A stretch of DNA of 64,000 nt from a virus, in the IMG/VR virus record IMGVR_UViG_3300041411_000085, positions 23,004 through 87,003 of that record, one strand, 5' to 3'. Made by a program: the position numbers and the translations under genes. How positions within the stretch are numbered: position 1 is the first letter of the stretch; the number at the start of each line of letters is the position of its first letter. Shown here piece by piece: positions 1-64,000 of the stretch. The notes beneath the pieces were generated by a model that searched no databases, was not told where the DNA came from, and saw nothing but the letters and a program-made list of their open reading frames with translations.

Positions 1-122
1 ACATTTCATTGATGCTCTACAGGAGCTAGAATGTCTAGGAAGGCTTCCAAGGATTAGGCAGAATCTTGAATTTGATCTGCATGAGTTGGAAGTTTATATT
101 GAAATGATGAGGGAGATGAATA

Positions 123-509
123 ATGGGTAATCCATCGTTTACACCAATGAGTCAAGAACAACGAGAGGAAGTACGACTTAAGCGAATTGCAGACCAAGAA
201 TGGGCTAAAGATAATTTAAAAGATGATTTCGCCGATGAGCCTGTGTGGAGAGCACTTGGCTCAGAATATTCTGTGCGATTTCCACAAAGGCATGTTCCGG
301 GAACTGAACTTAAGTATCTGAAGCGTACATGTAAAAAGCTCGGACTAGAAATCAGCGCATTTCTTGAATCAACTGGATTCTCAACTCTTAAGCAGTTTGC
401 AGAAGCTAATAAAACATACCCAAGTTGGGCTTTTGTGGGGTTGATTTTAGAGTTTTACAATGACCATCAAATGAATCAGTACGAGTATCCTCTCAAAATC
501 GATTCATAA
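123..509 (+). CDS. hypothetical phage protein
   Basis: 128-aa ORF with a GGAG RBS upstream; no motif recognised. Confidence 0.7.
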   Translation: MGNPSFTPMSQEQREEVRLKRIADQEWAKDNLKDDFADEPVWRALGSEYSVRFPQRHVPGTELKYLKRTCKKLGLEISAFLESTGFSTLKQFAEANKTYPSWAFVGLILEFYNDHQMNQYEYPLKIDS

Positions 510-562
510 GGCACTTTCACCGAGGATTTTCACTAAAAATAGCTGCGTTCGGTAGATAAAGC

Positions 563-591
563 TTGCATAGTATGTCTGAGGTTTCTAGACT
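563..591 (+). promoter_or_regulatory. sigma70-type promoter
   Basis: TTGCAT-17 bp-TAGACT upstream of the 626-6749 gene run. Confidence 0.6.
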
Positions 592-625
592 CTATTTCAG
601 GGTATAAAACTCCCTACAAACATTT

Positions 626-1093
626 ATGGAGAATATTATGATTAAAAGAATTTTAGCCCTCAGATATGTGTGCAAGAAATATAACCTCAAATGCAAGCTC
701 ATATTCTTTGGTAGCGAAGGCTGGATGAGTAGGAAAGACAGGCTTATTTGTGTAAGCCTGTTCCAAAAGAACTTCTTCCAAGTGTTGTACCATGAAATTG
801 GTCATGAGGTGGCTACAAGGTCTTTGAAATTTGATAACAAATATGCAAAAGCAGCTTTTGGCTCTAGATTGAAATTCAATTACGAAGATGATATGTTTGT
901 AAGACTAGAGGAAGAAGCCAAGGCTAGTAAGTTTTCAATGAGGTTTCTGAAAGTCAAAGATAGGCAATACCTTAAAGAATGTTGGTACACATACACAAGT
1001 TCTGTTGCTAAATGTATAAATGCAAGTGAGCTTGACAGGTACATTACAACCGTTGCAAAATACAGTAAATATTTTGAGGGGAACACAAAATGA
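626..1093 (+). CDS. putative zinc metallopeptidase (HExxH; ImmA/IrrE-like)
   Basis: LYHEIGHE motif plus a downstream EEEAKAS glutamate helix; the start may be the ATG at 638 after GGAG. Confidence 0.55.
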   Translation: MENIMIKRILALRYVCKKYNLKCKLIFFGSEGWMSRKDRLICVSLFQKNFFQVLYHEIGHEVATRSLKFDNKYAKAAFGSRLKFNYEDDMFVRLEEEAKASKFSMRFLKVKDRQYLKECWYTYTSSVAKCINASELDRYITTVAKYSKYFEGNTK

Positions 1094-1269
1094 CTTTGTT
1101 TGTCGTATATCTTATCGTTTCACTTATATTCGTCTACATCAATGCCACAGCCTGTTACATTAGAGGAATAAAATATCCTTGGAGACAAGATATTCCCCTG
1201 TGCCTTATCTGGCCTGTGACAGCACCAATCGGTATCTTAGCTATTATTGCTTCGGAGAGTCGTCCATGA
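1090..1269 (+). CDS. small membrane protein
   Basis: 59-aa ORF read by hand (MTLFVVYLIVSLIFVYINATACY...LCLIWPVTAPIGILAIIAS); ATGA overlap with the upstream stop; two hydrophobic segments. Confidence 0.6.
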   Translation: MTLFVVYLIVSLIFVYINATACYIRGIKYPWRQDIPLCLIWPVTAPIGILAIIASESRP

Positions 1270-1314
1270 CTCAACACAAAGATACATAAAGTGAAACTTA
1301 CTGGAGAGTAAACA

Positions 1315-1497
1315 ATGACCAAACAATATTCCCATGACAGAGAAGTGATCAAAGACTTCATTCGCTGGGCTAGCGATGAGCATAAATGTGCTGTCGTGTG
1401 TTTTCCAGATGAATTCGCAGCTAGTGCTTACGTTAATTATAAGTTCATCAACGTTTCAGAAATATTGGAAGAGTTTATTGAGGGGAGAGGACAATGA
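1315..1497 (+). CDS. hypothetical protein
   Basis: GGAG RBS; coupled to the next ORF. Confidence 0.65.
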   Translation: MTKQYSHDREVIKDFIRWASDEHKCAVVCFPDEFAASAYVNYKFINVSEILEEFIEGRGQ

Positions 1498-1808
1498 TTA
1501 AGTGGATTAAGGGTTTGTTTTCTTTTCAAACAGAGCAAGGGGGTTGGGAGCCTTGGTTTGAAGCCCTTGAGAAAGAAAAGGTACAAACAGATATTCACGG
1601 CCTGCCGTTTGTAAAGAATATCGTTCCTATGCCTAAAGTGAAACCAACAAAGAAGAGTGAATATAATACATTTGAGAATTGCAGGGCTTACAGTTCCGGT
1701 ACAACCGTAGAAGGTCTAAAGCTAGCACTCTCACACTGTACAAAGTATGAAGACAGGATGTTCTTGCAATTTCTTATCAATGTACACTTGAGAAATATGG
1801 GGAAATAA
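1494..1808 (+). CDS. hypothetical protein
   Basis: GAGG RBS; ATGA overlap. Confidence 0.65.
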   Translation: MIKWIKGLFSFQTEQGGWEPWFEALEKEKVQTDIHGLPFVKNIVPMPKVKPTKKSEYNTFENCRAYSSGTTVEGLKLALSHCTKYEDRMFLQFLINVHLRNMGK

Positions 1809-2644
1809 TGAGCATTCAAATGCAAAACCAAACAATCATGTTGAGGAACCAATCAATCAGGGTGTCAATTAAGCCGGGAGCACCAAACAGTGTTCCTCTT
1901 CTGCTTTGTACGGGCATAGGGGCTTCTCTCGAATTGCTATTTCCTTTTGTTGAGGCTATTCACATTGCACAACCAGACTTAGAAATCATTACATTTGATT
2001 ATCCGGGAGTGGGTGGTAGTTCAACACATCTGTTACCTTATCGTTTTAGTGGCCTGTGTAGAACAATCTCAGAAATGTTGGACTTCTTAAACTACGGGCA
2101 AGTATTTGTATTGGGGTTATCATGGGGCGGATTCACCAGTCAGGAATTTGCTTACCAATATCCAAATCGTTGTAAGAAACTAATCCTAGCAGCCACTTGT
2201 GCTGGTGTTACAGCCATTCCTCCAAGTATGAAAGTGCTTAGTTTGATGTCCTCACCTAAACGCTATACAGATCCTGACTATGCAGCTTCGATTGCAGCAG
2301 ATATCTATGGAGGCCACTTTAGGGGAAATAAAGAACTGGCTATTGAACATGCTTCGCGTATGTCACAAAGCAAAGGTGAGTTTAAACATAGTCAGTTGGG
2401 TTATGCCTATCAGCAAGGTGCCTTGATGTGGTGGTCATCATTGTGGTATCTGCACAGTATTAAACAACCAACACTAGTCCTTGCAGGTGATGACGATCCT
2501 CTGATAGACTTGCGGAATATGAAAATATTAGCGAAGCTAATCCCTAATTCTGAGATGCATGTATTTGAGGGCGAAGGTCATCTCTTCCTTCTTACGAGTT
2601 TGGATGAGGTTGTTCCAATTGTTACTAAGTTTTTGGAGGGCTAA
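1808..2644 (+). CDS. phaZ: intracellular poly(3-hydroxyalkanoate) depolymerase (alpha/beta hydrolase)
   Basis: Lipase box GLSWGG, GIGASLEL, DYPGVGGSS, PYRF, RCKKLILAAT, QPTLVLAGDDDPLI and GHLFL are all colinear with Pseudomonas mcl-PHA depolymerase PhaZ as recalled; 278 aa. Confidence 0.88.
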   Translation: MSIQMQNQTIMLRNQSIRVSIKPGAPNSVPLLLCTGIGASLELLFPFVEAIHIAQPDLEIITFDYPGVGGSSTHLLPYRFSGLCRTISEMLDFLNYGQVFVLGLSWGGFTSQEFAYQYPNRCKKLILAATCAGVTAIPPSMKVLSLMSSPKRYTDPDYAASIAADIYGGHFRGNKELAIEHASRMSQSKGEFKHSQLGYAYQQGALMWWSSLWYLHSIKQPTLVLAGDDDPLIDLRNMKILAKLIPNSEMHVFEGEGHLFLLTSLDEVVPIVTKFLEG

Positions 2645-3031
2645 ATGTTAATTGAATATGCTAGAATACTCTCACCCCCAATGTGCAGAAGATATCCAGA
2701 TAAGATATACGTCTACGGTGACAACATGAAAGCCTTCGGTAAAGGTGGACAAGCTATCATCCGTGATGAGCCTAATGCTTTTGGTATTCCAACTAAACGA
2801 TATCCCTCTTGGGATGATTGGGCATTCTTTAGTGACCAACCAGATGAAATTGAAGCTGTAAAGATATCCCTACGTGAATTGTGGAAGGTTGCACGAAACA
2901 AAGTGATTGTATTCCCTGAAGATGGGATCGGTACAGGGAGAGCTAAGATGAAAGAGAAATCTCCTGTTGCTTATAAGATGATGTGTGATATATTGCGGGA
3001 ACATTTTGGTATTGTTAATGGAGGAAAATAA
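2645..3031 (+). CDS. conserved phage protein (YVYGDN...GKGGQA...GIPTK...GIGTG motifs), function unknown
   Basis: The motif pattern resembles a recurrent phage family; begins immediately after the phaZ stop. Confidence 0.65.
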   Translation: MLIEYARILSPPMCRRYPDKIYVYGDNMKAFGKGGQAIIRDEPNAFGIPTKRYPSWDDWAFFSDQPDEIEAVKISLRELWKVARNKVIVFPEDGIGTGRAKMKEKSPVAYKMMCDILREHFGIVNGGK

Positions 3032-3285
3032 TGACAAACCTTGAACGCTGCTCATGTGGAGCTAGGGAGAAAAATAAGTGTAGTAAGGAGAGTGCTCCAA
3101 TGAATGGAGTCCAAAGTGGGAAGATGTGTTTGAAGGATGAAGATACCCTGTTCGTTAACTTTAGAGACACCTTGAATGGTGGTTTCTGTGCTGATATTGA
3201 CTATGAATCACAAGCTTGGCAGAAAGTGCTGGGTGATTGGGAAGGGTTTAAAATTGAGGAGCAGCTATGTATTACCAAGAAGTAG
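3031..3285 (+). CDS. hypothetical Cys-containing protein
   Basis: GGAGG RBS; coupled start. Confidence 0.6.
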   Translation: MTNLERCSCGAREKNKCSKESAPMNGVQSGKMCLKDEDTLFVNFRDTLNGGFCADIDYESQAWQKVLGDWEGFKIEEQLCITKK

Positions 3286-3560
3286 GCTACAAACTACCAC
3301 CAGAATACACAAGCCTTATCTACCTGCACCAGCGTCTAGGTGATATCGATACTGTGGATGCCGCTTGTTATATCTGGAATAGGTTGCACACAGGCGACAC
3401 TCTTCGTATTAATAAAGTTGAAGAAATGCTAGGCACAATTCATCTGACAGGGAAGTGTAGTGACACGGAGGCTGCTTTGAACATTTGCAGATACCTCACG
3501 ACTATCTGTGTTGGTGTTACGTACCAGAAGACAATTATCACTGAGAGTTGGGAGATTTGA
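3267..3560 (+). CDS. hypothetical protein
   Basis: GAGGAG RBS. Confidence 0.6.
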   Translation: MYYQEVGYKLPPEYTSLIYLHQRLGDIDTVDAACYIWNRLHTGDTLRINKVEEMLGTIHLTGKCSDTEAALNICRYLTTICVGVTYQKTIITESWEI

Positions 3561-3805
3561 TGAAATATAAAATGGGTAATAAAGTCTACATCGCTTCCTC
3601 TAAGAAGACAGATGGGACACATAACAGAGGTAAGATCGTAGGTATTGAGCTTTCTTACTTTGGACTTGGGTATCTTACAGAAACTCAGTATTTTAATGAC
3701 TTTGATCATCCAAGATATAAAGTTGCCTATGTTGATTGCTTCACAAATAAAGCTAACTGTCATTGGTACTCGGAGGAAGAGCTTCAGAAGGAGAAACCTG
3801 AATGA
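3560..3805 (+). CDS. hypothetical protein (SH3/KOW-like beta protein)
   Basis: Start moved to the ATG at 3560 (TGATG overlap, GGGAG RBS); KYKMGNKVYI...GKIVGI pattern. Confidence 0.6.
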   Translation: MKYKMGNKVYIASSKKTDGTHNRGKIVGIELSYFGLGYLTETQYFNDFDHPRYKVAYVDCFTNKANCHWYSEEELQKEKPE

Positions 3806-3965
3806 ACCAAACAATTGAAGAACGCATGCAGAATATTGATAATGAACTGAAAGCACTTAGGGAAGAACTAAAAGTAGAACTTTTACCTAAATATCTTTCA
3901 CCAGAACATCAAAAGAGAGTGTTAAAAGCGTTTATGAAAGGTATTGATGACAAGGAAGAAGAGTA

Positions 3966-4463
3966 ATGACTGAACTCCTCACACACGATAACCTGTGTCT
4001 GTTAGCTGAGAAGTTCTTAACTAAGAATGCATTTGGTGTTGTATTCCATGATAAGTTTAAAGCTTATACAAACACAGGTGAACAACCAGACTGTCTTGGA
4101 TTCAGAAGTGGAGTATCTTGTCTGATTGAGTGTAAAACATCTAGGTCTGATTTCTTAGTAGACAAGCGTAAGAAGTTTAGAGTTGATCCGGCACTTGGTA
4201 TGGGTGATTGGAGATTCTTTCTAACACCTACAGGACTTATTAAAGCTGAGGAGCTTCCTGCTGGATGGGGATTGTTAGAGACTGATGGGAAACGGATTAA
4301 GAAAGTATACGGATTCCCTGCAAACACAGGGTGGTTTGATAAACCATTCACCGGTAATAAACAAGCTGAGTGTGATTATATGTATTCTGCCTGTAGGCGT
4401 ATGGTCATACGAGGACACTTGAAAGAGATTTATGATGGTGTTCCTGTAAAGGAGTTTGTATAA
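3966..4463 (+). CDS. PD-(D/E)XK nuclease-fold protein, MmcB-like
   Basis: EQPDCLG...LIECKTSRSDF...ELPAGWGLL motifs. Confidence 0.6.
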   Translation: MTELLTHDNLCLLAEKFLTKNAFGVVFHDKFKAYTNTGEQPDCLGFRSGVSCLIECKTSRSDFLVDKRKKFRVDPALGMGDWRFFLTPTGLIKAEELPAGWGLLETDGKRIKKVYGFPANTGWFDKPFTGNKQAECDYMYSACRRMVIRGHLKEIYDGVPVKEFV

Positions 4464-4638
4464 TGAAACCACTAATCCTTAAAACACCAGAAGGACTGTA
4501 TGTCTGTGAAATACCTATTGAGAGTGAACCAGAAGACGGAGCATCTGATAGAGAATGGTGGATATGGGCAGCAACTGGGGGGACAAGTCCTGTAGAGGCT
4601 TATAATAATTGGCTGAAGGATTGGGAGGAGAGGGTGTG

Positions 4639-4866
4639 ATGTCTGATTTCAAAAGTTGGTACGAAGTAGCTGAATATCTTCTATCAAACAAGTGGAACTC
4701 TATAGACGTAGACAGTACATGGTCATTCACTGAGGACAAGAGCTGGAGTAAGGTGTATCCTCCTGAAAATGCTAGTGACTATGAGCATTATAAGAATATT
4801 GGTGATGCAATAGAAGAGATGATGTATTTCTGTGATGGTGACTTAGGGAGTGTTAGTAAAGAATGA
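4639..4866 (+). CDS. hypothetical acidic protein
   Basis: Start moved to the ATG at 4639 after GGAGAGG. Confidence 0.6.
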   Translation: MSDFKSWYEVAEYLLSNKWNSIDVDSTWSFTEDKSWSKVYPPENASDYEHYKNIGDAIEEMMYFCDGDLGSVSKE

Positions 4867-5039
4867 AAAGTGGAGACGTATATCTTCCAGAATCAGATGA
4901 GTATCTAGAATCAATCGAAGAAGAATATGATTGGTATTGCTGGGAGGAAGAGGATTGGTCCGAGAATAGATGTTTCTATGAGAATGATTTAGAGCATTTG
5001 GAAGAATTACCGAGTAAGGAGAAGATACATGCTAACTAA
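4863..5039 (+). CDS. very acidic 58-aa protein
   Basis: ORF read by hand; ATGA overlap with the upstream stop; 20 D/E versus 4 K/R. Confidence 0.55.
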   Translation: MKSGDVYLPESDEYLESIEEEYDWYCWEEEDWSENRCFYENDLEHLEELPSKEKIHAN

Positions 5040-5562
5040 AGAGGAGCTACAAGCCTTAGAGCAAAGGATTGCTCAGAATGCCAATAAACTGGTGAGTTCT
5101 GCTAAGAAGGTGGAAAGGAAAGACACAAAAGACACAAGAGGTCGTAAACCAAAGCAATTGCACAATAAGCTGCTTCCTGTATTTCAGGACTTGCGGCTTG
5201 AGTTGTTTGAGGATGACGGCAACTCTTGGCCTTTGTGGATTGATGATGTGTTGTCTGGGGTTAGTAGGCTTGATTGGTATAGACAAGGAGAACGAAGTGT
5301 CCCATTGAGTACAGGAAGTCTTAAGAGTATCTTTGAAAGCCTTGAATATATTGACTCTGTATCTATTGCTGACCTACTCTCCCTTGGAGAAAGGCAAGCT
5401 CGTAGGTATATGCAAGCCTCAATCCTCTGTTATAAATACCTTGACACTGGCTATAAAGATGTTAATATTAAAGGTCTGAAATATCCTGCACATCGCCCCG
5501 GTGTTGATAAACTAGTTATTGCTGATTTAGAACGATTAGAGCAATTATTAACTAATAAATAG
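5029..5562 (+). CDS. hypothetical protein, possible HTH DNA-binding
   Basis: AAGGAG RBS; SIADLLSLGERQARRY resembles an HTH; basic RGRKPK patch. Confidence 0.6.
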   Translation: MLTKEELQALEQRIAQNANKLVSSAKKVERKDTKDTRGRKPKQLHNKLLPVFQDLRLELFEDDGNSWPLWIDDVLSGVSRLDWYRQGERSVPLSTGSLKSIFESLEYIDSVSIADLLSLGERQARRYMQASILCYKYLDTGYKDVNIKGLKYPAHRPGVDKLVIADLERLEQLLTNK

Positions 5563-5642
5563 GGTTATTGTGCACGTTTATTTCGGTCGCACTATATTAA
5601 AGAATAGATCAAAAGCATAATTAACCAAGTAGGAGTAACAAA

Positions 5643-6749
5643 ATGGAAGAAGAGTGGAAAGAGATACCCGGTTATCCGGGGTATGAAGCTAGCGATAAAG
5701 GTAATGTAAGACAGTTATCTGGTAAACAAGTGTTCCTCCAGATAACAGGTGAGCCTGAATACCACTATGTAAACATTGTAGATGAGTATGGTAACAGAGT
5801 CCTAAGACGTGCTCATGTCATGGTTGCGAAAGCCTTTCTTGAGAATCCATTGAACCTACCAATGGTTGACCATATTGACAGACAGAGGTTTAATAACAAC
5901 CTTGAAAATCTCCGGTGGGTAACTCGTAAAGATAATGCTAGAAATAAAGTTAATACACTCTTTACTGAATATCAAGGAAAACAAAGGGTCTTGGTTGAGC
6001 TTGTAGAGGAAATATTTGAAGATGATTATCTTGCACCATACCAAGCAATCAGGTACAGAGTATCAACTGGTATGGATTTTGATGCTGCCTTGGCATCTTA
6101 TCTGTACCTTCTAGAGCACGGAAGGTGTAAGATTAAAGTGGACTGGAATAACGAAGAAGTATTCCTCACAGTTCTTTGTAAGGACTTGAGTAAAGATTTC
6201 TTTTATGTGAGACAGAGACTTAGAGATGGTTGGTCTATTTGGAATGCTATTTACGATATTCCACACTCCCACAGTTACAGCTTCGAGGTTATTGACTCAA
6301 AAGGTGTTGGCCACTGGTATCAGAATAATGAAATGTTTGAAAAGACACACCCAACTGCAATTGGAATCTGGAAGTCCTTGTTTAGAGAAGGTAAGACATT
6401 AGATGAAATATTAGCATATGATGGTAAAGACTATTTAAGACGAACTGTAGGTAAGCACACAGGAACTTTAAAAGAGCTGTGTAAGCTTTATGGGAAGACA
6501 GAATCCTCAGTAGAAACTAGAGTAGGCAAAGGCATGTCTTTAGAGGATGCTTTAACCTCCCCTCCTGAAAGGATCAAGAAAGTCACTATTGATGGTGTAT
6601 CAGGGAGCCCTAAATATTGGTATGAGCATTACGGGCTTGTTTACAAGACTGTGAAACATAAGAAAGATAGGTTGAAGTGTTCCTTTGAGGATATCTTGAG
6701 ATACTTTGATGTAGATTTAACTGGTAAAGTTATTTCGTACACAGACTAA
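5643..6749 (+). CDS. NUMOD4-HNH homing endonuclease
   Basis: EEWKEIPGYPGYEASDKGNVR (NUMOD4); AHVMVAKAF...VDHIDRQRFNNNLENLRW (HNH); repeated C-terminal helical DNA-binding units. Confidence 0.88.
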   Translation: MEEEWKEIPGYPGYEASDKGNVRQLSGKQVFLQITGEPEYHYVNIVDEYGNRVLRRAHVMVAKAFLENPLNLPMVDHIDRQRFNNNLENLRWVTRKDNARNKVNTLFTEYQGKQRVLVELVEEIFEDDYLAPYQAIRYRVSTGMDFDAALASYLYLLEHGRCKIKVDWNNEEVFLTVLCKDLSKDFFYVRQRLRDGWSIWNAIYDIPHSHSYSFEVIDSKGVGHWYQNNEMFEKTHPTAIGIWKSLFREGKTLDEILAYDGKDYLRRTVGKHTGTLKELCKLYGKTESSVETRVGKGMSLEDALTSPPERIKKVTIDGVSGSPKYWYEHYGLVYKTVKHKKDRLKCSFEDILRYFDVDLTGKVISYTD

Positions 6750-6770
6750 TTCTAAATTCCCTACAAATTT

Positions 6771-6805
6771 GAGGTCTTGCTTCTATAGAAGACCTCTTTC
6801 TTTTT
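6771..6805 (+). terminator. intrinsic terminator
   Basis: GAGGTCTT/AAGACCTC stem followed by TTTCTTTTT, after the last + strand gene. Confidence 0.75.
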
Positions 6806-7254
6806 GCCCAGAATATGCTGAAAGCCTTATAAACAAAGGGTTCGTACTTCTTAAAACCTTGTCGCTACCGGAGACCGTCTTAACTCGCTGGGACTGTGGC
6901 ACACCAGTGACGTGCCAGAATACAAAATATGTAGCTTCCTATCTATTAGCCTACTAATCATTATCAAGCTGTCTGCTAGTACCCTATCGATACGATCAAT
7001 TGGATGCTACCAGTCACTGCGGTATTCCAAATGGTATTCCAAGCCACTATCACTACTAGACAAATGCCTTTAGATACAACCACTTACCTCTCCGGTTCAA
7101 CTTCCTACTGGTCAACTGAACCGAGACATTGAGCATTATACTGGTCTGCACAACTAGCACACTTCACTAGCTCATGTCAAGGTATTATGAGGATTGTGTG
7201 AAAGGATTGGCTAGTAGGTGGTGGTTAGGATGGGTGTTCAACATGTGGGATGAG

Positions 7255-7467
7255 ATAAAGCAGCGACAAGAGCGTCTGTGCTTAACTACTCACGTAGTTT
7301 CGCCCATACTTACAGATGACTATAAAGTGACTAAAACACTCTTATCGGTCACATTGGAGACTAAGTAGAATAAAGCTTTGACAAGATTTGTCAGTGTTTA
7401 TAAAGTGACTAGAATTGAAGCCGTAGTCACATTTAAGACAGTATAAAGCCGACTAAACAGTCGGCTT
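7255..7467. repeat. cluster of ATAAAG-plus-dyad elements in the non-coding junction
   Basis: ATAAAG at 7255, 7322, 7370, 7400 and 7443, each followed by a GAC...GTC inverted repeat; TATAAAGTGACTA is exact at 7321 and 7399. Confidence 0.7.
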
Positions 7468-7492
7468 AGGATTACCCTGCTAGAATGTTTGT

Positions 7493-7675
7493 TCAGATGC
7501 CTTTATGTGTCCAGTCTTCACCAGCCCGTTTAGCATCTTCCATAGACTGATAGTTAACCACTTCAGGACTAAATCCACACCCTTTGTACCACTTAGACAG
7601 CTGATAAGTGTTGCCTACCACTGTCACTGTAGACCTTCTGAAAGAGTCTTCCCCCGTAGTGTGTGATGTAATCAA
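7493..7675 (-). CDS. hypothetical protein
   Basis: Last ORF of the leftward block; start uncertain. Confidence 0.55.
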   Translation of the reverse strand: MITSHTTGEDSFRRSTVTVVGNTYQLSKWYKGCGFSPEVVNYQSMEDAKRAGEDWTHKGI

Positions 7676-7711
7676 GGTATAGCTCAGACCACTTGTACAT
7701 GATTTACTTCC

Positions 7712-7975
7712 TCAATCTACGTTAACAGACATTTGGAACTGAAGGTTATCAAGAGCTTCTTGTCCTTCATGGTAGTGACAAGCCCTCAAGGACACTTCAG
7801 CATTCATACCTTTACCACCACCTGTACGTTGACCTTGTTCATTAAAGTGTGCCCATTCAACAATGAAAGCCCCAGCCTCTAACATCTCATCAAGCATCTC
7901 GTAGGTTGCATAGTTAGCGAAGTTTTCAGTGTATTCAGCGCCAGTAGCAAGGTCAGTGTAGGTGATGGTTAGCAT
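7712..7975 (-). CDS. hypothetical early protein
   Basis: Directly downstream of the promoter at 8022-8050. Confidence 0.7.
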   Translation of the reverse strand: MLTITYTDLATGAEYTENFANYATYEMLDEMLEAGAFIVEWAHFNEQGQRTGGGKGMNAEVSLRACHYHEGQEALDNLQFQMSVNVD

Positions 7976-8021
7976 GTGGGTATTCTCTGTTTAGGAAGGC
8001 TTTCTGCCTTTCGATGTGTTC

Positions 8022-8050
8022 ATTCTAATACTGTTTGATTGTTGTGTAAA
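8022..8050 (-). promoter_or_regulatory. sigma70-type early promoter
   Basis: TTTACA-17-TAGAAT on the - strand. Confidence 0.7.
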
Positions 8051-8147
8051 GCCTTTTCTTAGCTCTTTTCAAAAGAATTTATAGCTGCTTTCCTATCCCC
8101 CACTCTCTCTACTTGTCTCGTGTCTTTACCTACTCACCATAGAGATT

Positions 8148-8186
8148 ATTCTACAGGCAAACAAAAGCCAGCACAAGAGGCTGGCT
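8148..8186 (-). promoter_or_regulatory. fused terminator/promoter
   Basis: AGCCAGC/GCTGGCT hairpin plus TTTGTTT, overlapping TTGTGC-17-TAGAAT. Confidence 0.55.
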
Positions 8187-8239
8187 AGGTTATTTCTTCT
8201 CTTACATTGTGTCTTTAGACACTCATCCGACGTTTACTA

Positions 8240-8428
8240 TTAAAGCGCTTCAAAGCGAATTGGTGTATACAAAGCATAATCATCAGACATCATCGTAAAG
8301 CTCTCATACATACCAGCATGAGCTGTATAGTATTGTGTATCCACACGGCCCCACAAGACCAGTTGAATTCCATTAATAACTTTAATGAAAGGGGCAATGA
8401 TTGGAATAGGTCTTGGAGGAGTTCTCAT
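8240..8428 (-). CDS. hypothetical protein
   Basis: ORF in the early block. Confidence 0.5.
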   Translation of the reverse strand: MRTPPRPIPIIAPFIKVINGIQLVLWGRVDTQYYTAHAGMYESFTMMSDDYALYTPIRFEAL

Positions 8429-8602
8429 TATAATTACTCACTGTTCAATCTTTAATAAACAACAATCTGCAAGCTCTTAGCATAGCTAGAGGCTGGATAA
8501 CCTTCCAATTCATCTTTCCATGTTTTGTGGTATGTAGGCTGAGGCTTGGATGAGTTACCTTTAAGGAGAGCTTTGTAGAGGACTATCAGAGAGATGATCA
8601 TT

Positions 8603-8845
8603 TTATTCTCCAAACAAATCATTAAGAAGGTCATCATCAGAGAGTGTATTGTCTGCTTCTGACTGATAAACGTCAATCCCTTTAGACTTAAGAAATTCAG
8701 CCTCTTGTGCTATTTCTTTCTCAATCTGTTTAATCCATACAGAACGCAGTTCGATTTCAGATTGACTCTTAGCGACAGCTAAGTATCCTTTCTCACTACT
8801 GAGGCGAATCATGAGAGCTGCGTAGTGAGAAGTATTGTAAGTCAT
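8603..8845 (-). CDS. hypothetical early protein
   Basis: Downstream of the promoter at 8879-8907. Confidence 0.7.
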   Translation of the reverse strand: MTYNTSHYAALMIRLSSEKGYLAVAKSQSEIELRSVWIKQIEKEIAQEAEFLKSKGIDVYQSEADNTLSDDDLLNDLFGE

Positions 8846-8878
8846 GATCTTTACTCTTCTGTTTGTTTGGTATGGCTC

Positions 8879-8907
8879 ATTATGAGGCTATCCACCTACC
8901 TGGTCAA
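8879..8907 (-). promoter_or_regulatory. sigma70-type early promoter
   Basis: TTGACC-17-CATAAT. Confidence 0.7.
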
Positions 8908-8930
8908 CAACTATATTCAGTTATTTTAGG

Positions 8931-8959
8931 CAAAAGAAAAGGAGCCCTGTGAGGCTCCT
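8931..8959 (-). terminator. intrinsic terminator
   Basis: AGGAGCC/GGCTCCT stem plus TTTCTTTT on the - strand. Confidence 0.65.
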
Positions 8960-8978
8960 GGAATGTAACCTTAACTCT

Positions 8979-9170
8979 TTACTTCACCATCTGTTTAGCC
9001 GTCCCAACAGCATCTTCCAAATCATCTGTGTGATATGTGGCTTCTTTCTGGAACTTATTATCAATGTAATACCACACTTGATACTCTTCCCATTCATCAT
9101 TCCATTTGATGATAGCTTTCTTGTTGTCATTCTTATATGTGGTTGGGAATGTTTTCGATGGTTTGGTCAT
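8979..9170 (-). CDS. hypothetical protein
   Basis: AGGA RBS; ends before the terminator. Confidence 0.65.
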   Translation of the reverse strand: MTKPSKTFPTTYKNDNKKAIIKWNDEWEEYQVWYYIDNKFQKEATYHTDDLEDAVGTAKQMVK

Positions 9171-10098
9171 GATGCTGATTCCTGGTGTATTCGTCTTGGG
9201 TTAGGTCCATTGTGAGGCTTTCACCATCTTGTGTCAACATTTCTTGTGAGATATTTTTAAGGATGTGAGCTACGGCATCCACGGTCCAGGCATTCCCAAT
9301 GCTTTTGTACCGTTCTGATGTACGAATACAATCTGTGTAGTTATCTGGCAATGTCTGTAAACGTTCGTATTCAACAGGCGTCAATCGTGTAATTTGATCA
9401 CCACGAGTGACATAGTTGCTATTCCAAGAACCATCAGAACGAGCTGTCAAGCAATTAGCTTTAATTGGATTCAATACAGCATAACGCTTATCAAAACACT
9501 GTTGCCCTTTTTCACTAGTGACCCAACGAGCACGACCCGGTGTAAGGATAGATAGTTCTGGAATACCTGGTTGTAAGATGTCTTTAAGATTAATACCTAA
9601 ATCCTGTGGTTGTTCAATGTTAGGAATGTTGGTCCAATACAAACGATCACGTTTTTGTGCACTGACCAAAGAGGAGTTAATACGAATAGGTTCAACTCCT
9701 AGTACTTTACTAATTTCATCAATAGCTTTTTTATTACCACTAACATTCTCAAGCATCCACCACTTTGGGTTTAGTTCATTTTTAATACGAACGTATTCCC
9801 AAAACAAACCACTCTTACCCTCAAGACCTGTGCCATCCCCCAGGTTTGAAATCGATTGGCAAGGTGTGCCTCCAACCAGCAAGTCAATTGCCCCGAGTTT
9901 GGATGTGTCTAGTGCACACATATCGCCAACTTGTTTAATATTAGGCCAATTGGACTGGCTAACTTTAATTGCATGCTTGTCGATCTCGGATGCGTAGTAA
10001 TTATTTACGATAATACCTGCACGTTGCAATGCAACAGCAGCACAAGAGATTCCATCACAAACTGACAAAACATTAATACCTTTATTCATAACACCCAC
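9133..10098 (-). CDS. DNA (cytosine-5)-methyltransferase
   Basis: Motifs I (SVCDGIS), IV (GGTPCQ), VI (LENV), VIII (QKRDRLYW), IX (RLQTLP) and X (YKSIGNAW). Confidence 0.9.
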   Translation of the reverse strand: MGVMNKGINVLSVCDGISCAAVALQRAGIIVNNYYASEIDKHAIKVSQSNWPNIKQVGDMCALDTSKLGAIDLLVGGTPCQSISNLGDGTGLEGKSGLFWEYVRIKNELNPKWWMLENVSGNKKAIDEISKVLGVEPIRINSSLVSAQKRDRLYWTNIPNIEQPQDLGINLKDILQPGIPELSILTPGRARWVTSEKGQQCFDKRYAVLNPIKANCLTARSDGSWNSNYVTRGDQITRLTPVEYERLQTLPDNYTDCIRTSERYKSIGNAWTVDAVAHILKNISQEMLTQDGESLTMDLTQDEYTRNQHHDQTIENIPNHI

Positions 10099-10116
10099 TT
10101 ATAAAGCTCCTTACGT

Positions 10117-10143
10117 TAAAAGCCGCTTTACGCGGCGTTTTTG
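10117..10143. terminator. probable bidirectional terminator
   Basis: AAAA-GCCGC-TTTAC-GCGGC-GTTTTT. Confidence 0.55.
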
Positions 10144-10166
10144 GTTTGTGTTTAAAACTTATTAAT

Positions 10167-10412
10167 TTAGACTTTCCAGAAGTCACTCTTGTTAGCCTCA
10201 TCAGCACAAACCTGAGCAGCCTTAGCAACAAGCTTAGCCACTTGATTCACAACGTTAGGCACTTCCAAACCAAAGGCTTCAGTAGTCAGCTCAACAGTTT
10301 GCCCATTCACCTTTGCCACAAGCTTCAAAGCATCTTCCAAAGCAATCTGTACGAAAGCTGGGGAGTTCATGAAAGACATTGCTGTGTATGTGGTTTTCAC
10401 TGAAGTGGTCAT
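10167..10412 (-). CDS. hypothetical early protein
   Basis: Downstream of the promoter at 10447-10475. Confidence 0.7.
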   Translation of the reverse strand: MTTSVKTTYTAMSFMNSPAFVQIALEDALKLVAKVNGQTVELTTEAFGLEVPNVVNQVAKLVAKAAQVCADEANKSDFWKV

Positions 10413-10446
10413 GATTGAAGTCTCTGTATTTGGTTGGTGTAGGAGA

Positions 10447-10475
10447 ATTATGGGCTCCTTTCAGAGCCCTGTCAA
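10447..10475 (-). promoter_or_regulatory. sigma70-type early promoter
   Basis: TTGACA-gggctctgaaaggagcc-CATAAT. Confidence 0.8.
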
Positions 10476-10482
10476 CATCTGA

Positions 10483-10749
10483 TTAGAAAGTAATTACAGA
10501 TGTTGTGTAGGCTTCACTGACTTCACCATCGCCCCAATCCATTTCAGGGTGAAACTCTTCCGTCACTACAGCCCCCGGAGTAACCTTAACGAAGTCTAGG
10601 GCTGCTGCTTTATGGTTCTTGCCGCTGATGATTACAAGATTATCATCATGACCAAAGTGAACAGCTCGTGCAACCATGATGTGGATATCAGCACCGTGGA
10701 TTTTCTTAGCAGAGGCATTAATTGCTTTGATTTCGTTGGCGATTGACAT
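10483..10749 (-). CDS. hypothetical early protein
   Basis: AGGAAG RBS; downstream of the promoter at 10796-10824. Confidence 0.7.
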   Translation of the reverse strand: MSIANEIKAINASAKKIHGADIHIMVARAVHFGHDDNLVIISGKNHKAAALDFVKVTPGAVVTEEFHPEMDWGDGEVSEAYTTSVITF

Positions 10750-10795
10750 GGTGTTCTTCCTAGTGGTTGGAAGCGTTCTTGCTTCCTATGAGTCC

Positions 10796-10824
10796 ATTCT
10801 AGAGAGATTTAGAAGGTACGTCAA
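10796..10824 (-). promoter_or_regulatory. sigma70-type early promoter
   Basis: TTGACG-17-TAGAAT. Confidence 0.75.
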
Positions 10825-10981
10825 CAGGAGTTTGTAAAAATTCTATAAATTCTTTTTCAGGTGTGTCTGTATGATCAGACCAATCGGCGTAAAAGTGTGG
10901 TATCTCAATTGGATTGCACCAACGACCTCTAACCTTGTCGGGGCTTATCATGAATCGAAAACCTTGATCTTTGAGTGTCAT
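10799..10981 (-). CDS. hypothetical protein
   Basis: Coupled ORF. Confidence 0.6.
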   Translation of the reverse strand: MTLKDQGFRFMISPDKVRGRWCNPIEIPHFYADWSDHTDTPEKEFIEFLQTPVDVPSKSL

Positions 10982-11241
10982 TAGGGATAATCCACATATG
11001 TGATTTTCTTGGTTTTCTTCTTTTGTTTCTTGACAATCTGAGCTGCATCGTATTCAGCTTGCCTGATGATCCATTGATCAATGTGGCGCTGAGCTTCCTC
11101 GATTGTGCCAAACTCTGCCAATGTCTCAAGGTCAACGTGCATATTTTGCCAACCCCACAAGAAGAAACAGTTATATTGACATTGATAAGACACACTATCA
11201 CAGTCTGTTGTTATCTTAATTCGTGTTCTATCCACCTTCAA
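10981..11241 (-). CDS. hypothetical protein
   Basis: AAGGAG RBS; coupled. Confidence 0.6.
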   Translation of the reverse strand: MKVDRTRIKITTDCDSVSYQCQYNCFFLWGWQNMHVDLETLAEFGTIEEAQRHIDQWIIRQAEYDAAQIVKKQKKKTKKITYVDYP

Positions 11242-11549
11242 TCTCCTTGCCCTATATTCCCACTATAATAACCACCCCCACTACCATTCACTGTCCTCTT
11301 GCTCCAGATGTCGTCAGCGGAGTGCTCAGAGAGGGTGTTTTCGATAGAGTCCCATGACTTGAACTTGTCATTCCATTTGTAGAGCTTATTTGTCTTAATG
11401 AAGACTTTGTAGTTATCATTCAACAGGTACGAACCTTTGCTCTTATCCTCAAAGTAAGCTTGTCCATCTTGAACAGAAATGCATTCAAGAACAACTGATT
11501 CATAGTAATTGACTTGGAGCTTGTATTTGGTGCCTTCCTTGTAGGTCAT
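11238..11549 (-). CDS. hypothetical protein
   Basis: GGAG RBS. Confidence 0.65.
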   Translation of the reverse strand: MTYKEGTKYKLQVNYYESVVLECISVQDGQAYFEDKSKGSYLLNDNYKVFIKTNKLYKWNDKFKSWDSIENTLSEHSADDIWSKRTVNGSGGGYYSGNIGQGD

Positions 11550-11552
11550 AAC

Positions 11553-11756
11553 TTAATACTCCGTTTGAAGCATCTTGGCAACAGTGGTCATTCGATCTAC
11601 ACAATACTCTAGTGTTGCTGCTACCAATAGCTGATTGGTTTCAGAGTCTCGAATCTCAGCGTAAAGAGTTCGTGCATGGCCGTTCTTACCATAACGAATG
11701 TTTGTAATCACAGCTTTAATGTAGGCATCAGTCCAGCTCATCACTCTTGCTCCCAA
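11553..11756 (-). CDS. hypothetical protein
   Basis: ORF in the run; start uncertain. Confidence 0.55.
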   Translation of the reverse strand: MGARVMSWTDAYIKAVITNIRYGKNGHARTLYAEIRDSETNQLLVAATLEYCVDRMTTVAKMLQTEY

Positions 11757-11886
11757 TTCCGCTTAAGATTTCTCTCATTACTATAGCCTCGCTTCTTGTC
11801 TTTACCGCCTGTGTCATAGTGGTCTGCACACTTACGTTTAGAAGATTTGCGTTCATATTTCTGGAATGATTCTTGTGTGTAGGTTT

Positions 11887-12117
11887 TCATTTGATTGAGT
11901 CTCTGATAATTGGTGCTAGTTTACAAATGCTTTCAGCAAGCTGATCTTTAGTTTCATGCGCTGACCATAGCTGTACAACTCTATTTAGTAAATTCTCAAG
12001 CTCAATGTTTCGTTCTTGTGTAGCTTCAAATGCAGCATTTGCGAGCATCCACTTATCTTCTATGAGAACCTTTTGGCGGCCAACAGGAAGACTGAGCCAC
12101 CATTCATTAAAAGTCAT
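11887..12117 (-). CDS. hypothetical protein
   Basis: GGAG RBS. Confidence 0.65.
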   Translation of the reverse strand: MTFNEWWLSLPVGRQKVLIEDKWMLANAAFEATQERNIELENLLNRVVQLWSAHETKDQLAESICKLAPIIRDSIK

Positions 12118-12256
12118 TTCAACATCTCCAATTCAATCATCTGTTTTGTATTATATATTGGAACACACGTCCATTGCCCATTGTCACGACAGAGTTTAGC
12201 ATGGGTTCCTTGGGAAAGGAAGTTGTAGGCTTGTTGGAATGCTGATTGGTAGTTGT

Positions 12257-12457
12257 TCATTTCTCTTTCCTTGCTTTGTCCCAACCTTGTAGACGTTCTA
12301 GTTTAGATCGAACATCGTTCAGCACAAGCCAATACCCTGCTGGACACACACTCAAGCTCTTATAAATTTGCTTGTAATAAGCTAAGCAGATTTTAAGCTC
12401 TTCGTCTGTCAAGTAATCAGCAGTTTTGGTGAATTTATCAAGAATTCGTTTGTCCAT
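12257..12457 (-). CDS. hypothetical protein
   Basis: Follows the upstream stop directly. Confidence 0.6.
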   Translation of the reverse strand: MDKRILDKFTKTADYLTDEELKICLAYYKQIYKSLSVCPAGYWLVLNDVRSKLERLQGWDKARKEK

Positions 12458-12458
12458 C

Positions 12459-13049
12459 TCACGCCGCCTTCAATTCGTTGATGTAGTTTCTTGCTTTCTG
12501 ATGCCATTCTATCGAGGTTTTCACTACCTTGCAAGACATTTTCAAGAAAGATTTGAAAGAGTTGCTAGGCGAAAGATCATCTATCCAGCTCACTCCACAA
12601 GGTGTGGCTACCTCTGTATGGGTGTAGTCTACATCAGAGCTTGAGTAGGTAGTTTCTACGCCAACTACCTCATATTCTTCCCCTGTTTTGATAGGTGTAA
12701 TAGCCTTCTTCAACAACTCTTCAGCTCTGCGTAGTTTCTTGAATGCAACCTCACGAAGTAAGGTATATTCTTCAGGACTGAACTCACCAGCTTTGAATGC
12801 TTGCTCTAATTCAATGGCTTCTGAGAGGAGCTTTTCGACACGAGCTGATTGTGGTAAGATGCGTTGTTTAAGAGGAACCTTTGTAGGCTTTTTCTCGTTA
12901 TTCTCTTCAGAGTACAAGAAAGTGTTAGCCGTTCCGTCCCTATTAAAATGCAGGCCACGAGACTGAGCAAGGCGATTCCCTATTTGTTCCCCACTCGTCT
13001 CGCTGGCGTTGTTCCAACTTTGTATGCAATACAATCGACCTGCTGTCAT
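12459..13049 (-). CDS. hypothetical protein
   Basis: Start moved to the ATG at 13049 because the listed TTG at 13115 is the -35 box of a promoter. Confidence 0.65.
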   Translation of the reverse strand: MTAGRLYCIQSWNNASETSGEQIGNRLAQSRGLHFNRDGTANTFLYSEENNEKKPTKVPLKQRILPQSARVEKLLSEAIELEQAFKAGEFSPEEYTLLREVAFKKLRRAEELLKKAITPIKTGEEYEVVGVETTYSSSDVDYTHTEVATPCGVSWIDDLSPSNSFKSFLKMSCKVVKTSIEWHQKARNYINELKAA

Positions 13050-13086
13050 GATGCACCTGCCTGATATTCCTGTTCCTGGTGTGATA

Positions 13087-13122
13087 ATTCTAACCCAATA
13101 GAAAAAGGCCGTCAAGCGGCCT
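13087..13122 (-). promoter_or_regulatory. fused terminator/promoter
   Basis: AGGCCG-cttga-CGGCCT-TTTTCT hairpin; TTGACG (in the loop)-17-TAGAAT. Confidence 0.75.
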
Positions 13123-13144
13123 GTATGGTTTATTTTTCATCTGT

Positions 13145-13375
13145 TTAGGTGGGTACTCTATCAATCAGTTTATACGGCTTCTCTGTTGAAAAGATTAGCA
13201 CTTCACCTTTCAAGGTCTTAGCTTCAGTGTATGCCTGACTAAATGTAGGATAGTCAGTGCTGTACCCATACTCGATAGGATCACCACACTCATCAAAGTT
13301 CCAGTACCCTTGGTCATTAACCCAAGACTCAAAAGACGTAGCTGCTCTAGCTACATAAAACTCATCAATGATCAT
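13145..13375 (-). CDS. hypothetical protein
   Basis: GAGGAAG RBS. Confidence 0.6.
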   Translation of the reverse strand: MIIDEFYVARAATSFESWVNDQGYWNFDECGDPIEYGYSTDYPTFSQAYTEAKTLKGEVLIFSTEKPYKLIDRVPT

Positions 13376-13545
13376 TTATTCTTCCTCACCAACTCACGAA
13401 GCAAGGCAATCTCCTCCTCACGCATAGCAGCCTCTTTGCGTTTACGACTATTACCCGCACTTACTGCACACCCAACCCAAACAATGATCCAAGGGAAGAA
13501 CAGGACAGTCATTATCAAGTGGCATATGTGGGCGAACGCGCTCAT
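13372..13545 (-). CDS. small single-pass membrane protein
   Basis: 57-aa ORF read by hand (MSAFAHICHLIMTVLFFPWIIVWVGCAVSAGNSRKRK...); overlaps both neighbours by 4 nt. Confidence 0.6.
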   Translation of the reverse strand: MSAFAHICHLIMTVLFFPWIIVWVGCAVSAGNSRKRKEAAMREEEIALLRELVRKNK

Positions 13546-13727
13546 GATTGAATTACTCCACCACTGCCCATAAACATTGGACGATTATGTTGTTGATTCC
13601 AACCACAATCTTGGTGTCCAATCTCACCAGCTTTCTGGCAGTTACAACGTTCAAGGTCATCGTCCACAGGAGGGTATCCAACAATACATTCAAACTCTTC
13701 AGCGGTCATCTCTAATTCAAGCTTCAT
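13542..13727 (-). CDS. hypothetical Cys/His protein
   Basis: RCNC...GHQDCGW...H pattern. Confidence 0.6.
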   Translation of the reverse strand: MKLELEMTAEEFECIVGYPPVDDDLERCNCQKAGEIGHQDCGWNQQHNRPMFMGSGGVIQS

Positions 13728-13933
13728 ACTATCACCTCAATAAGTTCAGTTGTGTACCAATTTTGTAGCCACTTGGTGGTTCCGTCATCAAAAAGTATAG
13801 TGGCTGTTTCATTCTTTTCGCCTACATTGTTAAACGTCACTTCTTTAACTTCGCAAGCGGATTTGAACTTGCTGCCACCTACGCGGATGAACACTTTGTC
13901 ACCGGGTTTGAGTTGGCCTATGAGCTTTTTCAC
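13724..13933 (-). CDS. hypothetical protein
   Basis: LKPGDKV (KOW-like) start. Confidence 0.55.
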   Translation of the reverse strand: MKKLIGQLKPGDKVFIRVGGSKFKSACEVKEVTFNNVGEKNETATILFDDGTTKWLQNWYTTELIEVIV

Positions 13934-13936
13934 TGC

Positions 13937-14107
13937 TCAGACCAGACGTACGATGAATCTGACAGCACCGTATTGCAAGTCCTTCTTGTTAGCGAGGTTA
14001 CGTGCAGCTTGACCTTTACCTGCTGGGTATTGCTTGATAACAGCCTTGGTCTGGATGTCTACTACTTCGTAAGCTACGTTGGTTTGAGTATTCACTGAAG
14101 TGGTCAT
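13937..14107 (-). CDS. small early protein
   Basis: 56-aa ORF read by hand (MTTSVNTQTNVAYEVVDIQT...); AGGAG RBS; downstream of the promoter at 14156. Confidence 0.7.
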   Translation of the reverse strand: MTTSVNTQTNVAYEVVDIQTKAVIKQYPAGKGQAARNLANKKDLQYGAVRFIVRLV

Positions 14108-14155
14108 GTCTGTTGCTCCTGTTCGTTTAGAAGCTTTCTGCTTCCTATGTATTAG

Positions 14156-14184
14156 AGTTTAAGGTAGATAGAAAGCCCTGTCAA
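14156..14184 (-). promoter_or_regulatory. sigma70-type early promoter
   Basis: TTGACA-17-TAAACT. Confidence 0.75.
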
Positions 14185-14363
14185 CACCTATTTATAAATA
14201 AATTTAGCAGAAAGTAAATCATTAGCCCACTCGTACATCTCGCCTACACCAAATGCATAGGATAGGGCAATCTTTGTACGGTGCGAGCTGTTTGGGTATA
14301 CGTTGTCGCACACCATTGAGTTAATAGTGTCGCGATAGGACTGCTTGAAGCGTTTAGAAGGTT

Positions 14364-14552
14364 TCATTTTAAACCTCTCTTACCGATCCTGTCCATCAAA
14401 GCTGACAACTGTTCGCGGTATTCGGAAGGGATTCTTGCAAACTGGTCTGGCGTCATTTGTGACGACAAAACTAAAGCTAGTTGTTCAGTCTCAAGCAGTC
14501 GCTTCTCAAGATTAGTTACAAACTTCCTTTGAACTTGAGATATTGTGGTCAT
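14364..14552 (-). CDS. hypothetical protein
   Basis: Start moved to the ATG at 14552 after AAGGA. Confidence 0.6.
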   Translation of the reverse strand: MTTISQVQRKFVTNLEKRLLETEQLALVLSSQMTPDQFARIPSEYREQLSALMDRIGKRGLK

Positions 14553-14592
14553 GTCATATTCCTTTGTTAGATTGTTTTGCTTTCTTGAATTG

Positions 14593-14621
14593 ATTATGGA
14601 CACCTTTCAAAGTCCTGTCAA
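14593..14621 (-). promoter_or_regulatory. sigma70-type early promoter
   Basis: TTGACA-ggactttgaaaggtgtc-CATAAT. Confidence 0.8.
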
Positions 14622-14839
14622 CAACTATTTTCAGATTCTTTCTCTAACCTGTATTGACACCACGAGCTGTGGCCTTCAAGACTATAGTTAATTTCAGGTA
14701 CAGCCCTCTTGCAATGGGAGCACATCCAGTAAGGATTGTCACCACCAATAGGCTCTTTAGGGAAGTCCTCAAACCATGTTTGTTTTGGTGTTTCTGCGGC
14801 TGCCACCTTAGGTTTGAATTTCTTGAATGACTTGGACAT
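14618..14839 (-). CDS. hypothetical Zn-binding protein
   Basis: CSHC...H..WC; start at the ATG at 14839 after AAGGA. Confidence 0.6.
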   Translation of the reverse strand: MSKSFKKFKPKVAAAETPKQTWFEDFPKEPIGGDNPYWMCSHCKRAVPEINYSLEGHSSWCQYRLEKESENSC

Positions 14840-14874
14840 TTTGAAATCCTTTTGTCGTTGGGTTATGTGTGCCA

Positions 14875-14909
14875 ATTCTAAGACAACAAAAAGCCCCGGT
14901 CAAGGGGCT
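14875..14909 (-). promoter_or_regulatory. fused terminator/promoter
   Basis: AGCCCC-TTGACC-GGGGCT-TTTTGTT; the loop is the -35 box, with 17 bp to TAGAAT. Confidence 0.8.
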
Positions 14910-14926
14910 GAGGTAAATCTTTTCAC

Positions 14927-15334
14927 TTATTCATTAGGTTTTAACACCTGTTTACAGCTTTCAGAGATAACCAGCAGCTTCGAACGATTCTCAATGCTGC
15001 TTTGACTGATCACTTCAGTTATCTCTACAATCCCCTCAACCACCTCAACAAATTTCTCCAGCCTAGTTTTGAGGAAGTCGATTTCAGCCTGTTGCAAATC
15101 AAACAGTTCGTTCATTAGCTCAATACGTTCTTGTGTGTCGTCCGTAATGGGTAACGTTGTGGCTTCTTCCTTAGCAGCCTCTACCAAAGGTTCTTCCCTA
15201 TCTTCCATCAAACCAGATACTAAGGGTGTTACTTTGTAGTTTACGTCCTCAATTGCCCAAGCCTCAACCTCTTTCATAAACAAGCTGCGGCCATCTCTCT
15301 CAATCAAAAACCCTTTAACTTTTGAGTTAGTCAT
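14927..15334 (-). CDS. hypothetical coiled-coil protein
   Basis: AAGGAG RBS. Confidence 0.7.
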   Translation of the reverse strand: MTNSKVKGFLIERDGRSLFMKEVEAWAIEDVNYKVTPLVSGLMEDREEPLVEAAKEEATTLPITDDTQERIELMNELFDLQQAEIDFLKTRLEKFVEVVEGIVEITEVISQSSIENRSKLLVISESCKQVLKPNE

Positions 15335-15335
15335 T

Positions 15336-15536
15336 CTAGTTGCTCCTTGCGATAGAACGAAAAGCTTCAGCTAATGTTGGCTTAACTCTTGTTTTCCCGT
15401 CAAGGCGGGTAATCCGATACCCCTCAGAACATTTCACAATTATTCCAATGAAGTTATTACTTGCATCAAAAACTCGGCGGGTTCCGTTCCCAGCTACTGG
15501 GGAAAACGAGCCTTTTACAGATTGGGCACTTGCCAT
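15336..15536 (-). CDS. hypothetical basic protein
   Basis: Start at the ATG at 15536 after AAGGTG. Confidence 0.6.
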   Translation of the reverse strand: MASAQSVKGSFSPVAGNGTRRVFDASNNFIGIIVKCSEGYRITRLDGKTRVKPTLAEAFRSIARSN

Positions 15537-15660
15537 GATAATCACCTTAAGATTTATTAGGTAATAAAACCTAGAGAACCATTTCACTAGGCTTGCCTCC
15601 CTGATATCGTCAGATGGCCTACTACTTAATCGCCGTCTCTTGTTGCTCCTTCATGTTCAA

Positions 15661-15689
15661 AGGATAGCGAAAGGCTTACACGAATGCAA
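15661..15689 (-). promoter_or_regulatory. sigma70-type promoter
   Basis: TTGCAT-17-TATCCT. Confidence 0.55.
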
Positions 15690-15707
15690 GCAACTTCTGA
15701 AAAGATT

Positions 15708-15971
15708 TTACGAATTGTAAATTAACCCTTTAGAAACAAGCACTTGCTCAATACTCCCAAGGCTGATAACATAAGCTTTAGCCTGATCTGTAGGGTATGC
15801 AACATCGAAATCAGCATCCTCAGCAAACCAAAGGTGGCTGTCTAGAAACCCTTCCAGTGTGCTAACAGGCAGATTTGAATAAGCTAGACAGTCCATTAAT
15901 GCTTCGTTGTGTACACCTTCTACTTTCAGCGAGATCAGTGTGGCCTTGATGCTGTTTTCCTGATTGTTCAT
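15708..15971 (-). CDS. hypothetical protein
   Basis: GGGGA RBS. Confidence 0.65.
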   Translation of the reverse strand: MNNQENSIKATLISLKVEGVHNEALMDCLAYSNLPVSTLEGFLDSHLWFAEDADFDVAYPTDQAKAYVISLGSIEQVLVSKGLIYNS

Positions 15972-16048
15972 TTTAGATCCCCATCTAGTTAATGTTGTGT
16001 TACAGATTCAGAGCCCGTGTAACGTTGGTGAGAGGCTCTGTTAAGGTG

Positions 16049-16076
16049 ATGATACGCTTGTTGGATCCGATAGCAA
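16049..16076 (-). promoter_or_regulatory. sigma70-type promoter
   Basis: TTGCTA-16-TATCAT. Confidence 0.5.
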
Positions 16077-16101
16077 GGGGTGTTTCACGAAATTATCACA
16101 T

Positions 16102-16650
16102 TTATTTTCCAACGATTCCTTGCAATTTCTCAGCTTGTTTCTGAAGATCCGCGATTTTTTGCACCAGAATGTCAAGCTGTTTTTGCTCTTCTGACTCAAT
16201 TTCTGGAAACTCTACAGAATCTATGACTGTCTTAAATGTAAGCTTAATTTCTTTAGCTGTGTCATGTTTAAGATCAATGCTGTCTGTGTGACAGAACGCG
16301 CCTCGCTTGTACGGGCTCAGTTTGAGGTAAAGCGAGCTTGTGTAACGTACAGAAGCGTCTTCATGGTGTTGCCACACAAACCCCTGATCAAACAGCCAGT
16401 TCTGCACGAGCCTAGAGATTTCATGAGTTGGTGTGCAGATAAACCACCTATCTTTCTTAATATCAAACACAGCCACATCCTGATTAATAATTTCTACATC
16501 ACCTTTGTCAAAATAACGGTTTACACCCGGACTACCCACCTCTTTATAATCCCAACTCCCATTCGTATTTTCAACGGCTTCAAAGACCTCACCAACCTTA
16601 TCCGCATACCAGTAGCTAGCAAATGTAGCCTTAATCACTTTAACTTTCAT
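16102..16650 (-). CDS. hypothetical protein
   Basis: AGGAG RBS; 182 aa; C-terminal coiled coil. Confidence 0.75.
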   Translation of the reverse strand: MKVKVIKATFASYWYADKVGEVFEAVENTNGSWDYKEVGSPGVNRYFDKGDVEIINQDVAVFDIKKDRWFICTPTHEISRLVQNWLFDQGFVWQHHEDASVRYTSSLYLKLSPYKRGAFCHTDSIDLKHDTAKEIKLTFKTVIDSVEFPEIESEEQKQLDILVQKIADLQKQAEKLQGIVGK

Positions 16651-16696
16651 CTTTCTCTCCTAAACCATTAATTTAAATTATCAAAACACCAGCTAT

Positions 16697-16930
16697 TTAA
16701 AACATCCCAGTTATTTTATGCCACTGTTCTTCTACAAACGCAATGCCTCTGATGTATTCCTTGTCATCCCAAGTCGTATTAATCCACATACTAATGTGTT
16801 CTTCCAAAGCTGTGACACCTAGATTGCAAGCATAGATACAGTCAGAAAGCGCCTCTTGATAACAATCTGATTCTGTCGATTCATTTAAGACAATTTGCAA
16901 GCGTTCTTTTAGTAGATCAAGAGGGTTCAT
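16697..16930 (-). CDS. hypothetical protein
   Basis: Likely start at MNPLDLL. Confidence 0.55.
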   Translation of the reverse strand: MNPLDLLKERLQIVLNESTESDCYQEALSDCIYACNLGVTALEEHISMWINTTWDDKEYIRGIAFVEEQWHKITGMF

Positions 16931-17238
16931 TTGGTTTGTTCCCATTCGTACTGTTCAAGCATCTGTTGTTGGGTAACTTCAATATGAGAGAGCCACTTTT
17001 CACTCCAAACTTCTTTGTCGGACTCTTCAAGATGATGCTGACATCATGCAACAGATCCATAATGGTTTGCATATCAATGTCGTTCATTCAAGTTTCCTCA
17101 ATTTCCATCCGTTTAACAATCTACCCAAACAATACCCCAATTTCCCTCACAAAACAACCCTTTCATGCGGCTTTTTCGTATGTTTAAGCCACGTTAGGGC
17201 TTAGTTGGTACAGCACTAGGCTGAGCGATATAGTCTGT

Positions 17239-17553
17239 TTAATTCCACTCCAAAACACTATTCTTCAATGTCTGCATCAATTCTTTATAATCCATCTCAC
17301 CGGGCTGTTGAAATTTCTTCAAGGATTCTTCCAACCACAAAGCTTCCACACCATCACATTCTATGAAATCCACAAGAGGGGTGTCTAGAATGTAGGCGTG
17401 TCCTTCATTTGTGTAGATTGTTTGCCCTGTAAGTCTACACACAAAATCTTCGTTAACTTCGATAATGGCTTCGATAATATAACAGCCATTGTGTTCCGAT
17501 AAGAGTTTACTTTGGAGGATTACTTTTTCGCCTATGCTGAAGAGGTGGTTCAT
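17239..17553 (-). CDS. hypothetical protein
   Basis: GAGGA RBS; FSIGEKV start. Confidence 0.65.
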   Translation of the reverse strand: MNHLFSIGEKVILQSKLLSEHNGCYIIEAIIEVNEDFVCRLTGQTIYTNEGHAYILDTPLVDFIECDGVEALWLEESLKKFQQPGEMDYKELMQTLKNSVLEWN

Positions 17554-17735
17554 GATTTATCCTCTTTAGTGAGCACCCGTTGACTTACGTTGGATATCAG
17601 GTATCCGCTCAATATAGTCATAGTAAGAATCTGGAAATTCTCAACAGGAAGCTTGCCGATGTACAGGAATAGAAACAAGAGCATCTGCACAACGGCAGAT
17701 AGCAGAAACTTCCTAGAAATGTATTTGATATTCAT
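17550..17735 (-). CDS. small two-TM membrane protein, holin-like
   Basis: MNIKYISRKFLLSAVV... with two hydrophobic helices and a charged C-terminal tail. Confidence 0.55.
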   Translation of the reverse strand: MNIKYISRKFLLSAVVQMLLFLFLYIGKLPVENFQILTMTILSGYLISNVSQRVLTKEDKS

Positions 17736-17980
17736 TATGCAAGTTTCTCCCAATACCAACTAATAAGTTTTGATTCAGACATCGGCTCTGTTTTATCCAA
17801 AAGATCGGTGATTGCTTTCATACACTCCTGCCCATAAAGAAACCTAGCTTGTTTAAGCTCTTCACGGGCAACCACTAATTCAAGTGGGCTGTAATCAAGA
17901 GACGAATCAGCCTCTTTGTATTGCTTTTCTGCATGCTGGAGACGTTCTAGCAGTTCGGTAAGGTGGTTCATAGGGTACAC
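17735..17980 (-). CDS. hypothetical protein
   Basis: Coupled ORF. Confidence 0.6.
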   Translation of the reverse strand: MYPMNHLTELLERLQHAEKQYKEADSSLDYSPLELVVAREELKQARFLYGQECMKAITDLLDKTEPMSESKLISWYWEKLA

Positions 17981-18159
17981 CCTTGTTGGCTCTCCAGCTG
18001 GTCAATTTTATCCAACAAGGCATGGGCAAGTTTATCACCTACAAGATCAGATGTTCTGGCTGTCCAAGGTTCTCCATTCCTGTACGCCCATAGGATATAT
18101 GTTTCCTCGCAGCGTTCAAGTCTGTATTTACCATCACCAACTTCATAAACCCTTTTCAT
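17968..18159 (-). CDS. hypothetical protein
   Basis: ORF in the run. Confidence 0.55.
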   Translation of the reverse strand: MKRVYEVGDGKYRLERCEETYILWAYRNGEPWTARTSDLVGDKLAHALLDKIDQLESQQGCTL

Positions 18160-18456
18160 TTCTGTACCCCAATAATCCTAGTCGTACGAGCTACACATTC
18201 CCACCCATCAAAATCTAGGAAATGATAACCTGAAGCATTACTCCACACAAGCAGAGTTTTATCTTTAATAGATTGATTTGTGTACTCTTCAAAATCTTTA
18301 ATGTTATTCATTTCACCAAACCCCTTGCAAACTCCATCGCATCACTCACATTTCCAAATGTCTTAGCAGTGTTGTTAAAGATTACTGTCCATTGATTATC
18401 GCGTTTAAAGGGGAGTACACCAATGGAGTTCATGAGGGCTAGTTCATGTGAGGCAT

Positions 18457-18678
18457 TCATTTTATATCTCCTTTCATAGCAACATCAATTGCTTTAGTGA
18501 TATGAACTTCTGAGGATTCTGTGTTCCCCGTTTCACAGTAAAAGTCTTTCCATGAATCGTTCAGATCTTCCCAAGGAATCAAACAATTCTTAACGAAAGC
18601 TTCCCAGCGTTCAGAGTTTTGAATCTGTTCGTCGGATACTTTGCGACTAACTACAGCCTTTTTCTTAGGTACGCTCAT
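18457..18678 (-). CDS. hypothetical protein
   Basis: GAGGA RBS. Confidence 0.6.
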   Translation of the reverse strand: MSVPKKKAVVSRKVSDEQIQNSERWEAFVKNCLIPWEDLNDSWKDFYCETGNTESSEVHITKAIDVAMKGDIK

Positions 18679-18890
18679 GATAGATCCTCAATCTCTTTTA
18701 AGAAGTCTTCTTTGGTCAGTTCATACACATGACCGCCTTTACACAAGGTAAAATCTTCAAAAGATTCTGTGCATTGATAAATCGTATACTCGTCATCCAT
18801 AAAGTTAAGGTGTTCAGTGATCCACACCCAAAAGAACCCGTCTGGATATTGTTTGAGGGTAAATCCCTTAGAAATCAATAACTCCTTCAT
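18675..18890 (-). CDS. hypothetical protein
   Basis: AGGAG RBS; downstream of the promoter at 18941. Confidence 0.65.
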   Translation of the reverse strand: MKELLISKGFTLKQYPDGFFWVWITEHLNFMDDEYTIYQCTESFEDFTLCKGGHVYELTKEDFLKEIEDLS

Positions 18891-18940
18891 AACACTCTCT
18901 CCTAAATTCCTGTGATGTATTGCTGTCTTTTGATAGCCGT

Positions 18941-18969
18941 ATTGTCTCTGTTTTGGTACGGGCTGTCAA
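18941..18969 (-). promoter_or_regulatory. sigma70-type promoter
   Basis: TTGACA-17-GACAAT. Confidence 0.6.
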
Positions 18970-19135
18970 GCGGGTTTTACAGAATTATCTACAAACCATT
19001 TACAGCCGTCATTGGGACTTTTGCAAGCTACGCACATCACCAAATACGCTTGGTACTTTGGCAGAGATTCCTGTGTGAATCTTGTGCAGGTTGACCGTCT
19101 GTCACAATCTGTTCCGTGGCATTTTACCAGATTTG

Positions 19136-19387
19136 TCACACTCTAACTCCTTCAGGAATCTCACTAAGAAATTGAGGATAGCCCCCATGATACTCAACCA
19201 CATTCTCAGTATAATCTCCATTCACTTCAAAAGACTTAGCCTCTTGGATGTGATGACTATTGATCAAGTCAAAGATGTCATGTGTAGGGATGCTGTGAGC
19301 TTCACAATACAAATCATTATCAAGATATAAACCCTCCCAGTCACCAGAACTACACTTGACTAGCGTGATGTTTTTATGTGTGATCAT
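19136..19387 (-). CDS. hypothetical protein
   Basis: GDWEGLYLD motif; coupled. Confidence 0.65.
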   Translation of the reverse strand: MITHKNITLVKCSSGDWEGLYLDNDLYCEAHSIPTHDIFDLINSHHIQEAKSFEVNGDYTENVVEYHGGYPQFLSEIPEGVRV

Positions 19388-19632
19388 TTTAAGTCCTCAA
19401 ATACATTATCTGGCACTATAGGTTTTTCAGTAATCAACACCCGGAAATTATCATCAGACAAATAGCTCCAACCACTACCTTCAATCCACTCGTCCGGTGC
19501 AGTTCCTCGATAATAGTTTTGCACAACAGATTGATAGGGTTGACGAACGGCTGTAGACACCCAACCTTTCCAGACAATCCAACAGTGTCCGTGGAACTTT
19601 TCAGGAAGCTCGCTTGGTTTAATCCAATTCAC
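19384..19632 (-). CDS. hypothetical protein (DUF551-like N-terminus)
   Basis: MNWIKPSELP start. Confidence 0.6.
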   Translation of the reverse strand: MNWIKPSELPEKFHGHCWIVWKGWVSTAVRQPYQSVVQNYYRGTAPDEWIEGSGWSYLSDDNFRVLITEKPIVPDNVFEDLK

Positions 19633-19945
19633 TGTTCTTCTCCCAAATCAAATTCAAGCGCTTCAATAATATTTGTAATCTCATCTGTCACAGACCAGTC
19701 ATATTCCAATTCTTTCTCCAACAAGTGTTTAGCATTTTGGGAGGAGGGTGATAGTGTTGAGAATTGTTTGTTTACGTTGGATCATACCCACCCTCCTTTG
19801 ATTAACAAATAAGTCCACTTAGTTACCAGTACAGGCCAGAACGCAAACAACTTCAAGGTCCCTAAAGCGGAGATATTAAAGAACATTCGCCCTATGATAG
19901 CAATGATTGTACCTGTCCATAAATATAATACAACAAATGAAATAG

Positions 19946-20158
19946 TCATTGTTTAAGTTCCGTATCAGGACGTGCTGTCCATTGCCATTCTTTACAGTTC
20001 TCTTGCCAAGCCTCTTCAAACCAATCGTTAGTATTCTCAAGACACGCCCAATACTTCCCATCACCTTCATCTTTGTAGAACCATGCTGCACAGACAAGTC
20101 CTGTAGCCGGTTGATACCATTGTGCTTCTTCTGGCGCTTTGTTCCAATCGATATTCAT
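19946..20158 (-). CDS. hypothetical protein
   Basis: IDWNKAPEEA start; GAGGAG RBS. Confidence 0.65.
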   Translation of the reverse strand: MNIDWNKAPEEAQWYQPATGLVCAAWFYKDEGDGKYWACLENTNDWFEEAWQENCKEWQWTARPDTELKQ

Positions 20159-20541
20159 TTCTCATCTCCTCTCTTACTAAACGTATGCACAACTACAAGT
20201 TTCTCTTCAGAAACACAGTCTACATCATATGCGTAAGGAATCCAATCGATTGCTTCTGGTTCACCATGTTTTCCGCCACCATGCCAGTATGTGAACCCAA
20301 CCCAATCACCGTTGGGACACTGAACAGCTACAGCCTCAGATTCATAGTGTCGAGAATAGTCACAAGGGAGTCCTGTAGAAATTCCTGAACAACGAATCTC
20401 TGACTTAGCATCTTGCAAGCAATCGGCTTCGTCCCAAAAAATTTCAATATCATCTTCAGACATATTTTTAGGAAGCTTAATCTCATCCCATTCAGCTTGT
20501 AGGGCAAGGATTGCGTATTTCAGTTTGTATTCTGGTTTCAT
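20155..20541 (-). CDS. hypothetical phage protein
   Basis: GGAG RBS; 128 aa. Confidence 0.7.
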   Translation of the reverse strand: MKPEYKLKYAILALQAEWDEIKLPKNMSEDDIEIFWDEADCLQDAKSEIRCSGISTGLPCDYSRHYESEAVAVQCPNGDWVGFTYWHGGGKHGEPEAIDWIPYAYDVDCVSEEKLVVVHTFSKRGDEK

Positions 20542-20828
20542 TTAATATCTCCAGTAATTGGGCCAAACGATTCAAACCCACCAACACCTAAAACACAGTC
20601 GAAGTAATCGCTACCTGTTCCTGTGTATGTTGGTTGTTTCAGTTCATCTAGTCGTTCATGTACACGGTCTAGTAGTTTCTTGAGTGATAGGTTTTCTCTA
20701 ACTTGAAGTTCATACGCCTCAAATAGTTCTTCGTAGTCTTCACGTTGATACCACCAACCACTTTGATCAACGTAAGTTCCATAACCATCGCCTACTGTCC
20801 AGCAATCAGCTTTTTCAAGTTGTTTCAT
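20538..20828 (-). CDS. hypothetical protein
   Basis: Coupled ORF. Confidence 0.65.
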   Translation of the reverse strand: MKQLEKADCWTVGDGYGTYVDQSGWWYQREDYEELFEAYELQVRENLSLKKLLDRVHERLDELKQPTYTGTGSDYFDCVLGVGGFESFGPITGDIK

Positions 20829-21037
20829 TCTCCAAACCCCCGAAATTCATTAACCAAAACATAACATTTACCGGTTCCCGACACGTCGCTTTTCTCCACA
20901 CCAATCACGCAGACATGCATCCCCTTACCTAGATCATCAGGACACTTTCCAACACGAATCACTAGCTCTTTTCCCGCCAAGTCTTCCCATTTGAAGATTG
21001 ATTTATCTAGGGTGTCTTTGGTGAATAGTGATGTCAT
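20825..21037 (-). CDS. hypothetical protein
   Basis: Coupled ORF. Confidence 0.6.
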   Translation of the reverse strand: MTSLFTKDTLDKSIFKWEDLAGKELVIRVGKCPDDLGKGMHVCVIGVEKSDVSGTGKCYVLVNEFRGFGE

Positions 21038-21294
21038 CAGAAAACATCCTCTTCCTCATAAACCACGTTGATTCCTTTACCATACTCCTTGTAGTAACCT
21101 TTCGGGCATTTGGAATATGAATATTCTTTCCAGTCTGTAATGGTTAGCACACGCTCAGGGTAGGCTTCAATTGTAAACTTATTTCCTTCACGAATACCAT
21201 ACCAAGCACCATTGCAAACGTAATACTTGCCTGTTGATTGCTCAATTACACATAGCAGATTAGCTTCCTTTGAAAACATATAAACGTCTTTCAT
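21037..21294 (-). CDS. hypothetical protein
   Basis: GGAGAGG RBS. Confidence 0.65.
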   Translation of the reverse strand: MKDVYMFSKEANLLCVIEQSTGKYYVCNGAWYGIREGNKFTIEAYPERVLTITDWKEYSYSKCPKGYYKEYGKGINVVYEEEDVF

Positions 21295-21503
21295 TTAATC
21301 CTCTCCTTAGCAACCCAGACAAGTATCTCCACAGCCATCTCCTGTTGATCACTAAACTCATAGCTTCCGAAGTATTTGTAAGCTGTCTGCTCAATAGTCC
21401 ATTGTATCTCTTCCGTAGTGAAGTGTATAGCACCCTTTTGCTCAGCACTCCAAGATGTACGTTCCATGTAGAATTGATTGTATGTCCAAGTGTCGAATAT
21501 CAT
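21291..21503 (-). CDS. hypothetical protein
   Basis: AAGGAG RBS. Confidence 0.6.
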   Translation of the reverse strand: MIFDTWTYNQFYMERTSWSAEQKGAIHFTTEEIQWTIEQTAYKYFGSYEFSDQQEMAVEILVWVAKERIK

Positions 21504-21623
21504 TCATCTAACTCCTTAACAAACTCTATCAATCGCTGTACATCTTCTCTTGATAGGACTTTACGAGCCAGCCACCAAACACTTCTGCACGTTGGTGATA
21601 GGCATCAATTTGTTCCCATTCCA

Positions 21624-21824
21624 TTAGATTTGCTCCACTTCAAACTCTGCAATACCACACAGACAACGGCCGATAGATTTTAAGTATTTCTGAATATCTT
21701 CTAGTGCATTGTCTGCACACCATGAGGATTCAGTCAAATGAAAATCAACCATACTTTCATCAAAATCATCTGGATATTCAATCTCATACTCTACAGTCAT
21801 TTTAATCTTAAATTTATTCATCAA
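21624..21824 (-). CDS. hypothetical protein
   Basis: GGAGAGG RBS. Confidence 0.6.
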   Translation of the reverse strand: MMNKFKIKMTVEYEIEYPDDFDESMVDFHLTESSWCADNALEDIQKYLKSIGRCLCGIAEFEVEQI

Positions 21825-22096
21825 TACCTCTCCTTAACTCTGTAATAAGGCTTCTTAACTTCCTTCACAGGCATAGCATGCCAACTTGTATCTTCTGAAT
21901 ATTCATCAACGATGCAGATATCCGGTGCAATACCACCATACGCATCATCCTTTCCAATATACACAACCTCATGACCATCTGAAATGATCTGGTCAATGAC
22001 GAGTTGTTGTCTAGGGTCCATGTCTCCGATTACTGCGATGATCATTTTATCTCTCCTTTCACGCCAAGATTTTACTTTCTTGGAGCACATTAGCAT
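21821..22096 (-). CDS. hypothetical protein
   Basis: The real start is probably MIIAVIG, after AAGGAGAG. Confidence 0.55.
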   Translation of the reverse strand: MLMCSKKVKSWRERRDKMIIAVIGDMDPRQQLVIDQIISDGHEVVYIGKDDAYGGIAPDICIVDEYSEDTSWHAMPVKEVKKPYYRVKERY

Positions 22097-23378
22097 CCTT
22101 CCAAGACATTTTCAAGGGGATTAATGATGCAATACCAAATTCCTCCCTAAAAGCGTCACCCATAGCATTCTCCAAGAGGCCCACGTCAGACATTCTGACC
22201 ACAAAACTGTCATGGATTGGCAGGATTGGCTTCATTTCATCTACAAATTTCTCAATTACTCGTTGAGCGAGGTACGAATCTGCGTTCTGTAGTGCTAGCC
22301 CAAACGAATCATCCCGGCAATAGCAAGGAATAAAGTCAGGAGTCATACTGTAAATGTGTTCGCGGGCTTTCTTACCAGTGTTTAGGCTCTTATCAATGCT
22401 CCAACCTTGAGATTTAAATTTAGTAATCTCTTTGTTGATTGCACGATCAGCGCTATCTTCAGTTTTGGAGTTAAACAGAATGTTAATAGACAATTTAATC
22501 AGTTCACGATGGTCATCATTCTGTAACCGCTCAGGTAGAATATCCATGTACACGTCAAGCGGTAGGTTCTCCATACTGATCTGTTCCATCAAGCTGGCAA
22601 GCCTGTAGTGAAGATTAGAGAAATCAATTTCCACAACCTGTTCACCATTGATAGTGATATCAAGGCGTGCCTTAGTCTTCTTGTGTTTAATCTTCAAAGC
22701 GTCAGAATGAAAGTAACGCCCACCGTGTTCAAAGTCTTTATTAAAGATACGAGAGTAGATGTTAGTCATAACATTACCTTCGCCATCTTTAATATCATGC
22801 AATTCATTAATACGGTTAAGTTTCTCTACAACCTTACGCGCAGCTTTGATATTCTTATTATCTTGATAGTCAATAGCTTTACCATACTCGTTACGGAGGA
22901 TGATTGTTTGAAGGCTGGCATTGTAAGCAGCAATAGCACTCTGAACCTCTTCATCTTTAGAACAAAATTCAGCAACAAAGGCTTCAGATGGTGTGATGTA
23001 AGACATGATTCTCTTTTCCTTATCTATATGTGCTTTGCCAATGAAATTGTGAATATATCCTATTTCTTCAAGCACTGCAATACATTTCATCAGACGATGG
23101 GCTGTTATTCCCCGTCTGTCATACTTAGTTTTGATTGGTGAGTGGTTGACCTTATCTCTTGAGTATAGAAGATTCTCATTCTTCTTAATGCAAGCAATCA
23201 GATTCATAACCACTACACCACTTAATTCCTTATCTACAATAGCTTCTATATGTCTAAGCTTATTAACTACTGACTTAGATAGATTAATACTGTAGGTAAG
23301 CAATCTACTCCTTGTATTCTTCTCTTCTCCTTCCTCTTCTATCACTATTCTACTCCTTCCTCTTCCTCTTCTGTTCAT
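22059..23378 (-). CDS. compact nucleotide polymerase of the PolA / T7-RNA-polymerase superfamily (TV-Pol-like)
   Basis: HGGRYF; motif A EIDFSNLHYR; motif B RELIKLSINILFN; LQNADS; motif C LPIHDSF; no exonuclease domain. Confidence 0.7.
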   Translation of the reverse strand: MNRRGRGRSRIVIEEEGEEKNTRSRLLTYSINLSKSVVNKLRHIEAIVDKELSGVVVMNLIACIKKNENLLYSRDKVNHSPIKTKYDRRGITAHRLMKCIAVLEEIGYIHNFIGKAHIDKEKRIMSYITPSEAFVAEFCSKDEEVQSAIAAYNASLQTIILRNEYGKAIDYQDNKNIKAARKVVEKLNRINELHDIKDGEGNVMTNIYSRIFNKDFEHGGRYFHSDALKIKHKKTKARLDITINGEQVVEIDFSNLHYRLASLMEQISMENLPLDVYMDILPERLQNDDHRELIKLSINILFNSKTEDSADRAINKEITKFKSQGWSIDKSLNTGKKAREHIYSMTPDFIPCYCRDDSFGLALQNADSYLAQRVIEKFVDEMKPILPIHDSFVVRMSDVGLLENAMGDAFREEFGIASLIPLKMSWKDANVLQESKILA

Positions 23379-23453
23379 ATAAGTAATTTAGTACTACAAA
23401 ACATAGGTTTGAGTCAATGTTTATAGGGGTTTGAGGCTAAATCCCATGTCACC

Positions 23454-23759
23454 CTAATCCTCAATCCCATCATCAAAATGCCTACGAATCAAATACTGTC
23501 GCCACTCTTCAGACACTTCATAATCCTTCTTTGTGTGGTTGTCAAAGAAATACATAGCCCAACCACTGCTACTAATAATCCCACCTTCTTGGATAGGTTT
23601 ACCCCAAGATTCCTCTACATTCAGCACCTCACCTTCAACGTATGTAGATGCAAGATAGCGTGATTTACTAAGGACAACTGAAGAGTATTTCTTTCCTGAG
23701 TGTAAATGTGTAACGTACCAAGCTTTAAGGTTGTTCATTACAAACTCCACAAATAACAA
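23454..23759 (-). CDS. hypothetical protein
   Basis: Likely start at MNNLKAW after GGAG. Confidence 0.6.
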   Translation of the reverse strand: MLFVEFVMNNLKAWYVTHLHSGKKYSSVVLSKSRYLASTYVEGEVLNVEESWGKPIQEGGIISSSGWAMYFFDNHTKKDYEVSEEWRQYLIRRHFDDGIED

Positions 23760-24019
23760 GCAAGGAAACCAATGAGAAATCCTACCACAATTTGAGTGTA
23801 ATTACTTACCCTGTACTCACTACCAATCCTGTCTCCACACTCGCCAAGGTTCAACAAACCACCTACAACTAGCGTAAAAGACAGCAAGAAAAGAACTACC
23901 AATCCAATGATAGATAAGATTGTCATAACTATTTGCTCCTTAAGCCCATAACGGCGTTTGAGTGTAAAGGACGGTAGTTCGTATCCCCTCACCAGTCTCT
24001 TTCTGGAGTAGGTGTACAT
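23738..24019 (-). CDS. small two-TM membrane protein
   Basis: Likely start at MTILSIIG after AAGGAG; two hydrophobic helices. Confidence 0.55.
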   Translation of the reverse strand: MYTYSRKRLVRGYELPSFTLKRRYGLKEQIVMTILSIIGLVVLFLLSFTLVVGGLLNLGECGDRIGSEYRVSNYTQIVVGFLIGFLACYLWSL

Positions 24020-24206
24020 CTTCTGCTGTGATTTGTTTCATTTGGTGTTCTCCAATTGACTAACCCAAGATAAAAGCTCATTGTAGTCTGAGAACCACTT
24101 CAGCATACCATCAGAAACCCTGACCTTGTATGTCGGTGTGATGTTGACTACAATTTCTTGGTACTCTCTGTACCATTCGTGAGTCATGGCCCACTTAACC
24201 TGCTCT

Positions 24207-24422
24207 TTAGTCACCACTCTTCTCCCTTCCATTCCATTCCACATCAAACACAGGACACCCATCAGGCAGCTTCCTGACATACGTATCATAATCCATAAAA
24301 TTCCCTACAATGGAGAATATTCCCTGTGAGTTCATGGCCCATTTATGGAGTATCATCTCCTTATCTCTTAGCTTAAGCTTCTGTCCTGTGGATGTGTCAA
24401 TTATTTTGAATTTCTTTTTCAT
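24207..24422 (-). CDS. hypothetical protein
   Basis: AAGGAG RBS. Confidence 0.6.
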   Translation of the reverse strand: MKKKFKIIDTSTGQKLKLRDKEMILHKWAMNSQGIFSIVGNFMDYDTYVRKLPDGCPVFDVEWNGREKSGD

Positions 24423-24580
24423 TTGTTATTCTCCTTACCATAGAGAAATGCTTGGTATGCACATTCGACAAATTCTTCTACATAGGTATGAGGGGATTCA
24501 TAATCAGGGCAGAGAAAATCATCCTCTCCGTTCTCATTCCAGCCCGATTTCCTAAACCACACTTCAAATTCTTCTTTCAT
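24419..24580 (-). CDS. hypothetical protein, first gene of the leftward block
   Basis: AGGAGG RBS before MKEEFE. Confidence 0.6.
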   Translation of the reverse strand: MKEEFEVWFRKSGWNENGEDDFLCPDYESPHTYVEEFVECAYQAFLYGKENNK

Positions 24581-24607
24581 GTTGCTTCCTCCTATTGATT
24601 TCCACAC

Positions 24608-24636
24608 AGTATGCCTCCATCACCAACCCCTGTCAA
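24608..24636 (-). promoter_or_regulatory. leftward promoter of a divergent pair
   Basis: TTGACA-17-CATACT. Confidence 0.75.
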
Positions 24637-24733
24637 GCACCTCTTCGAAAAATCTTCTGACAGATGCTAAATAAATTTACCCAAGGGATTTTCCCTGAAT
24701 AGGTCGCCTTAAATAATATTTTTAAATCAGTGC

Positions 24734-24762
24734 TTGACAGGTGTAGGGGTGAGGGGTAGGAT
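24734..24762 (+). promoter_or_regulatory. rightward promoter of a divergent pair
   Basis: TTGACA-17-TAGGAT. Confidence 0.75.
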
Positions 24763-24796
24763 TGGTGTATTGAAAGACAACTGAATGAGGTGTGAA

Positions 24797-24967
24797 ATGC
24801 TCAGCCAAGAAGCTAAGTCAGATAAAGGTGAAATCCGGTACATGTGGGAAGGTAAAAATAACACCTACTGGGCACTTATCAGCTACTGGATTGGCACAGG
24901 CTATCAGAGTGTTGAGCGTGAAGTTGTAAGAAATGTTTATGAAGGGTGGCTGATCGATAATGAATGA
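24797..24967 (+). CDS. hypothetical protein
   Basis: GAGGT RBS before MLSQ. Confidence 0.55.
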   Translation: MLSQEAKSDKGEIRYMWEGKNNTYWALISYWIGTGYQSVEREVVRNVYEGWLIDNE

Positions 24968-25181
24968 AGTCATAGAACAACTTGAGGCTGCAATTGCAGC
25001 CTCTTATGAGGAAATGATAGGGCTCGGTTGGATACCTAGAGCCGCAGTTGTCCCAAACAGGTATAGTGAAAGCTTCATAGATTTGGTATTGACAAGGCTG
25101 ACAGTGTTTAGTAAGCTTTCATTTGGTGAGGCGACAAAGTTAACCTTTGAAATTCAACAGTACTTGGCAGATAGTGCCTAA
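24960..25181 (+). CDS. hypothetical protein
   Basis: Overlapping ORF. Confidence 0.55.
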   Translation: MNEVIEQLEAAIAASYEEMIGLGWIPRAAVVPNRYSESFIDLVLTRLTVFSKLSFGEATKLTFEIQQYLADSA

Positions 25182-25202
25182 CGGACTAAATAGGAAATTG
25201 AG

Positions 25203-25472
25203 ATGAATTTTGTAGAGCTAATCCAAGCGACGAAGGAAACACACTGCAACGATGAGCTAGTGGTAAGCCTTATGCAAAGGGCTTGGGATGAGAGCAAACA
25301 CGACAATAAACCACTTGCACAGATCAAATATGTAGATTACCCTTGCCAAGGTTGGTTTAAAAATAAATCAAAACCTTTTTACACAGTACAGAATACATCT
25401 GCTACAGTCATTCTCCAAACGCTGAGGGAGGCTGAAGATTGGGCTGTAGAAAATGGTATGAGAGCCTCTTGA
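25203..25472 (+). CDS. hypothetical protein
   Basis: AGGA RBS. Confidence 0.6.
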   Translation: MNFVELIQATKETHCNDELVVSLMQRAWDESKHDNKPLAQIKYVDYPCQGWFKNKSKPFYTVQNTSATVILQTLREAEDWAVENGMRAS

Positions 25473-25599
25473 CTCCTCACAAACAATGTGACAATATGCG
25501 ATGAGACTGAAGTCTCTACTGACGTAAGATGTAAGCAAATAAATTTGAATACTTATTAATGTAATACTATGCAGCGAAAGATGCTGTGGGAGAGATGGG

Positions 25600-25851
25600 A
25601 TGAGCACAGAGAAATTTAAACAGTTATTGGCTAACCTTGAATTTGTTGTAGGTGGTGAACCTTCTGAATGGTATGCTGAAAGGGAGAAATTGATTGATTA
25701 TGTCGAAGAGCTTGATGTTTGGAGTCGCTTTGCTGGATACCTTCTTGATCATTGTGAAGGTGAAACAATCTACGAAGAAAGTCTTCAGTATTGGTTGAGC
25801 GAGATGCTTAGGAAAGAAAAGGATGCAGCAGCTAAGTTAGATGGAAAATAA
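25600..25851 (+). CDS. hypothetical protein
   Basis: GGGAG RBS. Confidence 0.65.
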   Translation: MSTEKFKQLLANLEFVVGGEPSEWYAEREKLIDYVEELDVWSRFAGYLLDHCEGETIYEESLQYWLSEMLRKEKDAAAKLDGK

Positions 25852-25875
25852 ATTGAATGGTTGGGAGGAGTGATT

Positions 25876-26046
25876 ATGAGCAAGAAATTTGGTAAAAGTG
25901 TTATCGCAGAGCTGCAACGGATTCGTTATGTACTTGACAACATGGAAAACTGTGAGGATGGTGAAGAGATGATCCATATTGCACAAGAGATTTCAGCAGA
26001 TGTTGAGTCTCTGGAACAAGTGGTTGAAGAGAAATTTAAGCTCTGA
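25876..26046 (+). CDS. hypothetical protein
   Basis: GGAGGAG RBS before MSKK. Confidence 0.6.
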   Translation: MSKKFGKSVIAELQRIRYVLDNMENCEDGEEMIHIAQEISADVESLEQVVEEKFKL

Positions 26047-26101
26047 CATCTTGAAGCAATTTGATTAATACTCTTTGCAGGGTGTTGGAGGGGAGAAGAG
26101 C

Positions 26102-27856
26102 GTGAGTAAACAAGAGCGACCGGACGGAGAATTGTTGTACCATGCGTCCTGTATTGGAGATGACTGTTCGTCGTCAGATGGTATGGCTGTGTATCAGAAA
26201 GAAATTGATGGAAAGCATATTAACGATGCCTTCTGTTTCGTTTGCACAAATTATTTCAACCACGACCAACTTGAAGAGGTTGGTATTAAGATTAAAGAGG
26301 GGAAACATAAAGTGTCCGAAGTAGTGGATTTTACAAACATTCAAGCAATTCCATTTCGTGGTTGGAAAGAACGCGGTATTGGTCAACCCGTATCCACAAA
26401 GTATGGCGTGCACACAGAAGTTGAAAACAGCTTTGATGTGACAGCTCGTTATTACCCATCTACATCAGATGGTAAGATCGTAGGCTTTAAGAAACGTTTG
26501 AATCCTAAAGACTTCGTTGGGATTGGTAGCACTAAGGCAACTAATGAACTCTTTGGTCAGTCTGTCTTTGAAGCCGGTCAAAAGTATTTGGTAATCACCA
26601 CGGGAGAGGAAGATGCTTTGGCATTTGCCCAAGCTCTATATTCCAAAAAAGATGGAGTGGAATACTGGACACCGTGTGTTAGTGTGACTTGTGGTGATGG
26701 TAGTATTATCAAACAATTCAAGGCTAACTTTGAATATATCAACAGTTTTTCTAAGGTCATCCTGTCGTTTGATCAAGATGAATCAGCACAGAAATATGTA
26801 GAAGAGGCAGCACGTCTCCTTACTCCGGGTAAGGCGTTCATTGCAAAGCTCCCACAAGGGGTTAAAGATGCCTCGGATATGGTTAAATCTGGTCGTACAG
26901 CAGAGCTTAAACAACTCTTCTGGAAAGCCACTCCGTTCAGTCGGGTTGACGTTCTACACTTGAGTCAAATGTGGGATGACTTTGAAAGTGAAGACAATAA
27001 CGTAAAGATTCCATTTCCTTCATCTTGGGCGCACTTGAATGAAATGATGAATGGGGGTATGGAAAAGGGTGAAATTACAATCATCGGTGCATTGACATCT
27101 ATTGGTAAGAGTTCGATTGTAAACAACGTGGTATATTCGCTGATTGAGAATACACCGTTCAAAGTAGGTGCAATGTATCTGGAAGGCACCAAGCGTGAAG
27201 TTGTGCGTGACCTGTTGTCGCTTGATGCTGGTATGAACCTCCGGACAGTCAATCGTGAGAACGTAGATATTGAAGCTCTGAAGAATCGTTTCTTTGAGAA
27301 CCTTGCGAAGAAAGATCAATTCGTTTATGTTGACCATCAGGGTAGTATCTCAACCGCTGAGATTTTTGATAAACTTAATTATCTGGCGAAGGCTGAGAAC
27401 TGTGATGTAATTGTTATCGATCCTGTTCAAGCGGGTGTAAACAGTAGTGATAACGGTGCAATCATTGAGTTTATGGATACATTGTTGAAGTTCGCAAAGG
27501 AGACAGATACTTGTGTGGTTGCAATTAGTCACATGAGAAAGCCTTCTGAAGAAAACCCACACGCTGTAACCGAATACCAATTAATGGGTTCCAGTTCTTT
27601 AAATCAAATTGCATTCAATACAATTTTGATCAGCCGTGATAAGATGAACCCTTGTCCAATTAAAAAGTCAGCCACTAAGTTGCAATTGGTTAAATGTCGT
27701 CGGACTGGTAACACTGGTGATGCTGGATGGTTGCGATATGATGGAGCCACAACACATATGTTTGCGACATCTGATCCATATATTGAAGAAAGCCTAATGG
27801 ATGAGCCACCATCGGTAGAAACTCTAGAAATTCCAGCACATATGGTTGACTTTTAA
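26102..27856 (+). CDS. DNA primase-helicase (T7 gp4-like)
   Basis: N-terminal Zn finger (C..C...CFVC); TOPRIM motifs (GEEDA, FDQDE, KDASD); SF4 helicase motifs (GALTSIGKS, VIDP, ISH, KCRRTG); GTG start after GGAGG. Confidence 0.93.
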   Translation: MSKQERPDGELLYHASCIGDDCSSSDGMAVYQKEIDGKHINDAFCFVCTNYFNHDQLEEVGIKIKEGKHKVSEVVDFTNIQAIPFRGWKERGIGQPVSTKYGVHTEVENSFDVTARYYPSTSDGKIVGFKKRLNPKDFVGIGSTKATNELFGQSVFEAGQKYLVITTGEEDALAFAQALYSKKDGVEYWTPCVSVTCGDGSIIKQFKANFEYINSFSKVILSFDQDESAQKYVEEAARLLTPGKAFIAKLPQGVKDASDMVKSGRTAELKQLFWKATPFSRVDVLHLSQMWDDFESEDNNVKIPFPSSWAHLNEMMNGGMEKGEITIIGALTSIGKSSIVNNVVYSLIENTPFKVGAMYLEGTKREVVRDLLSLDAGMNLRTVNRENVDIEALKNRFFENLAKKDQFVYVDHQGSISTAEIFDKLNYLAKAENCDVIVIDPVQAGVNSSDNGAIIEFMDTLLKFAKETDTCVVAISHMRKPSEENPHAVTEYQLMGSSSLNQIAFNTILISRDKMNPCPIKKSATKLQLVKCRRTGNTGDAGWLRYDGATTHMFATSDPYIEESLMDEPPSVETLEIPAHMVDF

Positions 27857-27901
27857 TAAAAGGAGGGCTAAAATCCTCCGTTCAATCTAGGAGATTTAGC
27901 A

Positions 27902-29614
27902 TTGGAAAAGAAATGGTTCAAAACTGACTTCATTTGGGACTTGGAAACTTTTCCAAACTGTTTTACCGCATGCTTTGTTTATGCTAATGGTCAAGGGATA
28001 CGTGTATTTGAAATCAGTGATCGAAAGGATGAGACTGAGGGGTTATTGGAGTTTTTAAGGAAGGTGAGAGCGGGTAACTATCGATTGGTAGGATTCAACT
28101 CCAATGCATTTGATTACCCTATTCTCCACCACATTCTGACAAAGGCACGTAAAGCCTTTACAGAAGGAAAGAAAGCAAAGTTTACAGCAAAGGAACTGTA
28201 TAAGGTTGCTATGGATCTTATTAATTCCATGAAAGATGAGAAGTTTGGGTCTTCGATTAAGGAGAAGGATGTAATCATCCCTCAAGTTGATCTATTCAAG
28301 GTTCACCACTTTGACAATAAAAATAGGTCAACCTCTCTAAAAATGTTGGAATATAACATGAGGTCAACTAACATTGAGGATTTACCGTTTCCTGTAGGTA
28401 CAGTGTTAACACACGTAGAAAAAGATGTATTAGTAAAATACAACAAACACGATGTCATGGAGACGCTTAAGTTCTATTGGTATTCATACGAAAACTTAAA
28501 ACTGAGGGAAGACTTGACTAAACAGTTTGGTTTTGACTGTACTAATTTCAACGATACGAAGATCGGCAAAGAACTGTTTATTCGAACACTGGAGAAAGAA
28601 AAACCGGGCTGCTGTTACGAGATTACTAAGTTTGGTCGTAAAGTTCGTCAAACCAAACGAGATCAAATTGTAATCAAAGACTGTCTTTTTCCTTACATTA
28701 AATTTGATAGACCAGAGTTTAAAGCTGTACATGAATGGTTCAAAACTCAAGTAATCACTGAAACAAAAGGTGTTTTTAGCGATCTACTGGAGCACCAGTT
28801 GGGTGATGTGGCTAAATATGCTGAGATGGTTGTTAAACGAAAGAAGCTTGGTAACGCTAACGACTGCGCTAAGTATGGATTTGATGACTTCAAAGGAACA
28901 AGAAGTAAAACATTTGTACCTACTGAAAAGCAGTTAAGTGAACTTAAACTATCACAGCCTATGGGTTGGGTTGAGGAGAAAGAACTTAAGAGCCCTAAAG
29001 GAGCTAAAAGCTATTACTGGTGTTGGAACGTAGCAGAAACCCTCAACGTGGTAATTAACGGGTTTCGTTATGACTACGGTGTAGGAGGTATTCACGGGGC
29101 TAAACAAGGGACCATTCGGAGTACGGATAAGAGAAAGATTCGTTCGTTGGACGTAAAATCTTTTTATCCAAACATGGGGATTGCAAATCAGATATACCCT
29201 CAACATCTGGGTACAACGTTTTGCAATGTTAACTCATCGTTGTATGCTGAGCGGGCAAAGACCGCTAAAGGTTCCGCTGGTAATGCTGCATTGAAACTTG
29301 CTTTGAATGGTTCGTACGGGGAAACTAACAACGAGTTTAGCCCACTCTTTGATCCGGCTTACACCATGAGTATTACTATCGGCGGCCAGCTCTCACTTTG
29401 TATGTTGATGGAGAAACTGATTGATCATTGTGATGCACAAATCGTAATGTGTAATACTGACGGATTTGAATATATGATTGATGTAGATAAGATTGGTGTG
29501 GATGACCAATGGGTTAAATGGTGGGAAAAAGAAACTAAGCTTGAAATGGAAGGGTTAAACTATTCGACTATGTTCATACGGGATGTAAATTCTTACTGCG
29601 CCGTGAAGGAGTGA
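27902..29614 (+). CDS. family B DNA polymerase, N-terminal part (3'-5' exonuclease, palm, fingers)
   Basis: ExoI DLET, ExoII FNSNAFD, ExoIII YNKHD; motif A DVKSFYPN, motif B KLALNGSYG, motif C NTDG; ends DVNSYCAVKE*. Confidence 0.9.
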   Translation: MEKKWFKTDFIWDLETFPNCFTACFVYANGQGIRVFEISDRKDETEGLLEFLRKVRAGNYRLVGFNSNAFDYPILHHILTKARKAFTEGKKAKFTAKELYKVAMDLINSMKDEKFGSSIKEKDVIIPQVDLFKVHHFDNKNRSTSLKMLEYNMRSTNIEDLPFPVGTVLTHVEKDVLVKYNKHDVMETLKFYWYSYENLKLREDLTKQFGFDCTNFNDTKIGKELFIRTLEKEKPGCCYEITKFGRKVRQTKRDQIVIKDCLFPYIKFDRPEFKAVHEWFKTQVITETKGVFSDLLEHQLGDVAKYAEMVVKRKKLGNANDCAKYGFDDFKGTRSKTFVPTEKQLSELKLSQPMGWVEEKELKSPKGAKSYYWCWNVAETLNVVINGFRYDYGVGGIHGAKQGTIRSTDKRKIRSLDVKSFYPNMGIANQIYPQHLGTTFCNVNSSLYAERAKTAKGSAGNAALKLALNGSYGETNNEFSPLFDPAYTMSITIGGQLSLCMLMEKLIDHCDAQIVMCNTDGFEYMIDVDKIGVDDQWVKWWEKETKLEMEGLNYSTMFIRDVNSYCAVKE

Positions 29615-29617
29615 TTT

Positions 29618-30277
29618 TTGGATTTAATAGATTTTAAATTTTTAGGATGTGGAGGTATTTATAAGATAACCAACACAATTAATAGCAAGTGTTATATAGG
29701 CCGAACCAAATGTTTTTATAGAAGGTGTTCTGAGTATAGAGGAGCCTACAGAAATAAAAACATAGGAAAAATCAATGAATATATGCTCAACTCTATGTTG
29801 AAGCATGGGATCGAATCTTTCACTTTTCGAATAATTGAGATGTGTGAGTATGAAGACATGTTTGAAAGAGAAAATTTTTGGATGGATTATTTTAATAGTC
29901 ATGACAAATCATTAGGATATAATCTCAGGAAAGATTCTTTGGGTGGTGGTATGGAAACACATCCGAGTACATCTAAGAAGATAACGGAACGACTTAAGAA
30001 AGAATGGTCTGAAGGTACAAGAGATGGTCATTCAGACAAGCTGAAAGCTTCTTGGGAATTCAGAGACAGAGATGCACAAGCCGATCTGATGTCAAAGAAC
30101 TTGACAAAGTGGAAGTATCTGGTATCTTTGGATGGGATCACTGAAGATCTGCTATATAAAGATTTAGCTGAGCTTGGTCTTAAGAACTGCGTCAGTACTT
30201 TCTTCCAAAAGAAGAGTGATGTTGTTCAGTTCAAAGGGTATACTATTGAGAGGATCAGATTGGATGATGTCGCATGA
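29618..30277 (+). CDS. GIY-YIG homing endonuclease inserted in the DNA polymerase gene
   Basis: GIYKITNTINSKCYIG...R...ERENFW...GYN; AAGGAG RBS inside the end of the polymerase ORF. Confidence 0.9.
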   Translation: MDLIDFKFLGCGGIYKITNTINSKCYIGRTKCFYRRCSEYRGAYRNKNIGKINEYMLNSMLKHGIESFTFRIIEMCEYEDMFERENFWMDYFNSHDKSLGYNLRKDSLGGGMETHPSTSKKITERLKKEWSEGTRDGHSDKLKASWEFRDRDAQADLMSKNLTKWKYLVSLDGITEDLLYKDLAELGLKNCVSTFFQKKSDVVQFKGYTIERIRLDDVA

Positions 30278-30761
30278 GGAAGAAGTTTCAGTAATTCAAA
30301 GCCTGATCAAAGACGGTAAGGTCAAGACTAAAGGTGCTTATGAAGTGATGCCTTTTGACAAGATTGGTTGGAATAAAAACCAATCAGCAATGGTTGTACC
30401 AATGGCTGCACTTTATCACCTTTTGGATATGGGTGATTACGAGGATTTTATTCGGTTACATAAAGATAAATATGACTTTCTTTTGAGGACAAAAGTCCCG
30501 AGAAGTAGTAAGCTGTTGCTCGTTACCCAAGATGGTGAAGAAATACAGCTTCAGAACATTTGTCGCTATTATCCCTCGAAAGAAGGTGGTAAACTGATTA
30601 AGGTGATGCCTCCATTGGTTGAAGGTGGTGAGTGGCGACGATTAGGTATTGACACCAGTTGGGATGTGAAACCATGTAACGACATCAAGGACTTTTCTTG
30701 GGATTTGGACTACAGATATTTTGTCCAAGAAGCAAAGGCTTTGATTGATTCTGTAAGCTGA
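30264..30761 (+). CDS. family B DNA polymerase, C-terminal (thumb) part
   Basis: DGKVKTKGAY and a terminal LDYRYFVQEA motif; own RBS GAGAGGA with ATG at 30264/30267 overlapping the endonuclease end. Confidence 0.82.
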   Translation: MMSHEEEVSVIQSLIKDGKVKTKGAYEVMPFDKIGWNKNQSAMVVPMAALYHLLDMGDYEDFIRLHKDKYDFLLRTKVPRSSKLLLVTQDGEEIQLQNICRYYPSKEGGKLIKVMPPLVEGGEWRRLGIDTSWDVKPCNDIKDFSWDLDYRYFVQEAKALIDSVS

Positions 30762-30844
30762 AAAGAAATTGAAAATACCGCTGTACAAACCCAGTAAATC
30801 ATGCGAGAATGGCAGTACAAATTAAATTGTAAAGGAGAGAAGAG

Positions 30845-31114
30845 ATGACAGTAGTAATTGATCGTGAATTGAATGGTGGCACTCAAGTAGTTCACCGCTT
30901 TGAGAATAACTTTGGCGCAAGTGTTGTACGCCATAATTTCTCTTATGGGGGTGAAGATGGTTTGTTTGAGTTGGCTGTACTGACCTTTGAAGGCGAAGCA
31001 AATGATTATGAGTTGACTTATAACACTGAAATTACTGATGATGTGCTTGGTCATTTGACTGAAACAGATGTAGCAGAATTGCTAACTAAAATTGAACAAC
31101 TGGAGAGTAAATAA
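30845..31114 (+). CDS. hypothetical phage protein
   Basis: FENNFGASVV...SYGG..GLFELAVL; AAGGAG RBS. Confidence 0.7.
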   Translation: MTVVIDRELNGGTQVVHRFENNFGASVVRHNFSYGGEDGLFELAVLTFEGEANDYELTYNTEITDDVLGHLTETDVAELLTKIEQLESK

Positions 31115-31115
31115 C

Positions 31116-31280
31116 ATGTCTAACTTTACATATGCCGTGGTAGAAAAAGCAACTGGCCTGACCCTTGAAGCAACCACTACACGCGAAGAGGCGAGAGCCG
31201 TGAAACGTGAGTTTGAAACTTACAACTCTGGCAATCAATTTCAGATTGTACAGTTTGTTAAGTCTAAGGTAGTACGATGA
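31116..31280 (+). CDS. hypothetical protein
   Basis: GGAG RBS before MSNF. Confidence 0.6.
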   Translation: MSNFTYAVVEKATGLTLEATTTREEARAVKREFETYNSGNQFQIVQFVKSKVVR

Positions 31281-31483
31281 GCAAAGTAACTGTACGAGAT
31301 ATCCAAAAGATTGGTGAAGTCACAGCTACACTTGAGTACGAATTCTCCACCATTGAAGACTTCTTTAAATATGAAGATCGTAAAGTTCAGAATATTAAAG
31401 ATGCCATCAGCAGTATTTATGGTGAGAGTGAACAGTCTGCTGTAGTGGATATTAATGTGAAGAAGAAGGAGACGAAACATTGA
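31277..31483 (+). CDS. hypothetical protein
   Basis: ATGA overlap. Confidence 0.6.
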   Translation: MSKVTVRDIQKIGEVTATLEYEFSTIEDFFKYEDRKVQNIKDAISSIYGESEQSAVVDINVKKKETKH

Positions 31484-31659
31484 AATCTGAAGAAGAATTG
31501 AAAGCTATTTCTGAAGAGTGGCTAACCGGACTGATTGACACTTGGTTTTGGGAATATGGAGCTTGGGATGGCTTTGTAGAAGATGAAGAAATCACCGATG
31601 ATAAACTTGAATGGATTCAGAATAATATTCGATTCACACATCAAGCGAGTATTAAATAA
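31480..31659 (+). CDS. small acidic, Trp-rich protein
   Basis: 59-aa ORF read by hand; TTG start after AAGGAG. Confidence 0.5.
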   Translation: MKSEEELKAISEEWLTGLIDTWFWEYGAWDGFVEDEEITDDKLEWIQNNIRFTHQASIK

Positions 31660-31754
31660 AGAATTTACGGGAACGTAGATAATGATTCGTAAGAATCAAC
31701 CCCTCACAATAATGTGAACAAAACTTATACACAACTAAATAGAGAAAATTAAAT

Positions 31755-32438
31755 ATGACTAACAAAACTGAAGTGATCGTTCGTGACTTGCCTAAATCGG
31801 GTGGTCTTGAAACTGTAAATATCTATATCAAGAACGCCGTTGTATTTTATGCAGCAGTTCACGAAGCCAAGAAAAAATATCAGAGTGAATCGAAAGAGTT
31901 CAGCGCTCAAGTGTTTGTGGACGAGGAAGCTAAGGACCGTTTGCTGGATGAAGTAATGGTGAACAAGACCTTTGCCGAAGTTGGTGTAACGAAAACATCG
32001 AAACCGCCTCGGAAGATTAAATACATGACATCTGATCAAGCCGAAGAGGGTAAGGTTAACTATGACGTGGTTAAAGGTCTGTGGGGCTTCAACGTAGCAA
32101 AGCCTGAGTTCAGTAAGAAGAATAACCCGATGACTGTGAATGTTATCAATACCGAGGGTGAAGCTTTCACAGATAACATCGGCAACGGTAGTGTTGTTAA
32201 CTTGAAATTGTTTGGGTATCGGAATGTTGACAATCAAGTTGTAATTACTTTGGATACTGTTCAAGTTGTTGAACACATTCCGTTTGAAGGTCGTACAGCT
32301 TCGGATAGCGTTGATGACGATATTCTTGGTAGTTATAAAGTGAAGAAGGTTGAAGCTAAGGCTGCTGAAGAGGAAGCTCCAGCACCTACTCCGCAACCTG
32401 AACCAGAAGATGACCTCGGATCGGATTTGCCGTTCTAG
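31755..32438 (+). CDS. single-stranded DNA-binding protein (T7 gp2.5-like)
   Basis: IGNGS motif; acidic tail ending DDLGSDLPF; replication context. Confidence 0.8.
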   Translation: MTNKTEVIVRDLPKSGGLETVNIYIKNAVVFYAAVHEAKKKYQSESKEFSAQVFVDEEAKDRLLDEVMVNKTFAEVGVTKTSKPPRKIKYMTSDQAEEGKVNYDVVKGLWGFNVAKPEFSKKNNPMTVNVINTEGEAFTDNIGNGSVVNLKLFGYRNVDNQVVITLDTVQVVEHIPFEGRTASDSVDDDILGSYKVKKVEAKAAEEEAPAPTPQPEPEDDLGSDLPF

Positions 32439-32456
32439 GATAAATAAGGCTCAAGG

Positions 32457-33059
32457 ATGAGCCATTTTCAAACGAGAGTGTTAATGAAAAAGAATAAACT
32501 TGTCTGTGGAGTTGGGGTTAATGATCTAGGCAGACCTGTGTATTGGAAAGAAAATGGAAAGTATGTTATCTGCCCAATATACCGAGTTTGGAAAAGTATG
32601 TTGGTCCGTTGTTATGATAAGAATTTCCACCATAAAGTCACATATGCTGAGTCCTATGTAGTACCTGAGTGGCTTCGGCTGAGTAATTTTGAAAAATGGA
32701 TGGAGCAGCAAGATTGGAAAGGTAAAGAATTGGACAAGGACATTCTTTTTCAGGGAAACAAGATTTACGGTCCCGAGACTTGTGTTTTTATTCCTCACGA
32801 CTTGAACGTATTCCTGATAGATAGTGCAGGCGCCCGTGGTGAATACCCTATTGGTGTTTCTTTTCATAAAAACAGTGGTCAATTGCAAGTAGATTGCGGT
32901 AATCCGTTTACACGTAAGAGAGAATATCTAGGTCTTTTTAAGGATGTACAAGAGGCACACTTAACATGGAAAGCAAAGAAACATCAACATGCACTAACTT
33001 ACGCAGAGCAACAAACAGATCCACGAATAGCTGAAGCGCTTCGCACACGCTATCTGTAA
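32457..33059 (+). CDS. putative homing endonuclease (HNH-like with an AP2-like tail)
   Basis: GVGVND...YRVWKSMLVRCY...W..LSNF..W...LDKDIL..GNKIYGPETCVF...YLGLF; the start may be MKKNK. Confidence 0.75.
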   Translation: MSHFQTRVLMKKNKLVCGVGVNDLGRPVYWKENGKYVICPIYRVWKSMLVRCYDKNFHHKVTYAESYVVPEWLRLSNFEKWMEQQDWKGKELDKDILFQGNKIYGPETCVFIPHDLNVFLIDSAGARGEYPIGVSFHKNSGQLQVDCGNPFTRKREYLGLFKDVQEAHLTWKAKKHQHALTYAEQQTDPRIAEALRTRYL

Positions 33060-33223
33060 TTTAACTAGGAGAAACACTATGACTGTAGAAATCGTCAACA
33101 CAGAAGCACAAACACTGAGCAAACTTTATGCAGCACTTGATTCAGCTATTGATAAAGGACAAGCTGACTTGATTAATGTACTGAGTTCTGCAATTCAACG
33201 ACTGACACGATAAGGGGAATAAT

Positions 33224-33475
33224 ATGAAAGAGAAACAAGCGCTGTTTGATCGTAGCTATCAACTGGAACAAGAAATCCTCACTCTACAAGAGGATCTGAA
33301 AGAGTTGAAGTCAGAATTCACTTATGAAAAAGAATATAATACTGACGGTTTCCCAAAAGCTGATGTTGCAGATATTATGAAAGCAGCAAAAGCCAAAGTG
33401 AAACAAGATGACTTGAAAGCTAAGGCAGAAGAATTTAGTAAGCTGCAAGAGATTCAGGATTTGTATTCTAAGTAA
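33224..33475 (+). CDS. putative dsDNA-binding protein (T4 DsbA / GapR-like)
   Basis: 83-aa helical protein with an LEQE...EDLKELK...G pattern. Confidence 0.45.
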   Translation: MKEKQALFDRSYQLEQEILTLQEDLKELKSEFTYEKEYNTDGFPKADVADIMKAAKAKVKQDDLKAKAEEFSKLQEIQDLYSK

Positions 33476-33484
33476 ATTGTTAAC

Positions 33485-33505
33485 AGGGGCGAAAGCCCCT
33501 TTCTT
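33485..33505 (+). terminator. intrinsic terminator
   Basis: AGGGGC-GAAA-GCCCCT-TTCTT. Confidence 0.75.
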
Positions 33506-33520
33506 GTAAAGGAGAAAGGA

Positions 33521-34465
33521 ATGAGCCTCGTTGTGATTGATGGAGATTTGATCAGCTACAAAGCCTCGGCAGCAAGTGAAACACGAACTATCTTAGTTAC
33601 AAACAATTCAAGTAAAGCAAAGAAAGAGTTTGCTAATCGGACAGAGTTTAAAGCTTGGTTAAAAGAGTCTGAGAAGAACATTGAAGATTATTCAATTACA
33701 GATGTGCAAACTCCTGAGCCTTTAGAGAATTGTTTACACACTGTTAAAATGATTCTACAAGGTATTCACGAAGCATCGGGCTGTGATGAAATGAAAGTGG
33801 TGGTTCAGGGAGAGGGTAATTTCCGTGACAGCTTACTACTTCCGACTAAATATAAGTCTAACCGTACAGACACACAGAAACCTATTCATTTGTCCGAGGC
33901 AAGAGGCTATTTGTTGGGGAAATACAAGGCTGAAGAGGCGAATGGTTGGGAAACTGATGACGTACTAGCCCAATATGCTTACAAAGGTTTTACTACCAAA
34001 AAACGCATTGTACAAGCCACAATCGACAAAGACGCGAATCAGTGCGCCGGTTGGTTATTCAACTGGGATAAGATGCAGAAGCCTCAATTCATTTCAGGAT
34101 TAGGTAACTTCGATAAAGAGGGTAAAGGATTTGGTCGTAAGTTTCTCTACTATCAAATTGTTGTTGGTGATCCTTCTGACTGCTACAAACCTACAGAACT
34201 TGTAAAGGCTAAGTATGGTGCAGCGTCAGCATTCAAAGACTTTGGTGAACTTACCACTGACAAAGAATGTTGGGCTAAGATGAAAGAGCTTTATCAAACT
34301 TGGTATCCTGAAGAGTTTGTGTACACAGCTTGGAATGGTGAGGAAGTGAATGGTAGTTGGTTACAGATGATGCAACTTTACGCTGACTGTGCGCATATGA
34401 AACGGTTTGTTGGTGATAGACTGGATGTGAGTACAACACTTGATAAGATGGGGTTGATTGAATGA
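33521..34465 (+). CDS. 5'-3' exonuclease (T7 gp6 / FEN-like)
   Basis: IDGD, NFR, YKSNR, ETDD, DKD and GDPSD motifs. Confidence 0.85.
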   Translation: MSLVVIDGDLISYKASAASETRTILVTNNSSKAKKEFANRTEFKAWLKESEKNIEDYSITDVQTPEPLENCLHTVKMILQGIHEASGCDEMKVVVQGEGNFRDSLLLPTKYKSNRTDTQKPIHLSEARGYLLGKYKAEEANGWETDDVLAQYAYKGFTTKKRIVQATIDKDANQCAGWLFNWDKMQKPQFISGLGNFDKEGKGFGRKFLYYQIVVGDPSDCYKPTELVKAKYGAASAFKDFGELTTDKECWAKMKELYQTWYPEEFVYTAWNGEEVNGSWLQMMQLYADCAHMKRFVGDRLDVSTTLDKMGLIE

Positions 34466-35046
34466 CTGTCCCATCACAAGCAGACATTGCTAAACGTAAG
34501 GCTAACCTTGAAAAGTTCTTAAAAGAAATTGATCCCTTGACAGGTAAAGCAATTGAGTCTAAGATGGTAGGTGTAGTTCGTTCTGCAATTCGTAAGAGTT
34601 GGATGAGAAGTCCTACTAAGTTAGCTTTCCTCTATATGAATACCGTCCCAGACATGGACGACACAACACGCACTAAATGGAAGATTCAGTGTCAATGCTG
34701 TAAGAAATGGTTTAAGATAGATCAGGTAGAATGTGACCATATATCCGGCCACAATACATTCACTAAGTCTTCTGACTTCCAATCTTACTTTGATAGTATC
34801 TTGATGGTTGGGTTTGATGGATTGCAAATCCTGTGTTCTGCTGATTGCCATCCGTGCAAAACCCTTTCTGAGAAGTTGGGTATTACCTTTGACGAAGCTG
34901 TTGTGGAACGTGAAGTGATTAAGATTTGTAAACTAAAAGCTGCACAGATTGATAAATGGCTTAGTGATCGAGGAGTTAAGGTTGCTAAAAATCCACAGGC
35001 ACGAAGGGATGCTGTAAGGGAGGCATTGAAGAATGAGCACAAATGA
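34462..35046 (+). CDS. HNH-type endonuclease
   Basis: CQCC...VECDHI...LQILC..CH..KT. Confidence 0.7.
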   Translation: MTVPSQADIAKRKANLEKFLKEIDPLTGKAIESKMVGVVRSAIRKSWMRSPTKLAFLYMNTVPDMDDTTRTKWKIQCQCCKKWFKIDQVECDHISGHNTFTKSSDFQSYFDSILMVGFDGLQILCSADCHPCKTLSEKLGITFDEAVVEREVIKICKLKAAQIDKWLSDRGVKVAKNPQARRDAVREALKNEHK

Positions 35047-35365
35047 ATACCTAGACAAACTAACCCTTGACCAACTACGTTATGCTCGTGATGAAGCTGA
35101 TCGTCGGGTAAAGAAAGCTGAGCAAGGTCCGAAGAAGATTGTTTGGGTTGTCACTAACGGGATGTGTAATGTTAGCTGGCACCGTGAAGAAGATTATCAG
35201 AAGGCCATCCAATCTTACGTGAACGTTATGCAACGTGAAGGAGTTGTAGAAACTTTCACAGACATGATTGAAGATCGTTCCAGTGTGTATGACTTCAAAC
35301 AGTGGCTTCCTGAGATTACTGCTTACTATCAAAATGAAACTGAGTACGAGGAGTGGTTTAAATGA
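35033..35365 (+). CDS. hypothetical protein
   Basis: GGAGG RBS. Confidence 0.65.
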   Translation: MSTNEYLDKLTLDQLRYARDEADRRVKKAEQGPKKIVWVVTNGMCNVSWHREEDYQKAIQSYVNVMQREGVVETFTDMIEDRSSVYDFKQWLPEITAYYQNETEYEEWFK

Positions 35366-35553
35366 CCGATAAAACTAAGATGTCCAACCTTGAATCCTAT
35401 CAGGAACTAACTATTCAAATTTCTACTCTTAATCTTAAGCTTGATAAAATTCTAAGTTTGCTAAATAAACCAAACGAAGTTGTAAACATTATTGGTGTTA
35501 CTGTCACAGGTAATCTGTCAATTGACGAAGAATTCTTGGAGAACTTCAAATGA
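35362..35553 (+). CDS. hypothetical protein
   Basis: Coupled ORF. Confidence 0.55.
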   Translation: MTDKTKMSNLESYQELTIQISTLNLKLDKILSLLNKPNEVVNIIGVTVTGNLSIDEEFLENFK

Positions 35554-35644
35554 TTAAAGACTATTGGACAGCAATCTTCTGGTGTGAGTTTGTTCAGTTT
35601 AGTGTTTATTTCAATGTGTGGTGCTCAGTCTTGGGGGTTTAGAT

Positions 35645-35875
35645 ATGACTACTAGTAAATTTAAGATTAAAGTTTATATAGATAACGGTCTTATCTACAG
35701 TTATGATGTAGACTCTCAGGAATCTGCACGGGAGCATTCAGCGGCTATTGTGCAGTCAGGTTATCGACATGTTGGGGTTGGTAGCTTTACACACTTTCCT
35801 CCACACAGGCTTCTCAAAGTAAAAGTTGTAGGAGATATTACAACCAACTTTCCAGACACCGTCGAAGGTACTTGA
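35645..35875 (+). CDS. hypothetical protein
   Basis: Start at MTTSK. Confidence 0.6.
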   Translation: MTTSKFKIKVYIDNGLIYSYDVDSQESAREHSAAIVQSGYRHVGVGSFTHFPPHRLLKVKVVGDITTNFPDTVEGT

Positions 35876-35876
35876 T

Positions 35877-36101
35877 ATGGGAAGTGTTATAGATATGTTT
35901 CCGAAGAAGCCTATTAGCGAAAGTATTACTGTGAAAGTTGATGTGCTGGAATACTGGCGAATTAGGAATGAATTGATTTCTGATGAATTCTCGCTTTATA
36001 ATGCTTACCAGAAACAAGAGATACTCGACACGGTGCTCAATATGAATTACGAATTATATGAGCTTGTAGTTAAGTTAAAGGAAAGACTTAGGGATGAATA
36101 G
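35877..36101 (+). CDS. hypothetical protein
   Basis: ORF in the run. Confidence 0.55.
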   Translation: MGSVIDMFPKKPISESITVKVDVLEYWRIRNELISDEFSLYNAYQKQEILDTVLNMNYELYELVVKLKERLRDE

Positions 36102-36877
36102 GTATAATAAAGCAACAGTTGTGGCAAAACATAGGGAGGAGAATATAGGTAAGATATTTGAAACGGTAAATTTCGGCCCTTTGATCATAGTAGGGTATGA
36201 AGGCGCATATCATGTGAGTGTCGAATTCCTCAATACTGGAACTTTGGTAACTGGTGCCCAAATGGCCCATATTAAGAGGGGTTTGGTAAGAGATGATAAT
36301 TTACCAATACTCTACGAGAAATGCTTTTTGGGCACTGGTAAATACAAATCAAAACGTGACGGAAAGGACGCAATAGAATACACTGTGTGGAAACAGATAC
36401 TAGAGAGGTGTTTCTTTTTATAATTATCATTGAAACACCCTACCTATCAGGACTGCATATTGAATGATCACTGGAGAAATTTTCAGAATTTTGCAGAGTG
36501 GTATTGGACTCAGAAGGGGTCTGGAAACAAAGTTTGGCACATAGATAAAGATTTACTTAGAAAAGGCAACAAAGAATATGGACCAGATACATGCTGCTTG
36601 ATACCACCGGATTTAAATAAGGCACTTAAGTTAAGTAAAACCAGTACTAAAAGTACCCCGGTAGGAACTCATCAAAGGCCTAATGGTGTGTTTGTTGTGG
36701 GAGTTGTTGGAGATTCTTCTAAATATGTTGTAGGCATTAAATGCATCAAAGGCATTTAATGCCTACAAGCTTGCGAAAGAAAACCACCTAAAATCTTTAG
36801 CTGAGAAGTATAAAGAAGTCATAGAAGTAAAAGTTTATGAAGCGGTTTACAACTTTAAAATAGAAATTACAGACTAA
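36094..36877 (+). pseudogene. degenerate homing endonuclease, paralogous to 32457-33059
   Basis: In-frame TAA at 36421; the frame continues ...IDKDLLRKGNKEYGPDTCCL; frameshift near 36730; the C-terminus AFNAYKLAKE...ITD* is in another frame, ending at 36877. Confidence 0.75.
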
Positions 36878-36890
36878 TTGGAGAAAGAAA

Positions 36891-37664
36891 TTGAGTTCAC
36901 GTATTCTAGTAATTCCAGATGCACAAGTAAAAGATGGTGTAGACATTGAACACCTCAAGTGGTGTGGTGAATATCTTGTAGAAAAGAAACCGGACACTGT
37001 TGTTTGTTTGGGAGATTTCTGGGATTTTGAGAGTCTTTCCTTCTACGACAAGGGTACACTTTCTTTTGAAGGTCGTCGTCTTAAGAAAGATATCGATGTT
37101 GGTAAAGAAGCAATGGAGTTGATGCTTAAGCCTCTGAAAGATTTGCAAGAACGACAACGAGCAAATAAGAAGAAGGTTTATGAGCCGCGTCTTGTTTTCA
37201 CTCTTGGTAATCACTGTGAACGCTTGATGCGTATTCCTAAAAGCTCCCCTGAATTCTCTGGCTTTATTGGTTACGAACTGCTAGACTTGGAGCGTCATGG
37301 ATGGGAAGTTTATGACTTTCTTCTCCCGGTGGAAATTGAAGGTATTTACTTTGTACACTTCTTGGCTAACCCAATGACTGGTAAGCCTTATGGTGGTACA
37401 GCAACAAGTATGCTGAAGAACGTAGGTAAGAGTTTTGTTCAAGGTCATAAACAAACTCTAGATATCGCTGTACGCCCTACAATTGATGGTAAGATGCAGA
37501 TCGGCATTATTGCTGGGGCGTTCTATCAACACGAAGAAGCCTATAAGGGTTATACCGGAAACAACCATTGGCGTGGCATGGTTATGCTAAATAATGCTAA
37601 GGATGGTTATGCTGACCCTTGCTTTATTTCCATTGATTACTTGAAGAAGAAATACGGAGAATAA
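36891..37664 (+). CDS. calcineurin-like metallophosphoesterase
   Basis: IPDAQ, LGDFWD, LGNH and QGHKQ motifs. Confidence 0.85.
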   Translation: MSSRILVIPDAQVKDGVDIEHLKWCGEYLVEKKPDTVVCLGDFWDFESLSFYDKGTLSFEGRRLKKDIDVGKEAMELMLKPLKDLQERQRANKKKVYEPRLVFTLGNHCERLMRIPKSSPEFSGFIGYELLDLERHGWEVYDFLLPVEIEGIYFVHFLANPMTGKPYGGTATSMLKNVGKSFVQGHKQTLDIAVRPTIDGKMQIGIIAGAFYQHEEAYKGYTGNNHWRGMVMLNNAKDGYADPCFISIDYLKKKYGE

Positions 37665-37800
37665 GTGGAAGACTACAAACTAAAGAACACTGTCAATCGC
37701 TTGGAGAATTCGGTTGACAGCTTGACTAAAGAAATCTATAATCTTAAGCAGCAACAGAAAGATATGCTTGATCAGATTAGACGCCTGAAGGAGATGAATA

Positions 37801-38382
37801 ATGACGGTAGCGGAAAGTGAATTTAAAATCGGGGATCGAGTTGAACTATCTCCATTCGGTATTGATACATTTAAACAAGACGGTTGGGCAGATTATCGAC
37901 TACCCTTGATTATTTATGGTGGTGCTCTTGCAAACGTATTTAAAATTGAAGGTGACAAGGTTTGGGTGAAAGTTCATGGAGAAGGTACTGCATTCTTTTA
38001 TGAGGATCATTTGAAATTGTTTGGTACTAAAGTAGAGTCCTCAATTGCCCGTCCAATCCTTACAGAACGTAAAGTTGGCAAAGTTCAGATGGACTTGTTC
38101 GATTCAGGCTTCCCAAACGCTGTAATGGAAGTTGCAAAGGTAATGACATGGGCTGCTGAGAACAAAGGCTATAAACCTCACGATTGGATTAATCTTCCTG
38201 ACGCTGAGACTTCTTTCCCATCAGCAGCTAGTCGTCATCGGGTTAAAAGTTTGATTCAGAAGGTTGAAGGATTACCTGTAAGAGAGCGTGTAGATGAAGA
38301 GTCTGCAATCTTGCATAAAGCTCACGAGGCTTTCAACATCTTTGCTGAACTGGAGTTGATGCTACGAGGAAAGATTAAATGA
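37801..38382 (+). CDS. putative dATP/dGTP diphosphohydrolase-domain (DUF5664-like) protein
   Basis: GKVQMDL...AVMEVAKVMTW...GY...W...AASRH...DEES..LHKAH. Confidence 0.6.
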   Translation: MTVAESEFKIGDRVELSPFGIDTFKQDGWADYRLPLIIYGGALANVFKIEGDKVWVKVHGEGTAFFYEDHLKLFGTKVESSIARPILTERKVGKVQMDLFDSGFPNAVMEVAKVMTWAAENKGYKPHDWINLPDAETSFPSAASRHRVKSLIQKVEGLPVRERVDEESAILHKAHEAFNIFAELELMLRGKIK

Positions 38383-38819
38383 GACTTTTAGGCATTGATG
38401 TTGACGGCGTAGTAGTAGACACACTTACTCTGTACAAACAAGCTTCACTTCACTTGGAAGATCCTCTAGACTTCTGGCGAGATGAAAACCTTTATGATAA
38501 TCTTGTCCCAATGGAAGGTGCGGTAGAGAAACTTGAGCAACTTAGTAGATATTTTGGTATAGTGTTTGTAAGTCGGCTGAAGGGGAATCATCACAGATCG
38601 AAGGTTTATTTCCTAAAGAAATACTTTCCGTTTATGACTGGCTTTATCGGTACTCACGAGAAGTACCTTTTGAATGATTCTCTTGTTGCAATGGTAGATG
38701 ACTTAGAGGATAATCTCTCCAAGTTTGAAGCTCACAAGAGGATTCATTTCGGACAAGGTGAATATAAAGATTGGAATACGTTTGATGTTCCTAAGTTTTG
38801 TAAAGAATACTTAAAATAA
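38379..38819 (+). CDS. HAD-family 5'(3')-deoxyribonucleotidase-like protein
   Basis: GIDVDGVV...P..GA...K...MVDD. Confidence 0.75.
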   Translation: MRLLGIDVDGVVVDTLTLYKQASLHLEDPLDFWRDENLYDNLVPMEGAVEKLEQLSRYFGIVFVSRLKGNHHRSKVYFLKKYFPFMTGFIGTHEKYLLNDSLVAMVDDLEDNLSKFEAHKRIHFGQGEYKDWNTFDVPKFCKEYLK

Positions 38820-38831
38820 TTAAGGAGAGTT

Positions 38832-39320
38832 TTGGTGTCAAAGAAAGAATGTATCAAGTTCGGTTATGCAATCGGTAATCAACCAGCCATGGGCGATCAT
38901 TGGGAAGTTTGGAAACAAGTAAAAGCCCAATCCAAACTTATCCTAGAAGAAGTGAATGAACTTGAGGATGCTTGTTCAGAAGAAGACCTTCTAGAAGTGT
39001 TGGACGCTGTAATGGATATTAAATATCTGAACACATATCTTGAACATCTACTGGAAGCTTACGGTTGTAAAACAAAGCTTGCTTGGGAGACAGTGTGTTC
39101 AAACAATGCTCAGAAGATTACAACTAGCTACACCTACGCACAAAGCAGTAAAGAATACTTGGAATCTCGTGAAGATGGTGAATTCTATATTGATGAAACT
39201 TTGTTTGAAGGTGAACGTCTTTATACGGTTAAACGAGTTAGTGATCAGAAAGTAATGAAACTGAAGAGTCATCAGCGACCAGAACTTGATACTTGTATTC
39301 CTGAAGAGTTCCGAGTATGA
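38832..39320 (+). CDS. MazG-like NTP pyrophosphohydrolase
   Basis: EEVNE...EVLDAVMD...V..NN..K. Confidence 0.7.
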   Translation: MVSKKECIKFGYAIGNQPAMGDHWEVWKQVKAQSKLILEEVNELEDACSEEDLLEVLDAVMDIKYLNTYLEHLLEAYGCKTKLAWETVCSNNAQKITTSYTYAQSSKEYLESREDGEFYIDETLFEGERLYTVKRVSDQKVMKLKSHQRPELDTCIPEEFRV

Positions 39321-39502
39321 TTCACGCAAGCACACAAACAGCCCGTCCTAAGCTTCACTGGACAGAAGTTGTAAAAACAGAAATGGATTACAAATCAATT
39401 GTTGCAACAGGATTGGAGAATGTCCTATTTGATTCGTTTCCAAGTGAAGAAGAGTTTTTTGATTATTTGATGGGTAAGGAAGAGGAGAAGGGGAATGTCT
39501 AA
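39317..39502 (+). CDS. hypothetical protein
   Basis: Coupled ORF. Confidence 0.55.
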   Translation: MIHASTQTARPKLHWTEVVKTEMDYKSIVATGLENVLFDSFPSEEEFFDYLMGKEEEKGNV

Positions 39503-40199
39503 GATTAAAGTAGAATATATTGATCATCTTGGGGATGACTTGCGAGTAGCGAATATTGCACGAGTGAGTTTCGGTAAATGGAAAGAAGAGATTGATGAAA
39601 AAGATATTAAGCTGATTAAGTATCTTGCAGACCATGAACACAACAGCCCATTCCGCCATGTTCAAGTAAGTGTACGTTGTAAAGCTCCAGTGTTCCTTGC
39701 CCGACAACTTGTAAAGCATTGCGTAGGACTTAGTTGGAACGAAATTAGTCGTCGCTATGTGGACACGGATTTTGAGTTCTACCATCCTGAAGAGTGGCGT
39801 AGTCGCCCAGAAGGTAGTGTTAAACAAGGAAGTGGTGGTAAAGTTATTGACCAACTTAAAGTTGCTTTCATGTGGGATGAAAAAGAAGGCGAGCAAGAGT
39901 GTATTGGTACACAATCCATACATGATGCTTATCAGGATCTTGTAAGTTATACAGTTGAGTTTTATGAGCTTCTGATTAAGAATGGTGTAGCGCCAGAAAT
40001 GGCAAGGATGTCTCTTCCTCAATCTATGATGGTTGATTGGGTATGGACAGGTAGCCTTGAAGCGTTCTATAATGTTCACCGGTTGCGGTCTGGTGAAGGC
40101 GCTCAAGAAGAAGCTAAAGATTTCTCAGAACAACTTAAACAAGTAATTGAACCAATCTTTCCAAATGCTTGGAAGGCTCTTGAAGGAGTAGCAAAATGA
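39495..40199 (+). CDS. thyX: flavin-dependent thymidylate synthase
   Basis: HNSPFRH, ARQLVKH...NEISRRY, EMARMSLP and AQEE motifs. Confidence 0.92.
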   Translation: MSKIKVEYIDHLGDDLRVANIARVSFGKWKEEIDEKDIKLIKYLADHEHNSPFRHVQVSVRCKAPVFLARQLVKHCVGLSWNEISRRYVDTDFEFYHPEEWRSRPEGSVKQGSGGKVIDQLKVAFMWDEKEGEQECIGTQSIHDAYQDLVSYTVEFYELLIKNGVAPEMARMSLPQSMMVDWVWTGSLEAFYNVHRLRSGEGAQEEAKDFSEQLKQVIEPIFPNAWKALEGVAK

Positions 40200-40390
40200 A
40201 AGACATTAAATTTAGTGACTACACCTTTGAACTCGTAAACTATTACAAAGTTCTTGGTGGCATGACAGGTGATCAGGCTCGACGTTACGTATTGGATATT
40301 GTTGATGATGTCCTTGAAAGCTACAACGGTGGATACTCCGCACATAGTATTTTCTCTGATGATGTAAATAATAATTGGGCTGGGGAGTAA
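40196..40390 (+). CDS. hypothetical protein
   Basis: AAGGAG RBS. Confidence 0.6.
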   Translation: MKDIKFSDYTFELVNYYKVLGGMTGDQARRYVLDIVDDVLESYNGGYSAHSIFSDDVNNNWAGE

Positions 40391-40393
40391 TAT

Positions 40394-40756
40394 ATGTCTG
40401 TAGGTTTTAATCTTTCACTTTCCGATTTGCTTCTGGTACATGGATTTGCTCAGGCATTCGGAGAAGATAATAAAGAAGCAATCAATAAGTTCCTAGAACA
40501 GAACGGGATGGATACCAGCCAAGAAATTGATGAGGTAGTTTGCAAGCATCGTAATCTTCGTGGTCAAGTAGTTGATTGTTTGATGTATCAAGGTCATGAA
40601 CTTGAAACTAAAGCTTGGCTAGCCAGTGGTGCAGCATCGTGGGATTGTGTCGTAGATAATTGTGACCTAGATCTTCGGATTGCACTTAAGACGATGGGTA
40701 AGTCATATAATAATTCTGGTCATATTATTTCTGAACTAGAACGACATAGTAATTAA
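40394..40756 (+). CDS. hypothetical protein
   Basis: GGGGAG RBS. Confidence 0.7.
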   Translation: MSVGFNLSLSDLLLVHGFAQAFGEDNKEAINKFLEQNGMDTSQEIDEVVCKHRNLRGQVVDCLMYQGHELETKAWLASGAASWDCVVDNCDLDLRIALKTMGKSYNNSGHIISELERHSN

Positions 40757-40805
40757 ATAAGTAAATTTAAAGAATAAAGTATTAATTTTAAATCTAAGGA
40801 GTTGT

Positions 40806-43028
40806 ATGAATACCGCTGGCAAAAATATGATGTCGTCTTCGAAATTTTATATGGGATATTCTCGTTGGGATGAAGTGAAGGGGGGTTATGAAACTTGGGA
40901 AGAATCAGTTTCCCGTGTAATGAATATGCACCGACAGAAATATGCTTCTGTAATGACACCAGAACTTGAAGAATATATTGCTTTTGCAGAGCAAGCTTAT
41001 AAAGATAAAGCTGTATTGGGGGCACAACGAGCATTACAGTTTGGTGGCGAACAACTATTTAAACACGAAGCTCGTATGTACAACTGCTCTGTATCTCACT
41101 GTGATCGAGCAACATTCTTTCAGGAATGTATGTACCTTCTGTTGTGTGGTTGTGGTGTAGGTTTCTCTGTTCAATCTCATCACATTGCAAAGCTTCCAAA
41201 AGTTCACAAGCGTTATGAAAAGAAAGTAAAAGTATTCCAAGTTCCAGATACAATTGAAGGTTGGGCTGATGCATTTGGCGTATTGTTCAGCAGCTACTTT
41301 GTAGATGGTGGAAGCTTCCCTGAATACAAAGGTTGCCAAGTACACTTTGACTTCAACAAGATTCGTCCTAAAGGTGCTTTGATTTCTGGTGGTTTTAAAG
41401 CTCCCGGTCCAGATGGTTTGCGTAGTGCGTTGGTCAAGTGTGAAGCTCTACTAGAAGGCTTAATTGAGGGAAAAACAGAGGCTGTCAGCGTTCCTACCAT
41501 CACAGCCTATGACTTTGTTATGCACATGTCTGACGCTGTTTTGAGTGGTGGTGTTCGTCGGTCTGCAACCATCTGTATGTTTGATAAAGATGACGAGTTG
41601 ATGTTGAAAGCCAAGACTGGTGACTGGTTTGTTGATAACCCACAACGTGGACGCAGCAACAACAGCGTTATGCTTGTACGTGATGAACTGAGCCGTGAAG
41701 AGTGGGCTAACATTATGAAGTCTGTTAAAGACTTTGGTGAACCCGGTTTTATCTTCACAGAGAATAAAGAGTTTTGTTTTAACCCCTGTGTCGAAATTGG
41801 CATGTTGCCAAAGACAGAGGATGGGGAATCAGGCTTTCAATTCTGTAATCTTGTCGAATGTAATGGTAGTCAGTGTGTAGATAAAGCTTCATTGTTGCGT
41901 GCTGCTAAAGCAGGCGCAATTCTTGGTACATTGCAAGCTGGATACACAAACTTTAAGTATCTTTCAGATGCTACACGTAAGATTACAGAAAAAGAAGCAT
42001 TGCTTGGTGTGAGTATTACGGGTTGGATGAATAACCCAGACGTACTGTTTGACCAGCAGAATATGATTGATGCTGCTACTGAAGTAAAATCAATCAACAA
42101 AGTAGTTGCGAAAATACTGGGTATTAACCAATCTGCACGCACAACAGCAGTTAAACCAAGTGGTAATGCTTCTGTTGTTCTTGGTACAGCTTCCGGTATT
42201 CATGGGGAACACAGCCCTAAATACCTTCGTAATGTGCAAATGAATGTCGGAGATGAAGTTACTCGTATCATCACTAAGACCAACCCTAAAATGGTTGAAC
42301 CTTCAGTGTGGAGCAGTAATGGGACAGATGTTGTAGTTAGCTTCCCTGTTGAAAGTAAGGAAGGTAGTATTTACAAATCAGATTTGATGGGCGTAAAGCA
42401 GCTTGAATATGTAAAAACTGCTCAGCAATACTGGATTGAACATGGCACTAACTATGAACTTTGTGTTGATCCCGATCTTCGTCACAACGTAAGTAATACT
42501 ATTACAGTTGATGATTGGGATGAAGTTGAGGAATATATTTACAACAACCGTAAATGGTTTGCTGGTATCTCACTTCTCAGCTCTATGGGTGATCGTGCAT
42601 ATGCTCAAGCTCCATTCACTGAAGTGTTTACTGCACAACAGATTGTAGATATGTATGGTGATAGCTCAATGTTTGCATCTGGTTTGATTGTTGGAGCATT
42701 GCAAGCATTTGGTAATAATTTGTGGATGGCATGTGATACAGCACTTGGTTATGGGTTGAAGCTTGACCCTGAAGACTCTAGTGATCTGTTGAAGCGTGAT
42801 TGGGTACGTCGAGTCAAGAAGTTTGCAGAACGAAACTTTAATGGGGATGTTATGAAACTTACCTTTATGCTCAAGGATTGTCACAACCTTCATAAATGGG
42901 TGGGTATCAATAGTAACTTCGTTGATGTGGATTTCTCTACAGATCTTTCTCAGCAGAGCTACACAGAAGTTGACACAATGGGTAGTGCTGGATGTGCAGG
43001 CGGAACTTGTGAAATTAGCTGGGCGTGA
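40806..43028 (+). CDS. nrdJ: ribonucleotide reductase, probably class II (B12-dependent, monomeric RTPR type)
   Basis: YNCS, GCGVGF, GGVRRSA, NPCVEI, CNLVE, VKPSG and a C-terminal CAGGTC; no nrdB nearby. Confidence 0.8.
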   Translation: MNTAGKNMMSSSKFYMGYSRWDEVKGGYETWEESVSRVMNMHRQKYASVMTPELEEYIAFAEQAYKDKAVLGAQRALQFGGEQLFKHEARMYNCSVSHCDRATFFQECMYLLLCGCGVGFSVQSHHIAKLPKVHKRYEKKVKVFQVPDTIEGWADAFGVLFSSYFVDGGSFPEYKGCQVHFDFNKIRPKGALISGGFKAPGPDGLRSALVKCEALLEGLIEGKTEAVSVPTITAYDFVMHMSDAVLSGGVRRSATICMFDKDDELMLKAKTGDWFVDNPQRGRSNNSVMLVRDELSREEWANIMKSVKDFGEPGFIFTENKEFCFNPCVEIGMLPKTEDGESGFQFCNLVECNGSQCVDKASLLRAAKAGAILGTLQAGYTNFKYLSDATRKITEKEALLGVSITGWMNNPDVLFDQQNMIDAATEVKSINKVVAKILGINQSARTTAVKPSGNASVVLGTASGIHGEHSPKYLRNVQMNVGDEVTRIITKTNPKMVEPSVWSSNGTDVVVSFPVESKEGSIYKSDLMGVKQLEYVKTAQQYWIEHGTNYELCVDPDLRHNVSNTITVDDWDEVEEYIYNNRKWFAGISLLSSMGDRAYAQAPFTEVFTAQQIVDMYGDSSMFASGLIVGALQAFGNNLWMACDTALGYGLKLDPEDSSDLLKRDWVRRVKKFAERNFNGDVMKLTFMLKDCHNLHKWVGINSNFVDVDFSTDLSQQSYTEVDTMGSAGCAGGTCEISWA

Positions 43029-43222
43029 TAATGGACTACATCGAACTAATGGAAAAGGTTGGTACACAATCAAACGTAACTCACTCTTGTCCACATTGTG
43101 AAATGCCAGTTAAATGCGACATTTCACTAGGTAAAAACGTTTGTTGGTGCTTTAGTGTACAGAGCAAAGGACTGGAACTGAACGACGTTTGTATGTGTAA
43201 AAACTGCCTTAACAAAGCTTGA
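43025..43222 (+). CDS. cysteine-rich CWC-type small protein
   Basis: CPHC...C.....CWC...CMCKNC. Confidence 0.65.
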   Translation: MIMDYIELMEKVGTQSNVTHSCPHCEMPVKCDISLGKNVCWCFSVQSKGLELNDVCMCKNCLNKA

Positions 43223-43247
43223 CAAGGGTTTGAAAGAAGCCTAAACT
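43219..43247 (+). promoter_or_regulatory. sigma70-type promoter
   Basis: TTGACA-agggtttgaaagaagcc-TAAACT. Confidence 0.7.
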
Positions 43248-43283
43248 AAGGGTCAAGGCGAAAGCTCTGGCCCTTTTCTTTTA
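43248..43283 (+). terminator. probable intrinsic terminator
   Basis: AGGGTCA...GCGAAAGC...TGGCCCT followed by TTTCTTTT. Confidence 0.55.
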
Positions 43284-43298
43284 ATTGGAGATTTATAA

Positions 43299-43505
43299 AT
43301 GACACGTCAAGAATTCGATTATCAATTGCTCGTAGTTGCTGACATTCAGCGCCGTGAAGGTTGGAGTGAAAGAAGTATTGGTTTATATGAAGAAGAGATT
43401 CGTGCTCTTACACCAGATGAATGTCTACCATGTACACTCATGATTGGCGCTGATTTGGCTCAAGATAATTCTCGTTTTGGTGTTTACTGTAAAACAGCTT
43501 ATTAA
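43299..43505 (+). CDS. hypothetical protein
   Basis: GGAG RBS. Confidence 0.6.
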   Translation: MTRQEFDYQLLVVADIQRREGWSERSIGLYEEEIRALTPDECLPCTLMIGADLAQDNSRFGVYCKTAY

Positions 43506-43519
43506 CTAGGAGAATTTAA

Positions 43520-44146
43520 ATGTTCCGCATACACAAACGTACACGTCTATCATACTGGTCCCTCAGCCCACTAGCAAATAAACTACGCTCCTCTGTAGGT
43601 ATCACCAATCCCACCTCTCTTACATGGGAGCAATGGACTGAACACCACAAGGTAAGTAGTGCTAAAGCTCCTTTCACCTATTGGCTCACAAAGAAGTTCT
43701 TCAACCGAGTACAAAACTTCATCATCTGGCCTTCTGACTTTAGCTACTCCATAAAAGTATTCTATAAAAACTGGAAAGGAAAGAGTCACGTCATTGATTG
43801 TAATCTTCCAGTGGGGCAGTGGTGTGACCTTACACACAGAATCTTCATTGGCCCTTTCACAGAGCTTGTGAAGTATGTTGAGATTGAGAAAGGACTTGAA
43901 ACTCTTGAATGGGAATTAGGTTTAGTTCTTGATGAAGATTGGGGAGTGAAACCAGAAGATCCTGAATATGGACAGCCTAGTCACCAAGCCATTAGTGCTA
44001 AGGAACAAAAAGAACTTTACATATGGTTCAAAGAAGAGTATCTTACACGGACAGATGAAGATTATAGTAAAGAAGATGAATGGTTTGAGAAAGATACAGA
44101 AATGTTGGTACGTCTTGTACGAATCCGTTCTGGCTTGTGGACTTAA
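43520..44146 (+). CDS. hypothetical phage protein
   Basis: AGGAG RBS; 208 aa; Trp-rich. Confidence 0.75.
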   Translation: MFRIHKRTRLSYWSLSPLANKLRSSVGITNPTSLTWEQWTEHHKVSSAKAPFTYWLTKKFFNRVQNFIIWPSDFSYSIKVFYKNWKGKSHVIDCNLPVGQWCDLTHRIFIGPFTELVKYVEIEKGLETLEWELGLVLDEDWGVKPEDPEYGQPSHQAISAKEQKELYIWFKEEYLTRTDEDYSKEDEWFEKDTEMLVRLVRIRSGLWT

Positions 44147-44166
44147 ATTAAAATAGGAGAAATATT

Positions 44167-45093
44167 ATGGAATTCAAAAAGTTCAGTTCGTTGGAAAACA
44201 CATACAGAGCCAACCTCATCGACAAAACTCAATACGAGGGTAAAGATGGTGGCTTGTGGATTGCAACAGAAAAACTACACGGGGCTAACTTCAGCTTTTG
44301 GTGTGACGGTAATGAAGTAAAGGTTGCATCACGTTCACAATTTGTTGACGGTACATTCTATAACTGTCAGGCTGTAATCAACAAGTATTCAGATTCTGTG
44401 ATGTCCTTGTTCAAATTGCTTAATGGTGAACACAAAGAACTTGTTATCTACGGTGAACTGTTTGGTGGTAATGTACAGAAAGAAGTAGAGTATGGAGAGA
44501 AAGATTTCCGTGCTTTTGATCTTACACTTGACGGTATTGTTCAATCTAAACTTAATCAACGTGCATGGTGTGAAGGTGTTGGTATCCTCAGTGCTCCTCT
44601 TATTGCAAGTGGTACTTTCTCCGAATGTTTAGCCCTATCAAACACTTTTAAGTCTACACTGACACCAGAAGGTTACACTAAAGAGAACACGTCTGAAGGC
44701 TTGGTAATTGAGCCTGTAGAACCTAATTGGTTTAATAATGGAAGTCGTATCTACTTCAAGAATAAGACTGAAAGCTTTAGTGAACGACAAGCTAAACCAA
44801 AGCAAGTGTTTGAGCTGTCTGATGAAGAATCTGAGTTGCTGAATGAGATGCTTGAATACAACACACCACAGCGTGTATCTAATGTAATTAGTAAGATTGG
44901 TGCTGTCACTAATAAAGACTTTGGTAAGATTCTTGGTCTTACCACACAAGACTTGCTTGAAGAATACACGAAGGAAACTGAACGTGATCCTAAAATGATT
45001 GCAGAAAGTAATTGGAAAGCTTTCTTGAAGCTGCTACAATCAGAAGTAGGCAAAGAGGTTCGTAGTCAATTTGTCGTAGCTTTGGAGGATTAA
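44167..45093 (+). CDS. RNA ligase 2 (T4 Rnl2 family)
   Basis: FKKFSSLEN; motif I EKLHGANF; YGELFG, FRAFD, EGLVI, FKNK; C-terminal RVSNVISKIG. Confidence 0.9.
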   Translation: MEFKKFSSLENTYRANLIDKTQYEGKDGGLWIATEKLHGANFSFWCDGNEVKVASRSQFVDGTFYNCQAVINKYSDSVMSLFKLLNGEHKELVIYGELFGGNVQKEVEYGEKDFRAFDLTLDGIVQSKLNQRAWCEGVGILSAPLIASGTFSECLALSNTFKSTLTPEGYTKENTSEGLVIEPVEPNWFNNGSRIYFKNKTESFSERQAKPKQVFELSDEESELLNEMLEYNTPQRVSNVISKIGAVTNKDFGKILGLTTQDLLEEYTKETERDPKMIAESNWKAFLKLLQSEVGKEVRSQFVVALED

Positions 45094-45094
45094 A

Positions 45095-45283
45095 ATGAAA
45101 TCACCACTCGTTGACGTAACTGCCATCTTAATGTTTGCACTCCTTATAGTGCTAGTTGGTCAATACTATATCCACAAGAAGCAGAATGAAGTGTTTCAGA
45201 TTCCTGTCAAGTTGATGGAGGAACCAGTTAAGCCTAGGGTTGATATGAGTAAGTTTCAAAGTGCTGTAAAACATACTGAGTAG
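45095..45283 (+). CDS. small membrane protein
   Basis: GGAGG RBS; N-terminal TM helix. Confidence 0.6.
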   Translation: MKSPLVDVTAILMFALLIVLVGQYYIHKKQNEVFQIPVKLMEEPVKPRVDMSKFQSAVKHTE

Positions 45284-45295
45284 CTTTATTATAGA

Positions 45296-45331
45296 CAAAA
45301 GAAAGCCCGAGAGACTCACGTCCTCGGGCTT
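45296..45331 (-). terminator. terminator at the convergence of the replication and late blocks
   Basis: AAGCCCGAG/CTCGGGCTT stem; U-tract on the - strand. Confidence 0.7.
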
Positions 45332-45394
45332 AAGCATATCTGAAATAAGGCTAATGGCGTAGCCTATGTGCCTAGTGGCTTCTTATTCTTAGCT

Positions 45395-45742
45395 TTAATT
45401 ATTTGTATTGTTCTGTGTCTGGATATTATTTTGAATCACTTTCTGATTCTGTTTCTTATCAGCCTGTAGCTGAACCATTCGTTGTTCAAGTATATAAACT
45501 CTTTGATCTGTGCTTACTTGATAATCATCTTGTCTTTCTGAAACACCATTCAATCTTTGCTCAAGATAATCTGTATTGTTAGCTATTACTTTCAAAACTT
45601 CTTGGTGTACTAACGTAAGCTTCTGTCCGTAGTTATTAACGTTAGCACTCTCGCTGGAGTTAGACATCAATATTGCTATCAGAATTGTAGACAAAATAAG
45701 ATAAGCTACAGTTGCTGTTCGATCCAATACCTGCCAGATCAT
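45395..45742 (-). CDS. membrane-anchored coiled-coil protein in the lysis region
   Basis: N-terminal TM helix; GGAGG RBS. Confidence 0.65.
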   Translation of the reverse strand: MIWQVLDRTATVAYLILSTILIAILMSNSSESANVNNYGQKLTLVHQEVLKVIANNTDYLEQRLNGVSERQDDYQVSTDQRVYILEQRMVQLQADKKQNQKVIQNNIQTQNNTNN

Positions 45743-45754
45743 TGGACCTCCGAG

Positions 45755-46036
45755 TTACTTCCGTGATTTTAAACTTCCGAAGTATAAATCGAGTCTAGCC
45801 AATAGGTCAGACCGCATACCTTCAATGTTAGTAACTAATCGCTGCTCTGTATCCTTGAGTTGCTGATTACTCACCTTGTCTGTGTAGAGGAATAACACCC
45901 TACTCTCAAGCTCTTTGTTCTGTGTTCGGATATCTTGGATTACAAGCATACCAAGAGCCATTACTAGAGAAAGAAGTCCAAGTGCAAACTTTTCCCATGT
46001 AGCTGAAATACGACTATTAGCAGAGTCATTTGACAT
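45755..46036 (-). CDS. single-TM protein in the lysis region (possible holin/antiholin)
   Basis: FALGLLSLVMALGMLVI TM helix plus a coiled coil. Confidence 0.6.
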   Translation of the reverse strand: MSNDSANSRISATWEKFALGLLSLVMALGMLVIQDIRTQNKELESRVLFLYTDKVSNQQLKDTEQRLVTNIEGMRSDLLARLDLYFGSLKSRK

Positions 46037-46307
46037 TCTTATACAACTCCACTTGATCAGCCTTATTCTTACGAAGCTTATTCATCTGCTTTTCCCACTT
46101 ACCGATACAACCAACGTTAGTGTTCTGAGCAATAGCTAGATCAATAAGACTCTCACCAGCAGGAGTTGGTTTACAGGGACTTACTAGGAGATTGTCCGGT
46201 GGAAAGACATTGGCCACTGTCGGGGTAGACACTACACCAGCCGTTGCGAAGCAGCCCTGTAACATTAGGACTAAGAAGCCCATCATCAGGCAAGAAATTA
46301 CTTTCAT
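46026..46307 (-). CDS. outer-membrane spanin (Rz1-like lipoprotein)
   Basis: Signal peptide with lipobox LQG-C; PPDNLLVSPC; overlaps the i-spanin 3' end. Confidence 0.75.
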   Translation of the reverse strand: MKVISCLMMGFLVLMLQGCFATAGVVSTPTVANVFPPDNLLVSPCKPTPAGESLIDLAIAQNTNVGCIGKWEKQMNKLRKNKADQVELYKNVK

Positions 46308-46650
46308 CTTTAATAGTCTCGTTTTGTTTAGGTGCCACAACAGTGACAGCTTTACTTGGTGTTTTCTTCACTGTAGCCAATTCTTTAAGTTGACTATTTA
46401 CAGGAGAAATACCTTCATCAATCTTATTCTTCTCAGCTACAAGCTCAGCACCAGAAGAAGCATCAATCTTACAGCTCAATCCCTTTAAGTTAAGGGACTT
46501 TTGCATACCAGAATTGACGTTAATAGCTACCACTAGTGCTTGCTCAGCTATCACCTTATCGTCGTGTAGAGATAGAGAAAGCCAGCCTAAACCAATAGTG
46601 CTTGCAGACAGTCCAAGGATAATGTAGAACATCCAGCTATTGAACATCAT
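46171..46650 (-). CDS. inner-membrane spanin (Rz-like)
   Basis: N-terminal TM helix, periplasmic domain with Cys, position after endolysin and holin. Confidence 0.7.
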   Translation of the reverse strand: MMFNSWMFYIILGLSASTIGLGWLSLSLHDDKVIAEQALVVAINVNSGMQKSLNLKGLSCKIDASSGAELVAEKNKIDEGISPVNSQLKELATVKKTPSKAVTVVAPKQNETIKDESNFLPDDGLLSPNVTGLLRNGWCSVYPDSGQCLSTGQSPSKSL

Positions 46651-46885
46651 CTTCTTCCTCTTTCTGTGAGGTTTGCTTTATGAACTTACCGAAGCTACCT
46701 AGAGCTGCTACAAACCCCATTGCTAGAATAATGTATGTGGGGCTCAATGAAACAAGTCCCATACCAAAAGCCAGACTAAGGCCATATGCAACACTAATAA
46801 GCACAGTGCCGACTAAGGACAGGAAGGAGTAAGACTTCAAATGAGCAAGGGGATTATCAATTAACTTTGGTTTTGTTAGCTTCAT
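46637..46885 (-). CDS. holin (two TM helices)
   Basis: AGGAGG RBS before MKLTK; two TMDs and a charged tail; adjacent to the endolysin. Confidence 0.65.
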   Translation of the reverse strand: MKLTKPKLIDNPLAHLKSYSFLSLVGTVLISVAYGLSLAFGMGLVSLSPTYIILAMGFVAALGSFGKFIKQTSQKEEEDDVQ

Positions 46886-47396
46886 TAACAACCTCCTGAA
46901 CATCCAAAGGAATTTCATTCATGCAAAACTGATACTCTTTTGTACGTCTAGTTACAAGCCCGTTCAATTTCTTTCCTTTCGCATAAATCCAGCGTGTCAG
47001 CTCTAGACAAGCTCCACCATAATTCCCGGCATTCAACCTCTTAAGCATAGTGCTAGATGAGAAGTTACCAATCCCAACATTATAAACAAATGAAAGCATT
47101 GCAGCGTGTTGGTAATCAGACTTAAAAGGAACTTTCACAACAGACATAAGTTGCTTGTCGTGTTTGATAAGATCATCAGCAAACACTTTATCACATTGGT
47201 CAACTGTAAAGGTTTGTTCAAGCTTAAGTTCTGGTCCTGTATGCCCTCGACATGAAGTTACGATGTGTACAGGGTCTAGGTAAGTCTTAGTAACCAAGCC
47301 CTCAGAAGGGCTTATTAGGAAAGCCCCACTAAGTGCGAGTGCAGAACCAAGACCAACCCCAAGAAGCTTTTTATACAAATTAGAGTTGGTACTCAT
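46857..47396 (-). CDS. SAR endolysin (T4-lysozyme-like, GH24)
   Basis: Gly/Ala-rich N-terminal SAR segment after KK; catalytic E-x8-D-x5-T; FVYNVG; GLVTRR. Confidence 0.9.
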   Translation of the reverse strand: MSTNSNLYKKLLGVGLGSALALSGAFLISPSEGLVTKTYLDPVHIVTSCRGHTGPELKLEQTFTVDQCDKVFADDLIKHDKQLMSVVKVPFKSDYQHAAMLSFVYNVGIGNFSSSTMLKRLNAGNYGGACLELTRWIYAKGKKLNGLVTRRTKEYQFCMNEIPLDVQEVVNEANKTKVN

Positions 47397-47406
47397 GTAA
47401 TATCCT

Positions 47407-47892
47407 TTAAACAGTTTCAGGTGGGATTGGCCACTCTGGGTTGGCAACACTCACATCAATATCACGAAGTGCCCGGTAATAGTCCTGCCACTGTTTAGCC
47501 ACAATACTTTCTTGATCTGTAGCCTCCCCAAGTTGAAGTGAAAGCAATACAGGTGTCATCGACAAAGACGCCGCTGACATGAGCTGGTCCCGTTGTACCT
47601 TATTGATTGCTTCAAAGTCCTGACTTGGGTCATATGGAGCAGTGAAAACGCCGTCAGCATAAGTCCAACGCTGATCAGGTTGTGGAACTACATCAGTGAT
47701 ATCCACCATGTTCAAAACAAAGTCAGGGTGGAAACGTTCCTCGATTGGGATTTCCAATCCAACCCTTGCAACTAACATTCCCCACAGCTCAGGTCCAAAT
47801 TGCTCCTCAAGGGCTGGGTCTGGAACGTCGTAAGTCCTCGGGGGAACTATCTCCTGAACTTCACCGTTGATTACAAAAGCGTAAGTCTTCAT
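47407..47892 (-). CDS. tail fibre assembly chaperone
   Basis: C-terminal W.DY.RALRDID...PEWPIPP. Confidence 0.8.
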   Translation of the reverse strand: MKTYAFVINGEVQEIVPPRTYDVPDPALEEQFGPELWGMLVARVGLEIPIEERFHPDFVLNMVDITDVVPQPDQRWTYADGVFTAPYDPSQDFEAINKVQRDQLMSAASLSMTPVLLSLQLGEATDQESIVAKQWQDYYRALRDIDVSVANPEWPIPPETV

Positions 47893-48933
47893 TTATGCAT
47901 ACTCTCTGATGATTAAAACACCAGCAGCACCGGCTGCTCCCGATACTGCTGCCTGACTCGGGCCTGCTGCCGAACCGCCAGCGCCGCCGCCAGCAGATTG
48001 GCCAGTAACACCAATAGCAGCACCACCACCCGCTAACGCTGGACCGCCGCCCGGTCCAAAATAAGATCCGCCGCCCTGACCGCCTATGAATGCGGTTAAG
48101 GATATTCCATAAAAACCGTATCCACCAATTGAAGATGTAACGTTTGCCCCCGAGACTGTTTTGGTTGGCTGTGCACCGCCAAAAACAGTGTTACCAGTTT
48201 GGGCGGTCGAGCCGGGCGACCCAGTGCCTCCGTTTACAGAAAGGAGTACTCCAAGATTTGTTGCTCCTCCTGTACCACCATTGCCACCGGGAGCAACACC
48301 CGCTACGCCCCCAGCGCCAATAGCCACAGATGCAGCCACTACGGGTGCTGCATACTCACCCATACCATAGGAACCACCGCAACCGCCACCTGTTACAGAA
48401 AAGTTAGATGCTCCCGTGGCGGTTGTAGCGCCTGAACCACCACCACCGCCACATGCCTCTGCGATTAATTTGGATGTGTTAGATAGTGTAGAAAAGGCAC
48501 TAGCACCTGTTGTGGTGAAGGCACCACCGTTCACAGAAACATTCTGGACTCCGGCGATCAAGGTGTAGACGCTAGTGCGTAACAATCTCCCAGTGATTGG
48601 AAACGCAAGCTTCCAGTATGTTGTTGCTGTAGTGGGGTCTTGATTCAAACTGTCTTGAAGGGCTACATAAACATTACCGTCACTGCCTTGAACATACGAA
48701 CGTACACCAGAAGTTGTAAAATAATAGTTAGACGCGGCATCCCACTCACTAATACCTTTCTGGAACAAATGGAGGATTGCATTATCTTGACGATTCTGTG
48801 ACCAATTCTCCCACTGGAAGGGTGGAACTTCTGCTGTCCACCCTGTTTGAATCTTTACATTACTCGGGGCGACGATGGAGCCCCCCGAAGACCACTGGTA
48901 GGAGAAGTCTGGTTTTACTACTTCATTTGCCAT
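47893..48933 (-). CDS. tail fibre protein with a glycine-rich domain
   Basis: N-terminal TGW.AEVPPFQWENW anchor; GGGG-rich C-terminal half ending GVLIIREY. Confidence 0.8.
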   Translation of the reverse strand: MANEVVKPDFSYQWSSGGSIVAPSNVKIQTGWTAEVPPFQWENWSQNRQDNAILHLFQKGISEWDAASNYYFTTSGVRSYVQGSDGNVYVALQDSLNQDPTTATTYWKLAFPITGRLLRTSVYTLIAGVQNVSVNGGAFTTTGASAFSTLSNTSKLIAEACGGGGGSGATTATGASNFSVTGGGCGGSYGMGEYAAPVVAASVAIGAGGVAGVAPGGNGGTGGATNLGVLLSVNGGTGSPGSTAQTGNTVFGGAQPTKTVSGANVTSSIGGYGFYGISLTAFIGGQGGGSYFGPGGGPALAGGGAAIGVTGQSAGGGAGGSAAGPSQAAVSGAAGAAGVLIIREYA

Positions 48934-48946
48934 TTAATAATTTCCT

Positions 48947-49711
48947 TTAAAGAAGCTGACCATATTGTCCGCCCAACGATAAATCACTTAAATCTCCGTA
49001 GCCTCTGGCGTTAGGAGCACCTTGAAAACCAAAGGGGTTCTCAGCTATAAATTCACCAAAGTTAACTCTCACACCAATTGGCTTTGGGACAAACCTTGAA
49101 GGATATCCTGAAGAGTATGATGTATAGTTCAACAAAACCTTCTCAAATGAAGTTAATTGCCTTCCCATCATTAAAGTGAACTCAGCATTTCCTTCAGCAA
49201 CCACTAAGTTAATATCAATACCAAATACAAACTGCATGAACTCTATAAATTGGTTTGGAGTGGCGTTAGTATTATTCTTAATAATCTTAGCTTTGATGAA
49301 CAATCGATATTGTTCATCTGTAAGAAGGGTATTGCCAGCTAGAGGATTGTTGATATCGTAATAAGGTCCACCAAGAGATGGGTTGTCCAAATCACCATAA
49401 GACTGTGCGTCTGGATAACCTTGGAAGGCAAAGAACACAAGGAGTGCTGTATCAATAAGCTCTCTAGGTTGACCTACAATATCTCCGATGATGTCTAGTT
49501 GAGCCCCCGTAGCAGTGTCGATAGATCGCTCTTGCATCAGTTGACGGAAGACTTCTTGAAGCTCTATCTTCCCGCCGAGTAGGAGTTGGAGATATTTGTC
49601 GAATATAATCCCACCAGATTGTCCATCTTCATCTAAGCGAAATTGTTCAGTCACTCGTGATCTGGCAATAGAGAGGTAGTCTTCAATATTGAAAATGTTT
49701 AATTCAGACAT
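48947..49711 (-). CDS. baseplate wedge protein (DUF2612-like)
   Basis: TATGAQLDIIGDIVGQPR; D..YRLFIKAKI. Confidence 0.75.
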   Translation of the reverse strand: MSELNIFNIEDYLSIARSRVTEQFRLDEDGQSGGIIFDKYLQLLLGGKIELQEVFRQLMQERSIDTATGAQLDIIGDIVGQPRELIDTALLVFFAFQGYPDAQSYGDLDNPSLGGPYYDINNPLAGNTLLTDEQYRLFIKAKIIKNNTNATPNQFIEFMQFVFGIDINLVVAEGNAEFTLMMGRQLTSFEKVLLNYTSYSSGYPSRFVPKPIGVRVNFGEFIAENPFGFQGAPNARGYGDLSDLSLGGQYGQLL

Positions 49712-49720
49712 GCTCCCTCC

Positions 49721-51160
49721 TTATGTGATCACGATGTTGACGCTTGATATGGACGCAATCTGATCAAAGCTCACTGGTACATTAACTACACCAGCAGGAC
49801 TCGGTGAGGTGCCAACAGTCAGTGTGTTAACTTGGTGACCCGGTACAGCATTCACTGGAGTATACAAACGGCTGTAAACAACATCATCACCAGTACCAAG
49901 ATTATCGGCAAAGTATTGGATGATATTACTTTTGATTAAATCATTTCCGTTAGCTGGGAAATTAACGTCTGTAGTGATGTCCATGCTGATATATATGACA
50001 AGAGCATTAGGTCGTGAAAAACTTACGTTATGAGCAAAACCTTGTACATCGTTGATACTTACAGTGGTGTTACCATAACTCAAAATACCAATTGGCTTGT
50101 TATCCCAAATAGCATTAGCAATATCTGTAGACAACCCACCAGAAACAATAGGAAGAAAGCTGTGTGCAGGAACGCCATTACCGTCTACAACAGATGTGTC
50201 ATTCTCGTAGATAGTCACTTCACTGACATTATCCAAATTGATAAGGGCAGAGTAAATAGCATCTAGTGTGTTAGTTGCACGATCAAACTTACCATTACGA
50301 AAGCGTAGTCTGAGTTGCTCATCGGTTTCACGATCTTCGCCGGGAGTTGCAGCAACGGGGTTGACAGCACTGTCCCAACCAAGCATTGGTGTGAGGATTG
50401 TATCAATAGTGTTTGCAGGTTGTTCAATGATGCCAGATTCTACAGCAACCACCTCACCAACAGTACGTACTTTATTAATACCAAGATTAACAGACGTGGT
50501 GAAGTTTACTGTCTGGAAGATATCGTTGCGATCAATTACTAAAGTGGTGCCGACTACAGAGGAAGTCAGTGTAGGATGAGCACCAGCAATAACACCTTGC
50601 AATCCAGCCAAGATTTCAGCAACAGTAGCACTAGCATCAGACGTATACGTTATGGTGTTAGAGGTTGTTGTATTGGCATAAGTGATGGTGTAAGCTGTGC
50701 TATCCTGTAGGGTGACTACTGATACGGTGATACCACTAGCGTTGCTCGGGGATAGAGAAATAGCGCCAACTGTAGTGAATTGCTCGCCAGTTGTAGAGCT
50801 ACTTACAGTTTGTCCAACAGGGATTAGCGTGTTAGTGTCGCCAGCAACTAGGATAGAGGATGTGGTGAAGGTTTGTTCTTTGCGGGTAATGCCCGCATAT
50901 GCCACAAGGTTGTCAAGAGCAATGCCAGTTGCAGAGTTTGGGTCAAAGGCTGCATAGACTTCTTGGGCAGCTTCCCATAGGTCAGCTTCAGAGGGAGCTG
51001 CTAGGGAGATAAGGCGACCTAGTGCAGAAGAGTCTGATACATCGACTGTATCGGAAGGTTGAACAAGGTCTTGGAACAACTGCACAGCTAAGGCACGATC
51101 ATCGGCCAGAATATCGGCTAAACGTTTAATGATGAATCCCGCGTCTGTTACGCCTGCCAT
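49721..51160 (-). CDS. baseplate J-like wedge protein
   Basis: ATGIALD...GITR; GEDRETDEQLRLR. Confidence 0.85.
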   Translation of the reverse strand: MAGVTDAGFIIKRLADILADDRALAVQLFQDLVQPSDTVDVSDSSALGRLISLAAPSEADLWEAAQEVYAAFDPNSATGIALDNLVAYAGITRKEQTFTTSSILVAGDTNTLIPVGQTVSSSTTGEQFTTVGAISLSPSNASGITVSVVTLQDSTAYTITYANTTTSNTITYTSDASATVAEILAGLQGVIAGAHPTLTSSVVGTTLVIDRNDIFQTVNFTTSVNLGINKVRTVGEVVAVESGIIEQPANTIDTILTPMLGWDSAVNPVAATPGEDRETDEQLRLRFRNGKFDRATNTLDAIYSALINLDNVSEVTIYENDTSVVDGNGVPAHSFLPIVSGGLSTDIANAIWDNKPIGILSYGNTTVSINDVQGFAHNVSFSRPNALVIYISMDITTDVNFPANGNDLIKSNIIQYFADNLGTGDDVVYSRLYTPVNAVPGHQVNTLTVGTSPSPAGVVNVPVSFDQIASISSVNIVIT

Positions 51161-51173
51161 AAATTAGAGTCCT

Positions 51174-51548
51174 TTAGTTCAGGGGGTTAATTACAATTGG
51201 GGCTGAAACTTCCCCTGTTACTACTCTAACTTTGAATGTTAGGGAATATTGGCGGTTCACAAATGTAGAATCAAAACTTATAATTTCTTTTACGCCATCT
51301 TCAGCAAGAATCTGTTGTTGAAATATGAGGTCGGCAGCAGCCTTGGAAGTTTGCTTGATACCTAACAACCGTTGCCAATAAGGGACGCCGTAGACAGTGT
51401 TAATAAACCACTCCCCGTAAAAAGTTAGGAGTCTGATCTTTAATCTTTGCCCAACAGTTTCGGTAAGGGGTTGAGTTGTATCCGCTGCAACTAATGGCCC
51501 ATTGTGCCAAATGATATCCCAAGATGTGGGATCAAGTTTGAAGTCCAA
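51174..51548 (-). CDS. baseplate protein (gpW/gp25-like)
   Basis: QRLKIRL..FYGEWF....GVPY; TTG start after AAGGAG. Confidence 0.7.
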   Translation of the reverse strand: MDFKLDPTSWDIIWHNGPLVAADTTQPLTETVGQRLKIRLLTFYGEWFINTVYGVPYWQRLLGIKQTSKAAADLIFQQQILAEDGVKEIISFDSTFVNRQYSLTFKVRVVTGEVSAPIVINPLN

Positions 51549-51558
51549 AAGTATCTCC

Positions 51559-52344
51559 TTATGCTGTAGGAGTACCAGAAGTACCGCCACCAACTGTAAC
51601 GCCAATGTGTTTGTGGGTAGAGAAAGGAATTCCGTTAAAGGTTGCAACTCCAGTGATTGTATAATTACCAATCTGCACTAGATTTCCTTGTAGATTGATA
51701 TTCCCAATCCACGTTGTAACGTCTGCATCAACTATCATGCTTGGAGTATTCAAATTAATGCTGGTTGCAGCATTAATAGTAACGTCAGAGCCTTCAATAA
51801 CAATTGGCATGTTACTTGTTGTAATCCCAATACTACCATCAACTTTAATTCTAACTTCAGCCTCAACGCCACCTAAGTTACCAAAGATTACAGTGTCCTT
51901 TGGGTCATGCGTAAGCACATGTTTTGCTGGGTTATTGACTGCAACACCGGGGGGCTGAATACCCGGAAGAAAGATGGCGTCACTTTTATCCATCTTGGCG
52001 AAGTTCATTGGGCTCGCTGGCCTGCCATTCCCAGCCTTCCAACCGTCCATATTCCTCATAGAGAACATTGCTGTACCAGTATCACCAACTTCAATTGGAA
52101 AAGTGAAGCCAGCTTTCTTGGACACTTGGAAAGATACAGGTACGCCGCCAATAGTTGGTCTTTCTGCTACTGTACCATCTTGTTGTTTTTGATTAATGGT
52201 TGGCTGGATATCTACCATTTGTCCATTAAGTCCATCACGAACAGCAACAACGATACAAGGGATGATGGTGTAGAGGTTATTAATCTGACTATCAAAAGCA
52301 CTTACCATTGTACTTTGAATAGCTGCTACAGCTTCTGAACTCAT
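51559..52344 (-). CDS. baseplate central spike (Gp138/gpV-like)
   Basis: OB-fold-type N-terminus; C-terminal HKH metal-binding tip. Confidence 0.85.
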   Translation of the reverse strand: MSSEAVAAIQSTMVSAFDSQINNLYTIIPCIVVAVRDGLNGQMVDIQPTINQKQQDGTVAERPTIGGVPVSFQVSKKAGFTFPIEVGDTGTAMFSMRNMDGWKAGNGRPASPMNFAKMDKSDAIFLPGIQPPGVAVNNPAKHVLTHDPKDTVIFGNLGGVEAEVRIKVDGSIGITTSNMPIVIEGSDVTINAATSINLNTPSMIVDADVTTWIGNINLQGNLVQIGNYTITGVATFNGIPFSTHKHIGVTVGGGTSGTPTA

Positions 52345-53240
52345 GAACCACCACCTTTTTGAACAACCTTCTCTAGACTAGTTGCTTTGATATCCGTGTA
52401 CCAGCCCGGAGAACGCCAGCCACCATAATGTCTAAGTGACTCTACTTTAAACCAGCCGGTGATAAGAGTATCTTCTAGGCGGATAATGTCCCCAGCACGA
52501 ATATCAGAATTCAAAAGGATTTTCATCTGTATTCCGGGCTTCTTAACTTTATCTTTCTTCGAACGTTGGCGATCACCTGACACCCTGTAAGCACTTTCAA
52601 TAAGACCCGTATACTTGGAGATAACATAGGCCTGTTGAAAGTTCTCTGTGTTACCCCTATCATTGTCATGGATGTAGGCAACACCGTCATCTAACTGCCA
52701 GTTACAAGCATACTTCTCACAAATCTCATCCAACATCTCTTTAGGTGTTCCGCTAAGCGGATATCCATATATGAGGGGATTGTTTAAGTTGGTGCCGTTG
52801 AAAACCCCTCTGTCCGCTCCGATAGCGCGAATAAGCCTTTCGGCAGCTAGTCTTGGGGGTTGTCCTTCTGGAACAAATTCAGACAATACTTGATGGTTCA
52901 GCTCTGTATAACCTGTGCCTAAAGTAATCTGTGTAACTCGTTCAGTGCCTGATTTACGAGTGGTTACGTGGATAACCTGACCAGAGAACAAACGTTTTGG
53001 ACCACCTGTGTCTAAATAACCGGCTGAAAACACTGCTGCTGGATAATCCGCATCAAGAAGCCTAATGTGATCTTCTGATAGGTTATAAATTTCAATAGCG
53101 GCACTATTAGTTTTCTTTTTATTATCAGAACTCTTACTAATATCAAACGTAACTTGAAGGTCAGTAATTTCTAATGCCTCGCCAGAGTTATAGTCACCAA
53201 TGATTAGTCTATACTGGCGGTTTCTCTGGATAAGCTCCAT
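52341..53240 (-). CDS. baseplate hub protein
   Basis: FDISKS...IEIYNLS...AGY...FSG; synteny. Confidence 0.75.
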   Translation of the reverse strand: MELIQRNRQYRLIIGDYNSGEALEITDLQVTFDISKSSDNKKKTNSAAIEIYNLSEDHIRLLDADYPAAVFSAGYLDTGGPKRLFSGQVIHVTTRKSGTERVTQITLGTGYTELNHQVLSEFVPEGQPPRLAAERLIRAIGADRGVFNGTNLNNPLIYGYPLSGTPKEMLDEICEKYACNWQLDDGVAYIHDNDRGNTENFQQAYVISKYTGLIESAYRVSGDRQRSKKDKVKKPGIQMKILLNSDIRAGDIIRLEDTLITGWFKVESLRHYGGWRSPGWYTDIKATSLEKVVQKGGGS

Positions 53241-53575
53241 TAGTCTTCCTCTGTATAGATATAGAAAAGGTTGTAATATTGATCAATAGAATCAGGATAA
53301 ACTTTATAAGGTTCACTGATAATATCTGCTTTCTCTTCCATCCAGATAAACCCCGTAAGGGGAAAGATTGCATAATCTAAGAATAGGGGATAATTAGGAA
53401 CTAAAGCTTCACCCAACACAATAGGGTTGTTATCTGCATCATAAAGATTGATGAAGTATAACTGAGCCCTTTCATTATAGATAAACTCAAAGATATATGA
53501 GTCACCTTGAAAGGCTATGGTGTAAGTGTAGTACACATCACTGAACAAAGGCATTGCTATGTATTTATCAGCCAT
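53240..53575 (-). CDS. baseplate-associated virion protein
   Basis: Synteny between the hub and the tube initiator. Confidence 0.6.
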   Translation of the reverse strand: MADKYIAMPLFSDVYYTYTIAFQGDSYIFEFIYNERAQLYFINLYDADNNPIVLGEALVPNYPLFLDYAIFPLTGFIWMEEKADIISEPYKVYPDSIDQYYNLFYIYTEED

Positions 53576-54365
53576 TTTCCCTTGCCTGTCTTAGTGGGTC
53601 TGTGTCTTTGGGGGCATTACTTCCTGCGGCTGCTCCATCAACATTCTGAGGGGTGCTGTCTTGTTTACCTTTAGATGCTTTACTTGAAGCTTTCTTTTTA
53701 AGAGAGTCTTGTACGTCTTTTGGGATAGTAGTTTTCTTCAAGAAAGCAAAAGTAACTTGTTCGAATGTGATATCACAATACAAGCCATATCCAGTGTTTG
53801 GATCTTCCTTGAAAGTAATCTTTGTCATTACAAGATTGTTGATTACTTTACGCAAAAGTGTATTGTCATATTCAAACAAACGAACAAGTTGAATACTTGG
53901 ATCAAAGTTGCCAGTCTTATCGTTGAAGACAACACCAACAGTAAGATCAATCAGAGCTTGTCTAATTTGCTCAAGAAGATCAGCACGTCTACTATCAACT
54001 ACAACCTCTGGTGTACTGTCTGATAAGAACTGCCCAATGCTGTCGGGAATAAACTTCTTCAAAACACTTTGGTCTGTAGAGTTTACACTAACAGCATTAG
54101 GGGCTTGATTGCTATTGTATGGAGAGTTACCATCTAAGTCCTGAATAAGGTAAGTACCAGTAGAAATATCAACACCAGTAATTACTGCCCCAATTGTTAT
54201 GACAGGATTATTACGAACAAAGTGGTCCGTAATATTTCCTCCTTGGTCCACCGGGTGCTTCGTTACACTACCACCATAGTTTTGTGTGTAAGCTGTTACA
54301 GCCGATAAATAGATGAATCCACCATCTTGAACAGAGGAGTCGCCCCACTCGATTGCCAGCGACAT
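53568..54365 (-). CDS. tail tube initiator / baseplate protein
   Basis: VTKHPVDQGGNITDH motif; follows the tape measure. Confidence 0.7.
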   Translation of the reverse strand: MSLAIEWGDSSVQDGGFIYLSAVTAYTQNYGGSVTKHPVDQGGNITDHFVRNNPVITIGAVITGVDISTGTYLIQDLDGNSPYNSNQAPNAVSVNSTDQSVLKKFIPDSIGQFLSDSTPEVVVDSRRADLLEQIRQALIDLTVGVVFNDKTGNFDPSIQLVRLFEYDNTLLRKVINNLVMTKITFKEDPNTGYGLYCDITFEQVTFAFLKKTTIPKDVQDSLKKKASSKASKGKQDSTPQNVDGAAAGSNAPKDTDPLRQARENG

Positions 54366-54374
54366 AGGCGCTCC

Positions 54375-56243
54375 TTATTGTTTTATAGGGAATTGGACAT
54401 TCACTTGATCAAAAGACTGAACAAACATATTTGCTACAGCTTCACCAATCGCTTGAGCTTGTGCATTTGCATCCATACCTTGGAGGGTAGAGCCATCAAC
54501 ATTAACTTCAATATTGATTTCATTACTATTGTTATTCACAATACCCACTGCTTTATCTTCAGCAGCAGCTTTAGCCATCTCTGCTTGTTGGTCATCATAC
54601 CCAGCAGCGTCTTGGTAATAGAGAGAGGTTGGATCATCATAAACTGCACGCCCTCTCTCACGGGCCTTGTTCATGTTAAAGCCAGTGTTGTTTATAATGT
54701 CGCCAACAATGGCTGCTGGTGAAGCATATTCCAGACCAAACAAATTAGCTTTTTCAGTGGAACTATTATTGGTTTCAGTGGTGGGCAATGTTCCACTCTT
54801 GAATTTCTGGAACTCTGCAATAGCATTGAAAATTCCAGCAATCTCTTTAGCTGTAGCTTCTAGGGTTGGCAGAAAGTCAAACTTGATAGTAGAAATATCG
54901 GTGAAGATTTGTTTAATATCAGACCAATCTTTTCTAAGTTGCTGAGTCTTGTCTATGCCAAGAAAATCACCAACAAGGCTGTCTTTTCCTTCTAATGCCC
55001 TGATAAATGATTGCGGGAAAAGGAGAAGATCATCTGCAAATTTAGTGGCTTTATTGAACTGCTCTGACAAGGTTCTTACTAACCCACCACTTTCACTCAA
55101 GCCAGCGTTTAGTGTGCGAAATATACGAGCAAAACCCTCTTCGATGCCAGAGTTTGATGCAACTACAGCAAGGTCATTCACAGAGTTCTGGTAACGGGCC
55201 TGTTCAGCTTGAGATGCAGTTGAAGCAGCACCCAAGGCGCCACCAGCATTAGCTCGTTGGGAAGCAGCAGCGCCCGCATAAGTCAGGATGTCACTAGTCA
55301 CCTTGCCTTTTTTCATATCAGCAAGCAGTTGCTGGATGGCTTCGGCACCAGTTTTGTTGCCACCAATTTGTTTCTGGTAAGCCTCAGCGAACAACGCAGT
55401 ACCGCCCGGCAGTGCTTCTGCTATTTGGCCAGTTAATTCTTCAGATTGAAGTTTACCTTTACCAGCAACTTGAGACAATGCTCGGAACAAACGGTTCTGA
55501 GTTGTCTTGTCAAGTTTATTTACACGGGCGAGTTCTGCAAAACCAGAGAATACTTTCTGGCTTTCACCAAGACCAACACCAGAGCCTGTCAGACCTGAAA
55601 TTAACTTATTATAGTCACCTGAAGCGTCAAGAAAATTGAATCCTACGCGGTTCGCTTCCGATCTTAAATACTGAAAAGAATCTGCACCTTGCTGAGCACT
55701 ACCACCAGCTTGTTGAACGACAGCGGATGTTTGGAGCTGTGCAGATACAACTTGTTGATTGCGTTGGTTTAGATTGGAAAGCCCATATCCGCCAAGACCT
55801 AGTGCTAATGCTGGACCAAACAGATTAGGCATACCGCGAAGTCCACCAACACCCCCCGCTACAGCACCAGCAGCTATTGCTTGGCGTGCTCCACCAGTTC
55901 CAGCGTGTACATTAGGTCTGATTGTAGCAGCCTGTCCAGCAACACGAGAAGCTTGAATAGTGGCTGCTGTCATTACACGATTTAGATGCATCTGATCTAC
56001 AGCAAATCTGCTGATTTCAAACACTAATCGAGAAGATGCAATATCTAGTGCTGTTCCTAGTGCAACATTCAACTTACGCTGATCAACATCAAAACTGCCA
56101 ATATTTAGTACAATTGGTTTATTAGCAAAAGTACCAAGACGCTTTAGTCGATTTTCAACATGGTTTAAAGCATTATCAACTTTCTTGACGGAGCCTTTAT
56201 CGACTTCAATGCTGAGTGAAGCAAAATATTTGGAAATTTGCAC
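54375..56243 (-). CDS. tape measure protein
   Basis: Ala/Gly-rich; ALSQVAGKGKLQSEELTGQIAE tape-measure motif. Confidence 0.88.
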   Translation of the reverse strand: MQISKYFASLSIEVDKGSVKKVDNALNHVENRLKRLGTFANKPIVLNIGSFDVDQRKLNVALGTALDIASSRLVFEISRFAVDQMHLNRVMTAATIQASRVAGQAATIRPNVHAGTGGARQAIAAGAVAGGVGGLRGMPNLFGPALALGLGGYGLSNLNQRNQQVVSAQLQTSAVVQQAGGSAQQGADSFQYLRSEANRVGFNFLDASGDYNKLISGLTGSGVGLGESQKVFSGFAELARVNKLDKTTQNRLFRALSQVAGKGKLQSEELTGQIAEALPGGTALFAEAYQKQIGGNKTGAEAIQQLLADMKKGKVTSDILTYAGAAASQRANAGGALGAASTASQAEQARYQNSVNDLAVVASNSGIEEGFARIFRTLNAGLSESGGLVRTLSEQFNKATKFADDLLLFPQSFIRALEGKDSLVGDFLGIDKTQQLRKDWSDIKQIFTDISTIKFDFLPTLEATAKEIAGIFNAIAEFQKFKSGTLPTTETNNSSTEKANLFGLEYASPAAIVGDIINNTGFNMNKARERGRAVYDDPTSLYYQDAAGYDDQQAEMAKAAAEDKAVGIVNNNSNEINIEVNVDGSTLQGMDANAQAQAIGEAVANMFVQSFDQVNVQFPIKQ

Positions 56244-56256
56244 TAATCATGCTCCG

Positions 56257-56481
56257 TCACTTTGGTTTATTTTTATCAGCTTTAGCTTTATCTACAGCTT
56301 GCTTATTTAAAGCATCGTACACGTCAAGAAATTCAAGGAGTTTCAAAAGCTGTCTAGTAGAGTATTTCCATTCCATTTCAGCAGCTAAAGCTAATCCACC
56401 CTTCTCATGCATAGCAATCCTATAGATGCTCCAGTGCTGAGAAAATGTCTTATCAATTTCTTTTTCTAGTTGTGTAGCCAA
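56257..56481 (-). CDS. tail assembly chaperone, C-terminal (frameshift) part
   Basis: In the -1 frame of the upstream chaperone; precedes the TMP. Confidence 0.6.
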   Translation of the reverse strand: MATQLEKEIDKTFSQHWSIYRIAMHEKGGLALAAEMEWKYSTRQLLKLLEFLDVYDALNKQAVDKAKADKNKPK

Positions 56482-56504
56482 TCTTCCCGACTCAGACTTT
56501 TCAG

Positions 56505-56825
56505 TTACTCTTCTGAATCGGGTGCCTGAAAAAGCTCTTCGAAATTAAAATTCAGCACCTCTTTATAGAGTTTATTGAGGTGTGCATACTTACGAGAGAA
56601 GGAGACGTCAAAAGACTTTTCAGTAATCTGCATGTTCTCTTTGGAGACATAGTTACAAATGATTTGTTTCATCTGACTAAGATCAGCCTTACCTTCATCA
56701 ATAGCTGCCTGATGCTTTTCAATAAACATCAAACCCTTAGTTGCAGGCATTGCTGTTACAAGATATTCAATATCATCAACTGTAATAGTTGTTTGTTCAA
56801 GTACTTCAAATTTTGGAGCTGCCAT
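56505..56825 (-). CDS. tail assembly chaperone
   Basis: Position between the tube genes and the TMP. Confidence 0.7.
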   Translation of the reverse strand: MAAPKFEVLEQTTITVDDIEYLVTAMPATKGLMFIEKHQAAIDEGKADLSQMKQIICNYVSKENMQITEKSFDVSFSRKYAHLNKLYKEVLNFNFEELFQAPDSEE

Positions 56826-56846
56826 TTATTTTATCTCAGAATTAAA

Positions 56847-57344
56847 TTAAAACAAACCTTCAACAAAGCTAGTAGCTTCTTTCAAGGCGCCGTCAAACAA
56901 CGAAGTACTAGGCCGGGAGTTCCCGTAAACCTTGAACGTATCAGTTGTTTGACAAAAGATTTCCCAGTTTCTGTATTCGAACTGTCCAGAAAAGGTGGCT
57001 GAAGGGTAGCCAGTAATAAAAGCTTCATTGGAGTTGAATACAGAACGACCTGAGTTATCCTTAAGAGTCAGTGCAATCCTTGCAGTTCCTTCTTCTAGGT
57101 CAAGCTCGTGAATATACGAAAGTACATCATTGCTTTGCGAGGATTGAAGAATTGGGAAAGTAAGTGTTGCAGAGGTGTCACGATTAGGTACACGAGTATT
57201 TTTACCTCGGATACCCCTTATAGGAGTAAAACCTTTTACAGACCTTGTAATACTAATTGACTGCCAGCCAGTAACTTGATACCCACCTATGATCAGCACA
57301 ACATCTTTTGGACTGTAGGTCTTAACATCAAAAGTATTAGCCAT
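56847..57344 (-). CDS. tail tube-like protein
   Basis: TYSPKDV...SNDVL; paralog of its neighbours. Confidence 0.65.
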   Translation of the reverse strand: MANTFDVKTYSPKDVVLIIGGYQVTGWQSISITRSVKGFTPIRGIRGKNTRVPNRDTSATLTFPILQSSQSNDVLSYIHELDLEEGTARIALTLKDNSGRSVFNSNEAFITGYPSATFSGQFEYRNWEIFCQTTDTFKVYGNSRPSTSLFDGALKEATSFVEGLF

Positions 57345-57847
57345 TAGATAATACCTTCAATAGTTGGGATGGCTGAAATGGCAAGGTTAACAAGACTACC
57401 AAGAATAGACGAGGCGTCTCCATTCCCGCCAATGTTGATAATTGCTTGTGAAGATCTTAACACCCAAGTTCTGCTATCAAAGTTATTACTTTTAACAATC
57501 GAGGCAGGAGATTCAATCCACGTGGTAGTTGAGAAGAACATATCACTACCACTAGAATCACGAATCATAAGAGGAAACTTACCACGTTGGGTAATCTCAT
57601 CTAACTGCCAGAATTTAGTTAATACATCATTCGAGTCACTACCACTGTAAAGCGTTAGTGTAATTGTATATGTTTGATCATTGTTATAAAGGCGTGCAAC
57701 CGTTCCGTCTGGTGTTCTAGTTGAACTGAATGGTATGATATCTTTTCTTACTTCTAAGAAGGTTCCATCCACAAAACCAGATATTGGAAGTAACCCACCA
57801 ATCAGAACGTTAACTTCCTCTGGAATATAAGTAGCTAATTGAGTCAT
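57344..57847 (-). CDS. tail tube-like protein
   Basis: TYIPEEV...GFVDGTF...SDSNDVL. Confidence 0.65.
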   Translation of the reverse strand: MTQLATYIPEEVNVLIGGLLPISGFVDGTFLEVRKDIIPFSSTRTPDGTVARLYNNDQTYTITLTLYSGSDSNDVLTKFWQLDEITQRGKFPLMIRDSSGSDMFFSTTTWIESPASIVKSNNFDSRTWVLRSSQAIINIGGNGDASSILGSLVNLAISAIPTIEGII

Positions 57848-57899
57848 TTAATATTCCTTGGTGGAAAGAGGGTAAGTTCATTACCCTCAGTATAATTAC

Positions 57900-58421
57900 T
57901 TACAACTGCCAACGAGCAGGTACTTCAGCACCAAGAGCTTCCATTGCAGCGACTTCAGCAGAGTCGAAGCGGGTATTGCTGCCGACGTTATAACTCAAGC
58001 TTACAGCTTGAAGTACCCAATCACGAGTCTCGGTAGTACTCGACAAAGTGGTGTCTGGAACTGTTGCCACGAAAGCTTGATTACTGGAGAACAAAGTTGT
58101 ACCACTTGTATCTTTTGCGGTAAGTGCCACAACCCAATTATCAGAATCATCTTCTTCATCAGCACGTTGCAGAGCTTGCAACACAGCATTAGAAGGACTA
58201 AATTGATGCAGAGTTAGTGTAATAGTTGCAGCTTTATTACGACGTTTAACACGACCTGCCGAAAGATCAGATCCTACATACAGCTCTGAAGCGGGTGTGA
58301 TTCGACTGACGTTTAGGAAAGTGCCATCCGCATACCCTTGAATAGTATGGACAAATTCACCCTTACTCAAAACAATTACAACAGACTCTGGGCTATAGTT
58401 ACCTAAGAGAGCATCTGCCAT
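57900..58421 (-). CDS. tail tube protein
   Basis: NYSPESV...GYADGTF...SPSNAVL; first tube-like gene after the sheath. Confidence 0.75.
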   Translation of the reverse strand: MADALLGNYSPESVVIVLSKGEFVHTIQGYADGTFLNVSRITPASELYVGSDLSAGRVKRRNKAATITLTLHQFSPSNAVLQALQRADEEDDSDNWVVALTAKDTSGTTLFSSNQAFVATVPDTTLSSTTETRDWVLQAVSLSYNVGSNTRFDSAEVAAMEALGAEVPARWQL

Positions 58422-59234
58422 TTAAACCTCTATATTTTCATTAATTTTATAAGAAAATCTAGGGTCTTTATTTTTAAGTCCTCTAGATATTGTGCATGCC
58501 GAATAATTTGAAAACTCTCCGGCCAGTTTAAGTGAATCATAAAGCATATCATCTACATAAACAGCTTTTGAATTTGGACAAAGAGCACCTGTTTTCCCCG
58601 TTGTTGGGTGATCTAAACCGCAGGTTTCAGGTTTGCCCTGTTGTTCAATAAAACCGTCATATATTCTTTTTCTTAGTGCAGGTATTGTCTTATTTAATAT
58701 TTCAGAGGCAGTTTTAAAATTATCAAACCAAAAACCTGCAATATAAACAGGTTTATCAATTAAATACTTAACCTTACTCTTACTAATATAATCCCCAGCT
58801 CGACCTTCCCTGATCATTGCGTAAAGTCCGCCTTTGGATATTGAAACATATCTTAGGCAAGTTCTAGCATTTGGAAACCAAAACCCCATTACATATAAAG
58901 GAGTATCGTCACTTCTGCTTGCAACCTTATGGCCGGAACCGCCCTCACCACCTGAGCGTATGTTGTAACCATTATTTATAGAGTCATAAGCTATAATAGC
59001 TTTCTTTTCTAGTTCAATAATATACTCACGAGATCCTTCACAAAGAACTATCAGTTCAAAGTTTTCAGGGTCGTGTTTATCAATAGCCAATTGTATAATA
59101 GAAATAGTCTTCTTGGATCTATGTTTGTAGTGCTGATACTTTCGCTTTTCAACATCCCCAGTCATTCCAATGTAAACTTTATCATTAACACTATTTACAA
59201 TTTTATAAAGATAGTAAGATTTAACAGAATTCAT
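58422..59234 (-). CDS. free-standing GIY-YIG homing endonuclease
   Basis: YYLYKIVNSVNDKVYIG...R...ELEK..I...GYN; repeated C-terminal DNA-binding modules. Confidence 0.88.
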   Translation of the reverse strand: MNSVKSYYLYKIVNSVNDKVYIGMTGDVEKRKYQHYKHRSKKTISIIQLAIDKHDPENFELIVLCEGSREYIIELEKKAIIAYDSINNGYNIRSGGEGGSGHKVASRSDDTPLYVMGFWFPNARTCLRYVSISKGGLYAMIREGRAGDYISKSKVKYLIDKPVYIAGFWFDNFKTASEILNKTIPALRKRIYDGFIEQQGKPETCGLDHPTTGKTGALCPNSKAVYVDDMLYDSLKLAGEFSNYSACTISRGLKNKDPRFSYKINENIEV

Positions 59235-59290
59235 GCAGCCTCCTAGATAATTTGACCGACTAGTCTATCATATAAAAGGCTGCAATTCAA
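59234..59290 (-). promoter_or_regulatory. promoter plus RBS-sequestering hairpin for the endonuclease
   Basis: TTGAAT-17-TAGACT; TGCAGCCTTTT pairs with AGGAGGCTGCA. Confidence 0.65.
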
Positions 59291-59294
59291 TAGG

Positions 59295-60578
59295 TCAAAC
59301 TGCTAAGAACCCGTTGATGATTACTTTTCTGATGGACCCTGCCAAGCGGACGCGGAACTGGAATACACCAGCGGTACGCAACGCACGGAGGTTAGCTGGG
59401 ATATCCAATACGTCAGGAACGGTGACGCTCCAACCTCGATCAATAGCCCCGTTCGCTTCAGCTTGAGACAAAACAGAACGGATCTCATTTTCGATAATTA
59501 CCAAACCTGCGTTTGTCATCGGAATTTTAAGGGTATTTACTAGGCGGAAATAAATTTGTTCCTGAAGGCGGGCATAAAGCCAATCTTCAATGATTACTTG
59601 GTCAATCGGTGTGCCATCAAACATGTTACCATCTTGGAAGACGTTTACACCACCAACAGTGGTATACATGTTCATATTCTTAGCACGGAGATTTACACGA
59701 GCAGTGTCATTCAGTTTACTTACAGTTGCACCAACACCACGCTTGAAGTCCCAATCATTGGAACCGGGAGTGTAAGCCAGTTGACTACCCATCCAAACAG
59801 CTTCTGGATATTCAGCGTCTGCTGTAGGAAGGTAAACACCGTAAGTACGCCCGGCACTAATAGAGTCTAGAATATAGGCAATGTCAGTAGTACCAGTTGT
59901 AGGAACCACTGTATCTTGGCTAGAAGTACCGAAGATTTTACGACGTGCTTGAATAGCTGCACTGAGTGCCTGTACATCAGCAGAAGTATGGGTTTCAGTA
60001 ACCAAGGCATACCAAACATCATTGTCATCGCTAACTGCTGTAAGTGCGTCTGCCCAAGTCTCAGTTGGTGCAGCGTTTACAGCTACGAGGTTAACAGATG
60101 CAATAACACTCCAAGCAGTGCCTGCAACAGTTGCGGCAAGTGTCAGAGTAGTGGTGCCAGTAACAGTAATACCAGTTGGGCTACCAATGGCTGCTTTAAG
60201 ACCCGTTACAATAGTGGTTGCTGTTGCACCAACACCAGAGGTAAAGGTATAAACAATACCATTAAGAGTAACGGTATAGGCAGTGCTATCAGCGACAGTT
60301 GGTGTAAAGGTTACGCTATCAACTTGTCTACGCCCAATTACAATACTTGGAGGAACTGCACCAACAGTGGACTGACCAAACAGTTTCTGAGCAATGGTGT
60401 ATACTTTGTCAGTAGAACTGAAATCATCAGTTACAGCATCGAAATCTGTATAGGTACGGGTGCGTTCAGAGAAGTTCGTGAAGGCTGCAAGAATCAAAGG
60501 AATCTGGAAAGAAGCAGTTGCCACTGGAGTGGACTCACGGGTCAACGTGATTTGGATAATCTGGTCAAGCTCGCTCAT
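59295..60578 (-). CDS. tail sheath protein (DUF3383-like)
   Basis: PGSNDWDFK, DWLYARLQE and KIPMTNAG motifs; 427 aa. Confidence 0.88.
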   Translation of the reverse strand: MSELDQIIQITLTRESTPVATASFQIPLILAAFTNFSERTRTYTDFDAVTDDFSSTDKVYTIAQKLFGQSTVGAVPPSIVIGRRQVDSVTFTPTVADSTAYTVTLNGIVYTFTSGVGATATTIVTGLKAAIGSPTGITVTGTTTLTLAATVAGTAWSVIASVNLVAVNAAPTETWADALTAVSDDNDVWYALVTETHTSADVQALSAAIQARRKIFGTSSQDTVVPTTGTTDIAYILDSISAGRTYGVYLPTADAEYPEAVWMGSQLAYTPGSNDWDFKRGVGATVSKLNDTARVNLRAKNMNMYTTVGGVNVFQDGNMFDGTPIDQVIIEDWLYARLQEQIYFRLVNTLKIPMTNAGLVIIENEIRSVLSQAEANGAIDRGWSVTVPDVLDIPANLRALRTAGVFQFRVRLAGSIRKVIINGFLAV

Positions 60579-60664
60579 GCGGCTACCTCACTTTGTTGAA
60601 AAGACATTCGTTAATCCTTAATTAGACTTTATTTATATTGCGGCATACGAATGCCTTCTGTTAC

Positions 60665-61204
60665 TTAATACGGAGGAATTGGACCTTCTGGAACTCTAAA
60701 GATACTAGGTTCAGCTAGGTTCTCAACAATTACAGCTTCAATCAAATCTATAACTTGAGTGCTACAGACTGTGTAGGAAAATGTCACGTCGATATTGTGA
60801 TATTCAACCCACTTAGTATCTCGTTTCTGTGGGGCTCTGCGGATCTGACTTTTCCTCATAACTCCAAGTTTGTTTCTTCCAAGTTCTTCGAAGACAAGGC
60901 AGTTATTATTTATACGCTGAGTAAAACTTTGAGACATATCACCCGACAAACTACCAACAAAACTGAATTGGGCCATTACTTCGTAACTGGCTTGTATAGT
61001 TTGTGTCTCTGTATTTTCATTCAATCGAGTAGAAGTACTATGGTGGCCCTGCTGTTCAATATTGAGAATGTTCACAACAACATAACTCTCAGCAGGTTCT
61101 GCACCATTTCCGTGACTGAAAATCACTTGTGGGTTTGTAAATTCTGAAAGGGCTGCTAAAGCACCTTTACGTATGCTAGCCCGTACATCACTGTAGACTG
61201 ACAT
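60665..61204 (-). CDS. tail terminator / neck protein
   Basis: Synteny upstream of the sheath. Confidence 0.65.
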   Translation of the reverse strand: MSVYSDVRASIRKGALAALSEFTNPQVIFSHGNGAEPAESYVVVNILNIEQQGHHSTSTRLNENTETQTIQASYEVMAQFSFVGSLSGDMSQSFTQRINNNCLVFEELGRNKLGVMRKSQIRRAPQKRDTKWVEYHNIDVTFSYTVCSTQVIDLIEAVIVENLAEPSIFRVPEGPIPPY

Positions 61205-61695
61205 CAGTTAACACCTTTCTTATCTACTTTAAAATCAATAGACTCATAAAGAAGTCCACTGTCAATCAGTGGGTTGTCAAACCCTTTAAGGTCAATCGTA
61301 TACGGGCTGTTACGTGGTGAATCCCACATCTCAACAGCTTCTTTCAAGTCAACCCTAGCCATGGCACCAATCCTTATGTACTCTTGTTTGAAGGTGCTTT
61401 TTCCCTCGGCAATACGCTGAATGCTTTCAACAAAATAAGAGTCGTAAAGTCCTTTTTTAATCGGAGCCATAAAGCCAACTCTAATAGCTGGTCGTGTCGG
61501 GATATTCTGAGCTGGTACGCCCTCCTCTTGCCATTGCCAAACTTGAGCAACAGAGAGGTTATCGTTATCACTTCCGTAATAGGTGGGTTCAACAATACCA
61601 ACTTGAACTTCTAATTGACTGCCCTTGAGAAGTTCCTTTTTCATTTTCTCCCAGCCAGACTTATCAACCTTCAACTTAAAAGACATTTTTGCCAT
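61204..61695 (-). CDS. neck / tail completion protein
   Basis: IPTRPAIR...NSPYT...KGFDNPLIDSG. Confidence 0.7.
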   Translation of the reverse strand: MAKMSFKLKVDKSGWEKMKKELLKGSQLEVQVGIVEPTYYGSDNDNLSVAQVWQWQEEGVPAQNIPTRPAIRVGFMAPIKKGLYDSYFVESIQRIAEGKSTFKQEYIRIGAMARVDLKEAVEMWDSPRNSPYTIDLKGFDNPLIDSGLLYESIDFKVDKKGVN

Positions 61696-61699
61696 CCTT

Positions 61700-62074
61700 T
61701 TAGTTTGGGGTTAGTTCTATGCGAGCTGCTTGAATTTTAACGTGCTCAAGAATTCCCATTCCGTTGGTCCAATCATCAACCTTCATAATCTTATAACGAT
61801 CATTCTTCCAAATGAACTCATCAGCATCCCAGCCTGAAGTTCCCTCTTTAAGAGTACGGGCATAATCAGCAGAGTAAAACTTAACCCAAACTCTTGTCCT
61901 GTCAGCTTCAGGAAGCATCATGATTTCATAAGGTTTCAGCGGTTGGATATTTACTTGAAGAGGTACTTCAGTAACAGTGCCCTCGACCCAATCACCATCA
62001 ACAAATGAGCCAGATGTTTGTCTGTAGATTGTCAGAGGAATCTTATGCGTTAAAAGGAATTGTGGTTTTAGCAT
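61700..62074 (-). CDS. head closure (stopper) protein
   Basis: NIQP...LPEADR; synteny. Confidence 0.7.
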   Translation of the reverse strand: MLKPQFLLTHKIPLTIYRQTSGSFVDGDWVEGTVTEVPLQVNIQPLKPYEIMMLPEADRTRVWVKFYSADYARTLKEGTSGWDADEFIWKNDRYKIMKVDDWTNGMGILEHVKIQAARIELTPN

Positions 62075-62082
62075 ATCAACTC

Positions 62083-62523
62083 CTAATAAACAAAAGTATC
62101 ACCAGCAGCATGACAACTATCACATCCACATCCTGTTTCACAACAAACTGCTTCCCTGCAATTATCGCCATCACAAACTTCAATGTTCATGAGTTTACTT
62201 GGGCAACTGTTAGCAGACCAAGGCATCAAACCCATTGGAATCAATACTGTAGGATTATTAATGAAGTTACCAAGAGCAGCTAAGTAGTTCTTAGCGTAGT
62301 CAGACCAAACTTCAATGTCACCAGTCCTTTCCCTCGTACTGTAACCGGCAATCGTAAACGATGCAGAGATAGCAGCCATTCGGGCAGCCTGATATACATT
62401 CTGATTATTCAGATCAAGAAACTGTTGAATTTCTACATCTGAGAAAATAGGGTAAAACGGATTACTTGGAACGTTACCAATCAAAAGATTAACTTGTTCC
62501 ACAGGGGTCATAGCCATAGCCAC
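62083..62523 (-). CDS. head-tail adaptor
   Basis: VNLLIG...FSDVEIQQFL; Cys-rich tail. Confidence 0.65.
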   Translation of the reverse strand: MAMAMTPVEQVNLLIGNVPSNPFYPIFSDVEIQQFLDLNNQNVYQAARMAAISASFTIAGYSTRERTGDIEVWSDYAKNYLAALGNFINNPTVLIPMGLMPWSANSCPSKLMNIEVCDGDNCREAVCCETGCGCDSCHAAGDTFVY

Positions 62524-62566
62524 TCCTTATTTATTAAAGGAGGGCAGAATTAACCGCCCTTTATAC

Positions 62567-62794
62567 TTAAGCAGCAGGCATAATACCGGCAGCAATCAAT
62601 TTAGTAAGCAGTGCATTATAAGCAGCAGTTGCAGCAGCAAGGTTTGCAAATTCAGCAGCCTGTGCAGTGAAAGTAATTTGTTTTACTTTACCAGCCAGTG
62701 CAGTTGTTGCAGCGGGAACCAGAGCACCAGTTGCTACTTTTGCATCCATCTCTTGTGCAGCAAAGATCCAACCATTTTTAGTTGTTACAGCCAT
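62567..62794 (-). CDS. head fibre / decoration-like small protein
   Basis: PAATTALAGKVKQ...YNALLTKLIAAGIM. Confidence 0.6.
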   Translation of the reverse strand: MAVTTKNGWIFAAQEMDAKVATGALVPAATTALAGKVKQITFTAQAAEFANLAAATAAYNALLTKLIAAGIMPAA

Positions 62795-62816
62795 ATTCTT
62801 TTACTCCGTCAATAAG

Positions 62817-62843
62817 GGGAGGGGACACTACGTCCCCATCTCC
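62817..62843 (-). terminator. hairpin after the major capsid gene
   Basis: GGGGAC/GTCCCC stem; weak U-tract. Confidence 0.45.
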
Positions 62844-62852
62844 ATTTGATTC

Positions 62853-63920
62853 TTAGGTCAACGACAGACGCACGATAGCTTCTGGATTCAAGCAAGCGTT
62901 CAAGAAGTTCTGTTCAGTCATGATTTCGATCTGATCATCTTTCTCGTTCAGGTATTCGAAGAAATAGCTACCCTGAGCACGACGGTTGATACTGCCAAAA
63001 CGGTTAGCCGGAGCGTAGTAGGTTTTGAGGAAGTTACGGACACCAACAGGCATCATGTAAGCATCACCTTCTGGAATGAACGGTACGAAAGTACCAGCAG
63101 CATTCTCATAACCAGCAGCGCCAGCATTGATAAAGGTCATGCCAAATACGCTCATCATTTCAAAGCGAGCATCCAGACCCGGTACATCAACACCACCAGC
63201 ACCCAACAGGATACGGGTAGCTTGACCTTGATCTACATACTTGAATGCGTCAGTTACATAAGCATTCTGTTGAACAGCGTTGTAGTACGAATCAGAGCAC
63301 AGGACAACGAACGAACGTACAGTACCAGCTTGACCATCACGCAATGCGTTACGGGTAGCTTTCTTAGCATCATTGAAGTCTGCACGAGGATCTGTAGCCG
63401 AGGACAGGTCGGTAACAATCTCAATACGGGTAACACCAAATTCAGTGTAGAAGTTGGTAACTACAGTGGCACGAGGTGCATACACAGTACCAGTGGTGAT
63501 CAACTGCATACGAGCAGCTTCTTTGGTAAGTGCGTGAGCTTCACGAACATCAATCATCTTGTCAGCGCGAACCGACGCAACAGTTTCCAGTTCAGCAAAC
63601 TCTGCCAGCGAACCAGCCTGTACAATGCCATCGACATCGTTAGGGGTGATTGCATCGTCCAGTGGGAAGTGAGGGATTTTCAGCAGCAGGGAATCTTGTT
63701 CACGACCAGCGATAGTTTGGTTACGCTCATCCCAGTTACGATCTTCCAGCAGATGGGATTTACGGGTACTACGAGTAATCTCGATAGTTTTCTGGGTGGA
63801 GTATACATCTTCAAACAGACCCAGTGCATTGGTGATACCAACGGTGTTGGGGATTACAATCAGCGAATCGGTACGGTCAACAACTTTACCGAGGTTCTGA
63901 CGATCTAGTACAATAGCCAT
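62853..63920 (-). CDS. major capsid protein (phage capsid E family, HK97 fold)
   Basis: 355 aa; IPHFPLDDAI, TNFYTEFG, YYAPA and P.AIV motifs; strong codon bias; AAGGA RBS. Confidence 0.9.
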   Translation of the reverse strand: MAIVLDRQNLGKVVDRTDSLIVIPNTVGITNALGLFEDVYSTQKTIEITRSTRKSHLLEDRNWDERNQTIAGREQDSLLLKIPHFPLDDAITPNDVDGIVQAGSLAEFAELETVASVRADKMIDVREAHALTKEAARMQLITTGTVYAPRATVVTNFYTEFGVTRIEIVTDLSSATDPRADFNDAKKATRNALRDGQAGTVRSFVVLCSDSYYNAVQQNAYVTDAFKYVDQGQATRILLGAGGVDVPGLDARFEMMSVFGMTFINAGAAGYENAAGTFVPFIPEGDAYMMPVGVRNFLKTYYAPANRFGSINRRAQGSYFFEYLNEKDDQIEIMTEQNFLNACLNPEAIVRLSLT

Positions 63921-64000
63921 ATTATTTATATTTCCTTAGCTTGGAGAGTTTGTTTAAACAGTCGCTTAAACTGTTTTAAGTACTTGGATGCCTTGTTGTT

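What the first reader, a model, noticed from the sequence alone, without database searches (positions are those of the whole stretch)
1808..2644. Phage-encoded PHA depolymerase: possible hijack of the host carbon store
Seen: a full-length 278-aa alpha/beta hydrolase with an intact Ser (GLSWG), Asp (GDDDP) and His (GHLF) triad. It is translationally coupled to phage genes on both sides and has AT-rich, phage-like codons. Established: this motif set matches Pseudomonas intracellular mcl-PHA depolymerase PhaZ, normally in the phaC1-phaZ-phaC2 operon; no other pha gene is in this window. Inference: the phage mobilises PHA granules during infection to supply carbon and energy, for example in starved or stationary hosts. 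The ameliorated codon usage suggests long residence rather than recent capture.
Basis: partly seen in the sequence, partly recalled or inferred. Interest (0 to 1): 0.85.

Follow-up and report, generated by a model that had tools for sequence, protein, structure and literature searches.

The report
Phage-carried PHA storage-polymer depolymerase gene
An 87-kb uncultured rhizosphere phage carries an intact, selectively maintained copy of the enzyme that Pseudomonas uses to break down its polyester (PHA) carbon store, which suggests, but does not show, that the phage taps that store during infection.

Summary
Window 1808-2644 (+) is an intact 278-aa alpha/beta hydrolase, butted against phage genes on both sides, with the composition of the phage. 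It passes NCBIfam's equivalog model for mcl-PHA depolymerase (TIGR02240, 323.6 bits, cut-off 250.6). It is 52-55% identical to Pseudomonas PhaZ and sits in one well-supported clade with it (99/99).

The carrier is a real myovirus, 99% complete, from a rhizosphere metagenome. It has no PhaC, phasin or acyl-CoA synthetase.

The triad (Ser105/Asp230/His258) and a lid are kept. dN/dS is 0.04-0.14.

New here:
- The gene is accessory. Only 4 of 19 near-complete relatives found through the capsid protein carry it, and one with an identical capsid protein lacks it.
- This copy has Thr where PhaZKT has Asn35, a residue whose mutation abolished activity in PhaZKT (PMC12504323).

PHA hydrolysis, expression and the host (probably Pseudomonas) are inferred, not shown. 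I found no paper on phage mcl-PhaZ. This scan has already noted the same thing on other DNA: 22 findings in at least 18 genomes.

The parts
1808..2644 (+). phaZ-like CDS, 278 aa, Pseudomonas-type intracellular mcl-PHA depolymerase homologue
   Evidence: ORF. TIGR02240 323.6 bits against a cut-off of 250.6. Pfam Abhydrolase_1, 3.5e-30. PHROG 789 esterase/lipase. AF2 model pLDDT 95.5, pTM 0.93.
1910..1912 (+). Thr35 codon in the CTGIG loop. It corresponds to Asn35 of the FNGIG loop (34-38) of PhaZKT.
   Evidence: Alignment to a P. putida-group PhaZ that has FNGIG at 34-38. Thr in 2 of 57 viral loci and in 10 of 120 metagenome homologues. A passage of PMC12504323 says an Asn-35 mutation abolished activity.
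2120..2122 (+). Ser105 codon (GLSWG), nucleophile. It corresponds to PhaZKT Ser102.
   Evidence: Mapping. Ser in 57 of 57 viral loci, 120 of 120 metagenome homologues and 13 of 13 lineage rows.
2213..2410 (+). Lid (cap) region, residues about 136-201, all helical. It corresponds to the PhaZKT lid 133-192 and carries a 7-residue insertion.
   Evidence: AF2 helices 141-206 lie between strands 122-128 and 222-227. Mapping, and identity of 26/60 in the lid against 116/205 in the core. Lid limits taken from PMC12504323.
2495..2497 (+). Asp230 codon (GDDDP). It corresponds to PhaZKT Asp221.
   Evidence: 57 of 57 viral loci. (120 of 120). Invariant in A2, 124 rows.
2579..2581 (+). His258 codon (GHLF). 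It corresponds to PhaZKT His248.
   Evidence: 56 of 57; the one miss is a gap in a row cut by its contig end. (120 of 120). Invariant in A2.
1494..1808 (+). Upstream 104-aa ORF of unknown function. Its stop overlaps the phaZ start by 1 nt. It is a variable element.
   Evidence: No Pfam or PHROG match. Contigs in runs X1 and X4 join 1488 to 1809 without it. It is absent upstream of phaZ in L091, L092, L094 and L095, where the 1315-1497 homologue abuts phaZ.
2645..3031 (+). Downstream 128-aa gene, DUF7831 / PHROG 2072. It starts directly after the phaZ stop.
   Evidence: It follows phaZ in L087, L092 and L095 only.
123..6749 (+). Run of same-strand, mostly small genes of unknown function, with an HNH endonuclease at 5643-6749. 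phaZ sits in this mosaic, early-type region.
   Evidence: Only patchy similarity to the same region of relatives whose capsid protein is 94-100% identical. That this is an 'early' region is my inference from gene size and position.

Best explanation
The gene encodes a cytoplasmic serine esterase of the Pseudomonas PhaZ type. Read as an auxiliary metabolic gene, it would work as follows. It is made from the phage's block of small early-type genes. It binds the host's medium-chain-length PHA granules through its helical lid and cuts the polyester with a Ser105-Asp230-His258 triad. This releases (R)-3-hydroxyalkanoic acids. The phage has no acyl-CoA synthetase or beta-oxidation genes, so host enzymes must activate and oxidise the monomers. 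That would turn an otherwise locked carbon store into acetyl-CoA, reducing power and ATP for phage replication. Such a supply would matter most in carbon-rich but nutrient-limited rhizosphere pseudomonads, which are loaded with PHA but grow slowly.

Shown here: family membership, intact catalytic residues and lid, a confident fold, residence in a real phage, purifying selection, and absence of partner pha genes.

Inferred: PHA as the substrate, timing of expression, Pseudomonas as host, and energy or carbon supply as the benefit.
For: Family:
- TIGR02240 equivalog, 323.6 bits against a cut-off of 250.6.
- In three Pseudomonas genomes, paralogous hydrolases score at most 87 bits on the same model.
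- All 80 listed cellular matches are Pseudomonas-type PhaZ at 52-55% identity, including P. oleovorans and the P. putida group.
- The careful ML tree joins 24 viral rows with Pseudomonas PhaZ, apart from 10 other family members (99/99).

Active site and lid:
- Ser, Asp and His align to PhaZKT S102, D221 and H248. They are kept in 57/57, 57/57 and 56/57 viral loci and in 120/120 metagenome homologues.
- A helical lid is present. PhaZKT needs its lid, by the abstract and passages of PMC12504323.
- The model has pLDDT 95.5.

Selection: dN/dS was 0.04-0.14 in the 8 of 9 pairs that could be computed.

Phage residence:
-.
- The gene stands without PhaC_N in 0 of 50 viral records, 23 of them at least 90% complete and 14 with terminal repeats.
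- In 3 of 3 Pseudomonas genomes it lies between two PhaC genes.

Recurrence: 59 viral contigs hold a relative, with GC from 0.39 to 0.60 and sizes from 5 to 307 kb.

Host hints:
- The best cultured matches of the DNA polymerase (55-56%) and capsid protein (38-41%) are phages of P. putida and P. plecoglossicida.
- 228 of 276 tail-fibre hits are Pseudomonas phages.
- The runs that hold the stretch are labelled rhizosphere metagenome.

Analogy: Bdellovibrio uses its own depolymerase on the PHA of P. putida prey (passages of PMC4834554).
Against: - No assay, no expression data and no identified host.
- The score is about half that of true Pseudomonas PhaZ (323.6 against 606-619 bits).
- The lid is the least conserved part (26/60 identical against 116/205 in the core) and carries a 7-residue insertion.
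- Asn35 of PhaZKT, whose mutation abolished activity (passage of PMC12504323), is Thr here. Against this, Thr recurs in 10 of 120 homologues between 59 and 94% identity. The window and its nearest relative L087 (91% identical) still show dN/dS 0.11. Thr is found in 2 of the 57 viral loci.
- The YYWQLF hinge reads YAYQQG.
- The gene is dispensable. 15 of 19 near-complete capsid-matched relatives lack it, including one whose capsid protein is 100% identical.
- Phage GC is 0.41, against 0.62-0.65 for Pseudomonas loci. A 35-kb stretch of P. putida phage phiPMW is 0.45, so this gap is not unprecedented.
Confidence: 0.6

Rival explanations
1. Same fold and ancestry, different substrate. The phage copy has drifted into a general carboxylesterase or lipase that acts on some other host ester (lipid, acylated envelope component or small metabolite) and does not touch PHA.
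For: - The bit score is half that of Pseudomonas PhaZ.
- The lid, which sets substrate specificity in PhaZKT, is the most diverged part and has an insertion.
- Position 35 is Thr, not Asn.
- In PhaZKT a single lid-hinge change (S184F) raised esterase activity and nearly abolished depolymerase activity (abstract of PMC12504323). The equivalent residue here is Gln, and it varies widely in the viral copies.
- PHROG 789 and RefSeq call the relatives 'esterase/lipase'.
- The best solved structures are metagenomic esterases (TM 0.84).
Against: - The protein is over the curated equivalog cut-off.
- It forms a clade with Pseudomonas PhaZ that excludes all other 50%-identity representatives but one.
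- The lid is retained at full length, and the FNGIG-type loop is kept apart from its first two residues.
- No mcl-PhaZ structure appeared among the solved chains, so esterase top hits are expected.
Confidence: 0.17
2. The enzyme does degrade PHA, but the benefit is not fuel. Granules are removed because they hinder virion assembly or release. Alternatively, the released 3-hydroxyalkanoates or freed granule proteins change host physiology in the phage's favour.
For: - The phage has no gene for using the monomers (no AMP-binding enzyme).
- The gene is accessory and is swapped as a module, as expected for a conditional helper.
- With mcl-PHA-loaded P. putida prey, Bdellovibrio progeny number was reported to be independent of PHA (passage of PMC4834554). 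A yield benefit therefore cannot be assumed.
Against: Nothing here separates this reading from the fuel reading; both need the same enzymology. Host beta-oxidation of PhaZ products is the established route (passage of PMC4834554).
Confidence: 0.15
3. An inert passenger, or an assembly or contamination artefact: a host gene picked up recently or joined to phage DNA by mis-assembly.
For: The record is a metagenome assembly with no terminal repeats. The gene is missing in most close relatives.
Against: - Composition equals the phage's.
- At most 55% identity to any of the listed cellular copies.
- dN/dS 0.04-0.14.
- The same slot is occupied in 10 other viral contigs of the lineage.
- Contigs of an independent assembly bridge both junctions without a difference.
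- 14 phage genomes with terminal repeats carry a relative.
Confidence: 0.02

Closest known systems
PhaZKT, the intracellular mcl-PHA depolymerase of Pseudomonas putida KT2440/KT2442 (NCBIfam TIGR02240; PMC12504323, abstract and passages read)
   Same: - Alpha/beta hydrolase core with a helical lid.
- The triad aligns residue for residue (S102/D221/H248 to S105/D230/H258).
- 52-55% identity to Pseudomonas PhaZ.
- Same clade in the tree.
- No N-terminal signal-like segment; the first 22 residues are strands of the fold.

   Different: - Stands alone, not between phaC1 and phaC2.
- GC 0.42, not about 0.62-0.65.
- Lacks the C-terminal tail (PhaZKT residues 266-283).
- A 3-residue and a 7-residue insertion.
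- CTGIG for FNGIG (N35T) and YAYQQG for YYWQLF.
- Half the model score.
- Activity untested.
PhaZ-like genes of other uncultured phages (IMG/VR contigs L087-L143) and of the cultured Ralstonia jumbo phages RP12 and RP31
   Same: Family members carried without phaC in phage genomes of many sizes (48-kb, 85-93-kb, about 100-kb and 228-307-kb classes). RP12 scores 295.9 bits, over the cut-off. It is 45% identical to the window protein.
   Different: The window copy belongs to one sub-clade (100/98) of the roughly 0.40-GC, 81-93-kb myovirus lineage. RP12/RP31 fall outside the Pseudomonas-type clade. Their host is recalled, not checked here, to store short-chain PHB. Their gene is annotated only as hypothetical or esterase/lipase.
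[quoted passage not shown]
   Same: A host-derived gene of storage-polyester metabolism on viral DNA, read as a metabolic helper.
   Different: The first is a prophage candidate called a polyhydroxybutyrate depolymerase. The second set are synthesis genes, and 'depolymerase' and 'phaZ' occur 0 times in that paper's main text. Neither describes a Pseudomonas-type mcl-PhaZ in virulent-type tailed phages.
PhaZBd of Bdellovibrio bacteriovorus HD100 (PMC4834554, passages read)
   Same: A parasite of Gram-negative cells brings its own mcl-PHA depolymerase and degrades the PHA of P. putida prey.
   Different: An extracellular-type enzyme of a bacterial predator. It is an analogy of strategy only; no sequence comparison was made here.

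Membership tests
Intracellular mcl-PHA depolymerase PhaZ (NCBIfam TIGR02240, equivalog) | Whole-protein score over the curated cut-off of the family model | tested here: met
   323.6 bits against 250.6; 323.3 on the genome. For scale: Pseudomonas PhaZ 606-619 bits, and other hydrolases of the same genomes at most 87 bits.
Intracellular mcl-PHA depolymerase PhaZ (NCBIfam TIGR02240, equivalog) | Ser-Asp-His triad at the positions of PhaZKT S102/D221/H248 | tested here: met
   S105, D230 and H258 align to them. Positions of the triad taken from PMC12504323.
Intracellular mcl-PHA depolymerase PhaZ (NCBIfam TIGR02240, equivalog) | Alpha/beta-hydrolase core carrying a helical lid (PhaZKT 133-192), which is essential for depolymerase activity | tested here: met
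   The AF2 model (pLDDT 95.5) has helices 141-206 inserted between core strands. The lid aligns at 26/60 identity with one 7-residue insertion.
Intracellular mcl-PHA depolymerase PhaZ (NCBIfam TIGR02240, equivalog) | Groups with experimentally studied Pseudomonas PhaZ rather than with other alpha/beta hydrolases | tested here: met
   A clade of 31 rows (99/99) holds the window, 23 viral rows, 6 Pseudomonas rows and 1 representative, apart from 10 other family rows. The same clade of 70 rows appears in a 131-row FastTree.
Intracellular mcl-PHA depolymerase PhaZ (NCBIfam TIGR02240, equivalog) | FNGIG loop with Asn35 and YYWQLF hinge, both reported as required in PhaZKT | tested here: not met
   The window reads CTGIG (Thr35) and YAYQQG. 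Asn is kept in 55 of 57 viral loci and 110 of 120 metagenome homologues. These are features of the model enzyme, not of the NCBIfam definition, so they lower confidence in activity rather than in ancestry.
Intracellular mcl-PHA depolymerase PhaZ (NCBIfam TIGR02240, equivalog) | Hydrolysis of mcl-PHA granules to 3-hydroxyalkanoates | not testable with these tools
   Needs a recombinant enzyme assay.
Pseudomonas pha operon (phaC1-phaZ-phaC2) | phaZ flanked by two PHA synthase genes, with phasins elsewhere in the genome | tested here: not met
   PhaC_N was found in 0 of 50 viral records and not in the window's genome. Phasin was found in 0 of 4 phage records. The flanking arrangement was seen in 3 of 3 Pseudomonas genomes.
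Viral auxiliary metabolic gene (AMG) | A metabolic gene of cellular type inside a bona fide viral genome, flanked by viral genes, not at a contig end, and kept by selection | tested here: met
   (virus, 99% complete). (phage flanks, junctions bridged). (dN/dS 0.04-0.14).
Viral auxiliary metabolic gene (AMG) | Expression during infection and an effect on host metabolism | not testable with these tools
   No listed run that holds the stretch is on record as RNA. There is no cultured phage-host pair for this lineage.

The most novel reading that the evidence does not exclude
Phage PhaZ is not a scatter of recent thefts. It is an old gene pool maintained by phages and traded as a module among unrelated Pseudomonas-type phages. 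The intracellular mcl-PHA depolymerase of Pseudomonas, which PMC12504323 calls an apparently genus-specific trait, may itself branch from within that viral diversity. If so, the host's own depolymerase could be of phage origin. With the outgroup root, Pseudomonas PhaZ is one tight branch (100/100) nested among much more diverse viral branches. The deciding node has only 87/70 support, and an AU test does not reject viral monophyly (p 0.373).
Probability: 0.12. Interest if true: 0.8.

Novelty: new variant of a known kind. Interest (0 to 1): 0.6.

Why it matters
PHA can make up a large share of the dry mass of nutrient-limited pseudomonads (general knowledge, not checked here). If phages open that store, the storage state of a cell, and not only its growth rate, would set phage yield in soil and rhizosphere. 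Infection would also release or burn carbon that the cell had set aside. This would add storage-polymer mobilisation to the known classes of viral auxiliary metabolism.

It is directly testable in the P. putida KT2440 system, for which phaZ mutants and PHA assays exist (PMC12504323, PMC4834554).

The phage copies are also a ready-made panel of natural lid variants of an enzyme that is being engineered for bioplastic recycling (PMC12504323).

Tried and rejected
Searches that gave nothing useful:
- Megablast of window 1-8000 against cultured phages found no match.
- The first genome-contig scan, with exact peptide words, found no relative. The second, with alignment A1, gave the Pseudomonas loci.
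- A class-wide sample of 400 genomes had 4 over the TIGR02240 cut-off, but no taxon names were shown, so it did not widen the named cellular set.
- BFVD fold search returned only generic alpha/beta hydrolases, mostly of giant viruses.
- PDB sequence and fold searches showed no mcl-PhaZ structure, only esterases and related hydrolases.

Context around the gene:
- Promoter-like and terminator-like sites in 1-8000 were no more frequent than in shuffles (15 against 20.4; 5 against 4.6). I therefore claim no private promoter or terminator for phaZ.
- No tRNA or tmRNA gene in the window or the whole record. No terminal repeat of 50-200 nt in the record.

Expression and other runs:
- No RNA holder was listed for window 1-10000.
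- Runs X2 and X4 gave no or almost no cover over 1870-2937 while covering parts of the flanks. No contig joins across that gap, so this says nothing about phaZ-less strains there.

Host:
- A DNA search of window 1-20000 in 401 Pseudomonas-genus genomes, made in the hope of spacer-like or prophage matches, gave only matches of 25-122 nt. See Noticed in passing for the one recurrent site.

Rejected readings:
- Secreted enzyme. By eye there is no signal-like N-terminus, and residues 6-22 are core strands in the model.
- Lysis esterase. The gene is not in the structural or lysis block but among small genes of the 1-6.7-kb block.

Tools and files not available:
The genomic context of the 120 listed metagenome proteins was therefore not examined. 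I infer only from their contig lengths that many are phage-borne.
- Supplementary files of the papers were not opened. Those of PMC13317609 and PMC12013262 (AMG tables) could hold depolymerase entries that I did not see.
- The metagenome-contig scan, complex prediction and the protein-atlas search were not used.

Rows dropped:
- searched 50 of the 59 viral loci. Nine short contigs were left out: L108, L115, L116, L119, L120, L121, L123, L138 and L141.
- could not search L164 (not held). Four of its 28 records (via L089, L091, L095, L140) were added because they were already known to carry phaZ. Without them the count is 4 of 19 near-complete records.
- The trees used 56 of 73 representatives (those of 255-330 aa), and a hand-picked 41 rows.
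Full report
**What is there**

Window 1808-2644 (+) is an open frame of 278 codons with an ATG start. Its product has GLSWG (Ser105), GDDDP (Asp230) and GHLF (His258). The stop of the preceding 104-codon ORF shares one base with the start (TAATG). The next gene's ATG follows the stop directly, behind a GGAGG.

Gene GC is 0.422 and GC3 is 0.369. Both lie inside the spread of 162 greedily called ORFs of the genome, whose means are 0.403 (sd 0.029) and 0.375 (sd 0.065). Pseudomonas phaZ loci are 0.62-0.65 GC.

**The carrier**

The window is bases 23004-87003 of an 87,003-base IMG/VR virus record that CheckV rates 99% complete; no end repeats were found. PHROG matches show a tailed myovirus with its own replication genes: tail sheath, baseplate wedge, tape measure, tail fibre, major head protein, DNA polymerase, primase/helicase, exonuclease and ribonucleotide reductase. 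It has no tRNA genes.

The four public runs that hold parts of window 1-10000 are all labelled rhizosphere metagenome. One of them is probably the source. In that run's independent Logan assembly, contigs without a single difference bridge both junctions of phaZ (1281-1843 and 1814-2836). A co-occurring variant joins 1488 to 1809 and so lacks the upstream 104-codon ORF. Mis-assembly is therefore not a serious option.

**Family**

- Pfam sees only the general fold (Abhydrolase_1, 3.5e-30). PHROGs says 'esterase/lipase'.
- NCBIfam's equivalog model for poly(3-hydroxyalkanoate) depolymerase, TIGR02240, matches over residues 8-277 at 323.6 bits, above its curated cut-off of 250.6. The next family scores 84.6 bits.
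- For scale, PhaZ of three Pseudomonas genomes scores 613-619 bits, and every other hydrolase of those genomes scores at most 87. A fourth PhaZ, in the class sample, scores 606.7.
- The model went over its cut-off in none of 14 control genomes.
- A pattern scan of one genome per species returned 592 relatives. The best 80 are all Pseudomonas-type PhaZ at 52-55% identity, among them P. oleovorans, P. entomophila, P. mosselii and P. plecoglossicida.

The phage protein is thus a diverged but clear member of the family.

**Functional residues**

A 2025 study of the model enzyme PhaZKT gives the following (PMC12504323; abstract and passages read):
- the triad Ser102/Asp221/His248;
- a lid at 133-192;
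- a loop FNGIG (34-38) and a hinge YYWQLF (190-195), whose deletions abolish activity;
- loss of activity after mutation of Asn35, citing earlier work;
- a lid-hinge change, S184F, that raised esterase activity but nearly abolished depolymerase activity.

P. putida-group PhaZ from my loci has exactly these motifs at these positions. Aligned to it:
- The window protein has Ser105, Asp230 and His258 at the triad positions.
- It has a full-length lid with one 7-residue insertion.
- It has a 3-residue insertion after the first helix and lacks the C-terminal tail.
- Identity is 116/205 in the core and 26/60 in the lid.
- The loop reads CTGIG, so Asn35 is Thr. The hinge reads YAYQQG.

Thr35 is rare but recurrent. 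It is found in 2 of 57 viral loci and in 10 of 120 metagenome homologues spanning 59-94% identity to the window. The window and its nearest relative L087 still show dN/dS 0.11. I read this as a tolerated variant, but it remains the main sequence-level caveat for this copy.

An AlphaFold2 model built on 124 sequences is confident (pLDDT 95.5, pTM 0.93). It shows the core strands with a helical cap at 141-206. The nearest solved structures are metagenomic esterases (TM 0.84, 27-28% identity). No mcl-PhaZ structure appeared.

**Context in cells and in phages**

In three of three Pseudomonas genomes, PhaZ lies between two PhaC genes. The phage has no PhaC_N, no phasin (PF05597) and no AMP-binding enzyme.

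A profile-guided scan of IMG/VR found 59 viral contigs with a relative. Their GC ranges from 0.39 to 0.60 and their lengths from 5 to 307 kb. Of the 50 that I searched whole, none has PhaC_N; 23 are at least 90% complete and 14 have direct terminal repeats.

Ten of the 59 (L087-L095, L140; GC 0.39-0.40) share flanking genes with the window and are the same phage lineage. Two more (L131, L143; about 104 kb) share two neighbours in another order.

Among cultured phages, only the Ralstonia jumbo phages RP12 and RP31 have a relative, at 45% identity. It is annotated as hypothetical or esterase/lipase, and RP12's copy scores 295.9 bits on TIGR02240.

**Phylogeny**

In a library of 1.84 billion representatives at 50% identity, the best match is 54% identical and the next is 48%.

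A 131-row FastTree gave a clade of 70 rows (support 100). It contains the window, 56 of the 59 viral loci, 12 Pseudomonas PhaZ and that one 54% representative. None of the other 55 representatives falls inside it.

A careful IQ-TREE run on 41 chosen rows gave:
- the same clade (31 rows, 99/99);
- Pseudomonas monophyletic (100/100);
- the window's lineage monophyletic (100/98);
- with the outgroup root, Pseudomonas nested among viral branches, at a node with only 87/70 support.

An AU test does not reject a tree in which all 24 viral rows form one side (log-likelihood difference 0.79, p 0.373). The order of events, whether one capture, several captures or transfer towards Pseudomonas, is therefore open. 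What is clear is that the viral copies are much more diverse than the Pseudomonas ones and are not recent copies of any sampled host gene.

**Selection and turnover**

Nei-Gojobori dN/dS was 0.04-0.14 in the 8 of 9 pairs inside the lineage that could be computed. The ninth pair was saturated at synonymous sites.

The gene is nevertheless accessory. The window's capsid protein finds 45 viral contigs. Of the 19 records reached this way that are at least 90% complete, 4 carry a TIGR02240 match. With the four records I added because they were known carriers, the count is 8 of 23.

One phage whose capsid protein is 100% identical lacks phaZ (G454). Another with a 100% identical capsid protein (G409) has a PhaZ only 63% identical to the window's.

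The surrounding 7 kb matches these relatives only in patches. Between shared anchor genes they carry other small ORFs. phaZ therefore lives in a mosaic block of small genes that is exchanged as modules. That this block is an early, host-takeover region is my inference from gene size and position. The promoter and terminator scan gave nothing above chance.

**Host**

The host is not identified. Four hints point to Pseudomonas or close kin:
- The nearest cellular PhaZ is from Pseudomonas.
- The best cultured matches of the DNA polymerase (54.5-55.8%) and the capsid protein (38-41%) are phiPMW (host P. putida PpG1, genus Plaisancevirus) and vB_PpS_SYP (host P. plecoglossicida).
- 228 of 276 records hit by the tail-fibre protein are Pseudomonas phages, although only its N-terminal third matches.
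- The habitat is rhizosphere.

The GC gap (0.41 against more than 0.6) is large. However, a 35-kb stretch of phiPMW is 0.45.

**Mechanism proposed and rivals**

Most likely (0.6): an active PhaZ-type depolymerase made during infection that cuts host mcl-PHA granules, with host enzymes feeding the monomers to beta-oxidation.

Rivals:
- An esterase whose substrate has shifted (0.17). This is favoured by the diverged lid, Thr35 and the halved score.
- True PHA hydrolysis whose benefit is something other than fuel (0.15).
- A passenger or artefact (0.02).

**Novelty**

Four full-text searches found no paper on a Pseudomonas-type mcl-PHA depolymerase in phages. The search terms were:
- depolymerase + polyhydroxyalkanoate + auxiliary metabolic + phage;
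- phaZ + AMG + viral;
- 'PHA depolymerase' + phage;
- polyhydroxyalkanoate + bacteriophage + granules + infection + Pseudomonas putida.

Within this scan the same kind of gene has already been noted: 22 findings in at least 18 genomes hold the search words, and the follow-ups listed reach the same reading. I saw these notes only after my own family, context and selection results. They agree with mine and did not change them.

Specific to this report are the carriage rate within the lineage, the module swapping against an identical capsid protein, the Thr35 variant mapped on the 2025 PhaZKT data, and the strain-level junction variant.

**Verdict**

This is a real, intact, selectively maintained phage copy of the Pseudomonas PHA depolymerase, and a plausible but unproven auxiliary metabolic gene. 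It is a new variant of a known kind. Interest 0.6.

Noticed in passing
window 7021-7046: A tandem GGTATTCCAA x2 lies in a non-coding stretch. It matches Pseudomonas-genus genomes exactly over 25-26 nt in 10 of 401 searched, and at 89% over 37 nt in 2 more. One of the ten, G842, is flagged unpublished; the claim does not rest on it. In the two loci I looked at, the match lies about 100 nt downstream of the tmRNA gene and about 30 nt upstream of a 424-aa ORF. By eye that ORF reads like a P4-type integrase; no family scan was run. A third, inverted copy of the motif follows there. The motif is not enriched elsewhere in the window (8 against 4.3 expected). It may be a protein-binding site shared with islands integrated at ssrA, and it is a weak hint of a Pseudomonas host.
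   Followed up: partly
window 62853-63920 (capsid gene) compared with 1-7000: Relatives whose capsid protein is 100% identical differ completely in the 7-kb block of small genes. G454 has no phaZ. G409 has a PhaZ only 63% identical. Structural and early modules of this lineage recombine freely.
   Followed up: partly
window 1488-1809: In the probable source run (X1), and in a run of another study (X4), contigs join 1488 to 1809 with 6 other letters between. This variant lacks the 104-codon ORF upstream of phaZ and has depth similar to the main form in X1.
   Followed up: no
window 2645-3031: The gene directly downstream of phaZ belongs to DUF7831 (1.3e-30) and PHROG 2072, function unknown. It follows phaZ in only 3 of the 10 lineage loci.
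   Followed up: no
window 5643-6749: A 368-aa HNH endonuclease (PHROG 59 and others) closes the block of small genes. Related copies occur near phaZ in L090 and L140.
   Followed up: no
L142 (IMG/VR record of 279,845 b, the length of Ralstonia phage RP12): The cultured jumbo phages RP12 and RP31 carry a TIGR02240-positive gene (295.9 bits) annotated only as hypothetical or esterase/lipase.
   Followed up: partly

Follow-up and report, generated by a model that had tools for sequence, protein, structure and literature searches.

A divPolA2-family polymerase gene at a divergent transcription point of an 87-kb phage genome, and its possible role in starting replication

A compact polymerase gene, its paralogue and the replisome

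We analysed a window of 64,000 nucleotides of viral DNA (IMG/VR record IMGVR_UViG_3300041411_000085, positions 23,004 to 87,003). Its minus strand carries, at 22059–23345, the gene for a 428-amino-acid protein, here called p1, which starts with GTG at 23345 and stops at 22059–22061. The original prediction, made from the letters of this DNA, had taken the open reading frame (ORF) as 22059–23378; that frame is present in the ORF list (minus strand, 439 aa from its first ATG), but its start had to be corrected. The GTG lies 11 codons inside the first-ATG frame, is favoured by gene callers and by the sequence, and is preceded by the ribosome-binding site GGAAGGAG, giving a protein of 428 rather than 439 residues. 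Residue numbers follow this GTG-start protein (P0001), and conservation counts refer to an alignment of p1 with 100 diverse relatives.

The gene is not the sole one of its kind: the 87-kb genome encodes a second paralogue, p2, 24% identical to p1 and located outside the window. The ORFs downstream of the two genes (21821–22096 for p1; genome 10653–10841 for p2) had no PHROG match. Neither gene has a D5-like helicase, resolvase, integrase or transposase beside it, and the neighbours are without PHROG matches. The expectation that a separate PolB and a TOPRIM primase coexist with p1 was borne out by a T7-like replisome, consisting of a primase-helicase (26075–27856; Toprim_2 and DnaB_C), a DNA polymerase split in two (phrog_1252, 27902–29614 and 30174–30761; Pfam DNA_pol_B_exo2, E 9.7e-6), a gp2.5-like single-stranded DNA-binding protein (SSB) and an exonuclease. 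p1 is not the replicative polymerase of this phage. PHROG and Pfam scans of part of the genome's ORFs named no RNA polymerase (a genome search with Pfam RNA_pol, PF00940, was uninformative, its control matching 0/14 genomes), and no late promoter or sigma-like factor was recognised. Homing endonucleases are numerous in the genome.

Pfam, NCBIfam and PADLOC assigned no family to p1, PADLOC models matched 0/5 proteins and gave no defence or anti-defence signal, and megablast with 4 kb around p1 matched no phage record. A sequence search of the PDB returned no phmmer match, and its profile rows were at chance level (E 0.064–0.64).

Polymerase core and N-terminal domain

Five superfamily-A motifs had been read from the sequence (HGGRYF, EIDFSNLHYR, RELIKLSINILFN, LQNADS and LPIHDSF), and all occur in p1 in that order. 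They are no chance pattern: N177, R210, R227, E239, D241, K284, H378 and D379 are invariant in the 100 relatives, of which at least 90% also retain R280, N292, D356, S357, S380 and F381. The original prediction had staked itself on the two catalytic aspartates, D241 and D379, and neither varies in any relative.

In the AlphaFold model of p1, which is confident (pLDDT 88.8), the aspartate of motif A lies on the strand and that of motif C on the hairpin where they were expected, in line with the miniature PolA/T7-RNAP-fold enzyme that had been proposed. The whole polymerase match falls within residues ~143–425 of 428, the remainder is an N-terminal domain, and an exonuclease domain is absent; the forecast of an enzyme about half the size of T7 RNA polymerase (RNAP) and devoid of an exonuclease was thus correct. 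The core (22062–22910, minus strand, residues ~146–428; VIA-align and Foldseek) consists of a PolA/T7-RNAP-type palm and fingers. The core aligned with DNA and RNA polymerases alike, mostly at Z of 12–15, the DNA polymerases scoring 14.8 (apPol), 14.1 (Pol nu), 13.4 (Klenow) and 12.5 (T7 DNA polymerase, DNAP) and the RNA polymerases 13.2 (yeast mitochondrial RNAP), 11.8 (T7 RNAP) and just 7.8 (N4 RNAPII). Foldseek matched 77 PDB chains at E ≤ 0.001, the matches listed being PolA-family DNA polymerases.

Four active-site elements can be placed on the minus strand. A beta-hairpin, RIFN..F..GGRYF (22710–22751, residues 199–212; model strands 198–202 and 209–212), carries the invariant R210, and at least 90% of relatives share its R199, F201, G208, G209 and Y212. 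Motif A, VVEIDFSNLH (22608–22643, residues 235–246; strand 235–242, then helix 245–253), holds the invariant E239 and D241, with H246 at D+5. The motif B helix RELIKLSINILFN (22470–22508, residues 280–292; model helix 277–292) contains R280, the invariant K284 and N292. Motif C, LPIHDSF (22203–22223, residues 375–381), forms a hairpin of strands 375–377 and 380–384 with the invariant H378 and D379.

Family A DNA polymerases typically have a Glu steric gate at D+5 of motif A, and their motif B typically ends in Tyr (Phe/Tyr). In at least 90% of the 100 relatives D+5 is His, not Glu, and N292 stands at the usual motif B Tyr position, an equivalence taken from motif spacing alone. When hhalign compared the 100-member alignment with one sequence each of T7 RNAP and T7 DNAP, no match emerged (T7 RNAP probability 0.5%), and residue equivalences are therefore drawn from spacing. 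T7 RNAP has HDSF as its motif C, and T7-like RNA polymerases possess an N-terminal promoter-binding domain, a specificity loop and a motif B Tyr. With T7 RNAP and N4 RNAPII p1 shares the common fold, and with T7 RNAP the HDSF motif C, and its phage has the T7-like replisome; p1 differs in being half the size, has no room in 428 aa for the T7-type N-terminal domain, and appears to lack the specificity loop and, judged by spacing, the motif B Tyr.

Profile matches to known polymerase families were few. Residues 366–410 of the 439-aa ORF weakly matched phrog_414, 'RNA polymerase' (E 0.02). Pfam RNA_pol did not match p1 at E ≤ 10 and matched 1/100 relatives (E 2.3e-4), the sole polymerase Pfam match in the 100; Pfam DNA_pol_A (PF00476) was absent from p1, from the genome (its control matched 10/14 genomes) and from the relatives (0/100). 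By sequence and model, p1 is a small polymerase of the PolA/T7-RNAP fold whose two-metal active site looks intact and which lacks a proofreading domain.

The N-terminal domain (22911–23288, minus strand, residues ~20–145) is probably winged-helix-like and putatively DNA-binding, an assignment with moderate support from structural matches. In the model, helices 131–144 and 164–182, which may amount to a reduced thumb, separate it from the palm. Residues 20–146 of the whole model match MarR/HxlR/PadR-type chains at Z 5.5–6.6; modelled alone (pLDDT 78.7), the domain reached a best Z of 6.9, its top 50 matches being nearly all winged-helix and all at Z <8. Foldseek with the domain alone gave no match at E ≤ 0.001, and Pfam HTH_34 matched p1 under the cut-off (E 0.053).

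Membership of the divPolA2 family and named relatives

By sequence, p1 belongs to the divPolA2 family, named by Yutin, Tolstoy, Mutz, Wolf, Krupovic and Koonin (2024, Virol J 21:200, PMC11348598); the available sections of that paper give AUR84708 of Vibrio phage 1.063.O as the prototype and offer the role as a suggestion only. Our p1 family profile, A1, matched the prototype gene (MG592441, 25493–26641, annotated AUR84708.1) at E 1.5e-32. p1 matched phrog_4756 at E 1.2e-54, and p2 matches it also. Of the 162 phage records that tblastn matched with P0001, 115 belong to Rheinheimera phages. The family is very large: 11,301 representative clusters match when the cut-off is E ≤ 0.001, and 5,579 when it is E ≤ 1e-30 (best 150 listed). 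Neither Pfam nor NCBIfam has a model for it, and automatic naming labels one near Atlas cluster 'DNA-directed RNA polymerase family protein'. Relatives also occur in alphaproteobacterial contigs beside HNH and integrase-type fragments, and at one such locus a DUF6538 (integrase-associated) fragment lies ~4.5 kb from the relative's gene.

Vibrio phage ICP1 has a member as well: ORF100 of ICP1_2006_E (58,951–60,618; MH310934) matched the family profile at E 3.7e-41 and is, by sequence, a divPolA2 protein. We found no papers on ICP1 gp100; the single paper retrieved for it dealt with the genomics of phiCbK. In the literature the name divPolA2 is confined to the Yutin paper and its preprint, and searches for A-family primases with a winged helix, or for compact single-subunit RNA polymerases, returned nothing on the family. 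The available sections of PMC11348598 mention neither bacterial members, ICP1, upstream motifs nor a position at divergence points. The family and its name are already published, and the paralogue positions, the upstream 15-mer, the p2 allele variation and the ICP1 membership described here were not found in the literature examined.

p1 and its phage resemble the published description. The phage is of similar size, has a regular PolB (as, in the available text of PMC11348598, do barbaviruses that encode divPolA2), carries a number of paralogues within the 1–3 range and has a variable gene neighbourhood. The protein has an active-looking palm, no exonuclease domain and an N-terminal globular domain, and its structural matches are to DNA polymerases and mitochondrial/N4 RNA polymerases alike. 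The same text describes divPolA2 as having no canonical thumb.

The original prediction had pointed to TV-Pol, predicted primase-polymerases of 400–600 aa from viruses and mobile elements, some with an extra N-terminal domain (Iyer, Abhiman and Aravind 2008, Biol Direct 3:39, PMC2579912). The four sequence hallmarks are present, but the proper published name is divPolA2. p1 shares with TV-Pols the minimal PolA/T7-RNAP-like core, the hairpin Arg (R210), the two Asp (D241, D379) and the RxxxK fingers helix (R280, K284). TV-Pols differ in being described with a two-helix thumb and with D5-helicase or recombinase partners, no such partner having been seen beside p1, and in that the TV-PolN domain is predicted to be all-helical and the p1 N-terminal domain is probably winged-helix-like. 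Profile A1 did not match Microcystis phage Ma-LMM01, the only named TV-Pol tried, with no candidates at the prefilter, and tblastn with P0001 and P0035 had no Microcystis record among the matches listed.

Another small A-family polymerase without proofreading is the CcPol-MP primase of SCCmec (Bebel et al. 2020, eLife 9:e55478, PMC7581432); used as a primase by a mobile element, it shows that the A-family fold can start chains, and its authors trace CcPol to a Pol I ancestor, part of whose exonuclease domain it retains. CcPol-MP belongs to a wider group of PolA-SSB primases (bioRxiv 10.1101/2022.12.02.518924). According to the same part of PMC7581432, CcPol needs a separate OB-fold partner, uses dNTPs and keeps the residues that discriminate against ribonucleotides, whereas p1 has a fused winged-helix-like domain and His, not Glu, at D+5 of motif A.

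Genomic position, upstream DNA and proposed role

A 15-mer, CAAACCCCTATAAAC (minus strand, 23419–23433), precedes the p1 start by 73 nt, and a second exact copy lies at genome 12279–12293, 79 nt upstream of p2; across the sequence searched (the window and genome positions 1–20000) it stands before these two genes alone. The 14/15 match of the p1 and p2 upstream regions exceeded all 200 shuffles (largest shuffle value 13). Between the 15-mer and the gene we read by eye a putative proximal sigma-70-type promoter (23388–23417, minus strand; TTGACT, 18-nt spacer, TACTAA), which is missing from the consensus-scan list and has a weak −10, and whose TTGAC is kept in 7/7 aligned relatives. A divergent early promoter region (24608–24762), 1.3 kb upstream of p1 and containing inverted repeat I1, combines TTGACA-17-CATACT on the minus strand with TTGACA-17-TAGGAT on the plus strand, each 10/12 to consensus. 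Host-type TTGACAGG promoters are spread through the early and middle regions, and p1 appears, from these signals, to be expressed early from host-type promoters.

Cumulative GC skew has its detrended whole-genome minimum within this promoter region, at 47,732 (window 24729), 1.38 kb from the p1 start, and its raw minimum at 12,522, 323 nt from the p2 start. Both minima coincide with divergent-transcription points, and one paralogue lies on the leftward arm of each. Apart from the divergent-promoter inverted repeat, no iterons or strong palindromes were seen beside p1 or p2, and the RNA structure of the 5′ leaders of the two genes is unremarkable (z 0.90 and −1.84). A T7-type promoter candidate, TATAAATA, has nine copies, about what chance would give by a composition estimate, three of them in late intergenic gaps; it was rejected.

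Among the roles first proposed for p1 (a minimal RNA polymerase, an origin-priming enzyme or an anti-defence nucleotidyltransferase), the evidence leans towards origin priming. Our leading reading, held tentatively and with somewhat less than even confidence, is that the divPolA2 enzyme acts as a site-directed initiating polymerase and serves a T7-like replisome with no recognised RNA polymerase. The N-terminal domain would guide the enzyme to a particular stretch of DNA close to its own gene, at the divergent-transcription point; there the low-processivity core would make a short piece of nucleic acid, probably RNA, for the primase-helicase, the split PolB and the gp2.5-like SSB to extend into bidirectional replication, with two enzymes serving one divergence point each. 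We lean to an RNA product because of the HDSF motif C, the GGRFY hairpin, the RNA_pol match in 1/100 relatives, the weak phrog_414 match and the lack of Glu at D+5. The role would equal that of T7 RNAP at the T7 origin, where, according to the available part of 10.1101/639039, T7 RNAP starts leading-strand synthesis at the primary origin for the gp4/gp5/gp2.5 replisome.

Several observations support the initiator model. The paralogues sit at both GC-skew minima and divergent points; the exact 15-mer stands before both of them and nowhere else in the parts searched; and, as an independent experimental pointer, the ICP1 ORF100 locus lies close to an early peak at ~60 kb, an 8-min read peak 'near the 60kb position' that the accessible part of Barth et al. 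reads as a bidirectional theta origin. The location of the divPolA2 genes here and in ICP1 may thus reflect a role in the start of replication. Other points weigh against it: since GC skew here tracks the coding strand, the minima may mark transcription switches only; paralogues only 24% identical that share one 15-mer fit poorly with one protein for one site; and the ICP1 peak is of low resolution and was seen in a phage with a CRISPR-Cas deletion, which could displace coordinates by some kb. A TOPRIM primase is already present in the phage, the structural matches behind the winged-helix assignment stay at Z <8, and the motif equivalences come from spacing.

Comparison with other phages weakens the model further. 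Sisters with 86–89% identical p1 have a different element, GGGAT-N4-CTACAGGCCACGTATTC, at the place of the 15-mer. The region upstream of p2 in genome G003 shares, by eye, 20/23 positions with this element and has a 15-nt window score of 13/15, a value reached by 1/200 shuffles of another pair; upstream likeness within the paralogue pairs of G002 and G001 was at background. In four distant isolates, upstream 15-mer sharing between paralogues of one genome rose above the level seen between genomes in 0/8 pairs, and the shared upstream motif of p1 and p2 does not generalise to other phages. Sister genomes carry one or two copies, and the second paralogue is dispensable, since one complete sister genome has a single paralogue. 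A divergence-point position holds for both paralogues here, for p1 of G002 and of G003 and, by naive ORF calls, for 3/3 sister p2 genes, and is ambiguous for p1 of G001 and of G004; in the deposited annotation of ICP1 and of the Vibrio phages 1.063.O and 1.121.O, the gene lies 1.3–2.0 kb from a divergent point. In the four distant isolates, however, naive ORF calls gave 5/10 paralogues with same-strand ORFs only in the 1.1–1.5 kb upstream flank, and location at a divergence point may not be a family-wide trait.

A bolder form of the initiator model, which we regard as unlikely when taken as a whole, would make divPolA2 the missing replication initiator of phages with a T7-like replisome and no recognised RNA polymerase, guided by its winged helix and laying the first leading-strand primer at an origin beside its own gene. 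The gene together with its site would make up a portable origin module swapped among phages, ICP1 ORF100 would be the initiator of the early theta origin, and the present genome would have two origins, one for each paralogue.

It is less likely still that p1 is a small single-subunit RNA polymerase that reads middle or late phage genes, with the N-terminal domain as promoter reader. The T7-RNAP-like motif C and hairpin, the Z scores to yeast mitochondrial and T7 RNAP, the RNA_pol and phrog_414 matches, the name of the near Atlas cluster and the lack of a recognised late promoter or sigma-like factor would all suit such an enzyme, a possibility that Yutin et al. raise in the available text. A promoter-like repeat set is absent, however: exact repeats in the 87 kb include no 12-mer in at least five copies and no 13- or 14-mer in at least four. 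The 15-mer precedes only the enzyme's own two genes in the parts searched, and host-type promoters are scattered through the early and middle regions. The missing canonical thumb described in PMC11348598 argues for short products, and one or two copies among sisters with swapped p2 alleles would be odd for an essential enzyme.

An accessory role for p1 as a DNA polymerase in repair, gap filling or lesion bypass seems a slim prospect. Its top structural matches are family A DNA polymerases, repair is the first suggestion for divPolA2 in the available sections of PMC11348598, and the accessible part of PMC7581432 reports that CcPol prefers dNTPs. Against this, His and Asn replace Glu and the motif B Tyr in most relatives, DNA_pol_A is absent from all 100, the N-terminal domain is of DNA-binding type with no clamp or nuclease partner seen, and repair does not predict early promoter-like sites or a position at divergence points.

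Equally slim is the case for a conflict or selfish cassette, mobile between phages and acting in counter-defence, exclusion of rivals or its own spread: the p1 gene keeps 80–83% DNA identity between sisters yet has mostly unrelated flanks, p2 alleles are 22–46% identical among phages with 86–97% identical p1 and one sister has no p2, alphaproteobacterial relatives adjoin HNH and integrase-type fragments, and homing endonucleases abound in the genome, but PADLOC matched none of the five proteins, p1 is well kept across sisters with an active site invariant over a very large family, and no recombinase or nuclease was fused or consistently adjacent at the loci read.

How replication starts in ICP1, which has a T7-type replisome and no phage RNA polymerase, is raised as an open question in the accessible part of Barth et al., and the initiating polymerase proposed here would bear on it. 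The unannotated divPolA2 family, very large and made up of half-size polymerases, has a member in this genetically tractable phage. If its enzymes start chains at chosen sites, they would constitute a third priming route beside the DnaG and AEP primases, and a compact, programmable polymerase of this kind would be of practical interest.

Reading frame, fold and N-terminal domain of p1

The predicted open reading frame at window positions 22059..23378 (minus strand) is present, with the motifs HGGRYF, EIDFSNLHYR, RELIKLSINILFN, LQNADS and LPIHDSF in the order originally described. Its stop end at 22059 holds, and the start is moved to a GTG at 23345, eleven codons inside the frame and preceded by GGAAGGAG; the first ATG lacks a ribosome-binding site, and the database copy, P0001 (428 aa, used here for residue numbers), begins at the same GTG. 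An AlphaFold2 model of this protein, p1, built from 25 relatives, was confident (mean pLDDT 88.8, pTM 0.80). Foldseek searches of the PDB with this model returned 77 chains at E ≤ 0.001, the listed matches being family A DNA polymerases, and an exhaustive VIA-align search aligned residues ~143-425 to apicoplast Pol (Z 14.8), Pol nu (14.1), Klenow (13.4), yeast mitochondrial RNAP (13.2), T7 DNAP (12.5), T7 RNAP (11.8) and N4 RNAPII (7.8). Because these matches cover both kinds of polymerase, we assign the modelled core to the PolA/T7-RNAP palm and fingers, as the original prediction had proposed from motifs; its claim that an exonuclease domain is lacking is likewise borne out, the polymerase match filling ~143-425 of 428 residues. 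DNA and RNA as product are not distinguished by the modelled structure.

In the model, strand 235-242 ends in D241 and H378-D379 occupy the turn formed by hairpin 375-384, positions presumed to be those of the palm aspartates. Conservation of the catalytic aspartates had been proposed as a check, and D241 and D379 are invariant in all 100 diverse representatives, together with N177, R210, R227, E239, K284 and H378. Another fifteen residues are each conserved in 90% or more of these (R199, F201, G208, G209, Y212, H246, D264, Y266, R280, N292, G349, D356, S357, S380 and F381).

In VIA-align comparisons of the whole model, residues 20-146 align to MarR/HxlR/PadR-type winged-helix proteins (Z 5.5-6.6). 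When this domain was modelled separately (pLDDT 78.7), the top match reached Z 6.9 and the top 50 structural matches were almost all winged-helix proteins, with none at Z 8; Foldseek with the separate domain returned nothing at E ≤ 0.001. Pfam HTH_34 scored E 0.053 on p1, below its cut-off, and E 2.1e-4 on one of 100 relatives. Together these models lend moderate support to a winged-helix-like N-terminal domain. L92 is its only residue conserved in at least 90% of the 100 representatives, a low level that would be expected if the domain sets specificity. The available text of Yutin et al. [quoted passage not shown]

The divPolA2 family in phages and bacteria

Pfam, NCBIfam and PADLOC hold no model for p1, and in PHROGs it falls in phrog_4756 (‘unknown function’, E 1.2e-54). 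A profile built from its relatives matches the divPolA2 prototype AUR84708 of Vibrio phage 1.063.O (MG592441 25,469-26,761) at E 1.5e-32, and on sequence grounds we place p1 in this already known family (Yutin et al. 2024, PMC11348598), of which its gene is an added member. As far as the available text of that article goes, divPolA2 is present in 110 barbaviruses and in other phages; a genome carries one to three paralogues, whose surroundings vary, in addition to a regular PolB, and the protein has an active palm without a homologous thumb or an exonuclease. The sequence hallmarks of the TV-Pol family (PMC2579912) are also present in p1; the profile gave no match to Ma-LMM01, the one named TV-Pol member compared.

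A tblastn search with P0001 found 186 places in 162 phage records, of which 115 belong to Rheinheimera phages; the 40 matches listed bear the label ‘hypothetical protein’ or ‘conserved hypothetical protein’, apart from one unannotated record. Among 1.84 billion representatives, the profile matched 11,301 proteins at E ≤ 0.001 and 5,579 at E ≤ 1e-30, and the best 150 of the 11,301 are nearly all full-length (386-662 aa). Judged by these matches, the family greatly exceeds the phage set of Yutin et al. 2024 (PMC11348598), and it has members in alphaproteobacterial contigs, including Rhodobacteraceae and SAR116 (loci L006-L020); neither its size nor its bacterial members were found mentioned in publications, figures and supplements aside. 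One alphaproteobacterial locus, L011, combines a family member with an HNH gene and a fragment of the integrase-associated DUF6538, which suggests prophage or island contexts. Separately, a conserved ORF of ~47 aa, with the pattern MR(L/I)(F/Y)(I/V)Y...PTK(Y/L)IN..L, lies just in front of three divPolA2 genes, running up to or into their starts (L049 and L053, Vibrio phage vB_CoeS_P1; L046, Vibrio phage 277E43-1), and by eye looks like a ribbon-helix-helix-type partner.

Product of synthesis and the genomic setting

By motif spacing in 100 members, at least 90% carry His five residues past the motif A Asp, where family A DNA polymerases have Glu and T7 RNAP has Gly. The motif B position corresponding by spacing to the usual Tyr, present in both of those groups, is Asn. 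The motif C HDSF and the hairpin GGRFY are nearer T7 RNAP than Pol I, and among the 100 members Pfam RNA_pol matched one and DNA_pol_A none, with no other polymerase model. Motifs and Pfam matches thus lean towards RNA synthesis. That p1 is a small transcriptase is, in our estimate, unlikely. The genome has host-type promoters in which the -35 is extended, (G/T)G(C/T)TTGACAGG. The 10 exact copies of TTGACAGG are mostly in early/middle regions: two promoters diverge at window 24608-24762, their copies being the two arms of a 29-nt inverted repeat, and the remaining sites are at eight other genome places. A T4-late-like TATAAATA, noted in the window 23560-23620 region and at genome 7487, 83640 and 86933 (-), precedes three late genes, but its genome total of 9 is about the chance level estimated from composition.

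The source record (87,003 bp, rated 99% complete; the window is its bases 23,004-87,003) has a T7-like replication module of Toprim-DnaB primase-helicase, DNA polymerase, gp2.5-like SSB and exonuclease. Among its larger ORFs, none was identified as an RNA polymerase by PHROG or Pfam. The PolB and TOPRIM primase said to coexist with p1 are indeed found, as a phrog_1252 polymerase with a PolB-type exonuclease match and the primase-helicase. Repair or RNA polymerase activity is guessed for divPolA2 in the available text of Yutin et al. 2024 (PMC11348598); for p1, an accessory repair role seems doubtful. A GIY-YIG homing endonuclease gene (window 29618-30277, plus strand) interrupts the phrog_1252 gene, whose two plus-strand ORFs match profile positions 52-508 (window 27902-29614) and 508-650 (30174-30761). 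HNH and GIY-YIG homing endonuclease genes are unusually many, at least seven in 87 kb and some adjoining terminase and portal (window 5643-6749, 32457-33059, 34462-35046; genome 1304-2083, 5093-5980, 15983-16714).

Paralogues, divergence points and a possible role in initiation

Outside the window, the family profile identified a second paralogue, p2, at genome 10,838-12,199 (minus strand; 1498-2859 of locus L003). This 453-aa protein falls in phrog_4756 (E 1.1e-81), shares 24% identity with p1, and retains GGRLY, ELDYSSIH, RQLAK...N and YHDS. It leads a leftward arm continuing into terminase and portal, with a TTGACAGG promoter-like site ~175 nt upstream. Two principal points of divergent transcription emerge from the ORF map and the GC-skew curve. 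The raw cumulative skew is lowest at 12,522, 323 nt away from where p2 begins, and the detrended skew at 47,732 (window 24,729), separated from the start of p1 by 1.38 kb and four small ORFs. One paralogue therefore sits at each divergence point, on the leftward arm; since skew here tracks the coding strand, the minima alone are no proof of an origin.

Across the window and genome 1-20,000, CAAACCCYTATAAAC has two exact copies, both on the genes' strand, 73 nt upstream of the p1 start and 79 nt upstream of the p2 start; the 14/15 match of the upstream regions exceeds all 200 shuffles (maximum 13). Sister phages with p1 86-89% identical have GGGAT-N4-CTACAGGCCACGTATTC in its place, and one sister's p2 upstream region agrees by eye with that element at 20/23 positions (13/15 in a 15-nt window). 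Upstream similarity was at background in two other within-genome paralogue pairs, and none of eight within-genome pairs in four distant isolates had an outstanding match. Because it generalises poorly to sisters and distant isolates, we regard CAAACCCYTATAAAC as a real but local feature, a candidate operator, initiation site or shared regulator site. Neither the placement of both paralogues at the genome's two skew minima nor the local 15-mer was found mentioned in publications, figures and supplements aside.

DNA homology of p1 to its sisters runs from ~35 nt upstream to the gene end, between mostly unrelated flanks. Upstream of p2 the flank is common to this phage and one sister, yet identity between p2 alleles falls to 22-46% among phages with p1 86-97% identical (L035, L036 and L037 against L003), and one complete sister genome lacks p2; this turnover, too, was not found mentioned in publications, figures and supplements aside. 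That p1 is a conflict or selfish cassette is improbable in our estimate.

With a bacterial family member as query, tblastn matched Vibrio phage ICP1. ORF100 of ICP1_2006_E (MH310934 58,951-60,618; L054 3020-4687; 555 aa, ‘hypothetical protein’, family profile E 3.7e-41) retains the motif A Asp with His at D+5, R...K...N and HD, and has an N-terminal extension of ~150 aa. The available text of Barth et al. places an early ICP1 replication peak ‘near the 60kb position’, with which ORF100 appears to coincide, at low resolution and in a phage carrying a CRISPR-Cas deletion that may shift coordinates; this connection was not found in publications, figures and supplements aside. Deposited annotation of ICP1, 1.063.O and 1.121.O puts the divPolA2 gene at 1.3-2.0 kb from a point of divergence; among ten paralogues of four other isolates, naive ORF calls in the short upstream flanks (1.1-1.5 kb) give same-strand ORFs alone for five. 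The best-supported account, which we hold tentatively, is that p1 may be a site-directed initiating polymerase for the phage's T7-like replisome.
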